From Candidatus Tantalella remota (lineage in GTDB: Bacteria > Omnitrophota > Gorgyraeia > Tantalellales > Tantalellaceae), in NCBI GenBank assembly GCA_030765685.1, contig JAVCCB010000041.1, positions 75,549 to 139,548 of the forward strand: a stretch of DNA of 64,000 nt. The letters are read 5' to 3'. A model generated the notes under the pieces. The model did no database searches. It was given only the letters and a program-made list of their open reading frames with translations, and was not told the DNA's origin. This document shows, one piece after another, positions 1-64,000 of the stretch. Position 1 is the stretch's first letter, and the number at the start of each line of letters is the position of its first letter. A program made the position numbers and the translations under genes.

Positions 1-8095: not shown

Positions 8096-9808
8096 CTAGG
8101 TTGCGCGCATTACCTCTTCAAGTGTCGTAAGCCCCTTGGCGAACTTAATCATCGCGTTATCCCGCAGTTTTCTTACCCCTTTTTTTGCGATGTATTCCCT
8201 GATATCATTTTCCGAGGCTTTCGAGTTTATCATTTCTTTTATTTTGTCGTCGATCAAAAGCGTCTCCAGCGTACCCAGCCTCCCCCGGTACCCCGTATCG
8301 TTACATTTTTTACACCCCTTGCCTTTGTAGAACTTGTCTACGTCTTTGACTTCGGGATATTTTTTTCTTATCTCATCTATCACTTCCTTCGGAATATCGG
8401 TCTCGGTCTTGCAATGCGGACATATCCTCCTTAAAAGCCTTTGCGCGCAGGCCATTACGAGGCTTGAAGCGACAAGGAACGGCTCTATCCCCATATTGAC
8501 AAGACGAGTTATCGCTCCTATCGAGTCGTTGGTGTGCAGCGTACTCAGCACCATCTGCCCCGTCAAGGAAGCTTTGATAGCAATATCAGCTGTCTCAAAA
8601 TCCCGTATTTCCCCGACCATTATGATATCAGGGCTCTGCCTGAGTATAGCTCTCAGTCCATTCGAAAAATCAAGGCCTATCTCGGGATGCACCGCTATCT
8701 GGGTTATACCGGCCACCTGGTACTCGACCGGATCCTCCACCGTGATAATGTTGCGTTCAGGGACATTCATCTCATTGAGTACCGAATAAAGGGTCGTAGA
8801 TTTACCACTCCCGGTGGGGCCGGTAACGAGAATTATGCCGAAAGGTTTCGACAAGGCTTCCTTAAAATCATCAAGAGGCCCGGGCAGAAACCCCAGCGTC
8901 TCAAGACCTACTGAAAGATTGCTTTTATCCAGCGCGCGCAGGACCATTTTATTACCGTAGGTTATCGGCAACGCCGACACCCTGAAATCAACCTCTTTCT
9001 TATCCATCTTTATCCTGAACCGCCCGTCCTGCGGTATCCTATTCTCGGTAATATCCATATTGGACATTATCTTAAGGCGCGTGAGAACAGAGTTCTGGTT
9101 CTTCGACGGAAGGTTGAACACATCGTGAAGTTCTCCGTCGATACGGTATCTTATCTTAAGGTTCTTTTCCTGAGGCTCTATGTGAATATCGCTCGCGCGA
9201 CGTTTTAGAGCTTCCCCTATTATCAGGTTGACCATCTTTACTATGGGCGCCGTTTTGCTTTGCTTGGCGATCTCCATAAGGTCCTGCCCCTCTGACTTCC
9301 CTATAACCTCGACATCCGTGCCTTCCTCTTCTTCCTCAAGAACAATAGAAGTAAAATCTTCCTCTTCATTGTTCTCATAAAAAGAGTTAAGCGCGTCCTG
9401 CAATTCTCTCCGCGTGGACAGTACAAGATGGACGTCACATCCCGTTACCGTCCTAACGTCATCAAGCGCAACTATGTCAGCGGGGTCTGATACTACAAGC
9501 GTCAGGCTTTTCCCCTTTTCCGCCAAGGGCACTACGACATACCTACGAGCAAGTTTTTCCGGCAAAAGGTTTACGGTATGAGCTTCCAGGTTAACCCTTG
9601 ACATATCTATCGGCGGGATCCCCAACTCACGGCTCAACACCTCCAAAAGGTCCGAGTCGGCGATTACCCCCTTTTCAACAAGCAGGTTGATAATATCGCC
9701 TTCGCCTTTGCTCTCGGCATCCTTGAGCGCCCCCTTAAGCTGCCGGACGTTTACCAAACCGCTGCCTTCAAGCGCTTTAAGGATCCTGGTTTTTATAGAT
9801 GGTCCCAT
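8096..9808 (-). CDS. pilB: PilB/GspE-family assembly ATPase, paralog 1
   Basis: 570 aa; N-terminal GSPII_E_N-like region, Walker A GPTGSGKSTTLYS, Asp/His boxes, tetracysteine CPHC...CKKC zinc motif. Confidence 0.85.
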   Translation of the reverse strand: MGPSIKTRILKALEGSGLVNVRQLKGALKDAESKGEGDIINLLVEKGVIADSDLLEVLSRELGIPPIDMSRVNLEAHTVNLLPEKLARRYVVVPLAEKGKSLTLVVSDPADIVALDDVRTVTGCDVHLVLSTRRELQDALNSFYENNEEEDFTSIVLEEEEEGTDVEVIGKSEGQDLMEIAKQSKTAPIVKMVNLIIGEALKRRASDIHIEPQEKNLKIRYRIDGELHDVFNLPSKNQNSVLTRLKIMSNMDITENRIPQDGRFRIKMDKKEVDFRVSALPITYGNKMVLRALDKSNLSVGLETLGFLPGPLDDFKEALSKPFGIILVTGPTGSGKSTTLYSVLNEMNVPERNIITVEDPVEYQVAGITQIAVHPEIGLDFSNGLRAILRQSPDIIMVGEIRDFETADIAIKASLTGQMVLSTLHTNDSIGAITRLVNMGIEPFLVASSLVMACAQRLLRRICPHCKTETDIPKEVIDEIRKKYPEVKDVDKFYKGKGCKKCNDTGYRGRLGTLETLLIDDKIKEMINSKASENDIREYIAKKGVRKLRDNAMIKFAKGLTTLEEVMRAT

Positions 9809-9815
9809 TCCTGAT

Positions 9816-11543
9816 CTACTCCATTACCCTATCGTCGATAGTCGTTCTAAGCACTTCCTCGAGGGAAGTGACCCCTTCAACAACGTTCTCTATACCGTTC
9901 TCTCTTAACGTTTTCATTCCCTCGTCCCTCGCGATTTTCTTTATTTCGTTTCCCTGCGCGCGTTCAAATATAAGTTCCTTGATACCCGGGGTCAGCTCTA
10001 TGCATTCCATTATCCCCATCCTACCCATATATCCCGTGTTGGAGCACCGATTGCATCCGCCGGGCCTGTATATCTTAGCCTTTTTCCCTTTTTGGTCAAA
10101 AAGCCCGTACTTTTCGGTGATCTCTTTCGTGGGAGCATAGGGCTCCCTGCACTCCGTACAGAGTTTTCGGAGCAAGCGCTGTGAGGCTATCAGCTCAACG
10201 GACGCCGCTATCAGAAAGGGTTCGACCCCCATGTTCATCATCCTTACAATGGACTCTGAAGCGGTGTTTGTATGAAGCGTGCTGAGCACAAGATGTCCGG
10301 TAAGCGCCGATTTTATAGCTACGTCCAGCGTATCATAATCCCGTATTTCCCCTACCATGATGATGTCCGGATCCTGCCGGAGTATGGACCGCAGACAGCT
10401 CGCGAACGTCAGATCTATGTCGTTGTTTATCGACACCTGATTTATCCCGGGAAGTTCATATTCAACCGGGTCTTCTACGGTCACCAGGTTCTTTCCCGGA
10501 TCATCCACATGTTTCAGTATGGAATAAAGAGTGGTCGTTTTCCCGCAACCGGTAGGCCCGCACGCAAGGATCATTCCGTGTGGCTTTTTACCGGCTTTCT
10601 TCATTTTGTCTATGTCACGTTCATGGAATCCGAGAGCGTCGATATCTATCCTGGCCTGACCCTTATCCAAAACCCTGAGCGCTACCTTCTCCCCGAAACT
10701 GGCAGGCACCACGGATATCCTGAAATCCACCTTACGGTTATCCATTTTTATCCTGAACCTGCCGTCCTGCGGCAGGCGGCGTTCGGCTATATCGAGATCC
10801 GACATGACCTTGAGCCTGGATATAAGCGCATGGTGAAATTTCCTCGGAGGATTGTATCTTTCGACAAGCACCCCGTCTATCCTGTACCTTACCCTGGAAT
10901 TCGATTCCATGGGTTCTATCAGTATATCGCTGGCCCGCTCTTTGACCGCGCGGCTTACGATCATATTCGTAAGCTTTACCACCGGTGCTTCTTCCGTTAT
11001 TCTCAAGAGTTCCCCGGAAGACACCTCCTCCTCGCCATCACCGGAGACCATCTCCATCGAAGCGCTTTTTATATCATCGACGATTTCGCTTATCTCTTCG
11101 TCCGCGGAAGCCTCGTAGTATCTTTGTATGGCTTCTTGCATACCGTCTTCGGTCACGATCACGGGACTGATCTCCAGGTTGGTCATGACCTTAAGATCGT
11201 CCAAAGCAAACACGTTCAGAGGATCGACCATAGCGACGGTCAGCTGCCTTCCGACGCGGGATATCGGAAGCGCGTGATACGAAGCGGCTATTCTTTTTGG
11301 GATAAGCCCTACGATCTCATCGTCAACCTTCAACCTGGAAAGGTCCAGTGGCGGAATGCCTATTTCCTGGCTGAAAAGCGTAAGAAGATCCTCTTTTTTA
11401 AGAGCTCCCGTCCCTATCAGGATCTCCGCGAGACTGCCGCCTCTCTGAGCGTGTATCTCCCGTGCCTTATTGAGGTCCTCTTCCAAAAGAACTTTTCTCT
11501 GCACCAGAAGATCACATGTCTTTTTCGTAAGCGTAAGCGCCAT
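9816..11543 (-). CDS. PilB/GspE-family assembly ATPase, paralog 2
   Basis: 575 aa; Walker A GPTGCGKTTTLYS, tetracysteine CTEC...CNRC, collinear with paralog 1 but clearly diverged. Confidence 0.85.
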   Translation of the reverse strand: MALTLTKKTCDLLVQRKVLLEEDLNKAREIHAQRGGSLAEILIGTGALKKEDLLTLFSQEIGIPPLDLSRLKVDDEIVGLIPKRIAASYHALPISRVGRQLTVAMVDPLNVFALDDLKVMTNLEISPVIVTEDGMQEAIQRYYEASADEEISEIVDDIKSASMEMVSGDGEEEVSSGELLRITEEAPVVKLTNMIVSRAVKERASDILIEPMESNSRVRYRIDGVLVERYNPPRKFHHALISRLKVMSDLDIAERRLPQDGRFRIKMDNRKVDFRISVVPASFGEKVALRVLDKGQARIDIDALGFHERDIDKMKKAGKKPHGMILACGPTGCGKTTTLYSILKHVDDPGKNLVTVEDPVEYELPGINQVSINNDIDLTFASCLRSILRQDPDIIMVGEIRDYDTLDVAIKSALTGHLVLSTLHTNTASESIVRMMNMGVEPFLIAASVELIASQRLLRKLCTECREPYAPTKEITEKYGLFDQKGKKAKIYRPGGCNRCSNTGYMGRMGIMECIELTPGIKELIFERAQGNEIKKIARDEGMKTLRENGIENVVEGVTSLEEVLRTTIDDRVME

Positions 11544-11552
11544 AGATCATTC

Positions 11553-12002
11553 TCACTTGCCCGCCGGCTTATACAGCTTATTCAGAGCTTCGTGAATAGC
11601 TGTGACCGTACATATGAATACATGGATTTTTTTCTTGCTCATCATCTCCACGTCCTCGATGGCTTTTTCATTAAGCGGGTTTGACATCGCCACTGTCAGC
11701 ATGTCACCGATAACGTCAATAGGAAGTATGCTGTACTGCCGAGCGACGTTCTCCGGGACGACCCTTGCCATCTCCTTCTTAAACTCGTACTGCTCAAGCG
11801 GTAGGAACGGGAACCCGTACTGCATCGTAAGGGCATGGACTATGTCGTCTTCTTTGACATACCCCAACTTGATAAGTATCTCACCCAGCAGGCCACCTTC
11901 ATGTCTTTGAAAATCCAAAGCGCGCTGCAGCTGCTCAGTTGTTATGACTTCGCTGGATACCAGTATTTCTCCGAGTTTTTTACCTATGCGTTTTATCGGC
12001 AT
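11553..12002 (-). CDS. standalone MshEN (GspE N-terminal) domain protein, putative c-di-GMP receptor
   Basis: 149 aa with two tandem 24-residue MshEN motifs: KLGEILVSSEVITTEQLQRALDFQ and LLGEILIKLGYVKEDDIVHALTMQ (pattern RLGxxLLxxGxIxxxxLxxALxxQ). No ATPase domain. Confidence 0.6.
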   Translation of the reverse strand: MPIKRIGKKLGEILVSSEVITTEQLQRALDFQRHEGGLLGEILIKLGYVKEDDIVHALTMQYGFPFLPLEQYEFKKEMARVVPENVARQYSILPIDVIGDMLTVAMSNPLNEKAIEDVEMMSKKKIHVFICTVTAIHEALNKLYKPAGK

Positions 12003-12035
12003 TATCTTTCTCCCGCTTTTTGTTTATCAGACTCC

Positions 12036-13097
12036 TCATCCAAGCAGTTTCTCAAGCTCTTCTATGTCCCCCGACCTCGCCAGCGCCTCCTCTACAGAAA
12101 CAACACCCGCCTTATAAAGTTCTGAAAGCGACTGGTTCATCGTACGCATCCCGTATTTCTGGGACGTCTGTATTATCGAATATATCTGATGCTCTTTCGC
12201 GTCCCGTATCATACTCCTGATAGCCGGCGTGGCCACGAGCACCTCTGACGCCAGTATCCTGCCCGGCTTGTCCTTAAATGGAAGCAGTTGCTGGGACAAT
12301 ATCCCAAGCAGAACGAACGACAGCTGTGCCCTTATCTGCTTCTGCTGGTGGGCTGGAAATACGTCTACCATCCTATTTATCGATTGCGTACTGTCGGACG
12401 TGTGCAGTGTCCCCAGCACCAGGTGTCCCGTATCGGCTATAACGAGCGCCTGCTGTATCGTATCAAGGTCGCGTAGCTCTCCTATCAGTATCACGTCCGG
12501 ATCCTGCCTTAAAACGTGCCTCAGGGCCTTTCCAAAAGACCGGGTGTCTTCTATGAGCTGTCTCTGGTCGATAATGGCTTTTTTATTCGCGTGAACAAAT
12601 TCTATCGGGTCCTCGACCGTCACGATGTGGCAGCTTCGATTCGCGTTTATCTCGTCCACCATAGCGGCAAGCGTCGTAGATTTCCCGCTTCCGGTAGCAC
12701 CCGTGACCAAAACCAGCCCTTTCTGTGCCCTGCAGAAACTCCTCACTATGTCGGCGGGTAATCCGCATTCCTCTATCGTCAGTATCTTCAGCGGTATGAG
12801 ACGTATCGCGCAGCCGATATTACCGCGCTGAAGAAAAAGGTTACCCCTGTACCTGCCTACATCTTCTATGGTAAAAGAAAAATCGAGTTCCATTTCATAT
12901 TCAAATTTTTTGACCTCTTCCGCGTTTATGAACCCGTAAACTATTTTCTGCACCTCCTCTGCCGAAAGCGCCCCACCTTCGAGACGAACAAGTTCGTTGT
13001 CTATCCGGTAATGCATCGGAGAATTAGCGCTTATGTGAAGATCTGACGCCCTTTTCTCGACCATATCGATAAGTATTTTTTTGATGTCCTCTCTCAT
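12036..13097 (-). CDS. pilT: PilT twitching-motility (retraction) ATPase
   Basis: 353 aa; Walker A GATGSGKSTTLAAM, HLVLGTLHT His box, PilT-typical length, no N-terminal extension. Confidence 0.85.
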   Translation of the reverse strand: MREDIKKILIDMVEKRASDLHISANSPMHYRIDNELVRLEGGALSAEEVQKIVYGFINAEEVKKFEYEMELDFSFTIEDVGRYRGNLFLQRGNIGCAIRLIPLKILTIEECGLPADIVRSFCRAQKGLVLVTGATGSGKSTTLAAMVDEINANRSCHIVTVEDPIEFVHANKKAIIDQRQLIEDTRSFGKALRHVLRQDPDVILIGELRDLDTIQQALVIADTGHLVLGTLHTSDSTQSINRMVDVFPAHQQKQIRAQLSFVLLGILSQQLLPFKDKPGRILASEVLVATPAIRSMIRDAKEHQIYSIIQTSQKYGMRTMNQSLSELYKAGVVSVEEALARSGDIEELEKLLG

Positions 13098-13133
13098 GGC
13101 ATTGTCCTTTTCTTTTTAGGTTTTACAAACCGT

Positions 13134-14549
13134 TTACATCCAGCCCACGACCCTGTTCCGTCCGTCCTCGCGAGCTTTTTTCATATAACTCCTGGCTTTC
13201 TCTATTATCTCCTTGCCGGTAGCTCCGTCTATCGGGTTCTCACCCACCCCTATGCTCGCGGTCACCCGGTCGCCTTCGGAGGCCGAGATCTCGAGTTCTT
13301 CTATGATCTTTCGCAAGTTCTCCGCCAACTCCATACTTTCCCTCTTGTTCATCTCCGGCAGCAAGATCCCGAATTCGTATTCTTCAAAACGCGCTATTTT
13401 CCCGATGGGCGGCAAAACCTTGGCCAGCATGTCCGATATGTGCTTTATTACCTGCTGGGACTTTGACAGGCCATAGTCATCGGAATACCGGTCAAAATTA
13501 TCCAGGCCCAGGACCACCAGAGAACAGGGCCTCTGATAATATACCGCCCTGTTGATCTCGTCTTCCAGGCGATCCTGCAAATACGAAAGCGTATAAAGCC
13601 CCGTCAGCGTATCGACGACTTCCAGGTCTTTCACCTTTTCGAATGCCTGCGATGTCTGGTATCCGAGAACCAGTTCCTTCTCAAAAGCACGAAGAACCTC
13701 TATATCCTCCGTACTGAAAGTAGCGGACGCGGTGTAATTGGCCAGCACCATGACTCCTATGACACTGTTGTGAAGTTTTAGGGGGAACATAACCATGTTC
13801 ATGCCGCCAAATTTATCTTTAAGTTCTTTCTGCCACGGCTTCTTTGTCGGGCGCGTATCCACCAGCAGGTATTCGTTGCGAACGAACAGTTTTTCTATGT
13901 CCCCAAGCTCTCCCTCTATCCGTGATACCGGGACTTCTTTTTCGCAATTATCACAGAAAGACCTCATGGAATACTTGCCCCCCTTTTCCTTCATAAAAAT
14001 CGCGCAGAATCCTCCGTACAATTCGCCGGCTATCCTGTCCGCGGCAAAACTGGTTATCTCATTAAAATCGGCGCCGGTGGAGATCAGGTCCCCCAGTCTC
14101 ATAAGATTCGTAAGGGTCAGGACCTTCTTATGCACCCTCGCATTCAAGACGGCAGTCTTACGGCTGTAAGCCTGCAACTCGCCGATGTAGTTTCGCATCT
14201 TACCCGTCATAGTGTTGACCGCGCTGGCAATGTCCCCCAGCTCGTCCTCTCTCATCACCATTATCTTGGAATCATACTGACCCTCAGCGATTATCTTTGT
14301 CTCAAGCGCGAGGTTGATGATCGGGTTCACTATTTCCTTCATCAAAATGTATCCCGCATAAGACACCCAGAGGACGAACATGACGATCGCCGTTACCTGG
14401 AACGTGCTGGCCGGGGATCCGGGAAATATGTAATAAGTCACAAGATACGCTATTACGAGCAGCGGTATGATGGACATCAAAGAAAAAGCCAAAAGTAGTT
14501 TATACTTAAGGCTTTTTGTCCCGACCGAAAGATATTGTAGTAAACCCAT
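13134..14549 (-). CDS. membrane HAMP-GAF-GGDEF-like protein with degenerate active site
   Basis: Two N-terminal TM helices, a HAMP-like linker, and a C-terminal GGDEF fold (LDNFDRYSDDYG...). The catalytic RYGGEEF position reads RFEEYEF, and no RxxD I-site sits upstream. Confidence 0.7.
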   Translation of the reverse strand: MGLLQYLSVGTKSLKYKLLLAFSLMSIIPLLVIAYLVTYYIFPGSPASTFQVTAIVMFVLWVSYAGYILMKEIVNPIINLALETKIIAEGQYDSKIMVMREDELGDIASAVNTMTGKMRNYIGELQAYSRKTAVLNARVHKKVLTLTNLMRLGDLISTGADFNEITSFAADRIAGELYGGFCAIFMKEKGGKYSMRSFCDNCEKEVPVSRIEGELGDIEKLFVRNEYLLVDTRPTKKPWQKELKDKFGGMNMVMFPLKLHNSVIGVMVLANYTASATFSTEDIEVLRAFEKELVLGYQTSQAFEKVKDLEVVDTLTGLYTLSYLQDRLEDEINRAVYYQRPCSLVVLGLDNFDRYSDDYGLSKSQQVIKHISDMLAKVLPPIGKIARFEEYEFGILLPEMNKRESMELAENLRKIIEELEISASEGDRVTASIGVGENPIDGATGKEIIEKARSYMKKAREDGRNRVVGWM

Positions 14550-14752
14550 AAGGTCCTCCTGAACTATAAAAGTTGTTTATTTAGTATTGAAGATGATAAT
14601 AACAATAATACATGACGTATAGGTAAAAGTCAAAATAGTGGCCATAGTAAAAATAAGACTAATAACCTAAGGGGGTGATCAAGGTTGGGGCTTGGGTGTT
14701 GGGTCTTGGGTATTGAGGGTAGCCTCTGTTGACCGCCAACCACCACAGAAGT

Positions 14753-14922
14753 AAAATCGTCATCCCCGCATGTTCTTAGCGGGGATCCAATAAAAGTCCA
14801 CTTCTATTTGATCCCGGATATTCACCTTCCGCCTTCGCCAAGCTGTTCAGGTTTTATCGGGCTACGGCGGACTTTGTCGCCAAGGCTATGGCGAACAGGT
14901 CGGCGAATTCCGGGATGACGTT
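14753..14922. repeat. MITE-like repeat family B, copy 1 (TIR CGTCATCCCCG / CGGGATGACG with internal hairpin)
   Basis: AATCGTCATCCCCGCATGTTCTTAGCGGGGATCC...CCTTCGCCAAGC...GGCGAACAGGTCGGCGAATTCCGGGATGACG; about 165 bp; homologous copy at 17067-17225. Confidence 0.6.
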
Positions 14923-15023
14923 CTCTCCCAATACCCGGTACTCGATACCCGGTACTTATCCCTGATGACTGGGTACTGATGACTGATCACTGACCGGTCA
15001 AGACTGGACCGTCAGCTTCCGTT

Positions 15024-15213
15024 GAAATCCAAATGACAAAATCCAAATGACAAATGAAATCCAAAATCCAAATAACAAAACGTGCAAAGACAAAAAAACA
15101 ATGCTATTAAGAGAAAGGTATGAAGTACAAACAAGGCAAAAAAAAGAAACTAGCATTTTGGATTTAATGATCTGGGCTTATTTTGGATTTTGGGCTTTGG
15201 TTTTGGGATTTAA
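15024..15213. repeat. repeat family A, copy 2 (inverted orientation, with about 100 bp of internal sequence)
   Basis: AAATCCAAATGACAAAATCCAAATGACAAATGAAATCCAAAA ... TTTTGGATTTTGGGCTTTGGTTTTGGGATTT. Confidence 0.6.
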
Positions 15214-15224
15214 CCAGCGTCTGA

Positions 15225-16976
15225 TCACTTATCATACAAACCGCTCGCTTCAAGCTCTGAGAGGAGATACTCTTTATCCACTTCCACAATAATGTGATCC
15301 CAGGGCAGAACGTCTTCCTTCGAATAAGTGCGGCACGCATATTCCGTCATGTCCACTCCCTCAGAGTCAAACGCTTCTTTCCATATATTGATGTTGAAAC
15401 TTTCATTCCACCCGTCCATCCTGGCGCCTTTTTGCCACGCGCGGTATATGATGTCCGAGATCTCGCGCCCCCCTCTCGATATACACGCTTCCAAAAGCGC
15501 CTGGTCAAGGTCATGAAATTCGACTTTTACCTTTTTCGAGGATCCGGACCTTAGAACATCTTTTGTCCGCGACATGCCTTCCGGGTCTTTCATCCCGATC
15601 CACTGCAGGGGCGTATGCGGTTTCGGGATAAACGGGTTGACGCTGACGCGTATCTCAGCGGCACCGCCGGAAGATACTTTTTTCTTGAGCGCGGATATCT
15701 CTTTTCCGAGAGCAACTATTTTCCCTGCCTCATCTTCCGGCTCACCGGGAAACCCTACCATAAAATAAAGTTTCAGCCTTCTCCAGCCGTGACTGAAAGC
15801 CAGAGAAGCTGACTTGCAAAGCACCTGGGTATCTATTTTTTTACCGATAGCTTCTCTCACCTCACCTGAGGCCGCTTCCGGCGCAAAAGTCAGTCCGGTC
15901 TTGCGTATCGCTGATATCATCTCAGGAAGTTCGTAAAAAGCCTCATCCACCCGCAGCGACGGTATCGACAGCGCTACTCCTTCACCGGAAAAATCCTTGT
16001 TAAGAGCCTTGATCAACTCCGCCAGACGCGGATAATTAACACTGGAGAGCGACAGAAGAGCTATACTTTCATAGCCCGTCAGCTCGTATGTCTTCCTGCA
16101 TATATCCCTCACACGCTCGGGCGTCCTTACCCGAACAGGACGATTTACTATTCCCGCCTGGCAAAAGCGGCATCTGTTGGGACACCCCCGCATGATCTCC
16201 ACGGCGATCCTGTCATGGACGACCCTGACCAGGGGAACTATCTGCTTTTCAGGATAATACGCGTTCTCCAGAGACGCAATCGATACCTTTCGTATCTTAT
16301 CCGGGATCCCGTCCTCAACAGCTTCCAGTCCCATAAATTTACCTTCCGCTTGTATAGCCCGGTAAAAACGCGGCACATACACTCCCTCCAAAAGCGAAAG
16401 CTCTTTCAGTATCTCGTTCCTGTCGTCAGTTCTTTCTTTGGCTTTCCTGTACGCTTCGATAAACACGGGTAAAGCTTCCTCGGCGTCACCGATAAGAAAA
16501 GCGTCCACGAACGCGCTCATAGGTTCAGGATTCGATGCGCAGGCGCCTCCCGCGATAACAAGCGGTTCTTCGTTACCCCTGTCCTTTGACAGGACGGTGA
16601 CCCCTCCGAGCGAGAGCATGTCCAAAACGTTCGTATACGTCAACTCATACGAAAGGCTGAACCCCACAATATCGAACTTGTCCATGTCCGTCCTTGATTC
16701 AAGACTGAACAGCTTCAGGCGGTTCTCGATAAGCTCTCCCCTCATATCCTCCCACGGCATAAACACCCGTTCACATACGATTTTCTCCTGTTCATTTAAG
16801 AGATGATACAAAAGACGCAGCCCCAGATAGCTCATCCCCACTTCGTACGAGTCGGGATACGCGATAAGCACCGAAGTCCTGTCCGGAGAGAATCCCTTGC
16901 GTACGCTGTTGGTCTCTTCGCCTATATAGCGTCCCGGCTTTTGTATTTTATGCAATATGTCTTGGATAGTATTCAT
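15225..16976 (-). CDS. B12-binding-like / radical SAM domain protein (TIGR03960-like)
   Basis: 583 aa; N-terminal B12-binding-like region, CPNRCRFCQAG (CxxxCxxC radical-SAM cluster motif). Confidence 0.7.
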   Translation of the reverse strand: MNTIQDILHKIQKPGRYIGEETNSVRKGFSPDRTSVLIAYPDSYEVGMSYLGLRLLYHLLNEQEKIVCERVFMPWEDMRGELIENRLKLFSLESRTDMDKFDIVGFSLSYELTYTNVLDMLSLGGVTVLSKDRGNEEPLVIAGGACASNPEPMSAFVDAFLIGDAEEALPVFIEAYRKAKERTDDRNEILKELSLLEGVYVPRFYRAIQAEGKFMGLEAVEDGIPDKIRKVSIASLENAYYPEKQIVPLVRVVHDRIAVEIMRGCPNRCRFCQAGIVNRPVRVRTPERVRDICRKTYELTGYESIALLSLSSVNYPRLAELIKALNKDFSGEGVALSIPSLRVDEAFYELPEMISAIRKTGLTFAPEAASGEVREAIGKKIDTQVLCKSASLAFSHGWRRLKLYFMVGFPGEPEDEAGKIVALGKEISALKKKVSSGGAAEIRVSVNPFIPKPHTPLQWIGMKDPEGMSRTKDVLRSGSSKKVKVEFHDLDQALLEACISRGGREISDIIYRAWQKGARMDGWNESFNINIWKEAFDSEGVDMTEYACRTYSKEDVLPWDHIIVEVDKEYLLSELEASGLYDK

Positions 16977-17066
16977 AATTTTTAGCGTTTAGCGTATAGC
17001 TAGCTTGATCTCCTTGTTCGCATTTCGTGTATCGTTGAATAAAAATTAAAAATCAAAGTAAAAATG

Positions 17067-17225
17067 GAAATCGTCATCCCCGCATGCTCTAAGCGGGGAT
17101 CTCGTAAAAATGTCCACTTTTATGTGATCCAGGATATCCACTATCCTCCTTCGTTAAAACTTCCTCCTTCGCCAAGGCTACGGCGGACAGGTCGGCGGAC
17201 AGGAAGCGGATTCCGGGATGACGTC
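17067..17225. repeat. repeat family B, copy 2
   Basis: AATCGTCATCCCCGCATGCTCTAAGCGGGGATC...CCTTCGCCAAGGCTACGGCGGACAGGTCGGCGG...GATTCCGGGATGACG. Confidence 0.6.
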
Positions 17226-17429
17226 TTGATTCCCGCTGGAGTTTATCCTGTACCGAACTTGTTCTGGTACAGGGCGGGAATGACGCTCGAGTCCGCCCCT
17301 ATCCTCCGGACATCCTCTGTCCCTGATATCCCGATCCCCTGATATCCCGGTACCCGGTACTCAATACCCGGTACTGCTCACTCCTGCTCCCCGTTCACAA
17401 TTCCCTATTCCCAATTCTCAATTCCCCGC

Positions 17430-18527
17430 TTACCTCCTCGCCTGCCTCCCGATACTGAGAAGAAAGCCAATACCGATAAGTGTCGCGATAGTGTTAGAAC
17501 CTCCGTAACTTATCATAGGAAGCGGCAGTCCGACAACGGGCATTATGCCTATTGTCATCGATATATTAACGAACATCTGAAAAGCTATAAGAGTTATCAC
17601 CCCGGTCGCGATGGCTCTGCCGTATATATTGTCGGCCGCGTCGATAACCCTTATCCCCCGGGCTATCAGTATCGCGAAAAGGCTTATAAGAAATATCGCG
17701 CCAAGAAAACCCCATTCCTCTCCTATAACAGAAAAAATAAAATCCGTATGCCTTTCAGGCAGGAACTTGAGATAGCTCTGCGTGCCGTTAAGCCATCCTT
17801 TACCAAAAAGTCCTCCCGACCCTATAGCTATCTTCGACTGTATTATTGTATATCCCGCGCCCAGCGGATCGATATTGGGATTTATGAATACCATAAGCCT
17901 GCTCTTCTGATAATCCTTGAGAAGCCCCCAAAAAACAGGCATACTGGCCACGACACCCGCCGCCGTAAGTAACATATATCTTATCTTCGCGCCGCATATG
18001 AACAAAATGGAAAAAAGTATCGGCGCCAGGACAAGCGCGGTTCCAAGATCTGGCTGCAGGAATATCAACGCCGCCGCGGGCATCACGATAAGTATCGCGC
18101 CGAGATATGTTTTAAGGCTTCTCATCTTTTCCCGTCTCTCTCCAACAAAAGCCGCGAGAGCCAGGATAACCGTTATCTTAACGAACTCCGAAGGCTGCAG
18201 GGATACCGGCCCCACGGCTATCCATCGTCTTGCCCCGTAACGTTCACCTCCGAAAAATAAAAGAAATAAAAGAGCGGCAAGGTTGAGAGCGTATAAAAGA
18301 TACGCGAAATTAAGGACCTTGAGGTAATTGGAATTCGCTATCAAAAAGAGAAATACAAATCCGACAAAGATCCAGATCCCCTGCCGCATCACCAGCGAAC
18401 TGAGATCTCCCCCTTCGTCTCCCCTGTCAAGAGTAGCGCTGTACGCGAAAAGAATACTGCAAAGAGCTATCAACATGACCGTTGATACCATTACTTTATC
18501 CAGCATCCCTCGTCTTGCGAAAATCAT
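17430..18527 (-). CDS. rodA: RodA (SEDS family peptidoglycan glycosyltransferase)
   Basis: 365 aa polytopic FtsW/RodA/SpoVE family, directly downstream of mrdA. Confidence 0.85.
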   Translation of the reverse strand: MIFARRGMLDKVMVSTVMLIALCSILFAYSATLDRGDEGGDLSSLVMRQGIWIFVGFVFLFLIANSNYLKVLNFAYLLYALNLAALLFLLFFGGERYGARRWIAVGPVSLQPSEFVKITVILALAAFVGERREKMRSLKTYLGAILIVMPAAALIFLQPDLGTALVLAPILFSILFICGAKIRYMLLTAAGVVASMPVFWGLLKDYQKSRLMVFINPNIDPLGAGYTIIQSKIAIGSGGLFGKGWLNGTQSYLKFLPERHTDFIFSVIGEEWGFLGAIFLISLFAILIARGIRVIDAADNIYGRAIATGVITLIAFQMFVNISMTIGIMPVVGLPLPMISYGGSNTIATLIGIGFLLSIGRQARR

Positions 18528-18787
18528 AATTTTATCGCTTTTTCAGTATTTAGTATTTTGTATTTAGTATTCAGTTGACCGGTTCCCTGATGGCTATCAC
18601 CGTTCACTGTTTACAGTTTACCGTTCACTCTTTCCCAGCATCCCTCTTTTTGAAAAAATCATAGTTTTACTTCCCGACTAACCCGATACCCAGTACTCGG
18701 TACTCGGTACTCGGTACTCGATACCATTCGCCATTCCCTATTCCCGAATTTCCTATATTTTTTCCTTTTTCCTTTTTCCTTTTTCCT

Positions 18788-20518
18788 TCACTCCCTCTCC
18801 CCCAGTAACCCCAAGTCATAAGCCTTCTGTATTACCTTACCCCCCGTACCGGCGGCATAATAACCGCCTTTGCCCCCGTATTCGTCGAAAATCACAACCG
18901 TTATCCGGGTATCTTCGAACGGAGCGAACCCGGCGAACCATCCATGATTTTTGCTCTTCGACGTCTGCGCCGTCCCCGTCTTACCCGCGACGACCACGTC
19001 TTTAAGCTTCGCCTTCATGCCGGTTCCCCTGCGGTCATTAACAACTTTTTTTAACCCTTCTCTTACTATCTCTATCGTCTCCGGAGATATGTCCAGGCCT
19101 ACTCTCTCTTCGTCCGCCACCGGTACTCCTCCGACCTCGCTCACCAGATACGGCGTGACCAACGCTCCTCCGTTGGCGAAAACCGACATCATCCTCGCCA
19201 CCTGTAAAGGAGAAGTGATAAGATACCCCTGGCCCACGGCATAGTTCAAGGTCTCTCCCTTGTACCACTTTTCTTTAAACCTTTTCTTTTTCCATTCCGA
19301 CGACGGCAGGTTGCCTGAGACCTCTCCCGGAACATCGATACCGGTTCTCGAGCCTATGCCGAACTTTTCCGCGTATTTCGCGATATTGTCCACGCCAAGA
19401 AGCATCCCCAACCTCCAGAAAAACACGTTGCACGAATTTTTTATCGCTTCCTTCAGGCTTTGCTCGCCATGCCCGTCTTTTTTCCAGCAGTGAAAAGTCC
19501 TTCTCCCGAGTTTTAGACTCCCGGAACAGGAAAAAACCGTTTCCGGCGTAACAACTCCTTCCTCCAAAGCCGCTGATGCCACTACCACCTTAAAAACCGA
19601 ACCGGGAGGATACGCGCCGGATATCGCCCTGTTCAAGAGCGGATATTCGTTATCATAAAGGATCTGTTTTACTTCTTCATTCCTTCTGGAGTCTATAAAA
19701 ATAGCGGGATCATACGTGGGCGAACTTGCCATTGCCAGTATGGCTCCGGTATAAGGATCCATAACTACTATCGCACCGCGCTTATCGGTCAAAAGTCCGT
19801 CGCAAAACTTCTGGAGATCGATATCTATCGTCAGTTGCACATCTTTACCCGGAACCGGTTCTTTGAGCCCCAGGATCGTAGCTTCCTGGCCCCGGTAATC
19901 CACCTCTACCTGCTTTCCTCCATGTGAGCCCCTGAGATAATCATCATACTGTTTCTCTATGCCAGAGCGACCCACGAGGTCGTTAATCCGGTATCCGTAA
20001 TGTTTGAGCCTGTTAAATTCAGACCTGTTGAGAAGTCCCAAATATCCCAGCATGTTCGCGGCTGTCGTCCCGTAAATATATTCTCTTTTGGCTGAGACTT
20101 CCAGCAAAAGTCCCGGATGGTCCATACTCGCCTCTTCGACGTGAATAGCGTTCTCTACTCCCACATCAGAGGCTATGGTAACCGGCCTGTAGGCCTGCCC
20201 ACGACCTTTTTTGATCTTCTCGAGGAGTTCTTCTCTAGGAGTATCCAAAAGGCGGCTTACATCTTCGGCCAGCGACTCGACATCCTTTATTCTGCTGTAT
20301 ATGACCGACACATTGAAGCTCAGGACATCTTTCACCAGGGCCCTGCCGCTTGAGTCAAATATTGTCCCTCTCGGCGCCATCAGGGGAACCACCTTAAGCC
20401 TGTTCCCTTCGGACATCGTCCTGAACCTTTCATACATAAACAGCTGTGTGCGGCAAAGACTGCCCACAAGAACGATCATGCAAAATGCCAGTATCAGTGT
20501 GAAAACGCGTATTCGCAT
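18788..20518 (-). CDS. mrdA: penicillin-binding protein 2 (elongasome transpeptidase)
   Basis: 576 aa; N-terminal TM anchor plus PBP dimerisation domain, SVFK (SxxK), SxN and KTGT motifs; between mreD and rodA. Confidence 0.85.
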   Translation of the reverse strand: MRIRVFTLILAFCMIVLVGSLCRTQLFMYERFRTMSEGNRLKVVPLMAPRGTIFDSSGRALVKDVLSFNVSVIYSRIKDVESLAEDVSRLLDTPREELLEKIKKGRGQAYRPVTIASDVGVENAIHVEEASMDHPGLLLEVSAKREYIYGTTAANMLGYLGLLNRSEFNRLKHYGYRINDLVGRSGIEKQYDDYLRGSHGGKQVEVDYRGQEATILGLKEPVPGKDVQLTIDIDLQKFCDGLLTDKRGAIVVMDPYTGAILAMASSPTYDPAIFIDSRRNEEVKQILYDNEYPLLNRAISGAYPPGSVFKVVVASAALEEGVVTPETVFSCSGSLKLGRRTFHCWKKDGHGEQSLKEAIKNSCNVFFWRLGMLLGVDNIAKYAEKFGIGSRTGIDVPGEVSGNLPSSEWKKKRFKEKWYKGETLNYAVGQGYLITSPLQVARMMSVFANGGALVTPYLVSEVGGVPVADEERVGLDISPETIEIVREGLKKVVNDRRGTGMKAKLKDVVVAGKTGTAQTSKSKNHGWFAGFAPFEDTRITVVIFDEYGGKGGYYAAGTGGKVIQKAYDLGLLGERE

Positions 20519-20532
20519 AAAACCTTTACGGG

Positions 20533-21018
20533 TTATTCTTCAGGATACATGAATTCTTTTAGCAGGATAAAAACGAACGGTGAAACAAAAACGGTCACCA
20601 CCAGAGGTTTCCAACTGCCCGTCAGCACAAAATATATACTTACGTCATTGCCGCTTAAGAAGTTCAAGAACAATGTATGGACCGAAACTACCGCGAACAC
20701 CCCCAAAGCCGTGATAAATATCTGGGCAGCCGGATTCTGTTTGTAGAACAGAGTCGACACCATAGCCGCTGCGGCCCCCAACCCGGGAAAAAGAAAGATA
20801 TCCACGACAAATGTTTCCGGCGAAAAAAATCCCCGGAGCACCCCCGCTACCAATCCTGTAACCGCCCCCGTAAACGGACCTGCAAATATACCCACGAAGA
20901 CGACCACCAGAAGTATCAAGTCGGGCATCCACCCGAGATGCCCTACAAAAGCCACCTGGAGCATGACCGATATCACCAGCGCCACTAAAAGATACAGATA
21001 CCTTTTCATTTTAAACAC
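20533..21018 (-). CDS. mreD: MreD rod-shape protein
   Basis: 161 aa, 5 TM segments, follows mreC with a 13-bp overlap. Confidence 0.6.
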   Translation of the reverse strand: MFKMKRYLYLLVALVISVMLQVAFVGHLGWMPDLILLVVVFVGIFAGPFTGAVTGLVAGVLRGFFSPETFVVDIFLFPGLGAAAAMVSTLFYKQNPAAQIFITALGVFAVVSVHTLFLNFLSGNDVSIYFVLTGSWKPLVVTVFVSPFVFILLKEFMYPEE

Positions 21019-21782
21019 AACACTTCTTCCTGGTCGAAAGAATTCGCGGAGGGTCTGACTACGGCATATTGATACAACCCGGTCCTGCTTTTTCCGACTG
21101 ATTCTATTTTGCCTATCGTGATACCTTTAGGAAAAGACCGGCTGAACCCCGAAGATATGACTACCTCTCCTTCGGTGACCTCGGCATCCAGCGGGAGATA
21201 AAGCATCCTGCACGATCCTTTTCCGGCGCCGGTTATTATACCATGGACGCGGGTATGCTTCAGCATGCCCCCGGCCTTAAAACTTGGGTGAGTTATAAGC
21301 ATAACGGAACTTGAGCTCTCGTCCGCTTCTACGACCTTTCCGAGCAGGCCCTCAGCTGAACACACAGCCGTGCCTTTCCCCACGCCGTCAGCGGTCCCCT
21401 TATTTATTATGAACGAACCGATCCAGTCGTTGGGGTTCCTCGCTGTTATCTCCGCAGAGACCGCGTCGAACCGCGCCTTTTCCTCGAACCGAAGCAGAGC
21501 GCGAAGCCGCCTGTTCTCCTTGTGCAGTTCTTTAAGCTGCCCCACCTCAAGCGTAAGCTCTCCGACATTGCTCTTGAGCAGCCGGTTCTCGTCCAGAAGC
21601 TTCTGCTTGCTGTGAAAATAGTCGCCGATTCCTGCGAATATCTTAGATGGGGACAAAATAGCTTTTACTGAAATATTGTGGATTCCTGATGAAAGGGATG
21701 GTACAAAAAATAGAATAGACGCCGTTAAGGCGATGAGGATTACAAATATCCAAGTTCTGTTTTTGATAAGGATTCTAGGCAC
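21006..21782 (-). CDS. mreC: MreC rod-shape protein
   Basis: 258 aa, N-terminal TM plus coiled coil, beta-rich C-terminal domain; between mreB and mreD. Confidence 0.75.
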   Translation of the reverse strand: MPRILIKNRTWIFVILIALTASILFFVPSLSSGIHNISVKAILSPSKIFAGIGDYFHSKQKLLDENRLLKSNVGELTLEVGQLKELHKENRRLRALLRFEEKARFDAVSAEITARNPNDWIGSFIINKGTADGVGKGTAVCSAEGLLGKVVEADESSSSVMLITHPSFKAGGMLKHTRVHGIITGAGKGSCRMLYLPLDAEVTEGEVVISSGFSRSFPKGITIGKIESVGKSRTGLYQYAVVRPSANSFDQEEVLCLK

Positions 21783-21797
21783 ATCGAACAGCTATCT

Positions 21798-22859
21798 TTA
21801 TTTCTGGAGTTTAGGAGCGACTGTCAGTTTTTTCAAATACCTCAGCTCGCTCAACACTTTTCCGGTTCCAAGCGCTACAGCCGTAAGCGGATCGTCCGCA
21901 ATATGGACAGGCAGCCCTGTTTCTTCCGAAACAAGTTTGTCCAGGCCGCGGAGAAGAGCCCCTCCGCCGGCCAGGATCACACCCTTTTCGATAAGGTCCG
22001 CTGACAATTCCGGCGGTGTCCTTTCGAGGGTTATCCTTGCGGCTTCTACGATCTGCGCTATAGGTTCGCAAAGCGCTTCTCTTATTTCTTCACTCGTCAC
22101 ATTTATCATTTTAGGCAGGCCTGCTACCAGGTCCCGTCCTCTTACATCCATCGTTAACTCTTCTTCGAGGGGATAACTCGACCCTATCCTTATTTTTATC
22201 TCTTCCGCCGTACGCTCACCTATCATGAGGTTGTAGGTCCTTTTGAGATAATTGATAATAGAGTCATCCATCTCATCTCCACCGATACGTATCGATTTGG
22301 AAAATACCACACCCGCCAGAGATATTACAGCCATCTCTGTAGTACCGCCGCCGATATCTATGATCATATTACCCGACGGTTCCTGTATCGGGAGCCCGAC
22401 CCCTATCGAAGCGGCTACCGGTTCCTCGATCATATATACTTCCCTGGCACCCGCGTGAAGCGCCGAATCTTTGACGGCCCGTTTCTCGACTTCCGTGATC
22501 CCGGACGGAATAGCTATAACGACTCTGGGACGCACCAGCCTACGGGAGTTGTGGACTTTCTTTATGAAATATCTGAGCATGCTCTCTGTGATCTCGAAAT
22601 CCGCGATGACACCGTCACGCATGGGCCTTATTGCTATGATGTTACCCGGAGTCCTTCCGAGCATCCGCTTGGCTTCTTCGCCCACGGCAAGGACATTCGA
22701 CGTGCCCGCTTCTATAGCGACCACTGACGGCTCACACAGAACGATCCCTTCGTTCTTCAGATAAACGAGGGTTGACGCTGTACCCAGATCTATCCCCATA
22801 TCGCTTGAGAACATTCCGAGGATGCTGTCTAATGCTTTTAATAACTGCTGACGTATCAT
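21798..22859 (-). CDS. mreB: MreB actin homolog; true start probably at M16, coordinate 22814
   Basis: [35 protein letters not shown] motifs typical of MreB. Confidence 0.9.
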
Positions 22860-23063
22860 AGTTTTATGCTCTATTTTTGTTTTGCTGTTTTAAAAAGGTG
22901 AGTTACTTATATGTATACATTAAGTTGTAAAAATAGTAACAGAATAGAATATCTTTGTCAAACATTTTTTGAACGACAAGTCTTCACTTTCACGCTAAAA
23001 TATACGTCGAAAATGGCTATTGTGAGTATGTACCCATAAGTCTGGGCAATTACTGTGCTCCGA

Positions 23064-24356
23064 TCAACCGGTCAGCTTTTCAACATCATCCATAAAACCC
23101 GGATAGGAGGTATCCGCGCACGCGGTGTCGGCTATACAACTCTCGCCTTCCGCGGCTAAAGCCGCTATGGCCATGCTCATCGCCACCCGGTGGTCGCCGT
23201 AAGAGTCGAAAGCTACCGCTCTGGCCGCTCCGGGATCGCCATGCACCACCATACTGTCACCGGACTCTTCGACCTGTATCCCCATCAGTCTCAGATTATC
23301 CGACATGCTTTTTATCCTGTCGGTCTCTTTGACTTTGAGCTCGCCCACCCCGCTGAATACAGTTTCGCCCTCAGCGAATGCCGCCGCCACCGCTATAACC
23401 GGTATTTCATCTATCAAAAGCGGGACTTCTTCAGGGCGGACCACGGTTCCCTTAAGATCGGAATACCGTACTTCGACATCGGCTACCGGTTCCAGACCTT
23501 CTGTCACATCAAGTATTTCTATAGACGCTCCCATGCGTTTCAGGACGTCCACTATGCCGGACCTCGTCGGATTTATACCCACGTTCCGGAGGACCAGCCG
23601 CGAACCTTTTACCAGAAGCGCTCCCACCATAAAAAATGCCGCGCTGGAAATATCCCCGGGGACTTCCATATCCTTCGCTTCCAGTTCCTTAAACCCTTTT
23701 ATGCGTGTCGTAAGGCCGTCTCTTTCGATGTCGGCAGAAAGGTATTCCAGCATACGTTCGGTATGATCCCTGGACTGAAAAGGTTCCGTGACAGAAGTCT
23801 CACCATCGACGTACATGCCCGCGGCAAGCACACATGACTTTACCTGGGCGCTGGCAACGGAAAGTACGTGCCGGGTGCCCCTGAGGGGAGAATTCCTGCC
23901 GTTAATGCGCAAAGGAGCCCTCCCGTCACCTCCGTCATCCTCTATGTCGGCTCCCATAATAGACAACGGCTCTATCACACGCCCCATGGGCCGCGATGAG
24001 AGTGACTCGTCGCCGGTAAGTACGGTAGAAAATGTCTGGCCTGCCAAGACCCCGGATATTATGCGCATGGTAGTCCCTGAATTCCCCAGATAAAGGTCTC
24101 CTTTGGGAGATGTTAACCCCCTCAGCCCCTTGCCTTCGACGGTCAATCCTCCGTCTGTCTGTGTTATTTTCACACCCATAGCCCGAAAAGCATCTACGGT
24201 CCGCAGGCAGTCTTCTCCAAAAAGAAAGTTATTTACGCGGCAGTTCCCGCCCGAGAGAGAGCCGAACATAACAGCCCTGTGTGAGATGCTTTTATCCGGA
24301 GGAACCATTATCTCGCCGGTCAAACCTTTTTCCGCTTTTTTAATTTTCCAATCCAT
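23064..24356 (-). CDS. aroA: 3-phosphoshikimate 1-carboxyvinyltransferase (EPSP synthase)
   Basis: 430 aa; KSISHRAVMFGSL and LGNSGTTMR motifs. Confidence 0.9.
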   Translation of the reverse strand: MDWKIKKAEKGLTGEIMVPPDKSISHRAVMFGSLSGGNCRVNNFLFGEDCLRTVDAFRAMGVKITQTDGGLTVEGKGLRGLTSPKGDLYLGNSGTTMRIISGVLAGQTFSTVLTGDESLSSRPMGRVIEPLSIMGADIEDDGGDGRAPLRINGRNSPLRGTRHVLSVASAQVKSCVLAAGMYVDGETSVTEPFQSRDHTERMLEYLSADIERDGLTTRIKGFKELEAKDMEVPGDISSAAFFMVGALLVKGSRLVLRNVGINPTRSGIVDVLKRMGASIEILDVTEGLEPVADVEVRYSDLKGTVVRPEEVPLLIDEIPVIAVAAAFAEGETVFSGVGELKVKETDRIKSMSDNLRLMGIQVEESGDSMVVHGDPGAARAVAFDSYGDHRVAMSMAIAALAAEGESCIADTACADTSYPGFMDDVEKLTG

Positions 24357-24433
24357 CTCGTCATATCCTTGTTAGCAAATAGTCTATCATAATCGTGCTC
24401 TATATTCCAGAATGCTGGGTATCGATAGTATTT

Positions 24434-24555
24434 AAATCCAAAAACCAAAGCCCAAAATCCAAAAGAATCCTAAAAATCCAAAACCCAAAGACGCCCTGTT
24501 TTGGATTTTGTCATTTGGATTTCATTTGTCATTTGGATTTTGACATTTGTCATTC
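24434..24555. repeat. repeat family A, copy 3
   Basis: AAATCCAAAAACCAAAGCCCAAAATCCAAAAG...TTTTGGATTTTGTCATTTGGATTTCATTTGTCATTTGGATTTTGACATTTGTCATTC, nearly identical to copy 1. Confidence 0.6.
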
Positions 24556-24625
24556 AACAAGCGTTTTTTCGTTTGCCGTCCGCAGAGCTCACGACGAGCA
24601 AGCTCTCAAACCTATGACCTGTCAG

Positions 24626-25543
24626 CTATGAGCTATCAGCTGTTTTCAATTTCTTAATAAACTCCCTCATATCCTCCGGCATGGGAGCGACAAATTCCAT
24701 CTGTTTACCTGTACCTGGATGTCGAAAACTGAGCTTTTCCGCGTGAAGCGCCTGCCGGGGCATCTGCCGGTCTCCGCCATAGGTCATATCTCCCACTACC
24801 GGGTGTCCCAAGTGTAGCATATGGAGACGTATCTGATGCGTCCTGCCCGTCTCAAGATCCAGGGCAAGCAATGTGAACTTCTCGAACCTTTCCAGAACGT
24901 GGTATACGGTTTTCGCGTGCCTTCCCTTCTCGTGGTCCACATCCATCTTTCTTCTGTCGGTAGAGTGCCTCGCTATAGGGACTTCTACGACCCCGTTGTC
25001 CATCTCGACCCGCCCCTTAACGATGGCAAGGTAACGCTTGTTTACCTCCCTGTCATGAAACTGTTTGGCAAGAGACCGCATGGCCTTGTCATTCTTCGCG
25101 ACCACGATAACACCCGTAGTATCCTTGTCCAGCCTGTGAACTATACCGGGCCTGACTTTATCGTCCGAGTCGGGAAGCGTTCCACAGTGATGTAAGAGCG
25201 CTCCCGCGAGCGTCCCCTGTTTGTTCCCGGCTCCGGGATGAACAACCATATCCGCAGACTTGTTGACGACTATCAGACATTCGTCCTCGAAAAGGATATC
25301 AACCGGTATGTCTTCAGGCTCGAGGTGACTTGCCTCCGGCGGCGGAAGCTCCATAAAGACCTTGTCCCCCTCCCGGGCGGAATAGTTAGGTTTGACCTCT
25401 TTATCGTTGACCTTGACGAACCCGTCATCCATAAGGGTTTTTACCAAAGTACGCGAATAGCCCTCGCCCAGCCTGAGCGTTATAAACTTGTCTATACGCT
25501 GCCCTACGTCTTCGGGTTCTACTGTAAATTCTCGTTCTTCCAT
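24626..25543 (-). CDS. RluA-family 23S rRNA pseudouridine synthase (RluD-like)
   Basis: 305 aa; S4-like N-terminus, catalytic HRLDKDTTGVIVVAKN. Confidence 0.8.
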   Translation of the reverse strand: MEEREFTVEPEDVGQRIDKFITLRLGEGYSRTLVKTLMDDGFVKVNDKEVKPNYSAREGDKVFMELPPPEASHLEPEDIPVDILFEDECLIVVNKSADMVVHPGAGNKQGTLAGALLHHCGTLPDSDDKVRPGIVHRLDKDTTGVIVVAKNDKAMRSLAKQFHDREVNKRYLAIVKGRVEMDNGVVEVPIARHSTDRRKMDVDHEKGRHAKTVYHVLERFEKFTLLALDLETGRTHQIRLHMLHLGHPVVGDMTYGGDRQMPRQALHAEKLSFRHPGTGKQMEFVAPMPEDMREFIKKLKTADSS

Positions 25544-25591
25544 ATTAGTGTTCCCTGTTCGCTATTTGCCATGTAAACGACAACCGAAATT

Positions 25592-25870
25592 AAAGTAAAA
25601 AGTAAAAAGGATAAAGGAAAAAGGATAGGTTTCTTGTTGGACATACAGCCCTTTCCAATATTTTTTCCCTGCGCCTTCGGCTTGCGGATCCTGCGTCGCT
25701 TTTCTCTTAAGGATGTTATCCCTACCGAGCAGCGCGAGCGGCGGAATCAAACACGCCGTCTTTGCGAGGAGCGACTTGTCCGCCGTAGCCTTGGCGAAGG
25801 CGGAAGCGACGAAGCAATCTCATCCAGCACTACCTATACCTTTTCCTTTTTACTTGTTCCTTTTTCCTTA
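25592..25870. repeat. MITE-like repeat family C, copy 1 (TIR AAAGTAAAAAGTAAAAAGGATAAAGGAAAAAGG)
   Basis: Shares an about 95-bp 5' segment, nearly identical, with 61979-62127. The inverted right end reads CCTTTTCCTTTTTACTTGTTCCTTTTTCC. An internal CGCCGTAGCCTTGGCGAAGG is the reverse complement of the family-B core CCTTCGCCAAGGCTACGGCG. Confidence 0.6.
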
Positions 25871-25880
25871 ACTCTGTTTA

Positions 25881-26615
25881 CTATTTTCTCTTACTAAGCA
25901 CCCAATATAATACTATCCCCACGACCAGCATACCCGCACTTATCCACTGCGACAGGGTAAGTCCCGCGTATCCGACCAGCTCGTCGCCCCTGAAAATATC
26001 CATAATAAACCGGAAAACAGAGTAAAGCATCAAGTACAGACAAAAGACCTGACCCTGGAATTTCTTCTTCTCGCGAGCGATAAGAAGAACGGTAAAGATA
26101 AATGTAAGCGCCAAAGTCGAATAGACTTGCGTGGGTATCCTCATCACTGTTTCCGTAGGAAACACCACCCCTACTCCGCAAGTAGTGACCCGACCGTAAC
26201 AGCAGCCATTAAGAAAACAACCGATCCTTCCCAGAGCCTGCCCCAGAGTGATATACGGGGCTATCAGGTCCGCCAGAGGCCAAATAGGCAGCCTTCTTAT
26301 CCGGGCAACCAGAATAACCGCCAGAGCCCCCCCGACGAAAGCCCCCTGAAAAGCCAGGCCTCCTTCATGAAGCATAAAGATCCTTACGGGCGCGGCCGAA
26401 AACTGTTCCCAGTTGATCGCGACGAACAGGAGCCTTCCTCCCGCCAGGCCGCCGGCCAGCATCGCTATCATGCAGTCAAACACTTTTTCGCGGGCAAGCC
26501 CTACTCCCCGAGCTCCGCGAAGTATCATCATAGTGCAGACAAAAAACGCTATCGCCACAAAAAGACCGTAAGAATACAGCGTAATTGGCCCCATCTGTAA
26601 GATTATTCTATGCAT
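25881..26615 (-). CDS. lgt: prolipoprotein diacylglyceryl transferase
   Basis: 244 aa polytopic; LYSYGLFVAIAF N-terminus and an Lgt signature region. Confidence 0.85.
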   Translation of the reverse strand: MHRIILQMGPITLYSYGLFVAIAFFVCTMMILRGARGVGLAREKVFDCMIAMLAGGLAGGRLLFVAINWEQFSAAPVRIFMLHEGGLAFQGAFVGGALAVILVARIRRLPIWPLADLIAPYITLGQALGRIGCFLNGCCYGRVTTCGVGVVFPTETVMRIPTQVYSTLALTFIFTVLLIAREKKKFQGQVFCLYLMLYSVFRFIMDIFRGDELVGYAGLTLSQWISAGMLVVGIVLYWVLSKRK

Positions 26616-26650
26616 GGTTAGTATTCAGTATGTAGTATTTAGTAAAAAGG

Positions 26651-26802
26651 GAAATCGTCATCCCCGCATGTGACCGAGGGGCAAAGGCCCCCGAGAAAAC
26701 CGAAGGTTCCCCGTAATGAAATTAAATGCATGTAGGGAAATTCCGAATACCAAAGGGCTTCGGCCTCTACATGGAGCGTCATCCCCGCGTAAGCGGGGAT
26801 CC
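26651..26802. repeat. repeat family B, copy 3 (two hairpin modules in direct orientation)
   Basis: GAAATCGTCATCCCCGCATGTGACCGAGGGG ... GAGCGTCATCCCCGCGTAAGCGGGGATCC. Confidence 0.5.
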
Positions 26803-26877
26803 AGCAAAAAATGACCCCTTCTACTTTTTCCTTTTTCCTTAATTCTGTTCCCAGTTTACAGTTTACTGTTTCCTAAT

Positions 26878-27417
26878 TTATCGCCTACTCCGCACTAACA
26901 TTCCCCACGCCAGCATGAGCGCGCCAATAGTTATAAAGCTGTCCGCGACATTAAAAACCGGCCATACCCGGAAATCTATAAAATCTATCACGTATCCCAC
27001 CCTGAGCCTGTCCGTGAGATTCCCAAGTGTGCCTCCCAGAACAAAACAAAGGGCGATTATCTCCGTATTATTCAGAAGCGCCCTCCTCCAGACAAGAAAG
27101 AACAGGACAAACCCTGCCGCTATAACTGCCGCGACCACGAACAAATGCGGATAACTGCTGAATATGCCGAAAGCTGCGCCTGTGTTTCGTACAAGGGTTA
27201 TGTGCAGTATATTGTTAAGTACCGGAATGCTGGACCCCTGCTGAAAAGTTCCCGTTATCCAGAACTTCATCAGCTGGTCCAGGCAATAGACGAGGAATAC
27301 TATTACAAGATCGAATCTTACCTGCCGTTGGATTTTTCTTCTTCTTCCTGGCATTTGATACAACGTTTCGCCTGAGGCTGGAATTTCATGCGCTGTTTTG
27401 TTATGCGCACGCCGCAC
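26878..27417 (-). CDS. lspA: lipoprotein signal peptidase II; start probably at M22 (27354)
   Basis: VRNTGAAFG and FNVADSFITIGA motifs. As drawn in the ORF track it overlaps the upstream gene by 100 bp. Confidence 0.8.
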   Translation of the reverse strand: MRRAHNKTAHEIPASGETLYQMPGRRRKIQRQVRFDLVIVFLVYCLDQLMKFWITGTFQQGSSIPVLNNILHITLVRNTGAAFGIFSSYPHLFVVAAVIAAGFVLFFLVWRRALLNNTEIIALCFVLGGTLGNLTDRLRVGYVIDFIDFRVWPVFNVADSFITIGALMLAWGMLVRSRR

Positions 27418-27737
27418 ATATCACACTGGCCGTAAGAGCCTTCGTCTATACGCTTGATCGCCTCATCAAGGGCGAATAATCTTTCTCTTTCTCCTTCGGC
27501 CAATTCAAGGGAAAATTCCCTGTCATAAAGGTCCGTAGCCATATCGGCCATATGAAAAGAATAACCAGAAAGGTCACCCGAAGCGTCTTTAAATGATTTC
27601 TTAAAGGAATCCCCCTGCAAACTGATGTTGTCTTGGAGGATCTGCGCCTTCTTTTCAATAAGTTTTTCTCTTATCTCAACAAGTTCCTTCTTATTGTAGG
27701 GGTTTTTACCGTTGTCCGTTTTTTTACTCTTTACCAT
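27318..27737 (-). CDS. DksA/TraR-family C4 zinc-finger protein
   Basis: 139 aa; coiled-coil N-terminus, C-terminal CDMCGVRITKQRMKFQPQAKRCIKCQ (CxxC-17-CxxC). Confidence 0.7.
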   Translation of the reverse strand: MVKSKKTDNGKNPYNKKELVEIREKLIEKKAQILQDNISLQGDSFKKSFKDASGDLSGYSFHMADMATDLYDREFSLELAEGERERLFALDEAIKRIDEGSYGQCDMCGVRITKQRMKFQPQAKRCIKCQEEEEKSNGR

Positions 27738-30531
27738 TACAGCTCCTTTCAGATATCACATTATAGCATCTATCACACAAATCGGGCGCATCTTTATTTT
27801 TGCCTACGGTCTCGCTGTAGCTCCAACATCTCTGGCATTTTTCGCCCGATGCTTTTTTTATGCCGATCTTAAGAGGCATCGACAGAACGTCTTCCATATC
27901 CGCTTCCGGTTCTTCTACCACAGAGGCTTGCGACACCTTAAATAGAAGCGGGAAAAGTCCTATATTCGCGTTAACAAAATCCCGCATCTTATCCTCGGTG
28001 GCATAAACCGTAATACCGGCCTCAAGAGAGCTTCCTATCATGCCTTTTTCACGCTTCAACTCCAGCAGCTTCATCACACCGCCGCGAAGATCAAGAATAT
28101 CGCTCCACTTCGCGTCAAGCTCTTTGTCTGCCCATCCGGACATCTCTTTTTCCGTATCCGGCCAGTCGGACATATGCACACTGTCTTCTTTGCCCGGAAC
28201 ATTCATCTCCTGCCAGACCTCTTCCGAGGTAAACGAGAGTATCGGCGCCATCATCCGTACCAAAGTGTGCAGTATCCTGAAAATGACCGTCTGCGCCGAC
28301 CTTCTCTCCTTATCACCCGGTGTCAGAATATACAATACGTCCTTCAAAACGTCAAGATAAAAAGCGCTTACCTCATAAACACAGAAATTGTATACCGCCC
28401 GGTATACCTTATAGAACTCCCATCTCCCGTAATCCGAACTGACCTGGTCAACAAGAGCCGACAGCCTGGACAACATCCATCTGTTTATCTCGCTCATCTC
28501 TTCCGGGACCACGGAGTCAGTTTCGGGATCAAAATCATTCAGGTTGCTAAGCAGGAATCGGAACGTATTGCGCATCTTCCTGTACCCGTCAGCAAGGCGT
28601 TCCAGGATCTCAGAAGAAAGCTTTATGTCCCCTTCGTAATCGGAGGAGGATACCCATAATCTGAGTATGTCAGCGCCGTATTTTTTCATGACGTCCTGCG
28701 GGCTGATAACATTACCTATGGATTTCGACATCTTCTTGCCTTCTCCATCCACAACGAACCCGTGAGTAAGCACCTTACGATACGGAGGCCGCCCATTCGT
28801 AGCCATCGAGGTTATCAGCGCCGCCTGGAACCATCCCCTGTGCTGATCCGATCCCTCCAGATACAGGTCCGCGGGAAACGAAAGTTCCGGCCTGGCCTCA
28901 AGAACAGCCTTGTGGCTAACTCCCGAGTCAAACCACACGTCCAGGATATCGCTTTCCTTTTCAAATTCTTTCCCTCCGCACTTGCCGCAAACCGCGTCCG
29001 GAGGCATCAGCTCTTTAATATCCTTCTCGAACCATACGTCCGCACCGTTCTCTCTTGTGAGTTCGGCCACTTTCTTTATGATGCTTTCGCTGGTGAACGT
29101 CTCTCCGCATGATAAGCATTGAAAAGCGGGTATCGGAACACCCCAGTACCTCTGCCTGGAAAGACACCAGTCAGGACGCAGCTTGACCATCGCGTCGATC
29201 CGGTCTTTCCCGACCGCGGGTATCCACTCCACATCGTTCGATATTGCCTTCTCCATCTTCGCGCGAAGGTCCTGATGGTCTATGCTCATGAACCACTGTT
29301 CGGTGGCCCTGAATATTATCGCTTTTTTGCACCTCCAGCAGTGCGGATATGAATGCGTTACGTCACTCGCCGTTATTAAAGAACCATCGGACCTCATCTT
29401 CTCGATAATAGCGGCATTTGCCTTAAGGACGAACTGCCCGGCGAATTCACCCGCTTCATCTGTGAACTTCCCGAAAGCGTTCACGGGCATGATCATCGGA
29501 AGACCATATTTCTTTCCGGTAAAATAATCATCCTGACCGTGCCCGGGAGCGGTATGCACGCAGCCCGTGCCTTCTTCGGCGGTAACATAATCGGCCAAAA
29601 CTATACGGGAGGGCCTGTCTATAAAAGGATGTGACGCTTCCTCTATGGTATCCGCTATCTCTTTCCCCTTACTTTTCCTGCCAACCTTATACTCCTCTAT
29701 GCCAAACTTCTCCATAAGCTGCGGAACCAGGCCAGAGGCCATTATCCAAGTCTCACCTCCTGTCTCGACAAAAGAATACTCGAATTCCGGATGCAACGCT
29801 ACCGCCACATTAGCCAGAAGCGTCCACGGCGTGGTCGTCCATATAACGAAATAGGTATCTTTCCCCGCGGACTCCGACTTGAACTTCACAAAAATGGACG
29901 GTGAAGTCTTGTCTTCATATTCGACTTCCGCTTCCGCAAGCGCCGTCTCGCACTTGGAACACCAGTTGACGGGCTTCAGGTCTTTGTATATATACCCTTT
30001 CCCGTAGAGGTCAGCAAGAGCGTACAGTATATCTGATTCGTACCCTTTCGAAAGCGTAAGGTATGGATCGTCCCATTCCCCGAAGATACCCAGCCGTTCG
30101 AACTCAGCCGCCTGTATCTTTACGAATTTCATGGCATAATCATACGCCTTCTTCCTGAACTTCACCTGATCTATATCATGTTTGGTCATCTTAAGTTCTT
30201 TGAACAGCTGATGCTCGACGGGCAAGCCGTGGCAATCCCATCCGGGCACGTACGGCGCGTAGCATCCTTTCATCGCGAAAAATTTCACACACATGTCCTT
30301 GAGTATTTTATTAAGGACATGCCCCATGTGTATATGCCCGTTAGCGTACGGCGGTCCGTCGTGCAGAAGGAACGTCTTGCCCGAGGCCTTGCGTTTATCG
30401 AGGATCTTCCGGTACAGGTCCTCGTCCATCCACTTTTTAAGCATTTCCGGTTCTCTCTGAGGAAGATTGGCCTTCATCGAAAACCCGGTTTTCGGCAGAT
30501 TCAGCGTATCTTTATAATTTTTCTTTTCCAT
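27724..30531 (-). CDS. ileS: isoleucine--tRNA ligase
   Basis: 935 aa; HMGH (PYANGHIHMGHVLN) and KMSKS motifs, C-terminal zinc-binding cysteines. Confidence 0.95.
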   Translation of the reverse strand: MEKKNYKDTLNLPKTGFSMKANLPQREPEMLKKWMDEDLYRKILDKRKASGKTFLLHDGPPYANGHIHMGHVLNKILKDMCVKFFAMKGCYAPYVPGWDCHGLPVEHQLFKELKMTKHDIDQVKFRKKAYDYAMKFVKIQAAEFERLGIFGEWDDPYLTLSKGYESDILYALADLYGKGYIYKDLKPVNWCSKCETALAEAEVEYEDKTSPSIFVKFKSESAGKDTYFVIWTTTPWTLLANVAVALHPEFEYSFVETGGETWIMASGLVPQLMEKFGIEEYKVGRKSKGKEIADTIEEASHPFIDRPSRIVLADYVTAEEGTGCVHTAPGHGQDDYFTGKKYGLPMIMPVNAFGKFTDEAGEFAGQFVLKANAAIIEKMRSDGSLITASDVTHSYPHCWRCKKAIIFRATEQWFMSIDHQDLRAKMEKAISNDVEWIPAVGKDRIDAMVKLRPDWCLSRQRYWGVPIPAFQCLSCGETFTSESIIKKVAELTRENGADVWFEKDIKELMPPDAVCGKCGGKEFEKESDILDVWFDSGVSHKAVLEARPELSFPADLYLEGSDQHRGWFQAALITSMATNGRPPYRKVLTHGFVVDGEGKKMSKSIGNVISPQDVMKKYGADILRLWVSSSDYEGDIKLSSEILERLADGYRKMRNTFRFLLSNLNDFDPETDSVVPEEMSEINRWMLSRLSALVDQVSSDYGRWEFYKVYRAVYNFCVYEVSAFYLDVLKDVLYILTPGDKERRSAQTVIFRILHTLVRMMAPILSFTSEEVWQEMNVPGKEDSVHMSDWPDTEKEMSGWADKELDAKWSDILDLRGGVMKLLELKREKGMIGSSLEAGITVYATEDKMRDFVNANIGLFPLLFKVSQASVVEEPEADMEDVLSMPLKIGIKKASGEKCQRCWSYSETVGKNKDAPDLCDRCYNVISERSCNGKE

Positions 30532-30581
30532 ATTTCCTTATATTTTTTATGTTTACAGTTCACCGTTTACTGTTCACTATT

Positions 30582-31439
30582 TTATATAAACCCCTCTATT
30601 ATCGGTTTCAGTTTCTCCAATGTCTCCTTAGACACATTCTCTTTTTTTGTAACTATAGAATTGTGCAGTGCCTGGCCACAAGAACATGTCCTTTCCTCCG
30701 GCATGTTCTTTATGGTGTTCGCGAGCATCTCTTTAGCGACGGCGACATTCTTATTAAGATTCTCGATGATCATCTCTATGGTAACGACTTCCTCGCCCGT
30801 ACGCCAGCAATCGTAATCCGTTATAAGCGCCATCGTGGAATAACATATACCTGCCTCGCGCGCGAGTCGGGCTTCCGGCATGTTCGTCATACCTATGACG
30901 TCGGCACCCCAGCTTTTATACAGATACGATTCCGCTTTCGTCGAGAACATGGGACCTTCCATATTGACATACGTTCCCCCGTCATGTATCTTTATGTCCA
31001 GCCCTTTATTGCTCGTATATATCTGTTCCTTAAGGTCCTTGCATACGGGGTCGGAAAAAGAGACATGGGCGACTATCCCGTCGCCGAAAAACGTCGTCGG
31101 CCGCCCCTGATTGGTCCGATCGATGAACTGATCTACCAAAAGAACGTCCAGCGGCTTCACTTCTTCCTTAAGGCTTCCGACAGCCGAGACGGATATTATC
31201 CGATCCACCCCCAGAAGCTTAAAACCGTAGATATTTGCTTTGCAGTTGACTTCCGTAGGCAGAAGGCTGTGCGTGCGCTGATGCCTGGGCAAAAACACTA
31301 CTTCTTTTCCCTCGAGTCTGCCTATAACAAAAAGATCCGACGGTTCGCCGAAAGGCGTCTTGACCTTCCGGTCCTCCAGGATCTCAAGCCCTTCTATCGA
31401 ATAAAGCGAGCTCCCTCCGATTATTCCTATTTTGCCCAT
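30582..31439 (-). CDS. mtnP: S-methyl-5'-thioadenosine phosphorylase (PNP family)
   Basis: 285 aa; MGKIGIIGGSSLY N-terminus, PNP/MTAP fold motifs. Confidence 0.8.
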   Translation of the reverse strand: MGKIGIIGGSSLYSIEGLEILEDRKVKTPFGEPSDLFVIGRLEGKEVVFLPRHQRTHSLLPTEVNCKANIYGFKLLGVDRIISVSAVGSLKEEVKPLDVLLVDQFIDRTNQGRPTTFFGDGIVAHVSFSDPVCKDLKEQIYTSNKGLDIKIHDGGTYVNMEGPMFSTKAESYLYKSWGADVIGMTNMPEARLAREAGICYSTMALITDYDCWRTGEEVVTIEMIIENLNKNVAVAKEMLANTIKNMPEERTCSCGQALHNSIVTKKENVSKETLEKLKPIIEGFI

Positions 31440-31479
31440 GTGGGTCTCCTTGATCAGTATTTAGTATCGAGTTCCATTT

Positions 31480-31510
31480 GACGTCATTCCCGCGAAAGCG
31501 GGGATGACGC
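31480..31510. repeat. family B minimal hairpin module (perfect 13-bp stem palindrome)
   Basis: GACGTCATTCCCGC GAAA GCGGGGATGACGC, located between the DUF167 gene and mtnP. Confidence 0.5.
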
Positions 31511-31519
31511 TTCCACCTT

Positions 31520-31741
31520 TCACAACCCTGCTATCTCTAATAATTTATTCCTGCTTGTCGCGCCGGTTACTATTTTTACGTCTGCTTTACGAACTTTGTA
31601 TTTCTTAGCGATCAGTTTTATGACCGCGGCGTTAGCCTTACCCTTGTCCGGGGCGGCTTTTACGTATACTTTGGTGATACCATCCTTTTCAAGGATCTCA
31701 TTCCTTCCCGCCTTGGGGAAAACTTTTACTTCCAGTTTCAT
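31520..31741 (-). CDS. DUF167/YggU-family small protein
   Basis: 73 aa; VKAAPDKGKANAAVIKLIAKKYKV, typical of UPF0235. Confidence 0.7.
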   Translation of the reverse strand: MKLEVKVFPKAGRNEILEKDGITKVYVKAAPDKGKANAAVIKLIAKKYKVRKADVKIVTGATSRNKLLEIAGL

Positions 31742-31790
31742 GTCGCGTATTTTGTATTTAGTATATCGTATTTAGTATTTAGTCAAAAAA

Positions 31791-31910
31791 AAATCGTCAT
31801 CCCGGAATCCCGAGCTAAGCGAGGGATATCCGGGATCACATCAAAATGATATTATTTTCATTTGGTCCCGGGTCGCGTTTGTTTCACTCACTTGCCCGGA
31901 ATGACGTCTT
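31791..31910. repeat. repeat family B, copy 5 (diverged)
   Basis: AAATCGTCATCCCGGAATCCCGAGCTAAGCGAGGGATATCCGGGATCAC ... CCCGGAATGACGTC. Confidence 0.5.
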
Positions 31911-32021
31911 TCTTTTTCCCTTTTCCCTTTTCCCTTAGATCTGTCCCTGATAACCCGATCTCCCGGTACCCGGTACTCGATACCATTCCCTATTCTCTAT
32001 TCCCAATTCCCACCCTAAACG

Positions 32022-32318
32022 CTATCGTAACGCGTACGCGAATTGCGTCAACACGTTCACAAGAAAACTTCTCACAAAACTTAATGCCAGAAACGCTACT
32101 ATAGGAGAAAGATCCATTCCACCCATCTGAAGCGGCAGTTTTCTGAACGGCATAAGTACTGGATCGCTGATCCTGTAAATTATCCGCACTATATCGTTAT
32201 ACGGATCGGCATTAACCCACGAAAGTATGATGCGTATTATCAGTATGAAGTACAATATATTGCAGACAAGTGACACTAGAAGCGCGAGACTGTGAAAAAA
32301 TTCGCTTAATATGAACAT
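32022..32318 (-). CDS. yggT: YggT-family membrane protein
   Basis: 98 aa, two TM segments, adjacent to proC as in ylmG/yggT loci. Confidence 0.6.
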   Translation of the reverse strand: MFILSEFFHSLALLVSLVCNILYFILIIRIILSWVNADPYNDIVRIIYRISDPVLMPFRKLPLQMGGMDLSPIVAFLALSFVRSFLVNVLTQFAYALR

Positions 32319-32319
32319 A

Positions 32320-33159
32320 CTATTCTCCCCGGGACAACTCTCTGGATCGGTCCCTTGCCTTTATAATTGCCGCTTTTATGGCGTCTTTCACGCCTTTATC
32401 CTCAAGTACTGAAAGAGCGGCCTCGGTAGTGCCGCCTTTTGAAGCAACTCTTGAGATCATCTCTCCGTGCGGCACTTTGGAATCCCTCAGTATATTTGCC
32501 GCTCCAAAAAGTGTCTGTGATATAAGTTCCCTGGCCGTTTCCGGGGCAAACCCCATTTCTTCAGCCGCGGCCATCATCGCGTCAGCGAGAAAAAAAAGAT
32601 ATGCCGGCCCGCTGCCCGAAAGTGCCGTCACCTCATCCATGAGAGATTCATCCACATCTACGACCTTGCCTATTCCGCTAAAAATAGCGTTCACTTCTTC
32701 CGTAAGCTTCACGGCGCCGTTAAAAGCTATACCGGTTATGGCTTCGCCCACAAAAGCGCCCATGTTCGGCATTGTCCTCGCTACGGGAGTGCCCTTGCCA
32801 AGCTTGTCCTCTATGGTCTCTATAGTAACACCCGCCATGACGGAAACCACGGTCTGGCTGGTTATATCCCCGCCTATAGCGGATAAAAGTTCTTCAGCGT
32901 TCTGGGGTTTCACGGCTATTATAAGGATATCCGACCCTCTTACCATCTGAGTCAGGACGCCCCGGGAACACCCGGTCTCGTCGGACAACGCATCCATTCT
33001 GGCTGTGTCCTTGTCATACAGGAAAACCGACCCCGCCGGGAGCAACCCATGCTTTACTATCCCCCTGGCGATAGCCCCGCCCATATTCCCGCAGCCAATT
33101 ATTCCTATAATAATGTTATTCATGTGTAAGAAATTAACATAATTAAGGTGGGATGTCAA
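32320..33159 (-). CDS. proC: pyrroline-5-carboxylate reductase; start probably at M13 (33123)
   Basis: IGIIGCGNMGGAIARGI Rossmann motif, ProC-typical C-terminal dimerisation region. Confidence 0.85.
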   Translation of the reverse strand: MTSHLNYVNFLHMNNIIIGIIGCGNMGGAIARGIVKHGLLPAGSVFLYDKDTARMDALSDETGCSRGVLTQMVRGSDILIIAVKPQNAEELLSAIGGDITSQTVVSVMAGVTIETIEDKLGKGTPVARTMPNMGAFVGEAITGIAFNGAVKLTEEVNAIFSGIGKVVDVDESLMDEVTALSGSGPAYLFFLADAMMAAAEEMGFAPETARELISQTLFGAANILRDSKVPHGEMISRVASKGGTTEAALSVLEDKGVKDAIKAAIIKARDRSRELSRGE

Positions 33160-33413
33160 CCGAGGGCTTTAAAACGGGTCTTTGATCTTGGGTGTTAGGT
33201 GTTGGGGACAAAAACCCGGAACCTGGCCCATGTAATTGGATATCAGGCGATTAGGAGACCGGGGTACCAGGAAAAGAGAAAGGTTCGTCCCTGATATCCC
33301 AATAGCCCGATACCCTGATATCCTTAATTTTCGCAACCAGCCAACAGGATACGTGATACCCATAGCAAGTCCTGTACTCAATACCCGATACCCGATACTC
33401 AATACTATCCCGA

Positions 33414-36400
33414 TTATGCCGCTATAAGTGCTTTTCTTGCGGCCATATTGAACTCTTCTATAGCCTCATAGCTCATTCTAGACGCTTCCGGGAGTACCAG
33501 GACTATATGTCTGAGTACTTTTGCTATACCGCTTGCTGTATCCGGAAGGTCCAGATCGCTGCCAAGCATGAGCTTATACTGATTTTTGATGAACCCGACT
33601 ATCGGGCCGTATGTCATATGCATATCTTCTTCGTTCACGTTCTCGGGGATATTCGACGCTGCAAGAGCGATATTTACCATACCCGTGACCCGGAGAAGAT
33701 ATTCCTCCATGTCACCCTTGGGGACTTCAACATCAACATGCCCTTCCCCCTCAAAATCAGGCGCTTTGCAGTAAACCGCTATGAGGGATTCATCGGATCC
33801 TCTATCACTTGAGAACGGTCTAGCTTTTATATCAGCTTTAGACCTTTTATCCAGAATATCCGCGTACTTGCGTATGATACTTACCTGCGACCTGCTTAGT
33901 TTCGACTGGTCATATTTGATAGTGTATGTCCTGTCTTCCTGAAGCTGAGCGTGAAGCAGATCAATCGCCAAAACCGCCGCCTCCTCCGCGTCTTTAGTAG
34001 TCTCGGGGATTCCCGTGGGTGAGCCTTTGAGGTTCTGCATCTCTGATTCAAGTTTCAGAAATCCCCCGAGAGAACCCCCTTCGGGAATAAATAATCCACG
34101 GCTTAACAAAACTTCCTTTATGTCATCATCTAGGATAAGTTTTTTATCAGGGTTTGCCCCTATCTTGATCAAAACTTTCACGGCAGAGAACACCTGCACA
34201 ACCAGACACTCGTCAAAAGAAGCCATGTCTTTGCCAGGATTAGTTTCGCTCAGAAAACCTTCCCTATCCGTTGGCACAGCTAATCGAATGAATCCCGATT
34301 CGCTTGCCATCTCATGTCCGAGCACACCTCGTATACATTTTTTAGCGCTATCATCGTTAGTGTTTTCAATATTACGTATTACCTCTCCGTCCGGATGTGT
34401 CAACATTCCGCCTGAATGATACCAATACGCTATTGTTCCGTCCTGATAGTAAGTCTCTCCCTCCGGATTCCCAACAGGCTCTTTTGGCAACATTTCCCTG
34501 CTAGGGTTCGCACGTCCATATATAAACTTATTGTCTCCATCCAGTTGCATACTAAATATCGCCGCGTCATCCAATGAACGACTTATACTCTCCGAAAGAG
34601 CGTATCTAAAAGGTCTCTCTTTCCCTGAAAGCGTCTCACTCTCGGACTGGACTTTTATATCCGGAAACTCTTTCGGACGAATAGAACCCTTGGGTTTATC
34701 ACCAAAAGAACTGCTCTCTTCACCCGTTCCCTGCCGCGCCTCGGTGCCTTTATCGGGAAGATCCGCAGGTGAACCTTTGGTTTTTTTCTCCTGTTCTTGT
34801 GCTATTTGAAATCCCGCAGTTACTATATTACCGCTTCTGCCGGGTCCCCCTGAAGGAGTGATCTTATGATAATCCGCTCGTCTTATTATCCCCAGGCCCG
34901 CTCCGCTTCCCTTGCCTCTTGTTCCATTGACTCCGTCCCAAAAATCTATGAAATCCTGAATGTGATCCCTGGGCTTAACGCTGGTATCAATAGGACTTCC
35001 CACATCCACGCCGTTGATCTCTATATATTTCTTACCGTTTTCATGTTTATAACGAATAATAAGAAATCCTCCGGAAGAGTACCTCGAGATATTACTTGAG
35101 ATCTCCCATGCCGTCCTTGCCACACCATTCAAAGGATATTCATCCTCAGGGACCAGAGGATCAGTATTGTTGCCAACGCTTCCAAATACCGTGCTTCCGA
35201 TAGCAGTCATTTCTTCTTCTGTAAATCCTATCCGCTCAACAAAATCCTTATTCGGCCTGCCCGACCATATCGTCTTTATACCTGATACGGAAAACCCGGG
35301 TTGTATTCTACGATGTCGTTGGGGAGCGATAAAAACCACCTTTACATCCGGCATCTGTTTGAGCTTCTTGATGGCGGTTCCCAACTGTTCGTCATCGCCT
35401 TCCAATAATGCTTTCCATGATTTGTTTCGTAGATCTAAAAAGTTTTCCTCCCCGGGAACATCCACACCGAATTTTTCTAAAGCTTTTTCCTCGGCGTCCA
35501 TATTTGTCTCTGGAAGACCCCCGGGTGAGCCTTTGGGTTTTTCACCAACAGAAATACTCTCTTCGCCCGTCCCCTGCCGCGCCTCGGTTCCTTTATCAGA
35601 AAGATCCACGGGTGAGCCTTTGGTTTCCCTTCCGTGTTTCCCGGCTAAGACCTTTATTTCAGTTACGGGCTCATCGGTCAACTCGAACGGTTCTTTTTCT
35701 CCGACGATCACCGGGGACTTTACCGTTCTGAGCAAGATCACATCAGACGGAAAATACTTGAGGTCCGTCTCTTCCAGCGGGTCGTCATAACGCCAGGACT
35801 TCATACCGATAGCTGTTTTGTAATTCCAGTCCCCCTTGATGACCACAAGGTCCAGCTCCGCAAACTCCTTTAATATATCCAGCTTTCCCGCCGCGTACAG
35901 GTCTTCACCATCAGTAAAAGCATCCGTGGCGGTCATCTGAAGGGTCCCGCTCCTTAACGCCTCCTCTAGAGTCACAGCAAGCGACATTGTCTCGGAAGTA
36001 TCCGCCATCGTGTTGATAAAATCGATCAAGCCTTCTTTTGTGACATCGCTTATCATAAACGGCATTTTGCGCGTAAAGAGTTTAACAGTCTTACCTTCTT
36101 CAAGTATCCGTGCCGCGATCATAAGGTCTATCAAAAGCTCCCCGTAATTATCCAGGACTATCCCTACTTTATTTTTTCGCTCCAACAGCTTCACTGCCTG
36201 AGACAGATGCTCGCTCTCTTCCTCCCGGGTAAATAATTTTCGAGCTTCTGCTGCTATGTCGACATTCTCGCTTTTAAGCAGCGAGTCGAACCTGTTAAAA
36301 GACGCGCTGAGCTTTAAAAGCTGTGAGGGCGTCAGGGACTCAAAAAGAGATACATGCTCTCTGTACAGACTTAAAGCAAAACCATTCAACCGGTCGCGGG

Positions 36401-39400
36401 CAGCGCCAAAAGGATCTTCCACAAACCTGCCCGCCGAGCCGAATATCTCTGCCATCGCCCGCGGGTACCGGATCTTTCGAGCCGATCCCGTTCTCACCGT
36501 CTCAGCTTCCTCCCTTTTTATCCTGACTATATTCCTCACCACTTCCGCGGTCGTCTCAAGCTCTCCACGCTCGTTCGTCACGACAAAATCGAATTCCCCG
36601 CTGTGCTCCATCTGATCTTTCGCGTTTCGCATACGAACGGTGATCTCTTCTTCTGTCTCAGAGCCTCTCTTTTTTAACCTTGACGTCAGCTCATCCATAC
36701 TCTCGGCTTTTATGAAAATACTTATATTGTTTTTGGGGAACATCTCCCGTATCTGCCTGGCTCCTTCGGGATCGACATTTACTATGATGTCTTTCCCGCC
36801 GGCTATAAGGTCGTCAATATGATCTTTCTCCAGCCCGCAAAACTCTCCCGGGCGCACTTCCACGTCCTGCAGAAAGGCCCCCTCATCTTCCTTTTCCTTA
36901 AAGTTCTCCTTTGACGTGAAAAAATAATGGACTCCGTCTTCCTCCATCTCCCCCGTTTCAAGAGAACGGGGTTTTCTTGTAGTCGTGCTTACCGCCCTCT
37001 CAAGGCCGGGCAGCCTTGCTGTCAGTTTCGCTATAGCCGCGTCCTTACCAGCACCGCTCGGACCCGATACTATAATGATAAGCGGATCCCCGGCCGGATG
37101 ATTAAAAAGTCCTTTTTCCGCCTCTATTCCGGCCATTTCAAACCCTGCCCTTTTAGCTTCATCACCGGCATTTTTACCTATTATCCCGAAAACTACCGAA
37201 AACGTTTTTCTTATGTCCTCCGCCCAGAAATCTTCACCCGTTACCTGAGTGACAATGGGCTCTCTCTCTGTCTCCGGAACCTCGGCGCCCAGCTTCCGCC
37301 TGCAGTATTTGCTTATGGGAAGATGTATGTCGTCGGCAAGAGCCTCCCACATATCCCTGCCGGCATTCGGGTTCTTCGCGGCCTCGTATCTTACGTCCCT
37401 GTTAACATATCCGGGCAACTGACTTAAAACTACCAGATCCTCATGGTAAGTCGCGCTGTTCCTGGCGGCGAAAAATAAAGGAACCCAGTGCCCCTCTTCC
37501 AGGGATATCCGCAGTACTTCCTTCAGGATGGACGGATCTCTGGATACACTTGCCAGGGTACTTAGAACCGCTTCCGGCGTAGAGTTCTCGGGAAAGGCTG
37601 CCTTCCCGGAGTATGCTTCGTCTATAACAGTGCCAAGATCGTATCCGGAGAGGCCTGATATCCTCCTGCCGCATATATCAAGGATACCGGGCAGATAAGA
37701 ATGAAAAACTGCTATGGCTTCAGCGCGAAAACGTTTCAACTCCACCAAAGGAGGCCCCTTGTCACCATTAGCTTCAATATACTCCCCGCCTATGACCCTC
37801 GTCTCTCGCCCGTAGAACCGCTGGACATCGTCACGAAAAGACAGAATAAAGTCATAATAACGGTCCGCGAATTCCCTATCCTTTTCCGTCAAAGGTATAT
37901 CAAGATATTTCAATGTGCCTAAAAAGAACGAGAAATATTTGAACATTCCCGCGTCATGTTTCAGATTGATGTCCGCGTCGCTTACCCCCCGGGTCCGCTC
38001 CTCCGCTATGAGATTACCCATCGCGAAGAAAAGAGCCGTTTCAGCTTTTTTCGAACGGATCTCTACGGGGGATAGGCCAAGAATATCCCCCAGAGAGGCT
38101 TCAGTTCCAAGCGGTGTAGCGTCAAGTATCATCATCCTATCATAAGGATAATCAATAAAGAGTTCACGCATCTCATCTTTTAAACCGTGCCTTACCTGTA
38201 TGGTCTTGCCGGTAACAATCTTTACAGCGTCAAGAAATGGCCCGATACCCGGGTCTTTCCTGCCGGACTCTACGATAAAAAGATCAAGGTCGGAATAAAA
38301 GTTGGATTCCTCACGGGATACGCTGCCGCTTACAAGAACATCCGTCGAAGGCCTCAGGTAGATCTCTTTCAGTTTCAAAAGGACGGCACGGTCCAAAGCA
38401 GCATACTGCCTTCCCGTTTCCCTTCCTTCGGGCCGTCCTGTCTCGAGAGCCCGATCCCTCACCCTTCCTTTTTCTGAAGCATATTGACGGGCACGTCTCG
38501 CGAGATATGGATCCACTTTCGCGGCGATATTTAAAACATTACCGGGATCTACGGCTAAGACCTCGCCCTGTATTATCTTCCGGTACTCTTCGACCGGCAA
38601 AAATATGGGAATGATCCCGCTCGCGTCACTTTTATCCCCTATCATTATTTCGCTGCCGTTATGCATGAAGAACTGCACCTTCCTGAAGTCTCTTTCCGGC
38701 GACTCTTCCAGGAGATCCCGCGCCTTATTGAGAAAATGATTGAAATCCATATCAATACATACATCGCAGAAAGAAGGAGCTGTCTCCATGAAACGGTTTA
38801 TTTTCTTCTTACGACGTTCCATAAGCGATGTTATCGGGCGGTCCTCGTCCCCGATCTCGCCAAGGTCGATCTTGTCAAGATTTATCCCGTCACGGGCCAT
38901 ACAACACAGCGACTGGGTCGAGTTAGCCAGGACTATTATCCTTGTAGCACCTATAAGGCACTCATCAAAATCCTTCTTTGGCGTATAGGTGACTCCGTAC
39001 GGACCTGCTACCCTGAAATCCGAATCTTCATATCTCTCTCTTGCCTCCTTGAACTTTTTCATCGCCGCCTCCAGAAGATGCGGCTTTTCTTTATAGAACC
39101 CCTGATCGAACGTCTTCCTCACCGCTACCCAGTTCACGCCTGCTTTCTTCATTATCCGTATAAAATCTTCCACTTCACTATGGTTCTCAGGCATTATAAG
39201 GAACGTCGCTCCAATAAGCAGCTCCCCATCCCTTCCCAGTTCATGCCTCTTCTGAGAGATCTTTCCGAGGTTTTCCACCAGTCTGTCGAACGTGAATGCG
39301 CGTTTCTTGGGACGATGCACTTTGACCCTTGTCTCATTGGTAGCTGCGTTGACACTCACTCGTATGTGATCCATATACCGGCTTATTACGTCTATTAACC

Positions 39401-41558
39401 GGTCGTTAAGCCCGTCGCCGTTTGTCTCAAGAGTAAGCTTAAATCCCAGGGCATGGGCATGCGACACTATCTTTAGAAAATTCGGGTTCGTAAGCGGCTC
39501 ACCGCCGCCCGTGAACCTCAGGCTTTTTACGCCCATTTGCGCGAAATCGTCCAGCATCTTAATTCCCTTATCCAGGTGAATTATCTTTTCATGGCTTTTC
39601 CGGAAAGGCGCGTCAAAACACATCACACAGTCGTTGTTGCAAAGATTCGAAATATCAATATCCACCCTGACCGGCGCGATCTCACCCGTAACCAGATGTT
39701 TTCTTAAACCCTCAATAAACTCCAGCGGATCTTCGGGACAGAACTTTGACGCGTTGGTCCTGAACAGTGATATCCGTTCGCCGTCAAAAGCGGCCATCCC
39801 GTCCCAGTTATTAAAATCACTCACTACCGACCTGTGACCAGATACAGAATTCTTAGTTTTACGGACAATTTTTTCGATGAGTTCTTTTACTTCTGGACGC
39901 TTATCTTTAGGAATATTGTAACGATGAAGAGGACGTTCCTCTCCCTTTTCTCCGACCTGTAGACGGATTTCACTTACAGACTTTATTAAACCCTTTACTA
40001 AGTCCGCAGAAAAATTCATTATTGTGTCGTTAAATCGATAGTGGCTGGTTTTTTCGGCGGGAACGAATATTCCCAGGTCTTTGAGTATCTCGAATTCCTT
40101 AGCGACTGTTCTTTTAGCGAACGGCCTTATCTCGGTCATTTCGCGGACGGATATCCCCTCCCCGCTTAGCGCCTTAGCAAGAAGCCCTTCATCATCCCTT
40201 ATCATCTCCAGAAGATCCGCGGGTGAACCTTTGGGAACATTCTGATCCAATGTTTCTCTATTTATTTTATTTCGTAAAATCACCATATTCCCCGTCTGTG
40301 AAGCTTTCCGATGTATACTATCCACTTCTTGCATATACCACATTCCTTGTCCAGCCCCACCGCTTGCTGTCACGCCGTATCCGCCCCATGCCGCTTCCAT
40401 ACCATTCGCAACTCTCTCATCATTCGTAACCCATCTCGTGCTCATTGGACCATTTCCCTTATCAACACTGCTGGCCTCAACAAAATCCTGTTCAAACCGG
40501 ATAATTAAAAATCCTTCAATTGCATGTTGCCATATATTTCGAGCTAGTTCTTGTATTGCCACGGCCATTTTATCAGGCCGCTTCATGCCGTGGTCATTCG
40601 TATATACACCGATCATGTCAATTTCTTCATCTGTCAAACCGATTTTTTGAAGTGCCTGGATAGGAGACTCTGTGAATGCGTTAAGGTGCGCTATATCCTT
40701 TAGTCCCAATCTCTCACCCAATCCTGATTTATTACCGGTATTGCGTGCTGAGGAATAAAAAACTTTAGCATTATGGTCTTTTTCCATTATATTAATGATC
40801 TCTCGAATCCTATCTTCATCCCTTTCTTCTTTTCTTACCTCGCTCCACAATTCTTTCCGCAACTCCGAAAATCTCTTTTTTTCGGGCTTCACTTTCTTGC
40901 CGCTAACCTGATAAAACCTCATCCCGCTGTTTCGAGCAAGACGTATCTTCTCATTCCTTCGGCTCGCTTCCCAAAACTCTCCAGTAAAATAATTGTGTTT
41001 GTTGGCGTTAATAACAGGCTCTATTTTATTAAGGAAGATAGCGTCTTCGAACGGAAGCTCGCCGCGCAAAATAACTCCTTCATTAAGAAGTATCAGCCAT
41101 TCGAAAGCCTTAGCGACCGTGTCGTTCACATAAAGGTTCAGGGGAAGTTCGTTAGTACGGGCGGGCGGAAAGTTATTTAATATTACTTCTTTAATACCCT
41201 GGTATCTGAATCTCTCCTTCTTCTTGAGTATCTGCATCAACGCTTCTATGTCCTCGTGAAGAACGGACCGGAGGAATGTTATGTCATCCGCGGCCATATT
41301 CTCATCTATCAGATATTTGCCGGAAGAAAGAAGAAGACATTTAGCGTCGTTATTATCAAGAAGTCTCCTAGCATCGTCGGAATCGGCTAACCTGACATTG
41401 GAATGCCTGTAAAGCTCGGCAAGGACTTTCCTTTTGACAATAGGATTTTGGGCGGCGGGAAGCGTACCAAGACCATAACTGAACGTGTTCAATGAAAACG
41501 TCAGAATAACGATTAATGATATGGTTTTTTTCAGTACTCTCTTCATTTTCCTTCCCAA
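33414..41558 (-). CDS. giant 2714-aa multidomain protein of unknown function (signal anchor, GHKL-like, radical SAM/SPASM-like, GlnE-like nucleotidyltransferase, guanylate kinase, DUF89-like phosphatase, second GHKL-like segment, long C-terminal region)
   Basis: Single stop-free 8145-nt ORF. N-terminus MGRKMKRVLKKTISLIVILTFSLNTFSYG. CNNDCVMC (CxxxCxxC) at aa 640-647 plus downstream cysteine pairs. GSVSREESNFYSDLDLFIV at aa 1078-1096. GPSGAGK...TTTRKPR...EDGVHYFF at aa 1499-1546. VLDNYGE...VIKGDWNYK at aa 1802-1914. Recurrent KGSP linkers. Confidence 0.8.
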   Translation of the reverse strand: MGRKMKRVLKKTISLIVILTFSLNTFSYGLGTLPAAQNPIVKRKVLAELYRHSNVRLADSDDARRLLDNNDAKCLLLSSGKYLIDENMAADDITFLRSVLHEDIEALMQILKKKERFRYQGIKEVILNNFPPARTNELPLNLYVNDTVAKAFEWLILLNEGVILRGELPFEDAIFLNKIEPVINANKHNYFTGEFWEASRRNEKIRLARNSGMRFYQVSGKKVKPEKKRFSELRKELWSEVRKEERDEDRIREIINIMEKDHNAKVFYSSARNTGNKSGLGERLGLKDIAHLNAFTESPIQALQKIGLTDEEIDMIGVYTNDHGMKRPDKMAVAIQELARNIWQHAIEGFLIIRFEQDFVEASSVDKGNGPMSTRWVTNDERVANGMEAAWGGYGVTASGGAGQGMWYMQEVDSIHRKASQTGNMVILRNKINRETLDQNVPKGSPADLLEMIRDDEGLLAKALSGEGISVREMTEIRPFAKRTVAKEFEILKDLGIFVPAEKTSHYRFNDTIMNFSADLVKGLIKSVSEIRLQVGEKGEERPLHRYNIPKDKRPEVKELIEKIVRKTKNSVSGHRSVVSDFNNWDGMAAFDGERISLFRTNASKFCPEDPLEFIEGLRKHLVTGEIAPVRVDIDISNLCNNDCVMCFDAPFRKSHEKIIHLDKGIKMLDDFAQMGVKSLRFTGGGEPLTNPNFLKIVSHAHALGFKLTLETNGDGLNDRLIDVISRYMDHIRVSVNAATNETRVKVHRPKKRAFTFDRLVENLGKISQKRHELGRDGELLIGATFLIMPENHSEVEDFIRIMKKAGVNWVAVRKTFDQGFYKEKPHLLEAAMKKFKEARERYEDSDFRVAGPYGVTYTPKKDFDECLIGATRIIVLANSTQSLCCMARDGINLDKIDLGEIGDEDRPITSLMERRKKKINRFMETAPSFCDVCIDMDFNHFLNKARDLLEESPERDFRKVQFFMHNGSEIMIGDKSDASGIIPIFLPVEEYRKIIQGEVLAVDPGNVLNIAAKVDPYLARRARQYASEKGRVRDRALETGRPEGRETGRQYAALDRAVLLKLKEIYLRPSTDVLVSGSVSREESNFYSDLDLFIVESGRKDPGIGPFLDAVKIVTGKTIQVRHGLKDEMRELFIDYPYDRMMILDATPLGTEASLGDILGLSPVEIRSKKAETALFFAMGNLIAEERTRGVSDADINLKHDAGMFKYFSFFLGTLKYLDIPLTEKDREFADRYYDFILSFRDDVQRFYGRETRVIGGEYIEANGDKGPPLVELKRFRAEAIAVFHSYLPGILDICGRRISGLSGYDLGTVIDEAYSGKAAFPENSTPEAVLSTLASVSRDPSILKEVLRISLEEGHWVPLFFAARNSATYHEDLVVLSQLPGYVNRDVRYEAAKNPNAGRDMWEALADDIHLPISKYCRRKLGAEVPETEREPIVTQVTGEDFWAEDIRKTFSVVFGIIGKNAGDEAKRAGFEMAGIEAEKGLFNHPAGDPLIIIVSGPSGAGKDAAIAKLTARLPGLERAVSTTTRKPRSLETGEMEEDGVHYFFTSKENFKEKEDEGAFLQDVEVRPGEFCGLEKDHIDDLIAGGKDIIVNVDPEGARQIREMFPKNNISIFIKAESMDELTSRLKKRGSETEEEITVRMRNAKDQMEHSGEFDFVVTNERGELETTAEVVRNIVRIKREEAETVRTGSARKIRYPRAMAEIFGSAGRFVEDPFGAARDRLNGFALSLYREHVSLFESLTPSQLLKLSASFNRFDSLLKSENVDIAAEARKLFTREEESEHLSQAVKLLERKNKVGIVLDNYGELLIDLMIAARILEEGKTVKLFTRKMPFMISDVTKEGLIDFINTMADTSETMSLAVTLEEALRSGTLQMTATDAFTDGEDLYAAGKLDILKEFAELDLVVIKGDWNYKTAIGMKSWRYDDPLEETDLKYFPSDVILLRTVKSPVIVGEKEPFELTDEPVTEIKVLAGKHGRETKGSPVDLSDKGTEARQGTGEESISVGEKPKGSPGGLPETNMDAEEKALEKFGVDVPGEENFLDLRNKSWKALLEGDDEQLGTAIKKLKQMPDVKVVFIAPQRHRRIQPGFSVSGIKTIWSGRPNKDFVERIGFTEEEMTAIGSTVFGSVGNNTDPLVPEDEYPLNGVARTAWEISSNISRYSSGGFLIIRYKHENGKKYIEINGVDVGSPIDTSVKPRDHIQDFIDFWDGVNGTRGKGSGAGLGIIRRADYHKITPSGGPGRSGNIVTAGFQIAQEQEKKTKGSPADLPDKGTEARQGTGEESSSFGDKPKGSIRPKEFPDIKVQSESETLSGKERPFRYALSESISRSLDDAAIFSMQLDGDNKFIYGRANPSREMLPKEPVGNPEGETYYQDGTIAYWYHSGGMLTHPDGEVIRNIENTNDDSAKKCIRGVLGHEMASESGFIRLAVPTDREGFLSETNPGKDMASFDECLVVQVFSAVKVLIKIGANPDKKLILDDDIKEVLLSRGLFIPEGGSLGGFLKLESEMQNLKGSPTGIPETTKDAEEAAVLAIDLLHAQLQEDRTYTIKYDQSKLSRSQVSIIRKYADILDKRSKADIKARPFSSDRGSDESLIAVYCKAPDFEGEGHVDVEVPKGDMEEYLLRVTGMVNIALAASNIPENVNEEDMHMTYGPIVGFIKNQYKLMLGSDLDLPDTASGIAKVLRHIVLVLPEASRMSYEAIEEFNMAARKALIAA

Positions 41559-41827
41559 ATGTTAGGCCAACTTTTTAAAAGCATTTAGTAAGTTTGGTTA
41601 AAAAAAGTACACCTCTATCGCATCCCCACTCCTAAGGAAATGCGGCTATGTACTTAGATCAAACCTGCAAATTTTAATGAACAAATGTATTTGCTTCTCT
41701 TGAGAACCTCTATTCCTCACAAAGGGTACTTCTCCCCTATTAGACCATTATAGCAGAAGTAATGGTTAGGTCAAGAAAAAGTTAAATACCTATTGTTTTC
41801 TTAACTTATCCACACCCCTCCTTCAGG

Positions 41828-42019
41828 GACGTTTGTCATTTTAAACCTGGGGCGTAAATAATTTTAATTCTAGACCTGTCCCTCCTGCTATTTTCAAGTC
41901 CTTTTCCACTCCCTAAAGCTTGATAAATATCAATTTTATAGCTAAAAATATGGCTGGGGACAGGCCTAGACACAAAATTAGGGACGGGTCTGGGATTAAA
42001 TCGAGAAACGTCCCTAAAA
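41828..42019. promoter_or_regulatory. array of five GGGAC(A/G)KKTCT-like motifs in both orientations, in the spacer upstream of the giant gene
   Basis: gggacgtttg (41828), agacctgtccc (about 41869-41883, inverted), ggggacaggcctaga (41956), gggacgggtctgg (41981), gaaacgtccc (42004, inverted; overlaps the ftsA stop). The second and third copies form an inverted pair about 85 bp apart. Confidence 0.35.
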
Positions 42020-43066
42020 GTAGCGTTCGATGAAGGAAAGGGCTCTATTTATGCCCCTTTTGAGGAGATTGCCCTCAAGACGGGTTTTCTGCCTGTTTAT
42101 GTGCAGGCAGTCGAGTATGCCGAGGCTTCCTATATATCCGGTCCTGTCCGGAGGAAGGTCCTCAAAAGGACGGGATATACATATGCCGGTTTTTACGGGG
42201 ATAGTAAAACTATGTTCCAACAGTTCCACCATATCGTGCATGAGGGCCCCTCCCCCGACGATAATTATCTTCCTCGCTTTTCCCCACGCGGGCAGGGTGG
42301 TTATCTTCGGGACCAGCTCTTCGAGCTTCTCACCATCAAGGGTGCCGTTATCCCTGATAATATCTCCCGTGCCAGTATTAAAGACCTTGCAGCCGTCAAG
42401 TATGCCTCTGGTAAAGATCATAACTTCCATCATATCCCTGCATATGTCTATCAGCGCCACGCCTGATTCCCTGTCCTCGGGACTCAGCACCCTGTGCGCC
42501 GCGGCAAAACCGGTAAAGACAAAACCCGCCGGCAGAAAACCTGCCTGGGATATACATTTTGACATATTCTTCACGACGGAAGAATCTATGGTAAGGATGT
42601 TGACCCGGGATTCAAGCTTAACGCCCTCAAGGTTACGCGGGTTCTTTATCTCATCTTCCCCGTCCAGGGAAAACCCTTTTACTATCCTGTGAAGGGGCTC
42701 CTTCTCTAGGGGTATCTTCGCGGCGGAGCCGATCTCGACGCACCTTTTAACGTCCCTCTCCGTCACTTCCCTGCCGTATTTTGAAAGGAGCAAAGAACCG
42801 GAAGAAAGCATGAGCTTTACAGAGCTTGAGCTGACCGCGGTATAAACGTCCTCTATCTTTTTGCCGGTCTTTTCCCTGAGCTTATTGAGGGCTCCGGCTA
42901 TAGAATCTGTGGCCATCGCAGCGTCAACGACTATACCCTTGCGAAAGCCCTTGGCATCCACGCGGCAGAACCCGTCAGGGACATAATCACCGTTTTTGGT
43001 CCAACTCGCGCTCACCAGGAATATACCGTGATACCCCGCGTCCATTACCGCAAAATGACCGCCCAT
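42014..43066 (-). CDS. ftsA: cell division protein FtsA (short form, 350 aa)
   Basis: Actin fold with a 1C-subdomain-like insertion, KIIIVGGGALMHDMVELLEHSF, downstream of ftsQ. Confidence 0.8.
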   Translation of the reverse strand: MGGHFAVMDAGYHGIFLVSASWTKNGDYVPDGFCRVDAKGFRKGIVVDAAMATDSIAGALNKLREKTGKKIEDVYTAVSSSSVKLMLSSGSLLLSKYGREVTERDVKRCVEIGSAAKIPLEKEPLHRIVKGFSLDGEDEIKNPRNLEGVKLESRVNILTIDSSVVKNMSKCISQAGFLPAGFVFTGFAAAHRVLSPEDRESGVALIDICRDMMEVMIFTRGILDGCKVFNTGTGDIIRDNGTLDGEKLEELVPKITTLPAWGKARKIIIVGGGALMHDMVELLEHSFTIPVKTGICISRPFEDLPPDRTGYIGSLGILDCLHINRQKTRLEGNLLKRGINRALSFIERYF

Positions 43067-43081
43067 ACGCTGCGTGTGCTC

Positions 43082-43954
43082 CTATTTCTTCTTGAGAGAG
43101 ATGACTGCCGGTGCCCCGAACCTGAGATCGATATATTTTATATCTTCCATCTTCATCTTCGGATCCGACATGACTTTTTTGAGTTCCACGATCTTTTCTG
43201 AAAAATCATCGGTGCCCATTTTAACGATGACACCGGATATCCCGAGGACTATGTTCTTCCTGTCGGAGATATCTATGTACTCGATCTGTTTTTTATACCC
43301 GCTCATCTTCTTGTTAAGACCATCCAGAAGAACAAGAGCCTGGGCCAGCGACCTGTTATCTACCTTATCGCCCCGGGAAGGCGTATTAATGAAAAAGTTC
43401 AACCCTTTTATTTTTACAAGCGTTCCCTTCGTCTGGCCTATCGAGAGGACAATACCCTCAGAATCTATCACGATTCCGCCCGCCGTGTCTATGACGGCTG
43501 CCGGCAGACGGGATATGATGTCCACCTCTATAGTGTCCGGCATCCTTCTGCGCACTTCCACTTTTCGGAGCTGGGGATAATCGCTCTTTATAACGGTGCG
43601 CACCTGTTTAAGGTCCACCTCGAATATATTCCTTCCCTTGTACAGTTTTTTCAGCCTGCTCTCCCCCTTCCAAAAAGAATAGTCCCTGTCCTTATTGACG
43701 ACTATCTCCTTTACAGCAAAAAAACGGCTGTTCGTAAAAAAATACCATATACCATACGTACTACCCGCTATAAGCGCGCCGCAGATGATACCCACGAGTA
43801 TGACCTTAACCGGCAACCCGCTGCCGCGGGAAGCGGATGCTCTCTTTTTTTTCTTCTTTGGCTTCTTTACAGTCCTTCTTTTTGCCACAACGTGTTCTCC
43901 TTTCGACCGTTCAACTTTCCTTGCGGGCCAATGCCCCCAGAAGCATCTTAACAC
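43082..43954 (-). CDS. ftsQ: FtsQ/DivIB (POTRA domain) cell division protein; annotated start overlaps ddl, true start probably internal
   Basis: Basic cytoplasmic N-terminus, single TM, POTRA-like FFAVKEIVVNKDRDYS, between ddl and ftsA. Confidence 0.7.
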   Translation of the reverse strand: MLRCFWGHWPARKVERSKGEHVVAKRRTVKKPKKKKKRASASRGSGLPVKVILVGIICGALIAGSTYGIWYFFTNSRFFAVKEIVVNKDRDYSFWKGESRLKKLYKGRNIFEVDLKQVRTVIKSDYPQLRKVEVRRRMPDTIEVDIISRLPAAVIDTAGGIVIDSEGIVLSIGQTKGTLVKIKGLNFFINTPSRGDKVDNRSLAQALVLLDGLNKKMSGYKKQIEYIDISDRKNIVLGISGVIVKMGTDDFSEKIVELKKVMSDPKMKMEDIKYIDLRFGAPAVISLKKK

Positions 43955-44840
43955 ATAATCCTAAAAAATCCACCCCCGCCGCGCCGGCCGCCATCGGCAG
44001 TAGGCTTCGTTCCGTAAGGCCGGGAATGGTATTGACCTCAAGAACATACACTTTCCCGTCCTCCGACAACCTCATATCGACCCTGGAAAAATCCTCACAC
44101 CCGAGGACGTTATGCGCTTTGAGTCCCGCGTCCTGCGCTTTTAGATAGGCCTCACTCTCCAGTTCAGCGGGAACGACGTATTTGGTATCTCTTGAATGAT
44201 ATTTCGCCTCAAAATCATATATCCCTTCGGCGGGCAGGATCTCAACGACCGGCAGGGCCTTCCCATCGAGCACTCCTACCGTTATCTCTCTGCCCGGGAT
44301 AAACTCTTCTATGATTATATCTTCATCGAACTCCGCAGCGATAGACACAGCTTCGTCCAGCAAGCTTTTCTTCTCCACCACCGACAGGCCGACACTCGAC
44401 CCCTCAAACCTGGGTTTTACGACACACGGCACAGCCGCCTCGACTGGTACCGGATGATCGCGTTTGGCTACCTTATATCCCGGTATGTTCAGCCCCTTTT
44501 CCTCGAAAAGCTTTTTCGAAGCAAGCTTGTCCAAAGCCAGATGGGACGCTTCAGGTCCGGATCCGGTATAAGGCACTCCTTCATCCTCCAGCATCCGCTG
44601 AACGGTCCCGTCCTCCCCGAACCTGCCATGCAACGCTATAAAAACCACGTCTATGCCGGCTTCCTCTACCACGCGCATAAAAGGATCTTCATTTACCTCG
44701 ATAAAAACCGGGTCAAACCCCGCCCCCTCCAAAGCTCCCTGGACAGTTCTTCCGCTTTTAAGGCTTATCTCCCTCTCACTTGAAGGTCCACCGGCAAGAA
44801 TACCTATTTTGTATTGTTTTAGCTTATCAATATCATTCAT
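43911..44840 (-). CDS. ddl: D-alanine--D-alanine ligase
   Basis: 309 aa ATP-grasp; FIALHGRFGEDGTVQ and C-terminal EVNTIPGLT motifs. Confidence 0.9.
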   Translation of the reverse strand: MNDIDKLKQYKIGILAGGPSSEREISLKSGRTVQGALEGAGFDPVFIEVNEDPFMRVVEEAGIDVVFIALHGRFGEDGTVQRMLEDEGVPYTGSGPEASHLALDKLASKKLFEEKGLNIPGYKVAKRDHPVPVEAAVPCVVKPRFEGSSVGLSVVEKKSLLDEAVSIAAEFDEDIIIEEFIPGREITVGVLDGKALPVVEILPAEGIYDFEAKYHSRDTKYVVPAELESEAYLKAQDAGLKAHNVLGCEDFSRVDMRLSEDGKVYVLEVNTIPGLTERSLLPMAAGAAGVDFLGLCVKMLLGALARKES

Positions 44841-44976
44841 GACATACTCTATTTCAAGTTAAGATCAAGATTTAGATTAAGAAAAATTACAGCAGCTAAA
44901 CCTTAACCTCGATCTTAACCTTATTCTCTACAATTTCCTATTCCCTATTCCCCGTTCACAGTTTACAGTTCACTGT

Positions 44977-45894
44977 TCACAATATCCTAATCTCCGACTC
45001 GAGATCTACCGAAAATTTTTCTTTTACTTCCTTCCTTATGTCGTACATAAGAGACATCACGTCAGACGCCTTCGCTCCTCCGGTATTTATAATAAAATTA
45101 GCGTGTTTTTCTGATACTCTGGCTCCCCCGTGAGAGCACCCCTTCATTCCCGCGGCATCTATCAGCTGTCCGGCGGTCTTTCCCGCCCCTTCGGGATTGC
45201 GAAATATGCATCCCAGACTTTTACCATCAAGGGGCTGTTTCTCCATCTTCTCAACAAAATAATTTTTAAGCCTTGATTCAAGCTCCCTGGGGTCCTCTTC
45301 TTCAAACTCGAAAACCGCTTCCGTTATAACATCTTTCTCGTCGCTAAGCGAAGACCAGTGCCAGGCGAAATCTATTTCCCTTTTACCTACCCACCTCGCC
45401 TCCCCGTCCGGATCCATTACTCTGACACGTACAAGCATATTGCTTACCTCCGTACGGTAGGAAGCGTTCATAAACACCGCGCCGCCCACCGTCGCGGGTA
45501 TACCCACAAGACCTTCCAGCCCGGCAAGGCCGTTGCTGCACGTCGTGGAGATGAGATCCGGCAGGGACACCCCCGCCCGTGCCATTACCATCGTATCTCC
45601 CAGGTCCTCTTCCATAAAATACTGGCTGTTAAGTTTGATAAGAACGGTCTCCAGGTCCGCGTCAGGAAAAAGGATGTTACTCCCTCCGCCAACGACCATA
45701 CTTCGTACTCCCCTCTCGGTCAAAAGCCTAATAAGACCGGCTAAGGTCTCTTCGTTCCTCGGCTCTATCCAGACCACTCCGCGGCCTCCGACCTCGATGG
45801 CGCTGCGCGGAGCCAAAGGCTCACCGAAAAATATGATATCCCCGACCTCTCTGCAATACTCCTCAATAGCGTTCCTGTCACTATCCGTTATCAT
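44977..45894 (-). CDS. murB: UDP-N-acetylenolpyruvoylglucosamine reductase
   Basis: 305 aa FAD-binding; GGGSN and C-terminal MurB motifs. Confidence 0.85.
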   Translation of the reverse strand: MITDSDRNAIEEYCREVGDIIFFGEPLAPRSAIEVGGRGVVWIEPRNEETLAGLIRLLTERGVRSMVVGGGSNILFPDADLETVLIKLNSQYFMEEDLGDTMVMARAGVSLPDLISTTCSNGLAGLEGLVGIPATVGGAVFMNASYRTEVSNMLVRVRVMDPDGEARWVGKREIDFAWHWSSLSDEKDVITEAVFEFEEEDPRELESRLKNYFVEKMEKQPLDGKSLGCIFRNPEGAGKTAGQLIDAAGMKGCSHGGARVSEKHANFIINTGGAKASDVMSLMYDIRKEVKEKFSVDLESEIRIL

Positions 45895-47260
45895 TCCTGG
45901 CCTCGTTTATTTCTTTAAGTACGGGAAGCGCTATTTCCCTTATGTCCCCCGCTCCCAGTATAAGTACAGTATCGTTCTCCTTGGCAATTTTTGAGATATA
46001 CCCCGGGATCATGTCCTTTTCGACAAAACCGAACATCTCAAAATCCTTTTTGTCCATCCTTTCCCATATATCGCGTATCCCCACGCCTTCGGTGGGGTCT
46101 TCGTGGGCCGAATAAACATCCGTCATAATAAGAACGTCCGCGTCAGAAAAGCATCCCAGAAAATCTTCCGCCAGATCATTGGTCCTTGAATGGCGGTGCG
46201 GTTGAAAGACCGCCACTACCCGCCCCTTCGTGTACCCCTTCGCGGCGCGTATTACCGCCGCCAGTTCGGTCGGATGATGCGCGTAGTCTTCTATTACCTC
46301 TATGCCCCCGGAACTTCCCACGACGTCGAACCTTCTGCTTACTCCCGGAAAGGTCCGCACCGCGGACGCGATGTCTTCGACCCCGACACCCGCCTCTATG
46401 CTGACGGCGGCGGCACCAAGTATATTCATCAAGTTATGCCTTCCCAAAAGAGAACTTTCTATTCTTCCCAACCTGCTGCCCGCGAAAAACAACTCAAAAG
46501 ATATGGACCCTTCCCAGTTCTGGTCCTCGCATGTCACGTCAAAATCCCCTTCTATGCCGAAACTTGTAGTGCGTGCCCTCGCGCCGTCAACAAGGCCCGA
46601 AAGAACCCGATCCTCTCCGTTATAAAAGATCATCCCGTCGCCGGATACGCGTCCGGCAAACTCACGATACGCGCCATGCAGGTTCTCTATGGTCCCGTAG
46701 TTCTCCATATGCTCGCGTTCAACATTAGTTATCAGGCCATGAGTGCATCCTATCTTTCTGAAGAACCCGTCGCTTTCATCTACTTCAGCCACCAGGATAT
46801 CCTCACCCCCGCACTTCGCGTTACCCCCCATTTCCCGGACCTCTCCGCCCAGGACAAAGGTAGGATTTCTGCCACTCTTTTGCATTATATAAGATATCAG
46901 AGACGACGTTGTCGTCTTTCCGTGGGTACCCGTGACAGCGATAGAGACGGGCGCCTCGCTCATCAAAAGTCTCAGGAGCTCCCCCCTGGTTATGACCTGT
47001 ATATCAAGTTCCCTGGCCTTTATCATCTCCGGATTGGAGTCTCTTATGCAGGAAGACACTACGACAAGGTTGGCATCCTCGGGGATATGACCGGAAGCAT
47101 GCCCTTGAAAAATAGTCACTCCTCTTCCGGCCAGGTCTTCAGTCAGATTGTTGAGTGTGAGATCCGACCCTGACACGGTAGCGCCCTTTTCCACCATGAT
47201 CTGAGCCAAAGCGCTCATACCGATCCCGCCGATCCCTATAAAATGTATCTTCTTTTTCAT
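45881..47260 (-). CDS. murC: UDP-N-acetylmuramate--L-alanine ligase
   Basis: 459 aa; HFIGIGGIGMSALA N-terminus, Mur ligase GTHGKTTT P-loop. Confidence 0.9.
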   Translation of the reverse strand: MKKKIHFIGIGGIGMSALAQIMVEKGATVSGSDLTLNNLTEDLAGRGVTIFQGHASGHIPEDANLVVVSSCIRDSNPEMIKARELDIQVITRGELLRLLMSEAPVSIAVTGTHGKTTTSSLISYIMQKSGRNPTFVLGGEVREMGGNAKCGGEDILVAEVDESDGFFRKIGCTHGLITNVEREHMENYGTIENLHGAYREFAGRVSGDGMIFYNGEDRVLSGLVDGARARTTSFGIEGDFDVTCEDQNWEGSISFELFFAGSRLGRIESSLLGRHNLMNILGAAAVSIEAGVGVEDIASAVRTFPGVSRRFDVVGSSGGIEVIEDYAHHPTELAAVIRAAKGYTKGRVVAVFQPHRHSRTNDLAEDFLGCFSDADVLIMTDVYSAHEDPTEGVGIRDIWERMDKKDFEMFGFVEKDMIPGYISKIAKENDTVLILGAGDIREIALPVLKEINEARNDNG

Positions 47261-47280
47261 AATGGTATTTAATTTTATCA

Positions 47281-47334
47281 GGTTAAGGTTAAGGTTAAGG
47301 TTAAGGTTAAGGTTAAGGTTAAGATACAGCCTCT
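47281..47334. repeat. hexanucleotide microsatellite (GGTTAA)9
   Basis: Nine perfect tandem GGTTAA units between the murC start and murG stop, followed by (CCCTTAT)3. Confidence 0.9.
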
Positions 47335-47364
47335 TCCTATATTTTATCCCTCAACCCTTATCCC

Positions 47365-48492
47365 TTATCCCTTATCCCTATTTTCCACCAACTTCATTAC
47401 TTCTCCCGCAAGCACCTCTGCGGCATCCGGGACACTCAGGGCCCCCGCAGCTTTCGAGAGGCGTTCCCTTTCATCTTCTCTCTCCATCATATTAAGTATA
47501 TCATCATACAGGCTCTCCGGAGTAAGGTCTTTCTCCTCCCGGCATATAGCCGCGCCCTTATCAGCGAAATACTCAGCGTTCGAACGCTGGTTGTTCTTCG
47601 GATTCGGATAAGGCACCAAGATCATGGGTTTCGCGTAATACGCCAGCTCAAACACCGCCGCCGCCCCGGCCCTGCTTATCGCCATATCACTTGCCGCGTA
47701 AGCATCTTCTATTTTTTCAAGGAACGAGAACACTCTGCCCGGGATACCGTTCTCACTGTAAAAAGCCGACACGCTCTGGAGGTCTTTCTTTCCCGTAAGA
47801 TGTATGAACTGCACCCTGAGATCCTTATCCCGCGCGATACGACGCGCGGCTTCAGAGACCGTTCTGTTCAGAAAAGAAGCTCCCTGGCTTCCTCCCATAA
47901 CAAGTATCGTGAACTTTTCCGGGGAAACCCCCAGCGCCCGGGCGGACGCTTCCCTGTCCCGGGACAAAGAACCGGTCCTCAAAGGATTGCCTGAAAATAT
48001 TACTTTTTCCTTATCACAGGAAAACTGTTCCTCCGACCCCTTGAAACTGACGGCTATTTTATCCGCAGCTCGGCACAGGATCCTGTTCGCCCTTCCGGGC
48101 ACAAGGTTCTGCTCGTGTATAAGTAAGGGAATACCGAAGATCTTCGCGGCTCTGGCTATCGCCCCGGAAGAATATCCGCCGAACCCCACCACCGCGTCGG
48201 GCCTCAGCGAGACTATAATACAGAAAGACGCCACCGTATCCATCGCGAGTTTCAGAAAAAACGTAATAACACGCACGGGGGCGAACTTTAAAGGCATGGG
48301 GTTTATCGATAAAAAGAAACACCTGTAGCCGGTTTCTTTCAGGATGTCCCGGTCAAGGCGCCTTTTGCTGGATATGAAACAGATCTCTCCGGCGTTTTTC
48401 TTTTCCAGTTCCGACGCCAGCGCGATAGCCGGGAAAATATGCCCTCCACTTCCACCGGCTGCCAGTATTATCCTTTTATTATGTCCGTTCAT
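47365..48492 (-). CDS. murG: undecaprenyldiphospho-muramoylpentapeptide beta-N-acetylglucosaminyltransferase
   Basis: 375 aa GT28; AAGGSGGHIFPAIALA N-terminus. Confidence 0.85.
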   Translation of the reverse strand: MNGHNKRIILAAGGSGGHIFPAIALASELEKKNAGEICFISSKRRLDRDILKETGYRCFFLSINPMPLKFAPVRVITFFLKLAMDTVASFCIIVSLRPDAVVGFGGYSSGAIARAAKIFGIPLLIHEQNLVPGRANRILCRAADKIAVSFKGSEEQFSCDKEKVIFSGNPLRTGSLSRDREASARALGVSPEKFTILVMGGSQGASFLNRTVSEAARRIARDKDLRVQFIHLTGKKDLQSVSAFYSENGIPGRVFSFLEKIEDAYAASDMAISRAGAAAVFELAYYAKPMILVPYPNPKNNQRSNAEYFADKGAAICREEKDLTPESLYDDILNMMEREDERERLSKAAGALSVPDAAEVLAGEVMKLVENRDKG

Positions 48493-49574
48493 TCAGCGTT
48501 CCTGCTCATATTGAATACAAGGCCCATAGCCGCCATATGCGCTACCAGAGAACTCCCCCCATAGCTTATGAACGGCAACGGCAGCCCTTTCGTCGGCAGA
48601 ACCCCCGTGGAGACTCCGATATTGACTATAACTTCAAATGCTATCATGATCGTTATCCCAAGGACTACGCGGGAAGAGAACTCTTCCTTTATACGGAAAG
48701 ACAGCCTCATGCAAAACCATATCATAATAGCGAAGACAAGCAAAACTGCCGCCGTGCCCAGAAAACCCAGTTCCTCTCCTATTATGGAAAAAATAAAATC
48801 CGTATGCGATTCCGGCAGAAAAAAAAGTTTATGTTTCGACGCGCCGAGCCCCACACCTATTATCCCTCCCGATCCCAGGGCGATAAAAGACTGGATAAGC
48901 TGAAACCCCGCGCCTCTGGGATCTTTCCAGGGATCAAAAAAAGTAAGTATCCTTCTCATCCTGTACGGCGCGCATATGACAGCCAAAACAAGCACCGGTA
49001 TGATGCCAGCGGTAATGGCGGCAAGGTGCAAGGCTCTGGCCCCCGCGGCGAACATCATCACCATCCCTATGAAAAGTATGGAAACCGACGTGCCCATGTC
49101 GGGTTCCAAAAGCACAAGAGCCCCAACGACGCCCGTCACGACCAAAGGCGGCAGAAAACCGTACTTAAGGTTTCGTATCAGGTACCTCTTCCGGGATGTC
49201 AGATCCGCGATATATATAATAACAGCCAGCTTCGCCAGCTCTGACGGCTGAAACCCAAACCCGAGAAAACGAAGCCATCTGCGCGCCCCCCCGACCTGTT
49301 TTCCCACTCCGGGAATAAGTACCACTAAAAGAAGTATGATCGATATCGCAAGTATCGCTTTCGCGGAATGCTGCACCTTCCCCACCGGAACCGACATGCA
49401 CAGTACTGCCACAATAATACCCGCAGCCAGATACACCAGATGCCTCTTCACAAAATGCAAACTGTCTCCCGACGCGTCGTGTGCGTAAAGAGCGCTCGAT
49501 GAATATATCATGACCACTCCTACCATGAGGAGTATCGACATCATGAGAAATACTATCTTGGCATCTTTATTCAT
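48489..49574 (-). CDS. ftsW: FtsW (SEDS family) lipid II flippase/glycosyltransferase
   Basis: 361 aa polytopic FtsW/RodA family, between murD and murG with a 4-bp overlap. Confidence 0.85.
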   Translation of the reverse strand: MNKDAKIVFLMMSILLMVGVVMIYSSSALYAHDASGDSLHFVKRHLVYLAAGIIVAVLCMSVPVGKVQHSAKAILAISIILLLVVLIPGVGKQVGGARRWLRFLGFGFQPSELAKLAVIIYIADLTSRKRYLIRNLKYGFLPPLVVTGVVGALVLLEPDMGTSVSILFIGMVMMFAAGARALHLAAITAGIIPVLVLAVICAPYRMRRILTFFDPWKDPRGAGFQLIQSFIALGSGGIIGVGLGASKHKLFFLPESHTDFIFSIIGEELGFLGTAAVLLVFAIMIWFCMRLSFRIKEEFSSRVVLGITIMIAFEVIVNIGVSTGVLPTKGLPLPFISYGGSSLVAHMAAMGLVFNMSRNAE

Positions 49575-49659
49575 GTTTTATTATAGATTTCGGATTACAG
49601 ATTTCAGATAGGATCTGCCATCTGCAATCTGACATCTGTTATCTGACATCCACTTTGGG

Positions 49660-51012
49660 TTATTTTCCTTGCCCCGCAAGGGCCTTCACTGCTCGCTGGA
49701 AGACTTCTCCCCGTTCCTTATAGTTCCGAAACATATCAAAGCTGGAGCACATAGGCGAAAGTACGACCGCTTCGCCTTTTTGGGCGATAGAAGCCGCCTC
49801 AGTTACAGCTTCCTCAAGAGTCTCTTTCTCTACCACTTTTACTTCCGGAGAAAAGACCTCTCGCATCTTGTCGGCAGCCTCCCCTATGACCACCATCGTC
49901 TCCACCTTACTCTTTACCAGAGGAAGGACCGATAAATAATCGCCGCCTTTATCCCTGCCTCCGGCTATAAGGACGACCTTTTTGTCTATTGATTCAAGCG
50001 CTCTGCGTGTCGCGTCGATGTTCGTGGCCTTCGAGTCATCAATAAACTCGACCCCCCCGATATCTCTGACCTTTTCAAACCTGTGCCTAAGTCCCTCAAA
50101 CGACGTTATCCCCTCTATTATGGCATCGTACTCTACTCCCATGAGGTCCGCCGCCAGCACCGAACACGCGGCATTTTCCAGGTTATGAATACCCTTGATC
50201 GGGATCTCGCTTATTTTCATTACCGCTGTGGGACCGTTTTCCCCGGCAAGAATGATAGCGTCATCCGAGACTGAAGCGTCTCCGCCCTCATAGCTAAAAA
50301 ACTTTTTCCCGCTCTTTATCTTCGCGGCCAAAGAGTCGTCTTTCAGTCCCGAGTACAAAATGGCCCAGTCTTTCTCCGTCTGGTTCTCGAATATCCTGAA
50401 TTTCTCCGCTCTATACCTTTCCAGGTCACCATGCCTTTCATAATGGTCTTCTGCCACATTGAGAAGTATCGCGACACGCGGCCGGAACTGGTCTATCGTC
50501 TCCAGCTGAAAAGAGCTGACCTCAAGAACGACTATGCTGTCTTCGTCGATATTTTCTATCTCTCCGCTAAGGGGGTTGCCTATGTTGCCGCAAACGACCG
50601 TATGTTTTCCGGCCGCGGAAAAGATGTTCCCTATAAGCCTTGTAGTGGTGCTTTTTCCGTTGGTACCGGTCACCGCCACTATAGGAGCTCTGCAATAAAG
50701 AGATCCCAATTCCATCTCCCCTATGACAGGAATACCTTTTTCGGAGGCGGAAGATAACGGCAGCGCCCCGGGATCGATCCCCGGCGACGTCACGACAAGG
50801 TCGACTCCCGCGACGAACTCTCCGGTATGCCCTCCCAGTTCGACTTCGGCTCCCTGGCGTATAAGCTTTTCCGCCCGCCCGCGCAGCTCTTTGTTGTCGG
50901 CGGCATCTGTCACTCTGACATTCGCCCCCTCACGAAGAAGCAGCTCGGCAGCGGACTGTCCGCTTACCCCGAGACCCGCTACAAGTATAGTTTTACCCTT
51001 AATATCCGGCAT
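49660..51012 (-). CDS. murD: UDP-N-acetylmuramoylalanine--D-glutamate ligase
   Basis: 450 aa; N-terminal Rossmann GLGVSGQS, P-loop GTNGKSTTT. Confidence 0.9.
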   Translation of the reverse strand: MPDIKGKTILVAGLGVSGQSAAELLLREGANVRVTDAADNKELRGRAEKLIRQGAEVELGGHTGEFVAGVDLVVTSPGIDPGALPLSSASEKGIPVIGEMELGSLYCRAPIVAVTGTNGKSTTTRLIGNIFSAAGKHTVVCGNIGNPLSGEIENIDEDSIVVLEVSSFQLETIDQFRPRVAILLNVAEDHYERHGDLERYRAEKFRIFENQTEKDWAILYSGLKDDSLAAKIKSGKKFFSYEGGDASVSDDAIILAGENGPTAVMKISEIPIKGIHNLENAACSVLAADLMGVEYDAIIEGITSFEGLRHRFEKVRDIGGVEFIDDSKATNIDATRRALESIDKKVVLIAGGRDKGGDYLSVLPLVKSKVETMVVIGEAADKMREVFSPEVKVVEKETLEEAVTEAASIAQKGEAVVLSPMCSSFDMFRNYKERGEVFQRAVKALAGQGK

Positions 51013-51035
51013 ATATAAGATTTTTACTTTCTGGT

Positions 51036-52124
51036 CTACCGTACCTTCAGTGTCGTCATGCTTAAGAGAGCGAGAATAGCAGCTATTATCCAGAAACGGA
51101 TGGTGATCTTAGACTCATGCCATCCCTTTACCTGGAAATGGTGATGTATCGGAGACATGAGAAAAAGTCTTTTTTTCCTCATCTTGAATGATAGAACCTG
51201 CAATATGACCGAAAGCGATTCAACGACAAGCACCCCTCCGGTTATCACCAGCAGTACCTCTTTTTTAATTAGAACACTTATTATCGCTATAGTTCCGCCA
51301 AGCGCCAGAGATCCGGTATCGCCCATAAAGACGCTGGCGGGATGGCTGTTGAACCAGAGAAAACCGAGACCGGCGCCCGCGAGTGCCGCACAGAACACCG
51401 TAAGCTCTCCCGCGCCCGGTAGGTAAAATACCTGCAGATACTTCGCCAAAGTCGCATTGCCCGTGACATAACTGACGACGGCATAGGTCAGGGAGATAAA
51501 TACCACACACCCCACAGCGAGCCCGTCCAGCCCGTCGGTAAGGTTCACCGCGTTGGAAGCGCCCACTATCACCACAAGAACAAAAAGTATGTAGAACATC
51601 CCCAGGTTTACCACCGCGTTCTTCATGAACGGAACGTACAGGCCGGAGCCTATGGCATTGTTCTTTATCACAAAGATACCGATAATCAGGGCAAGCACCA
51701 CCTGCCCCGCGAGTTTTGTCACACCCGCGATGCCCTTGGCGCTTTTGTTCTTGAGTTTTATATAATCGTCAATAAATCCGATAACGCCGAGCCATACCAT
51801 ACCCGCCATTACCATTATCACATAGTCATTATCGATACGGCACCACAAGAGAGCCGAAACCAGCACCGCTATCAGGATGAGGATCCCCCCCATAGTGGGA
51901 GTGCCTTCTTTGTGCTTGAGCAGATGGGATATACCGTCCACGTGCTCCTTTCGCACGTACTGGCCGATATTGAGTTTCCTCAGTCTTCTTATTATCGGGG
52001 GCCCGAAGATCACGCAGATAAGAAAAGAAGTGACCGCCGCCATGCTGGCGCGGAAAGTGATATATCTGAAAACGTTAAACCCGAACCAGAGTTCCCTCAG
52101 CGGGTACAGGACATAGTAAAACAC
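51036..52124 (-). CDS. mraY: phospho-N-acetylmuramoyl-pentapeptide transferase
   Basis: 362 aa polytopic; NAVNLTDGLDGLA and HHHF motifs. Confidence 0.9.
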   Translation of the reverse strand: MFYYVLYPLRELWFGFNVFRYITFRASMAAVTSFLICVIFGPPIIRRLRKLNIGQYVRKEHVDGISHLLKHKEGTPTMGGILILIAVLVSALLWCRIDNDYVIMVMAGMVWLGVIGFIDDYIKLKNKSAKGIAGVTKLAGQVVLALIIGIFVIKNNAIGSGLYVPFMKNAVVNLGMFYILFVLVVIVGASNAVNLTDGLDGLAVGCVVFISLTYAVVSYVTGNATLAKYLQVFYLPGAGELTVFCAALAGAGLGFLWFNSHPASVFMGDTGSLALGGTIAIISVLIKKEVLLVITGGVLVVESLSVILQVLSFKMRKKRLFLMSPIHHHFQVKGWHESKITIRFWIIAAILALLSMTTLKVR

Positions 52125-53473
52125 TTGAGTACTTCCTCCATCCTGGTTCCCCTGGAACCTTTTAAAAGCACAAGCGCGCCCCTGCCGGCCAGGTCACGCA
52201 CAATTTCCGCGGCGTCTTCATGGCTCTGAACGCACAGGGCCCTGTCTTTTCCCATTCCTGACTCGATGGCTCCGTAAGCTATATATCTTGCTTTCGCGCC
52301 CATCGCCACAAGAAGGTCTATCCCCTTTCCGGCGATACTCCTTCCTATCATCCTGTGAAACTCATCGCTTTTGCTTCCCAGCTCAAGCATATCTCCGGCA
52401 ACCACCACTTTTTTCCCTTCGCTGGGAGTCGTCTGCAACATACTCAGCGCGCTCTCAAAGGAATCGGGATTCGCGTTATACGCGTCGTTGATAAACCATA
52501 CCCCTTCCGACTCCACTCTCTCGAGACGGCCTTCCGACAGTGTCACCGTCTCAAGGGCTTTTCGTATCTCCTCGTATTCGAGGCCAAAATTCTCGGCAAC
52601 GGCAATAGCCGCCACAGCATTATGGACATTATGCACACCGTCCAGGGGCAGTAAATATCTTTTTTCGTTCAGGGTAAACTCATACCCGCCTCCAAACTTT
52701 GTTACGTCGTTTATCCTGTAATCGGATCCGCTCTCCGCGCCGAAATACCTGCGCGCCACTCCGCGCACGGACGCTCTCTTAAGAAAAGGGTCGTCCCTGT
52801 TCAAAAACGCTAGCCCTGTACCCGGCAAAGCTTTAAGAAGGCTGACCTTCTCCAGAAAAACACCTTCTCTGTCTCCAAAAAATTTCAGATGCCCGTCCCC
52901 TATATTCGTGATGACAGCCATGTTCGGACTCGCGGTCTCGGCCAGCTTCGCTATTTCTCCGGGATGGTTCGTCCCCACCTCCATTACGACGACCTCGTGA
53001 AAAGATTCCAACTCAAAGAACGTAAGGCTTACTCCTATTATGTTGTTATAGGACTTCCTGCTCTTAAGCACCTTGTACCTTGACAAAAGTATATGCGCCA
53101 GCATCTCCTTTACGGTAGTCTTGCCATTGGTCCCGGTTATGCATATCACCGGTATCCCTGAACGCTTTCTTAATTCGGCGGCTATCCGGGCCATGGCCTC
53201 GGTGGTGTCCTCGACGCGGATAACGTGGTTCACGCTGGCTCTGCAAGCTTCATTAGCCGGTCTGTCAGCTATTATCCCGGACGCTCCCCGCTCAGCGGCG
53301 TCTCTTATGAAATCATGCCCTCTGTAATTCCTGCCCTCTAAGGCTATAAAAAACTCTCCCGGCTTGATCGTCCGGGAATCCGTGGAAAAACCGCATACGG
53401 TCATATCTATATCCTTAGAAAAGATCTGCCCGCCGGTTATCTCAGCTATCTCTCTTACTGTAAGTTTTTCCAT
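52097..53473 (-). CDS. murF: UDP-N-acetylmuramoyl-tripeptide--D-alanyl-D-alanine ligase
   Basis: 458 aa Mur ligase; GTNGKTT P-loop. Confidence 0.85.
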   Translation of the reverse strand: MEKLTVREIAEITGGQIFSKDIDMTVCGFSTDSRTIKPGEFFIALEGRNYRGHDFIRDAAERGASGIIADRPANEACRASVNHVIRVEDTTEAMARIAAELRKRSGIPVICITGTNGKTTVKEMLAHILLSRYKVLKSRKSYNNIIGVSLTFFELESFHEVVVMEVGTNHPGEIAKLAETASPNMAVITNIGDGHLKFFGDREGVFLEKVSLLKALPGTGLAFLNRDDPFLKRASVRGVARRYFGAESGSDYRINDVTKFGGGYEFTLNEKRYLLPLDGVHNVHNAVAAIAVAENFGLEYEEIRKALETVTLSEGRLERVESEGVWFINDAYNANPDSFESALSMLQTTPSEGKKVVVAGDMLELGSKSDEFHRMIGRSIAGKGIDLLVAMGAKARYIAYGAIESGMGKDRALCVQSHEDAAEIVRDLAGRGALVLLKGSRGTRMEEVLKCFTMSCTR

Positions 53474-53493
53474 TTTACTTCCTGAATAACAGC

Positions 53494-54948
53494 TTAATAT
53501 CCCATGTCACGCAGGATCGCGCCTGCCGTTTCTTTGTCATCAAAATGAAGAACTTCATCGCCTATTATCTGATAATCTTCATGCCCCTTGCCCGCGATTA
53601 TCACGATGTCTCCGGCGCCGGCTGAAGATAAAGCTTCTCCAATAGCATTTTTTCTTTCCTCTATTATACTATAGTTGGTTTTATCCGACACTCCCTTTTC
53701 TATCTCATCCAGGATGTCTCCGGGGTCCTCGGACCTGGGATTATCGCTCGTAAGTATGACCTTATCGCACAACAAAACGGCTATCCTGCCCATCTGGGGC
53801 CTTTTTGTCCTGTCCCGGTCTCCCCCGCATCCGAACACGCAGATAAGCCTGCCCTCGGCCAGAGGCCTAAGGCAGCCGAGAACGTTCTCCAACGCGTCAG
53901 GAGTATGGGCATAATCCACGAATACCCTAAAAGGCGCCTCTGAAGCAACGGCATCAAGCCGGCCCGGCACAGTACCTCTTCTTTCCAGCCCCTTCCTCAC
54001 GGCATCCATCGGAATGCCTGTACTCAGGACGGCTGCCGCTCCCGCGAGCATATTATATACGTTATGCCGCCCTATGAGAACGCTTTTAATAACAATATTT
54101 TCCCCGTATTCTGAGACAAGCGTGAACTCCGTCCCCGTGTCTCTCAGCACCGCGTCTTCCGCCCGGACATCCGCATGTCCACTCATCCCGAAGGTAACTA
54201 CATCCTCGAGATCCAGCGTCTTAACGAGTCCCGCTACCCTGGGATCGTCCGCGTTCAGCACAGCCGACCCCCCCGGCTTAAGGTTGCCGAAGATCATTGC
54301 TTTGTCTCTGAGATAACTTTCCATGTCCCCGTGATAATCAAGGTGTTCCGGGGTTATATTCGTGAACACGGCACAGTCCAGCGATATCCCAGAGATCCTT
54401 TTCTGCGACAACGCGTGGCTTGAGACTTCCACAACAGCCGCTTGTTTCCCGTCGGATACCATCTCCGAAAGAAACCAGTTTATCCTCAGAAGATCCGGCG
54501 TAGTCATCACCGAACGTTCCAGGTCGTCACCGCGAGACCTGTTGAAAACCGTGCTGATAATACCGCCAGATACGCCGTTACTCGCAAGTATGCTGTCTAT
54601 CAAAAATACCGTGGTAGTCTTACCGTTCGTGCCCGTGACGCCATAGACCGTAAGAGATCCCGACGGATCGTCAAAAACATGTTTTGCCGCAGTCGCGAGA
54701 GCTTCACTCGTATCTTCCACGATCCTTATCTTTTGCCGGCATTCATCTTCCATGCCAGCAGGTTCCCTTTCGCAGATGACCAGGGACGCTTTCTTATCAA
54801 GCGCTTCCTTAATATAGTCATGGCCGTCGCTCGAGGTCCCTTTTATCGCTACAAAAACATCCCCATCACCGACGGATCTCGAATCGGTCTTTATATTGTC
54901 CCTGGTGAACATTTCCTCTTTTAGCAGTTCTTCCATACTGATCTTCAT
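53494..54948 (-). CDS. murE: UDP-N-acetylmuramoyl-L-alanyl-D-glutamate--2,6-diaminopimelate ligase
   Basis: 484 aa; GVTGTNGKTTT; DNPR motif in the C-terminal domain, consistent with meso-DAP specificity. Confidence 0.9.
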   Translation of the reverse strand: MKISMEELLKEEMFTRDNIKTDSRSVGDGDVFVAIKGTSSDGHDYIKEALDKKASLVICEREPAGMEDECRQKIRIVEDTSEALATAAKHVFDDPSGSLTVYGVTGTNGKTTTVFLIDSILASNGVSGGIISTVFNRSRGDDLERSVMTTPDLLRINWFLSEMVSDGKQAAVVEVSSHALSQKRISGISLDCAVFTNITPEHLDYHGDMESYLRDKAMIFGNLKPGGSAVLNADDPRVAGLVKTLDLEDVVTFGMSGHADVRAEDAVLRDTGTEFTLVSEYGENIVIKSVLIGRHNVYNMLAGAAAVLSTGIPMDAVRKGLERRGTVPGRLDAVASEAPFRVFVDYAHTPDALENVLGCLRPLAEGRLICVFGCGGDRDRTKRPQMGRIAVLLCDKVILTSDNPRSEDPGDILDEIEKGVSDKTNYSIIEERKNAIGEALSSAGAGDIVIIAGKGHEDYQIIGDEVLHFDDKETAGAILRDMGY

Positions 54949-54955
54949 CTTAAGT

Positions 54956-56644
54956 TTATCTATCGTTTTGTTCCCGAGGTGAGGGCTTTACCCCCAAATA
55001 CTGCAGGGTCCTCTCCGCTATTCTCCTGAACGCGGGCCCTGCCACACTGCCTCCGAAATATACGGGATGGGGGTCCCTGGCTATTACGACCACGCATATC
55101 CGGGGATCCTCTTCCGGGGCAAACCCTATAAACGTGGCGTAATATTTATTGTCATAATACCCGCCCGCCGGGTTCACCATCTGAGCCGTCCCCGTTTTAC
55201 CGCATACCGCGTATTTCCGGGACTTCGCCCTCCTCCCGGTGCCATCGGTAACGACCCTTCTTAATATCTTAATCATCTTATCACATGTTTCCTCATCGAG
55301 TACCTTTCTTTTCTGCACAGGTCCGAAACTCTCGATGACATCGCCTTCCCAGTTTGTAACACTATCTACGACATAAGGCTTCATCAGGTACCCACCGTTG
55401 GCGATCACGCTTATCGCGGAAGCCAGCTGGACCGGAGTGACCGCTATCCCCTGCCCCATGGGTATCGTCGTTATATCGCTCCGTGACCATCTCGACGGAG
55501 GCCTGCTTATCCCGGCAACCTCTCCGGGAAGATCTATACCGGTCTTACTGCCAAACCCGAACCCTTCAATATACTCGTATAATTTGTCTTCACCAAGATC
55601 CTGCGCGACCTTTACCGTTCCGATATTGCTCGACTTAGCTATCACGTCTATAAAGGAAAGATTCCCATAACTGTGATAATCGTGCAAGACCCTTCCCCCG
55701 ACGCGATATTCGCCGTTCTCACAATCGAATTCATCCTCGAGTTGGACCGTGCCTTCGTTAAGCGCCGCGCTCGCGGCCACGATCTTGAACACACTGCCGG
55801 GCTCGTAAATGCTGCTCACGGCGGAATTCTTCATAATGTCCCTTGGAGTATTCGAAAAATCGTTCAGGTCGTAATCGGGGTAGCTGGCCATTGCCAGTAT
55901 TTCCCCAGTATGGGGGTCCATCACCACGGCGGTAGCGCCAGAAGCGTTATACTTGACTGCCATCTTCCGGATCTCTTCCTCCGCTACGTACTGTATAACA
56001 CCGTCGATCGTAAGCAACAGGTTATGGCCGTTTTCAGCCGGAACCGATTTCGCGTCATTGAACATCACCGTGCGCCTTTTCGCGTCCCTCACCAGATGGC
56101 GCCACCCGGGTGTCCCCTTAAGCTTATCGTCAAAGACCATCTCCAACCCTTCGAGCCCGTTATTGTCCATCCCGGCGAACCCCACGATATGTGACGCCGT
56201 ATTATCGCTCGGGTAGCTCCTCCGGCTTTCCGTGAGAAAATGCACGCCCGTAAGCTTCTCTGCCCGGATCTCCCTGACGGAATCCTCGTCTATCTTCCGT
56301 TTTATCCAGATAAAGGATTTATCCCTTCCCAGTTTTTTCTGAAGACCGGCCTTGTCCAGGTTTAGTATCCCCCCGAGGATCTCGGCGGTGGTTTCTTTCT
56401 GCTTTATGCTACGCGGATCCGCGTAAACGCTCAGTACGTCGAGATTTATCGCGAGCGGTTCTTTTCGCCTGTCAAAGATGGTACCCCTGCGCGCTTCGAC
56501 TTTCAGGACCTTATTGTGCTGGTCCTGGGCCATCTCTGCGAAATTATCGAATTGAAGTACTTGGAGGAAGAAGAGCCTGATAAGAAGAGATACCAAGGCG
56601 GCTATGAGTAAGAAAAAAAGAAGATACTGACGGGCCCTGAACAT
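54956..56644 (-). CDS. ftsI: FtsI / PBP3 septal transpeptidase
   Basis: 562 aa; N-terminal TM, PBP dimerisation domain, SVFK, SSN and KTGT motifs. Confidence 0.85.
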   Translation of the reverse strand: MFRARQYLLFFLLIAALVSLLIRLFFLQVLQFDNFAEMAQDQHNKVLKVEARRGTIFDRRKEPLAINLDVLSVYADPRSIKQKETTAEILGGILNLDKAGLQKKLGRDKSFIWIKRKIDEDSVREIRAEKLTGVHFLTESRRSYPSDNTASHIVGFAGMDNNGLEGLEMVFDDKLKGTPGWRHLVRDAKRRTVMFNDAKSVPAENGHNLLLTIDGVIQYVAEEEIRKMAVKYNASGATAVVMDPHTGEILAMASYPDYDLNDFSNTPRDIMKNSAVSSIYEPGSVFKIVAASAALNEGTVQLEDEFDCENGEYRVGGRVLHDYHSYGNLSFIDVIAKSSNIGTVKVAQDLGEDKLYEYIEGFGFGSKTGIDLPGEVAGISRPPSRWSRSDITTIPMGQGIAVTPVQLASAISVIANGGYLMKPYVVDSVTNWEGDVIESFGPVQKRKVLDEETCDKMIKILRRVVTDGTGRRAKSRKYAVCGKTGTAQMVNPAGGYYDNKYYATFIGFAPEEDPRICVVVIARDPHPVYFGGSVAGPAFRRIAERTLQYLGVKPSPREQNDR

Positions 56645-56675
56645 TGTCCCTCTCTATAGTTTTTTAGGTATTAGA

Positions 56676-57035
56676 TCATTTATTAGTTCTAGCTTCGGCT
56701 TCTTCGGTAAAAAAGCCGAATATCCTGCCGACCAGACTTTTCCGCGGGAGGGGACCGGCGCTTCCCGACATGGCGGCGGACACCCTCACGGATACATCAT
56801 TTATCCTGGCAAACTCTATATTCTCATCATTCAGAGAGGCAAGGAGATATGTGGGAGATTCCAATTTTGACAGGTTGTACATCAGTCTTGAGTTCTGATC
56901 GACGAGATATGACAGATACTTCCTGTTCTTCTGGAGCCCATACTCCTCCTTCACTATCTCCACCTTCTGGTGGACATATCCTACCGCCATGACCGTGATG
57001 ATAACGCCTGCCAGAACAGGCCTGTAAACCCTCAT
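56676..57035 (-). CDS. ftsL: FtsL-like small bitopic division protein
   Basis: 119 aa, one TM (VLAGVIITVMAVGYV) followed by a coiled-coil-like region; positioned between rsmH and ftsI. Confidence 0.5.
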   Translation of the reverse strand: MRVYRPVLAGVIITVMAVGYVHQKVEIVKEEYGLQKNRKYLSYLVDQNSRLMYNLSKLESPTYLLASLNDENIEFARINDVSVRVSAAMSGSAGPLPRKSLVGRIFGFFTEEAEARTNK

Positions 57036-57916
57036 GTTTTCCTTTCAGCAACACGCATTTTCGCGCTTCTCGCGCGAGGATTTTCCCGGATCTCCTCAGC
57101 GTCCGGAGTGACAGGTTTCCTGGTAATTATTTCGAGGCTTCCCTCGGATGCCTCTTCCCTGAAAATATTCTTTATTATCCTGTCCTCAAGCGAATGAAAA
57201 GATATCACACATACCCTTCCTCCGGGAGAAAGGTACCGCACGACATCCCTGACCGCTTTCGCGATAGATGACAGCTCATCGTTAACGTATATCCGGAGCG
57301 CCTGAAACGTCCTGGTCGCCGGATGCAACCTTTGTTTCCTGTACTTCGCCCCTACCGCCTTCATCACTATATCTTTAAGCTGCCCCGTGGTCTCTATCCG
57401 CTGTTTCCTTCGCGCCACGCAGATACCTGCGGCTACGAGCTTCGCGTGTCTTTCCTCACCGTACTCTTTCAGGATATCCGTAAGTTTTTCCCTGCCGAAC
57501 CGGTTTACCACCTCGCTTGCCGTGAGCTGCGCGCCGCAATCGAACCTCATGTCCAGCGGGCCATCCCTCAAAAAACTGAACCCCCTGTCCGCCTCGTCTA
57601 TCTGAAAAGATGATATGCCAAGATCGAACAACGCTCCGTCCAGCTTATCTATATTCACGGCCTTCAGGACTTCGTCTATTTTTCCAAAATTTTTATGCAC
57701 CAGCACCGCCGCCTCGCCAAAACGCGCGAGATATACGCGGCATCTTTCTATGGCCTCGGTGTCAGCGTCGGTCCCTATAAGAGTTCCGTCTGGTACTATT
57801 CGTTGTAGGATAGCTTCCGCGTGGCCCCCGCCGCCCAATGTCGCGTCGAGGATGATGTCTCCGGCCTCAGGATCAAGATGATCGATCGCTTTTTTTAAGA
57901 GGACCGGAAGATGCAA
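57032..57916 (-). CDS. rsmH: 16S rRNA (cytosine1402-N4)-methyltransferase RsmH/MraW
   Basis: HLPVLLKKAIDHL..., DATLGGGGHAE SAM-binding motif. Confidence 0.9.
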   Translation of the reverse strand: MHLPVLLKKAIDHLDPEAGDIILDATLGGGGHAEAILQRIVPDGTLIGTDADTEAIERCRVYLARFGEAAVLVHKNFGKIDEVLKAVNIDKLDGALFDLGISSFQIDEADRGFSFLRDGPLDMRFDCGAQLTASEVVNRFGREKLTDILKEYGEERHAKLVAAGICVARRKQRIETTGQLKDIVMKAVGAKYRKQRLHPATRTFQALRIYVNDELSSIAKAVRDVVRYLSPGGRVCVISFHSLEDRIIKNIFREEASEGSLEIITRKPVTPDAEEIRENPRARSAKMRVAERKT

Positions 57917-57932
57917 GAGGGTTCCTTTCGGG

Positions 57933-58118
57933 TCACTGTTCCCGCCTGAAGACCTTTTTCATCAAGGTCACCTGGTTCTCGTAAAGTTTACTGTAGGCGG
58001 ATATCGTGTCTTTTTTTGGTGCGAGCTTTTTGCTGATAGTAATGTTCTCATTCTCCTCGGGCTTTTTCTTCCCGTAGATCGACCCTCCCACATTACATGG
58101 CTGAATATGCTTTTTCAT
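57933..58118 (-). CDS. hypothetical small basic protein (61 aa) in the mraZ-rsmH spacer
   Basis: ORF MKKHIQPCNVGGSIYGKKK... with a GGGAGC Shine-Dalgarno-like sequence upstream; no recognisable family. Confidence 0.2.
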   Translation of the reverse strand: MKKHIQPCNVGGSIYGKKKPEENENITISKKLAPKKDTISAYSKLYENQVTLMKKVFRREQ

Positions 58119-58379
58119 AATGCTCCCGCGACAAACTGGCGGCTGACCGCCGTCATGTATCTGCTACACACAATCTTTTATTTTTAAATAAGTCTTCCTA
58201 CCCATTTCCGACGACGACACAACATACCTCTTCACTCCAAGATGGGATGTCCCGGCCGGAAGAGCTCTTGCTTTTTTTACCCGCTCTACCATGTTCACAC
58301 AATTGATAAACTCGACTTGTTTCTTATGGTATTTGATAGCGTATCTTCTGTACATCTCTACCCCCCGTCAAAATATCTG

Positions 58380-58817
58380 TTAACCCTCCATTAATCCCTC
58401 GGCGATCTCCTCGTACTGCTCTCTCGAAGACCCATAGAATTCCTGCCACTTCGCTTTGTCCCATATCTCTATCCTGTTAGAGATGCCGATGATCATAATA
58501 CTCTTTGAAAGTGACGCGTGCTCTTTAAGATAATCCGGTACCACTACCCTCCATTGTTTATCAGGTATTACCTCGACCGCTCCCCCGAAAAACTGCCGCT
58601 GGAATTTCCTGGCTGCTTCTTTTGTAAAAGACATAGTCTTGAACCTGTTCTCCTGCGATTTCCACTCACTCTCCGGAAACATAAAAAGACACTCGTCAAG
58701 ACCGCGTGTAAGGTAGAATTTTTCCATGCTCATATCCGTAATGATCTCACGGAACCGCGCCGGTATTATCACGCGGTTTTTCTTATCGAGCTTATGTATA
58801 TACTCACCGTAAAACAT
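58380..58817 (-). CDS. mraZ: transcriptional regulator MraZ
   Basis: 145 aa; duplicated MraZ half-domains (DKKNRVIIPARFRE and PDKQWRVVVPDYLKE). Confidence 0.85.
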   Translation of the reverse strand: MFYGEYIHKLDKKNRVIIPARFREIITDMSMEKFYLTRGLDECLFMFPESEWKSQENRFKTMSFTKEAARKFQRQFFGGAVEVIPDKQWRVVVPDYLKEHASLSKSIMIIGISNRIEIWDKAKWQEFYGSSREQYEEIAEGLMEG

Positions 58818-59174
58818 TTTTTCTCAACCTTTCACGAAACTCTTTTCAACAAAAATATGTTACTCCACTTCACTCCACTTTCTTCCACTTTCAATAACAG
58901 AGTATACACAAAAACCCACCCTTTGTCAAATGGTTGTGCAACCCATTTTAAACTTTTTTAGAAAGTGCGCATTATATAGCAATATAGGGGAATATTAGCA
59001 CATCATATAGTGCTAACAATTAGAAAGATTTTTGGGAATTGAGAATAGGGAATCGGGAATAGATAACAGGTCACGACTTACGTCAGATGCTCGTTGGCAT
59101 TTAACCCGGTCATTTCTAACCTGGTTATTTTCATGGGGGGTGACTTGATGAAAGATAAAGGCAGGTTCGCATTT

Positions 59175-59283
59175 AAAATCCAAATGTCAAAATCCAAATG
59201 ACAAAAACCAAAAGTAGTGTTTCTTTTGGGTTTTGGATTTTTGAGATTCTTTTGGATTTTGGGCTTAGGATTTTGGATTTAAT
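59175..59283. repeat. repeat family A, copy 4
   Basis: AAAATCCAAATGTCAAAATCCAAATGACAAA ... TTTTGGATTTTGGGCTTAGGATTTTGGATTT. Confidence 0.6.
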
Positions 59284-59310
59284 AGCGGGGTATGTACTGG
59301 CTCGCGAATA

Positions 59311-59748
59311 CTACCAATACAGTTTTTCAAAACGCTCGGAGTATCTCTTGATCCATTCTTTCGACGCTTCCTGCAGCGTCATCTCTTTGCCGAGCTGCAA
59401 AGAACGCAAAACGCGATACTCTTCTATCAGATAGATCTGTTCTATAAGTTTTACTTTGAACGCGTCGGCATAAGTCGTGAACGAAACACCTACAGAAAAC
59501 AACCCTGTCGCGTCGTCTTTTACGCAATATTCTACTTTAGCTTTTATGTTGAAGACTTTATCGTAAAGCGGCATCTGGAGTTTTATCACGGCTTTCTCAG
59601 GCACGTCCTTCTTGGCCATGAACATGAGTCCCCCCTCCGAGAAGTTGACCGTCTCGGTCTTCTCGAACTCCTCGTCCTCTGACACCTGGAATTCAAGCGG
59701 GTTGACGAGAAGGTGTCGTATGAAACGCCTTCTTTCTTTCTCTGACAT
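59311..59748 (-). CDS. PilZ-domain protein (putative c-di-GMP effector)
   Basis: ERRRFIRH (RxxxR) followed about 25 residues later by NFSEGGLMF ((D/N)xSxxG), the two PilZ c-di-GMP-binding motifs. Confidence 0.6.
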   Translation of the reverse strand: MSEKERRRFIRHLLVNPLEFQVSEDEEFEKTETVNFSEGGLMFMAKKDVPEKAVIKLQMPLYDKVFNIKAKVEYCVKDDATGLFSVGVSFTTYADAFKVKLIEQIYLIEEYRVLRSLQLGKEMTLQEASKEWIKRYSERFEKLYW

Positions 59749-59850
59749 ATTGTTCCTCTGGTAAAAATAACGACCGTTGCGGAAAGCAAAGCAACCATAA
59801 GTTCAAATAACTATGGCCTGAAGATCTTTTGCGACTGAACACCTGGGATA

Positions 59851-60192
59851 CTATATCAGGTTGGCCTCTTTGAGATCTTTTTCCAGTGCGTCTATAGCTT
59901 CCTTGAGCTTGGGGAAAAGTCTAACGTTTACGTTTATACCTTTTCCCGTTGGCACCTTGTCATCCCCCTGGGGAGGTTGAGTCCAGATCCTGATGTCTAT
60001 TACATCGTTTCCCTGGTATTCAGATATGCGGACTTTTACATCCTGGTATTTGTTTTTCTCGAATACCGCCACATCTCTTTCCATACGAGCCCCCTTGTTT
60101 AACAAAACCTCTGCCCCACTTTTTCCATCCCGGCAGATCTGCTTAGCACTAATATGTTTATTTATATATATGAATATTATAGTAAAAGTCAT
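59851..60192 (-). CDS. PC4-like (YdbC-family) ssDNA-binding protein; start probably at MERDVAV (60084)
   Basis: VFEKNKYQDVKVRISEYQGNDVIDIRIW resembles the bacterial transcriptional coactivator p15/PC4 fold family. Confidence 0.45.
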   Translation of the reverse strand: MTFTIIFIYINKHISAKQICRDGKSGAEVLLNKGARMERDVAVFEKNKYQDVKVRISEYQGNDVIDIRIWTQPPQGDDKVPTGKGINVNVRLFPKLKEAIDALEKDLKEANLI

Positions 60193-60355
60193 AAAAATGC
60201 AAAAAAAATGTGGTTATTTTTTATGACCCTGAAAAATATAAGAAAACGGCCGGCCTAATCCAGGTCTTTTTTTCTGAATATTCCCCTAAAGCAAAAAACA
60301 ACCAAAGTGAATATCAGCACCCAGGAAAGAGATATGAAGATCCATCCGAATATCG

Positions 60356-61981
60356 TCATTGTTCAGACCTCGCAGTTTTGCCACCACCAGAGCCCGCGCT
60401 CTTTTTTTTCCAGGCTATCTTCACCATAACGGTAAGCACCAGGAACAGCAGCCAAAGCCCCACCCTCGTAGCCAGTATGTACGGCCTGTTAGCGTCTGTC
60501 ACATTATCCATCCTTATAACAGGCAGCCATTCCTGAAAGAACCACGCGGTAAGGATCACCAGAAGAAAAACAGGTGTAACATATTTTATTATGTGTTTGT
60601 AAATTCCCGGGATCTTCATGTCCGCCCCGTGATGGACCTCTTCCCAGGCCTTATTTATCCCGAATATCCATCCGAACAAGATCACTTCAAGCGTGGCAAA
60701 AACAACCAGACAAAAAGTTCCGCCCCAGAAATCCAGCTCGTCTACCACCCCTTTCCCCAGAAAGAAGATGGCACCGTTACACAGGACAAAAGTCACCATC
60801 CCGAATATCTTGACCGCCTTCTGTCTGGAAATATTAAACTCATCCTCAAGAAAAGCTATAGCCGGCTGCGCCATAGAAACAGACGAGGTCACGCCGGCGA
60901 GAAATAGCAGTCCGAACCAAAGAAATCCGAGGAACTCGGAAAAGGGCATTTTTCCGAAAATCAAAGGCATGGTAACGAACCCCAGATTGAAAGCACCCGA
61001 ATTCGCGAGAGCCCCCATGGACGCGGCTCCAAAAAAAACAAACGCGGCCGGTATGATGATACTCCCCCCCAGAATGACTTCCGCCGTTTCGTTCATACTT
61101 ACTGCAGTGAGTCCCGACAACACAACGTCGTCCCCTTTTTTAAGATAACTCGCGTAGGTCAATATCACGCCCATTCCCACGCTGAGTGTGAAAAATATCT
61201 GGCCGGTGGCCGCCAGCCATACTTTCGCGTTTAAAAGCTGAGAAAAATCGGGGTTCCATAAATACCCGAGTCCGTTGACTATATTCCAGTCCGGACGCGC
61301 GGGGTCGGGGGTCCCTAAAGTAAGCACACGAATCGCGAGTATCACCCCGAACAGGAGAAGCGTAGGCAGCGCGAACTTACAGAACTTTTCGATACCTCCC
61401 CTTATCCCTCGGCTGAGAACGACCATGTTCAGGGCGAAAGTTATCAGGAAAAATATATATGCTGGTACGATGCTGGAAAAATACTGGTTCTTCTCTAGGC
61501 CCTGAAACCCGCGCAGAAAGGCCTGCATAGAAGATTGGTCGACTATGCTACTGTATTTCTGCGTCAGGGAAAAAAAGCTGTATGCCAGCGTCCACGATTC
61601 AATGTAGGTGTAATATATCATTATCACCAGCGGTCCGAAGATGCCTACGACACCGAAATATTTTATAAACCTGTTCTTTTCTCTCAAGCTGTGAAAAACT
61701 CCCGGAGCTGAAGAATGCTCCAGCCCGCCACCGTATCTGCCGATGGACCACTCTATCCACATAAGGGGTATACCGACAAGAAGAAGCGCCACAAAATAAG
61801 GGATCATAAAAGCACCGCCGCCGTTTCTGGCTGCCTGTACCGGAAACCTCAAAAAATTACCCAGACCGACCGCCGACCCCGCGACCGCCATTATCATCCC
61901 GATGCGCGACCCCCATGAATCTCTTATGCGTTTACCCATATCTCCTCGTAGTCCGGTAACTCGCCCACAAACCTCAATCAA
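60356..61981 (-). CDS. sodium-dependent transporter, SNF/NSS family; start probably at M15 (61939)
   Basis: AVAGSAVGLGNFLRFP and IEWSIGRYGG motifs, 11-12 TM segments. Confidence 0.8.
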   Translation of the reverse strand: MIEVCGRVTGLRGDMGKRIRDSWGSRIGMIMAVAGSAVGLGNFLRFPVQAARNGGGAFMIPYFVALLLVGIPLMWIEWSIGRYGGGLEHSSAPGVFHSLREKNRFIKYFGVVGIFGPLVIMIYYTYIESWTLAYSFFSLTQKYSSIVDQSSMQAFLRGFQGLEKNQYFSSIVPAYIFFLITFALNMVVLSRGIRGGIEKFCKFALPTLLLFGVILAIRVLTLGTPDPARPDWNIVNGLGYLWNPDFSQLLNAKVWLAATGQIFFTLSVGMGVILTYASYLKKGDDVVLSGLTAVSMNETAEVILGGSIIIPAAFVFFGAASMGALANSGAFNLGFVTMPLIFGKMPFSEFLGFLWFGLLFLAGVTSSVSMAQPAIAFLEDEFNISRQKAVKIFGMVTFVLCNGAIFFLGKGVVDELDFWGGTFCLVVFATLEVILFGWIFGINKAWEEVHHGADMKIPGIYKHIIKYVTPVFLLVILTAWFFQEWLPVIRMDNVTDANRPYILATRVGLWLLFLVLTVMVKIAWKKKSAGSGGGKTARSEQ

Positions 61982-62127
61982 AGTAAAAAGTAAAAAGGAT
62001 AAAGGAAAAAGGATAGGTTTTTTGTTGGATATACAGACCCTTCTGATATTTTTTCGCTGCGCCTTCGGCTTGCGGATCCTGCGTCGCTTCGCGCCTGGTT
62101 TTCCCTTTTACTTTTTCCTTTTTCCTT
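61979..62127. repeat. repeat family C, copy 2 (internally deleted)
   Basis: AAAGTAAAAAGTAAAAAGGATAAAGGAAAAAGGATAGGTTTTTTGTTGGATATACAGACCC...GCGCCTTCGGCTTGCGGATCCTGCGTCGCTT...CTTTTACTTTTTCCTTTTTCC. Confidence 0.6.
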
Positions 62128-62364
62128 GCCGTCTAATCCCCGGTATCCCCTCCGGGGCCCTCTCACCTTGTCATTCCGAGCGAGGCCAAAGGCCGAGTCG
62201 AGGAATCTTTTCTAGATCCTTCGTCTCACTCGTTTCGCTTCGCCTTTGGCTTCGCGACTCCTTCTATGCTCACCTTCCTGGCTTGCACGATGTTGCTCGT
62301 TCGCTCAGGATAAAATTCGCCCATATGACTTATGTCGCTTCTCTCCATAAGTCATGGCCTCATT

Positions 62365-62628
62365 TCACTTCAGTCTAACAAACAGCCTTCCCCAATTCTT
62401 GGAATCCTTATCAACTCTGTCGTAAAGATCCTTATTCCTCTCCAGGAACTTAAGAACTCTTTTCTTAAGCTGGCCTGACCCTTTTCCGGGTATTATCTCG
62501 ACCAGCTTTACCCGACTGTCACGCGCATCTATCAAAACGTCACGAAGAGACCGTTCTATCTCGTGATGCTTGTTGAAAATATCATGCAGATCGAGCTTTA
62601 ATTTCTTCATTTTCTGTTCACAGTTCAC
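62365..62628 (-). CDS. Smr-domain protein
   Basis: LDLHD...VEIIPGKGSGQLKKRVLKFL matches the Smr (small MutS-related) LDLHG/GKG core. Confidence 0.65.
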   Translation of the reverse strand: MNCEQKMKKLKLDLHDIFNKHHEIERSLRDVLIDARDSRVKLVEIIPGKGSGQLKKRVLKFLERNKDLYDRVDKDSKNWGRLFVRLK

Positions 62629-62641
62629 AGTTTACTGTTCC

Positions 62642-63052
62642 CTATTCCTCCGCACCCACAGACCGGCGTAATGCCTTCTTCTGGGACTGTTTCCTCTTTC
62701 CCTCTAACATCTTCTCTTTAGCCCGTTTAGACCGCTTTCGCTTCTGGCGGCGCACCTTTTCTATCCTTTTCCTCTCCTCCGACTCCCTGCCGAGGACCAT
62801 TCTTTCGATCTTCCCCAAAAGCGTGCGTCTGGCGATAAAACGGTTTAATGACTGCGATCTTTCCCGTCCGCATTTTACCTCTACTCCGGTGGGACGATGT
62901 TTAAGATATACACAAGTCGCGACCTTGTTAACATTCTGCCCTCCCCGACCTGAGGAACGGATAAACCTCTCGGTAATATCCTTCTCCTTTACGCCAAGAG
63001 AGCTCATATTGTCTTTTAAATGTTTTTCTTTAAGGGGGGTTACGTTGAACAT
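62642..63052 (-). CDS. arfB: ArfB-type peptidyl-tRNA hydrolase (GGQ domain plus basic tail)
   Basis: 136 aa; SSGRGGQNVNKV GGQ motif, lysine/arginine-rich C-terminal tail. Confidence 0.7.
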   Translation of the reverse strand: MFNVTPLKEKHLKDNMSSLGVKEKDITERFIRSSGRGGQNVNKVATCVYLKHRPTGVEVKCGRERSQSLNRFIARRTLLGKIERMVLGRESEERKRIEKVRRQKRKRSKRAKEKMLEGKRKQSQKKALRRSVGAEE

Positions 63053-63178
63053 AAGACGCTCAAAAAAAAGGTTGAGACCAAGGTGAGCTTAACCTCATCC
63101 TCAACCTCAACCTTGATCTAATATCACTTTTTAAGAAAGGTGAACAACAGATCGTCCACCAGAAGAACACTCCTGGCC

Positions 63179-64000
63179 TCAGATCTCCAATACGGAATCC
63201 ACGGTACCAAAAACATTGGTCTCAGCCCTGCTGCTGTCCGGATCCGGCATCCATTCGTCATCCACGAGGAACTTATACCTGTACTTGCCCTTTTCGAGGT
63301 TAAGGTGACCTGACCACTGGCCGTTCTCAAGTTTTGAAAGCCTGTTGGCTTCCGATTTCTCCCAGTCGTTGAACTCACCGAGGACGTATACTGATCCCGC
63401 TTCGGGCGCGTGAAGAAAGAACTCGCGCACCACCATGTCCGTCTCTTTCGTCTCTACGGTAAGGATCTCGCTGGTGAGGTTGTAAAAGTCCAGCGCGGCC
63501 GTACATTTCGGGTCATATTCAAATATGGTCTTGCCGTCCTTGGCTGCTTCCCTGAGCCTGACGCTCGAACGTATCTTGGTCGGGAGAAGATAGGGGCCGA
63601 GTTTCTGCTGGGCGTCTTTTTCAAAACTTTTCGCGAAATTCGAACGCTGATCGTAGATATTCATGACAAAGTATACGGCAGGATCTCTTCCAGTCTCCGC
63701 GTTAAGCAGGCTGGTCACGCGGTACACGCTGTTTATCCCGTTAAATGAAAAATAGCTAAGGTCCATCGGGACCAAAATAAGGTTAGCGGCATACATCGCG
63801 TTGAGCGTGAGAAATCCAAAGCTCGGGGGTGAGTCTATGATAACGTATTCGTATTTCTGGAAGAACGGATCGGACAATGTGCGGGACAAAAGAGCCGCCG
63901 CGCCGTTCATGTTGCCCAGGTTTATTTCCGCGGCGCTCAGCATCATGTTCGCGGGAATAAAGGAAAAGTTATCCCTATCTTCTATAACTAACTCCTCACA
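63179..64000 (-). CDS. ParA/MinD-like ATPase (C-terminal part) fused to a CBM48/AMPK-beta glycogen-binding domain; gene continues beyond the window end
   Basis: YVIIDSPPSFGFLTLNAMYAANLILVPM (ParA deviant Walker B region), then VYVLGEFNDWEKS...GKYRYKFLVDDEWMPDP (CBM48-like). The reading frame stays open upstream of the first in-window ATG at 63946. Confidence 0.6.
   Translation of the reverse strand, partial: CEELVIEDRDNFSFIPANMMLSAAEINLGNMNGAAALLSRTLSDPFFQKYEYVIIDSPPSFGFLTLNAMYAANLILVPMDLSYFSFNGINSVYRVTSLLNAETGRDPAVYFVMNIYDQRSNFAKSFEKDAQQKLGPYLLPTKIRSSVRLREAAKDGKTIFEYDPKCTAALDFYNLTSEILTVETKETDMVVREFFLHAPEAGSVYVLGEFNDWEKSEANRLSKLENGQWSGHLNLEKGKYRYKFLVDDEWMPDPDSSRAETNVFGTVDSVLEI

Follow-up and report, generated by a model that had tools for sequence, protein, structure and literature searches.

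The window analysed here, a stretch of 64,000 nucleotides (contig JAVCCB010000041.1, positions 75,549 to 139,548), belongs to the Omnitrophota bacterium Candidatus Tantalella remota. It contains a dcw cluster whose ORFs run on the minus strand from 58817 down to 42014 (Table 1). A preliminary description of this DNA gave the collinear order mraZ-rsmH-ftsL-ftsI-murE-murF-mraY-murD-ftsW-murG-murC-murB-ddl-ftsQ-ftsA, and the same order is obtained from Pfam matches. The expected genes were all assigned in this way except the 119-aa FtsL candidate, which has no match in Pfam or NCBIfam and is named by its position only. On the far side of a giant gene that follows ftsA, the proC, yggT and yggU genes are found where that description had placed them, as judged by Pfam, TIGR00251 and the annotation of relatives. 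Beyond them lie MTAP, ileS, a dksA-type gene, lspA, lgt and rluD. The elongasome genes mreBCD-pbp2-rodA are located 20 kb away from the dcw cluster. Together with murA and all the mur genes of the dcw cluster, they show that MreB and the peptidoglycan machinery are kept within the window. A genuine PilM gene is also present in the window (2280-3305).

Table 1. Coordinates of the genes and regulatory features in the 64,000-nucleotide window. Promoter and terminator assignments are consensus matches only.
Feature	Position	Strand	Basis
mraZ, first gene of the cluster	58380-58817	minus	Pfam MraZ 5.1e-38
rsmH (mraW)	57032-57916	minus	Pfam Methyltransf_5 3.9e-106
ftsL candidate, 119 aa	56676-57035	minus	position only, between rsmH and ftsI
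ftsI (PBP3-type transpeptidase)	54956-56644	minus	Pfam Transpeptidase 7.9e-82 and PBP_dimer
murE-to-murB block as a whole	44977-54948	minus	
murE	53494-54948	minus	Pfam Mur ligase domains; told from murF by gene order only
murF	52097-53473	minus	Pfam Mur ligase domains; told from murE by gene order only
mraY	51036-52124	minus	Pfam Glycos_transf_4 and MraY_sig1
murD	49660-51012	minus	Pfam Mur ligase domains
ftsW	48489-49574	minus	Pfam FTSW_RODA_SPOVE 3e-110
murG	47365-48492	minus	Pfam Glyco_transf_28
murC	45881-47260	minus	Pfam Mur ligase domains
murB	44977-45894	minus	Pfam MurB_C
ddl	43911-44840	minus	Pfam Dala_Dala_lig_C 1.9e-51
ftsQ	43082-43954	minus	Pfam POTRA_1 and FtsQ_DivIB_C
ftsA orthologue, 350 aa	42014-43066	minus	Pfam SHS2_FTSA (PF02491) 1.4e-14
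Terminator-like hairpin overlapping the ftsA stop codon, then UUUUGUG	41975-42018	minus	fold -16.1 kcal/mol, z -2.3; inverted repeat I24
Non-coding spacer between ftsA and the giant gene	41547-42013		455 bp (TTG start) or 467 bp (ATG start)
Sigma-70-like promoter of the giant gene: TTGACC, 16 nt, TGcTATAAT	41747-41774	minus	11/12 consensus, extended -10
Giant gene, 2710 aa	33414-41546	minus	Pfam domains; 100% identical NCBI protein of Ca. Tantalella remota
proC promoter-like element: TTGACA, 17 nt, TAATTT, TG upstream	33131-33159	minus	conserved in relatives
proC	32320-33123	minus	Pfam P5CR_dimer 3.6e-33
yggT	32022-32318	minus	50-73% identity to genes of relatives annotated CCB3_YggT
DUF167/yggU	31520-31741	minus	TIGR00251 DUF167 1.3e-23
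Elongasome cluster mreB, mreC, mreD, pbp2, rodA	17430-22859	minus	Pfam MreB_Mbl 3.2e-150, MreC, MreD, Transpeptidase, FTSW_RODA_SPOVE

The last gene of the cluster encodes a protein that is annotated as a "hypothetical protein" in NCBI. According to PF02491 and an AF2 model, it is an FtsA orthologue with an actin-like fold in which 1C (SHS2) is inserted in place of 1B. The model has a pLDDT of 89, and its best PDB folds are all FtsA, with E values from 5e-29 to 1e-22. The possibility that the 350-aa protein is a PilM paralogue was rejected from the ranking of the folds, the profiles matched and the place of the gene in the operon. Against TIGR01174, the protein reaches 158 bits, below the cut-off of 175.85, and only positions 4-234 of the 371 model positions are aligned. 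In subdomain 2B, a deletion was mapped from the sequence, the profile alignment and the AF2 model. Approximately 55-60 residues of this subdomain are missing, and approximately 35 remain. Residues 242-309 of V. maritimus FtsA have no counterpart in the orthologue, and the deleted blocks include the helix that bears R300 and E303 in E. coli FtsA. Canonical FtsAs align with the family profile only as far as approximately position 238 and then again in a second stretch. In all 30 family members, the spacing from the phosphate-2 motif to the adenosine motif is 60-65 aa, compared with 118-126 aa in six canonical FtsAs. The 2B subdomain of FtsA is the binding site of the C-terminal peptide of FtsZ (review PMC8998562).

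The ATP motifs of the orthologue are also degenerate. Across the family, the phosphate-2 motif DIGGGT (DxGGGT) is replaced by D-I-c-k-D-L-T-E, and the adenosine motif reads G-E-G-A instead of the canonical GGGA. A C-terminal amphipathic membrane-targeting helix is predicted to be kept. In silico, this helix, LLKRGINRALSFIERYF, has a muH of 0.73 and a net charge of +3 and resembles the membrane-targeting sequence of E. coli FtsA; F345, Y349 and F350 are invariant across the family. All related loci that were recovered carry a conserved FtsA orthologue. Among the best 150 matches from 1.84 billion proteins, the short form is seen in approximately 35 full-length representatives of clusters at 50% identity. 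No description of a 2B-truncated FtsA was found in the literature, and it is the one undescribed feature here.

The absence of ftsZ from its place after ftsA and of a tubulin signature from the giant protein, both pointed out in the preliminary description, extends to the whole 64 kb. A tblastn search of the window with E. coli and B. subtilis FtsZ gave nothing below E=0.75. When the six-frame ORFs of the window were all searched by FtsZ HMM under --max, there were zero matches, and the positive control, locus L004, was recovered at 6.8e-197. The pattern [SAG]GGTG[SAT]G occurs in no frame of the window. The query sequences used for E. coli FtsA and for both FtsZ proteins performed as expected against controls. 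L004 is an outgroup, and its role was limited to that of a positive control for the FtsZ search; when its FtsZ was used as a query, the named proteins among the best 120 matches were all from Zixibacteria, a result that has no bearing on Omnitrophota. An ftsZ gene was not found by HMM within approximately 10 kb of ftsA in any of 39 related Omnitrophota genomes, and the unfiltered FtsZ HMM had zero scoring matches across the window and approximately 0.7 Mb of related loci. These loci were retrieved via two family-specific peptide patterns, and the sample consists of Omnitrophota genomes that carry both motifs rather than the whole phylum.

The lack of ftsZ in Omnitrophota is already known and is not new here, because Seymour et al. 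(2023) and Pende et al. (2021) both report the phylum to be without it. Genome-wide and phylum-wide absence is taken here from their marker-gene surveys of MAGs. The supplementary text of Seymour et al. describes ftsZ as lacking in Omnitrophota. Pende et al. state in a figure legend that FtsZ is absent in Omnitrophica, and their supplementary table gives FtsZ=NA for four of five Omnitrophica genomes, three of which have an FtsA match. The type MAG of Ca. Tantalella remota is 98.2% complete. The literature is not unanimous, since PMC12283558 places Omnitrophota among the phyla with "highly conserved" dcw genes; the ftsZ column is not given there. The phylum is unmentioned in the supplements of a 2025 iScience paper. 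The loss is still little known, and a 2025 paper on PVC cell division keeps the phylum with the FtsZ-bearing ones.

Two options had been left by the preliminary description, namely, that ftsZ was relocated or that the organism divides without FtsZ, the latter being regarded there as of taxonomic interest. The phylum surveys and the loss of 2B residues from FtsA favour the second. It is highly improbable that the T. remota genome carries a standard ftsZ outside the window and that the cells divide conventionally. The window covers 64 kb of a genome of approximately 2 Mb, MAGs are incomplete, the dcw genes of the phylum have been called conserved, and "Omnitrophica bacterium OLB16" has FtsZ. However, no FtsZ was recorded in most of the genomes surveyed by Pende et al., and a functioning FtsZ-FtsA pair is hard to reconcile with the loss of the FtsZ-binding part of 2B in 30 of the 30 aligned family FtsAs. 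A very divergent FtsZ or tubulin, bound by the remodelled FtsA via another surface, is highly improbable. PVC bacteria can have unusually divergent FtsZ proteins, such as that of V. spinosum, and every absence call so far is sequence-based. Nevertheless, even the unfiltered HMM was silent in the window and the related loci, and there is no report of such a protein.

The region between ftsA and proC is occupied by the giant gene and its spacer. The length of 455 bp first given for the spacer is correct for a TTG start of the giant gene (33414-41558). The ATG at 41546 is the likelier start, because it has a GGAAGG ribosome-binding site and agrees with the 2710-aa NCBI protein, and it extends the spacer to 467 bp. 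The ORFs in the spacer are all 45 aa or shorter, and there is no FtsZ remnant or similarity within it; Rfam gave zero matches from 33000 to 43200. A long-range stem is formed by 41869-41884 and 41957-41972 (z -4.26). The proC promoter-like element recurs upstream of proC in the related loci L001, L003 and L005, and this promoter and a short GGGACAGGTCT palindrome are all that the spacers of the window and those of relatives have in common.

The giant protein combines radical SAM, nucleotidyltransferase-like (NTP_transf_2), guanylate kinase and ARMT1/DUF89 domains with a weak match to a His-kinase-like ATPase (HATPase). Its N-terminus, MKRVLKKTISLIVILTFSLNTFSYG, reads as hydrophobic and anchor-like. 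Only residues 1-218 and 2519-2710 are common to other giants (homologues of 1.5-4.2 kaa), and these homologues sit in unrelated neighbourhoods. The gene is absent from the closest relatives with long contigs, and its tetranucleotide and codon usage match those of its flanks. No convincing direct repeats or att-like sequences flank it, and none of the window's annotated ORFs was recognised as a transposase or integrase.

The usual order in the sampled relatives is ftsQ, ftsA, an intergenic region, proC, yggT and yggU. Among the 39 related genomes, 33 were informative, and in 23 of these ftsA directly adjoins proC. The "slot" is simply empty in relatives, since this adjacency is combined with the lack of ftsZ near ftsA in all 39. 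In other species, the same junction took in unrelated long or secreted-protein genes. Unrelated long ORFs follow ftsA in L013/L015, L024/L033 and L037, and L028 has a short open-ended repeat ORF. Across groups, the long ORFs are not homologous to one another, and homology between them and the giant protein was considered and rejected by blastp and tblastn.

The preliminary description had placed the giant gene in the ftsZ slot, and the implied link to the missing ftsZ is not supported. It is extremely unlikely that the giant protein serves as a scaffold for division in place of FtsZ or SepF, which would account for its location after ftsA. The gene follows ftsA directly on the minus strand, its product appears to be membrane-anchored at the N-terminus, and several other species have long ORFs at the junction. 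However, most informative relatives lack both the giant gene and ftsZ, the junction ORFs elsewhere are unrelated to it, its domains are those of metabolic enzymes (radical SAM, guanylate kinase, ARMT1 phosphatase), homologues with its terminal modules adjoin unrelated genes, and it has its own promoter past the terminator-like hairpin. Given this promoter, the native composition, the relatives without the gene, the homologues elsewhere and the unrelated ORFs at the junction, the giant gene is an incidental insertion and not a replacement of FtsZ. It matters only as an instance of a recurrent insertion site at the operon boundary.

A chimeric contig join at the AT-rich spacer is likewise extremely unlikely. 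The contigs of the closest relative stop just past ftsA (L007 and the 3-kb contig of P0001), which indicates that assemblers are prone to break here, and the spacer contains inverted repeats. However, the window has zero N and a continuous GC skew, and the tetranucleotide correlation is 0.83-0.90 between the giant gene and its flanks and 0.85-0.91 between the flanks. The two halves of the ancestral neighbourhood flank the gene, correctly ordered and oriented, and the proC promoter is undamaged; in independent assemblies of other species long ORFs begin 130-270 bp past ftsA. The misassembly that the preliminary description had named as a possible objection left no apparent sign, because there is no N and the composition of the giant gene is like that of its flanks.

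The best explanation, held with considerable confidence, is that the locus is the end of an FtsZ-less Omnitrophota dcw operon with a remodelled FtsA and an incidental giant gene. Directly observed were the order of the genes, the lack of ftsZ in the window and related loci, the source organism, the fold of FtsA with its deletion, and the motifs of the promoters and the terminator. What the FtsA variant does and how the cell divides are inferred. The region represents the 3' end of the dcw operon of a PVC-group bacterium. Nothing seems to have pushed ftsZ out, and the gene would simply be missing. The site at which the gene for the modular multi-enzyme protein was inserted lies between the terminator-like hairpin that closes ftsA and the promoter of proC. 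Division would be FtsZ-independent, and the remodelled FtsA may organise the kept divisome (FtsQ, the FtsL candidate, FtsW and FtsI) from the cytoplasmic side. With 1C and the predicted membrane-binding helix kept, and the part of 2B that binds the FtsZ tail and the glycine-rich ATP loops lost, this variant would act as a membrane-tethered adaptor and not as a Z-ring anchor. The mreBCD-pbp2-rodA cluster belongs to the context, since it is a candidate for the role of organiser where FtsZ is lacking, and the adjacent MreB system possibly works with the FtsA variant, as in Chlamydiae.

A broader interpretation is put forward tentatively, with slightly less than even confidence. Omnitrophota may represent a third, undescribed type of FtsZ-less division, in which FtsA was turned, via the loss of FtsZ-binding 2B and with 1C and the membrane helix kept, into a membrane-tethered organiser of the septal synthase FtsQLB-FtsWI that works without FtsZ and probably without nucleotide. 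The possible importance of the locus lies in a full dcw operon that ends in an FtsA without the FtsZ-binding subdomain. If confirmed, it would be a natural experiment on the functions of FtsA that outlive the Z-ring, such as membrane tethering and the contacts of 1C with late divisome proteins. It would also provide a concrete protein to localise in the sole Omnitrophota enrichment culture, Ca. Velamenicoccus archaeovorus.

There are several known systems with which these components can be compared. Canonical FtsAs from E. coli, T. maritima and S. aureus (PDB 7Q6D, 4A2A and 3WQT) share the slot after ftsQ, the 1C fold and a basic amphipathic C-terminal helix, and they are the best structural match to the model (TM 0.7-0.79). 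The orthologue differs from them in its shortened 2B, the missing R300/E303 helix, the degenerate ATP glycine loops and a score under the TIGR01174 cut-off. PilM of type IV pili also has an FtsA-like fold but matches the model less well (E 4e-18 and TM of approximately 0.55, against 5e-29 and 0.7-0.79 for FtsA), and it belongs to the pil operon, whereas the 350-aa FtsA gene belongs to the dcw operon. The giant protein, which is from class Gorgyraia, resembles the modular giants of Omnitrophota (Nielsen & Lui 2026 preprint, and West-Roberts et al. 2023 as cited by them) in that it is long, N-terminally anchored and built of successive enzyme domains, among them radical SAM and histidine-kinase-like ATPase. 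At 2.7 kaa, it is far smaller than the giants of at least 10 kaa catalogued in the preprint, whose contexts are secretion or pilus genes, glycoside hydrolases and transposases; a dcw-adjacent site is not among them.

Among FtsZ-less bacteria, Planctomycetota belong to the same superphylum and divide by budding or binary fission without ftsZ. They have no ftsA, their dcw cluster is fragmented, and many mur genes are gone in several orders (PMC12283558), whereas in Ca. Tantalella remota the whole cluster, from mraZ to ftsA, is present and collinear. The joint loss of ftsA and ftsZ that is typical of Chlamydiae and Planctomycetota is not seen here, and an FtsA orthologue is present. Chlamydiae are PVC bacteria that lack ftsZ and, as in the present case, keep peptidoglycan genes, FtsQ/L/W/I-type proteins and MreB (PMC7029139, PMC12283558). 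Their septal peptidoglycan synthesis is MreB/RodZ- and FtsK-dependent (PMC7029139, PMC12283558). In contrast to Chlamydiae, which lost ftsA as well, Omnitrophota have a remodelled FtsA that closes an intact collinear dcw operon.

The dcw cluster of the window runs collinearly from mraZ to ftsA, as the preliminary description had it, and Pfam assigned its genes in order, with ftsL placed by position (see table). All substantial genes of the window are carried on the minus strand, and the proC, yggT and yggU genes lie on the far side of the giant gene, in agreement with the same description. Judged from the ORF at its position, FtsL of the Candidatus Tantalella remota lineage would be either very divergent or replaced. 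The PC4 (transcriptional coactivator p15-like, ssDNA-binding) ORF just upstream of the cluster adjoins a PilZ-domain ORF. Elsewhere in the window, a type IV pilus cluster (pilT, pilC, pilins, pilM, pilO) contains two tandem PilB-type ATPases and, after them, a distinct 149-aa ORF made up solely of an MshEN domain.

Features of the window discussed in the text, with positions where assigned
Feature	Positions	Strand	Basis or details
dcw genes, in order	58817 down to 42014	minus	Pfam
MraZ, RsmH (first two dcw genes)		minus	Pfam
ORF at the ftsL position, 119 aa	56676-57035	minus	position; no Pfam or NCBIfam match
FtsI, then two Mur ligases		minus	Pfam; murE and murF by position
MraY, MurD, FtsW, MurG, MurC, MurB, Ddl, FtsQ (in order after murF)		minus	Pfam
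FtsA-type protein, 350 aa	42014-43066	minus	Pfam; SHS2 (1C) domain of FtsA the only significant match
Long-range stem in the spacer	41869-41884 with 41957-41972		z -4.26
Putative giant-gene promoter, near-consensus	41774-41747		TTGACC, 16 nt, TGcTATAAT
Giant ORF	33414-41558	minus	probable start ATG 41546
Giant-protein domains			radical SAM, guanylate kinase, ARMT1/DUF89 phosphatase
Giant-protein weak matches			nucleotidyltransferase; histidine-kinase-like ATPase
Putative proC promoter element	33159-33131		TTGACA, 17 nt, TAATTT, TG ahead
proC, yggT, DUF167/yggU, MTAP-type phosphorylase, ileS (3' of giant gene)		minus
dksA-type zinc-finger gene, lspA, lgt, rluD, murA, mreBCD-pbp2-rodA (further 3')
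PC4-domain ORF, 113 aa	59851-60192	minus
Two tandem full-length PilB-type ATPases, 570 and 575 aa	8096-12002	minus

The reported lack of ftsZ was confirmed over all 64 kb. The E. coli and B. subtilis FtsZ sequences gave no tblastn match to the window better than E=0.75. The FtsZ HMM, run without filters on all six-frame ORFs of at least 40 aa, found no match (positive control, 6.8e-197). The tubulin signature was absent from the giant protein, as stated earlier, and from every frame of the window. The same question was put to 39 organisms, represented by three long metagenomic or MAG contigs and by 36 GTDB species-representative genomes located from the alignment of the short-FtsA family, with FtsA identities of 36-90%. 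None of the 39 had FtsZ within about 10 kb on either side of ftsA (tblastn E<=1e-3; HMM with --max; about 0.7 Mb under the HMM, window included), and the search detected the canonical ftsA-ftsZ pair of the Zixibacteria outgroup. In 23 of them, ftsA is followed after a gap of 27-666 bp by proC-yggT-yggU-MTAP-ileS, the very genes found 3' of the giant gene in the window; ten carry other content, and six loci stop too near ftsA for the downstream gene to be judged. An empty "slot" is thus the ordinary state among these relatives. Many of the "binchicken" co-assembly MAGs among them (L007-L042) are titled "uncultured Planctomycetia bacterium" at NCBI, and the dcw/ftsA locus of these GTDB representatives is of the Omnitrophota type.

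The absence of ftsZ is already documented for the phylum. An Omnitrophota species described from Ace Lake (Antarctica), Candidatus Tantalella remota is assigned to the family Tantalellaceae (GTDB SKK-01) of the order Tantalellales, class Gorgyraia (GTDB Koll11); its type MAG is 98.2% complete, with about 2.0 Mb in 96 contigs (Seymour et al. 2023, tables). The supplementary text of that study covers species representatives from a 421-genome data set, this MAG included, and on FtsZ it names one protein, 89% identical to an archaeal sequence and hence a contaminant or a recent transfer. A figure legend of Pende et al. (2021) lists Planctomycetes, Omnitrophica and Chlamydiae as lacking FtsZ. Of the five Omnitrophica genomes in their table, four have NA for both FtsZ and SepF, and three of those four show an FtsA match; FtsZ is given for "OLB16" only. 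Rivas-Marin et al. (2016) considered that the absence might be due to incomplete data. Omnitrophota were later put, without detail, among phyla with "highly conserved" dcw genes (PMC12283558, 2025), and fts genes go unmentioned in a 2026 preprint on 176 complete genomes (Nielsen & Lui). The statements of Seymour et al. and Pende et al. mean that the absence has been published, though little noticed. Between the two options first proposed, a relocated ftsZ and division without FtsZ, the second is very probably right for Candidatus Tantalella remota in light of this literature.

What has not been described is the accompanying FtsA, since literature searches returned no description of its short form. 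A profile of 30 family members matched solved FtsA structures at 2.4e-41. The AlphaFold2 model of the 350-aa protein (pLDDT 89, pTM 0.86) best matched FtsA of Vibrio, E. coli, S. aureus and T. maritima (E 5e-29 to 1e-22; TM 0.7-0.79) and matched PilM clearly worse, which sets that identity aside. By profile and predicted structure, the protein is an FtsA. It scores 158 bits against the NCBIfam model TIGR01174 (cut-off 175.85), over model positions 4-234 only, which probably explains the "hypothetical protein" annotations at NCBI. Its homologues are all of about 350 aa; those with a named source are labelled Candidatus Omnitrophota or Omnitrophica, and most of these have that annotation. An exhaustive search of 1.84 billion cluster representatives with the family profile gave, in its best 150 hits, about 35 full-length proteins (343-361 aa) aligned over the whole profile, as well as fragments. 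The remaining hits were canonical FtsAs of 400-450 aa, typically aligned to about position 238 only or resumed in a second stretch.

In V. maritimus FtsA, residues 9-241 and 310-360 are the counterparts of profile positions 4-238 and 246-295, which leaves about 68 reference residues unmatched. MAFFT placed the loss in two blocks, roughly E. coli FtsA 240-269 and 300-333 (with "EPRY" at 298-301 as expected). The second block includes R300 and E303, residues implicated in FtsZ binding. The phosphate-2 aspartate and the adenosine-motif glycine are 60-65 residues apart in each of the 30 aligned members and 118-126 apart in six canonical FtsAs. By these alignments the family has lost most of subdomain 2B, to which the conserved C-terminal peptide of FtsZ binds (PMC8998562, review). 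The ATP motifs are degenerate family-wide (DIGGGT to D-I-c-k-D-L-T-E; GGGA to G-E-G-A). Most of the invariant residues lie in the 1C domain. A basic amphipathic helix is predicted for the C-terminal 17 residues (muH 0.73; net charge +3; F345, Y349 and F350 invariant), similar to the membrane-targeting sequence of E. coli FtsA. In these Omnitrophota, FtsA is a discrete short form of 343-361 aa in which 1C and the C-terminal helix are conserved.

The giant gene does occupy the position after ftsA, as first noted; the implied tie to the loss of ftsZ is not supported, and in most relatives proC directly follows ftsA. The insertion is incidental and the association coincidental. A contig join at the junction had been considered. 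The window contains no Ns, GC skew is continuous, and tetranucleotide and codon usage of the giant gene and its flanks are as alike as those of flank and flank, all of which argues against a chimeric join; the flank-like composition also argues against a recent foreign origin. The protein is identical over 2710 aa to the NCBI "ARMT1-like domain-containing protein" of Candidatus Tantalella remota, which is encoded on a 151-kb contig. Its modules are joined by repeated "KGSP" ("KPKGSP..L") linkers, and the domain set is consistent with the multi-enzyme class among the long proteins of Omnitrophota. Omnitrophota homologues of 1.5-4.2 kaa (P0184-P0197) have in common with it only the first ~218 and the last ~190 residues (41-61% identity), and their middles hold different enzyme domains, as if conserved end-caps bracketed swappable cargo. 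Three homologues with the terminal modules (L043-L045) lie in unrelated neighbourhoods.

Other long genes have entered the same junction. On the strand of ftsA, long ORFs with a hydrophobic N-terminus come next in L015, which has a homologue in L013 (at least 1666 aa for the two together), in the pair L024 and L033 (46% identical to each other, at least 1319 aa) and in L037 (at least 3261 aa, WD40 and AAA_5 domains). L028 has an open-ended short repeat ORF and L008 two small ORFs, likewise with hydrophobic N-termini. These groups lack homology to the giant protein and to each other. In different species, genes for long or secreted proteins, from at least four groups unrelated to one another, start 130-460 bp past ftsA, which makes the dcw operon/proC boundary a recurrent landing site. 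No flanking repeats were found around the giant gene, and no recombinase that would explain the insertions was seen among the annotated ORFs.

The probable ATG start is preceded by a GGAAGG ribosome-binding site and yields 2710 aa, as many as the NCBI protein has. The previously described spacer of 455 bp holds for the TTG start and becomes 467 bp with the ATG; it contains no ORF above 45 aa and no Rfam match. Motif matches at the junctions comprise a hairpin over the ftsA stop codon (-16.1 kcal/mol, then UUUUGUG), a promoter about 240 bp further on and the element kept beside proC, which relatives also have upstream of proC. These matches suggest that the ancestral intergenic region was split and that the giant gene forms a transcription unit of its own. 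The -10 hexamer of proC ends about 7 nt short of ATG 33123, so the mRNA from which proC is translated may have little or no leader; TTG 33159, the start called by the ORF finder, is probably spurious. The palindromic GGGACAGGTCT element forms the long-range stem in the spacer, and a like hairpin lies just past ftsA in L005 (~11096-11141), where FtsA identity is only 48%. It may be a conserved terminator or a REP-like element.

Candidatus Tantalella remota and its relatives thus lack ftsZ, by the present searches or by the literature, and retain the full gene set for peptidoglycan synthesis and the late divisome, together with a 2B-less FtsA and the MreB elongasome. In actin-like proteins, 2B also contributes to nucleotide binding and filament contacts. 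The loss of 2B and of the glycine loops suggests, speculatively, an FtsA that is non-polymerising and nucleotide-independent. Its role as Z-ring anchor would have been lost, and it could act as a membrane-bound adaptor whose 1C domain touches the cytoplasmic tails of late divisome proteins; in E. coli, 1C binds FtsN (work cited in PMC8998562). Site selection and constriction would then depend on septal peptidoglycan synthesis, perhaps with guidance from MreB, as in Chlamydia (PMC7029139).
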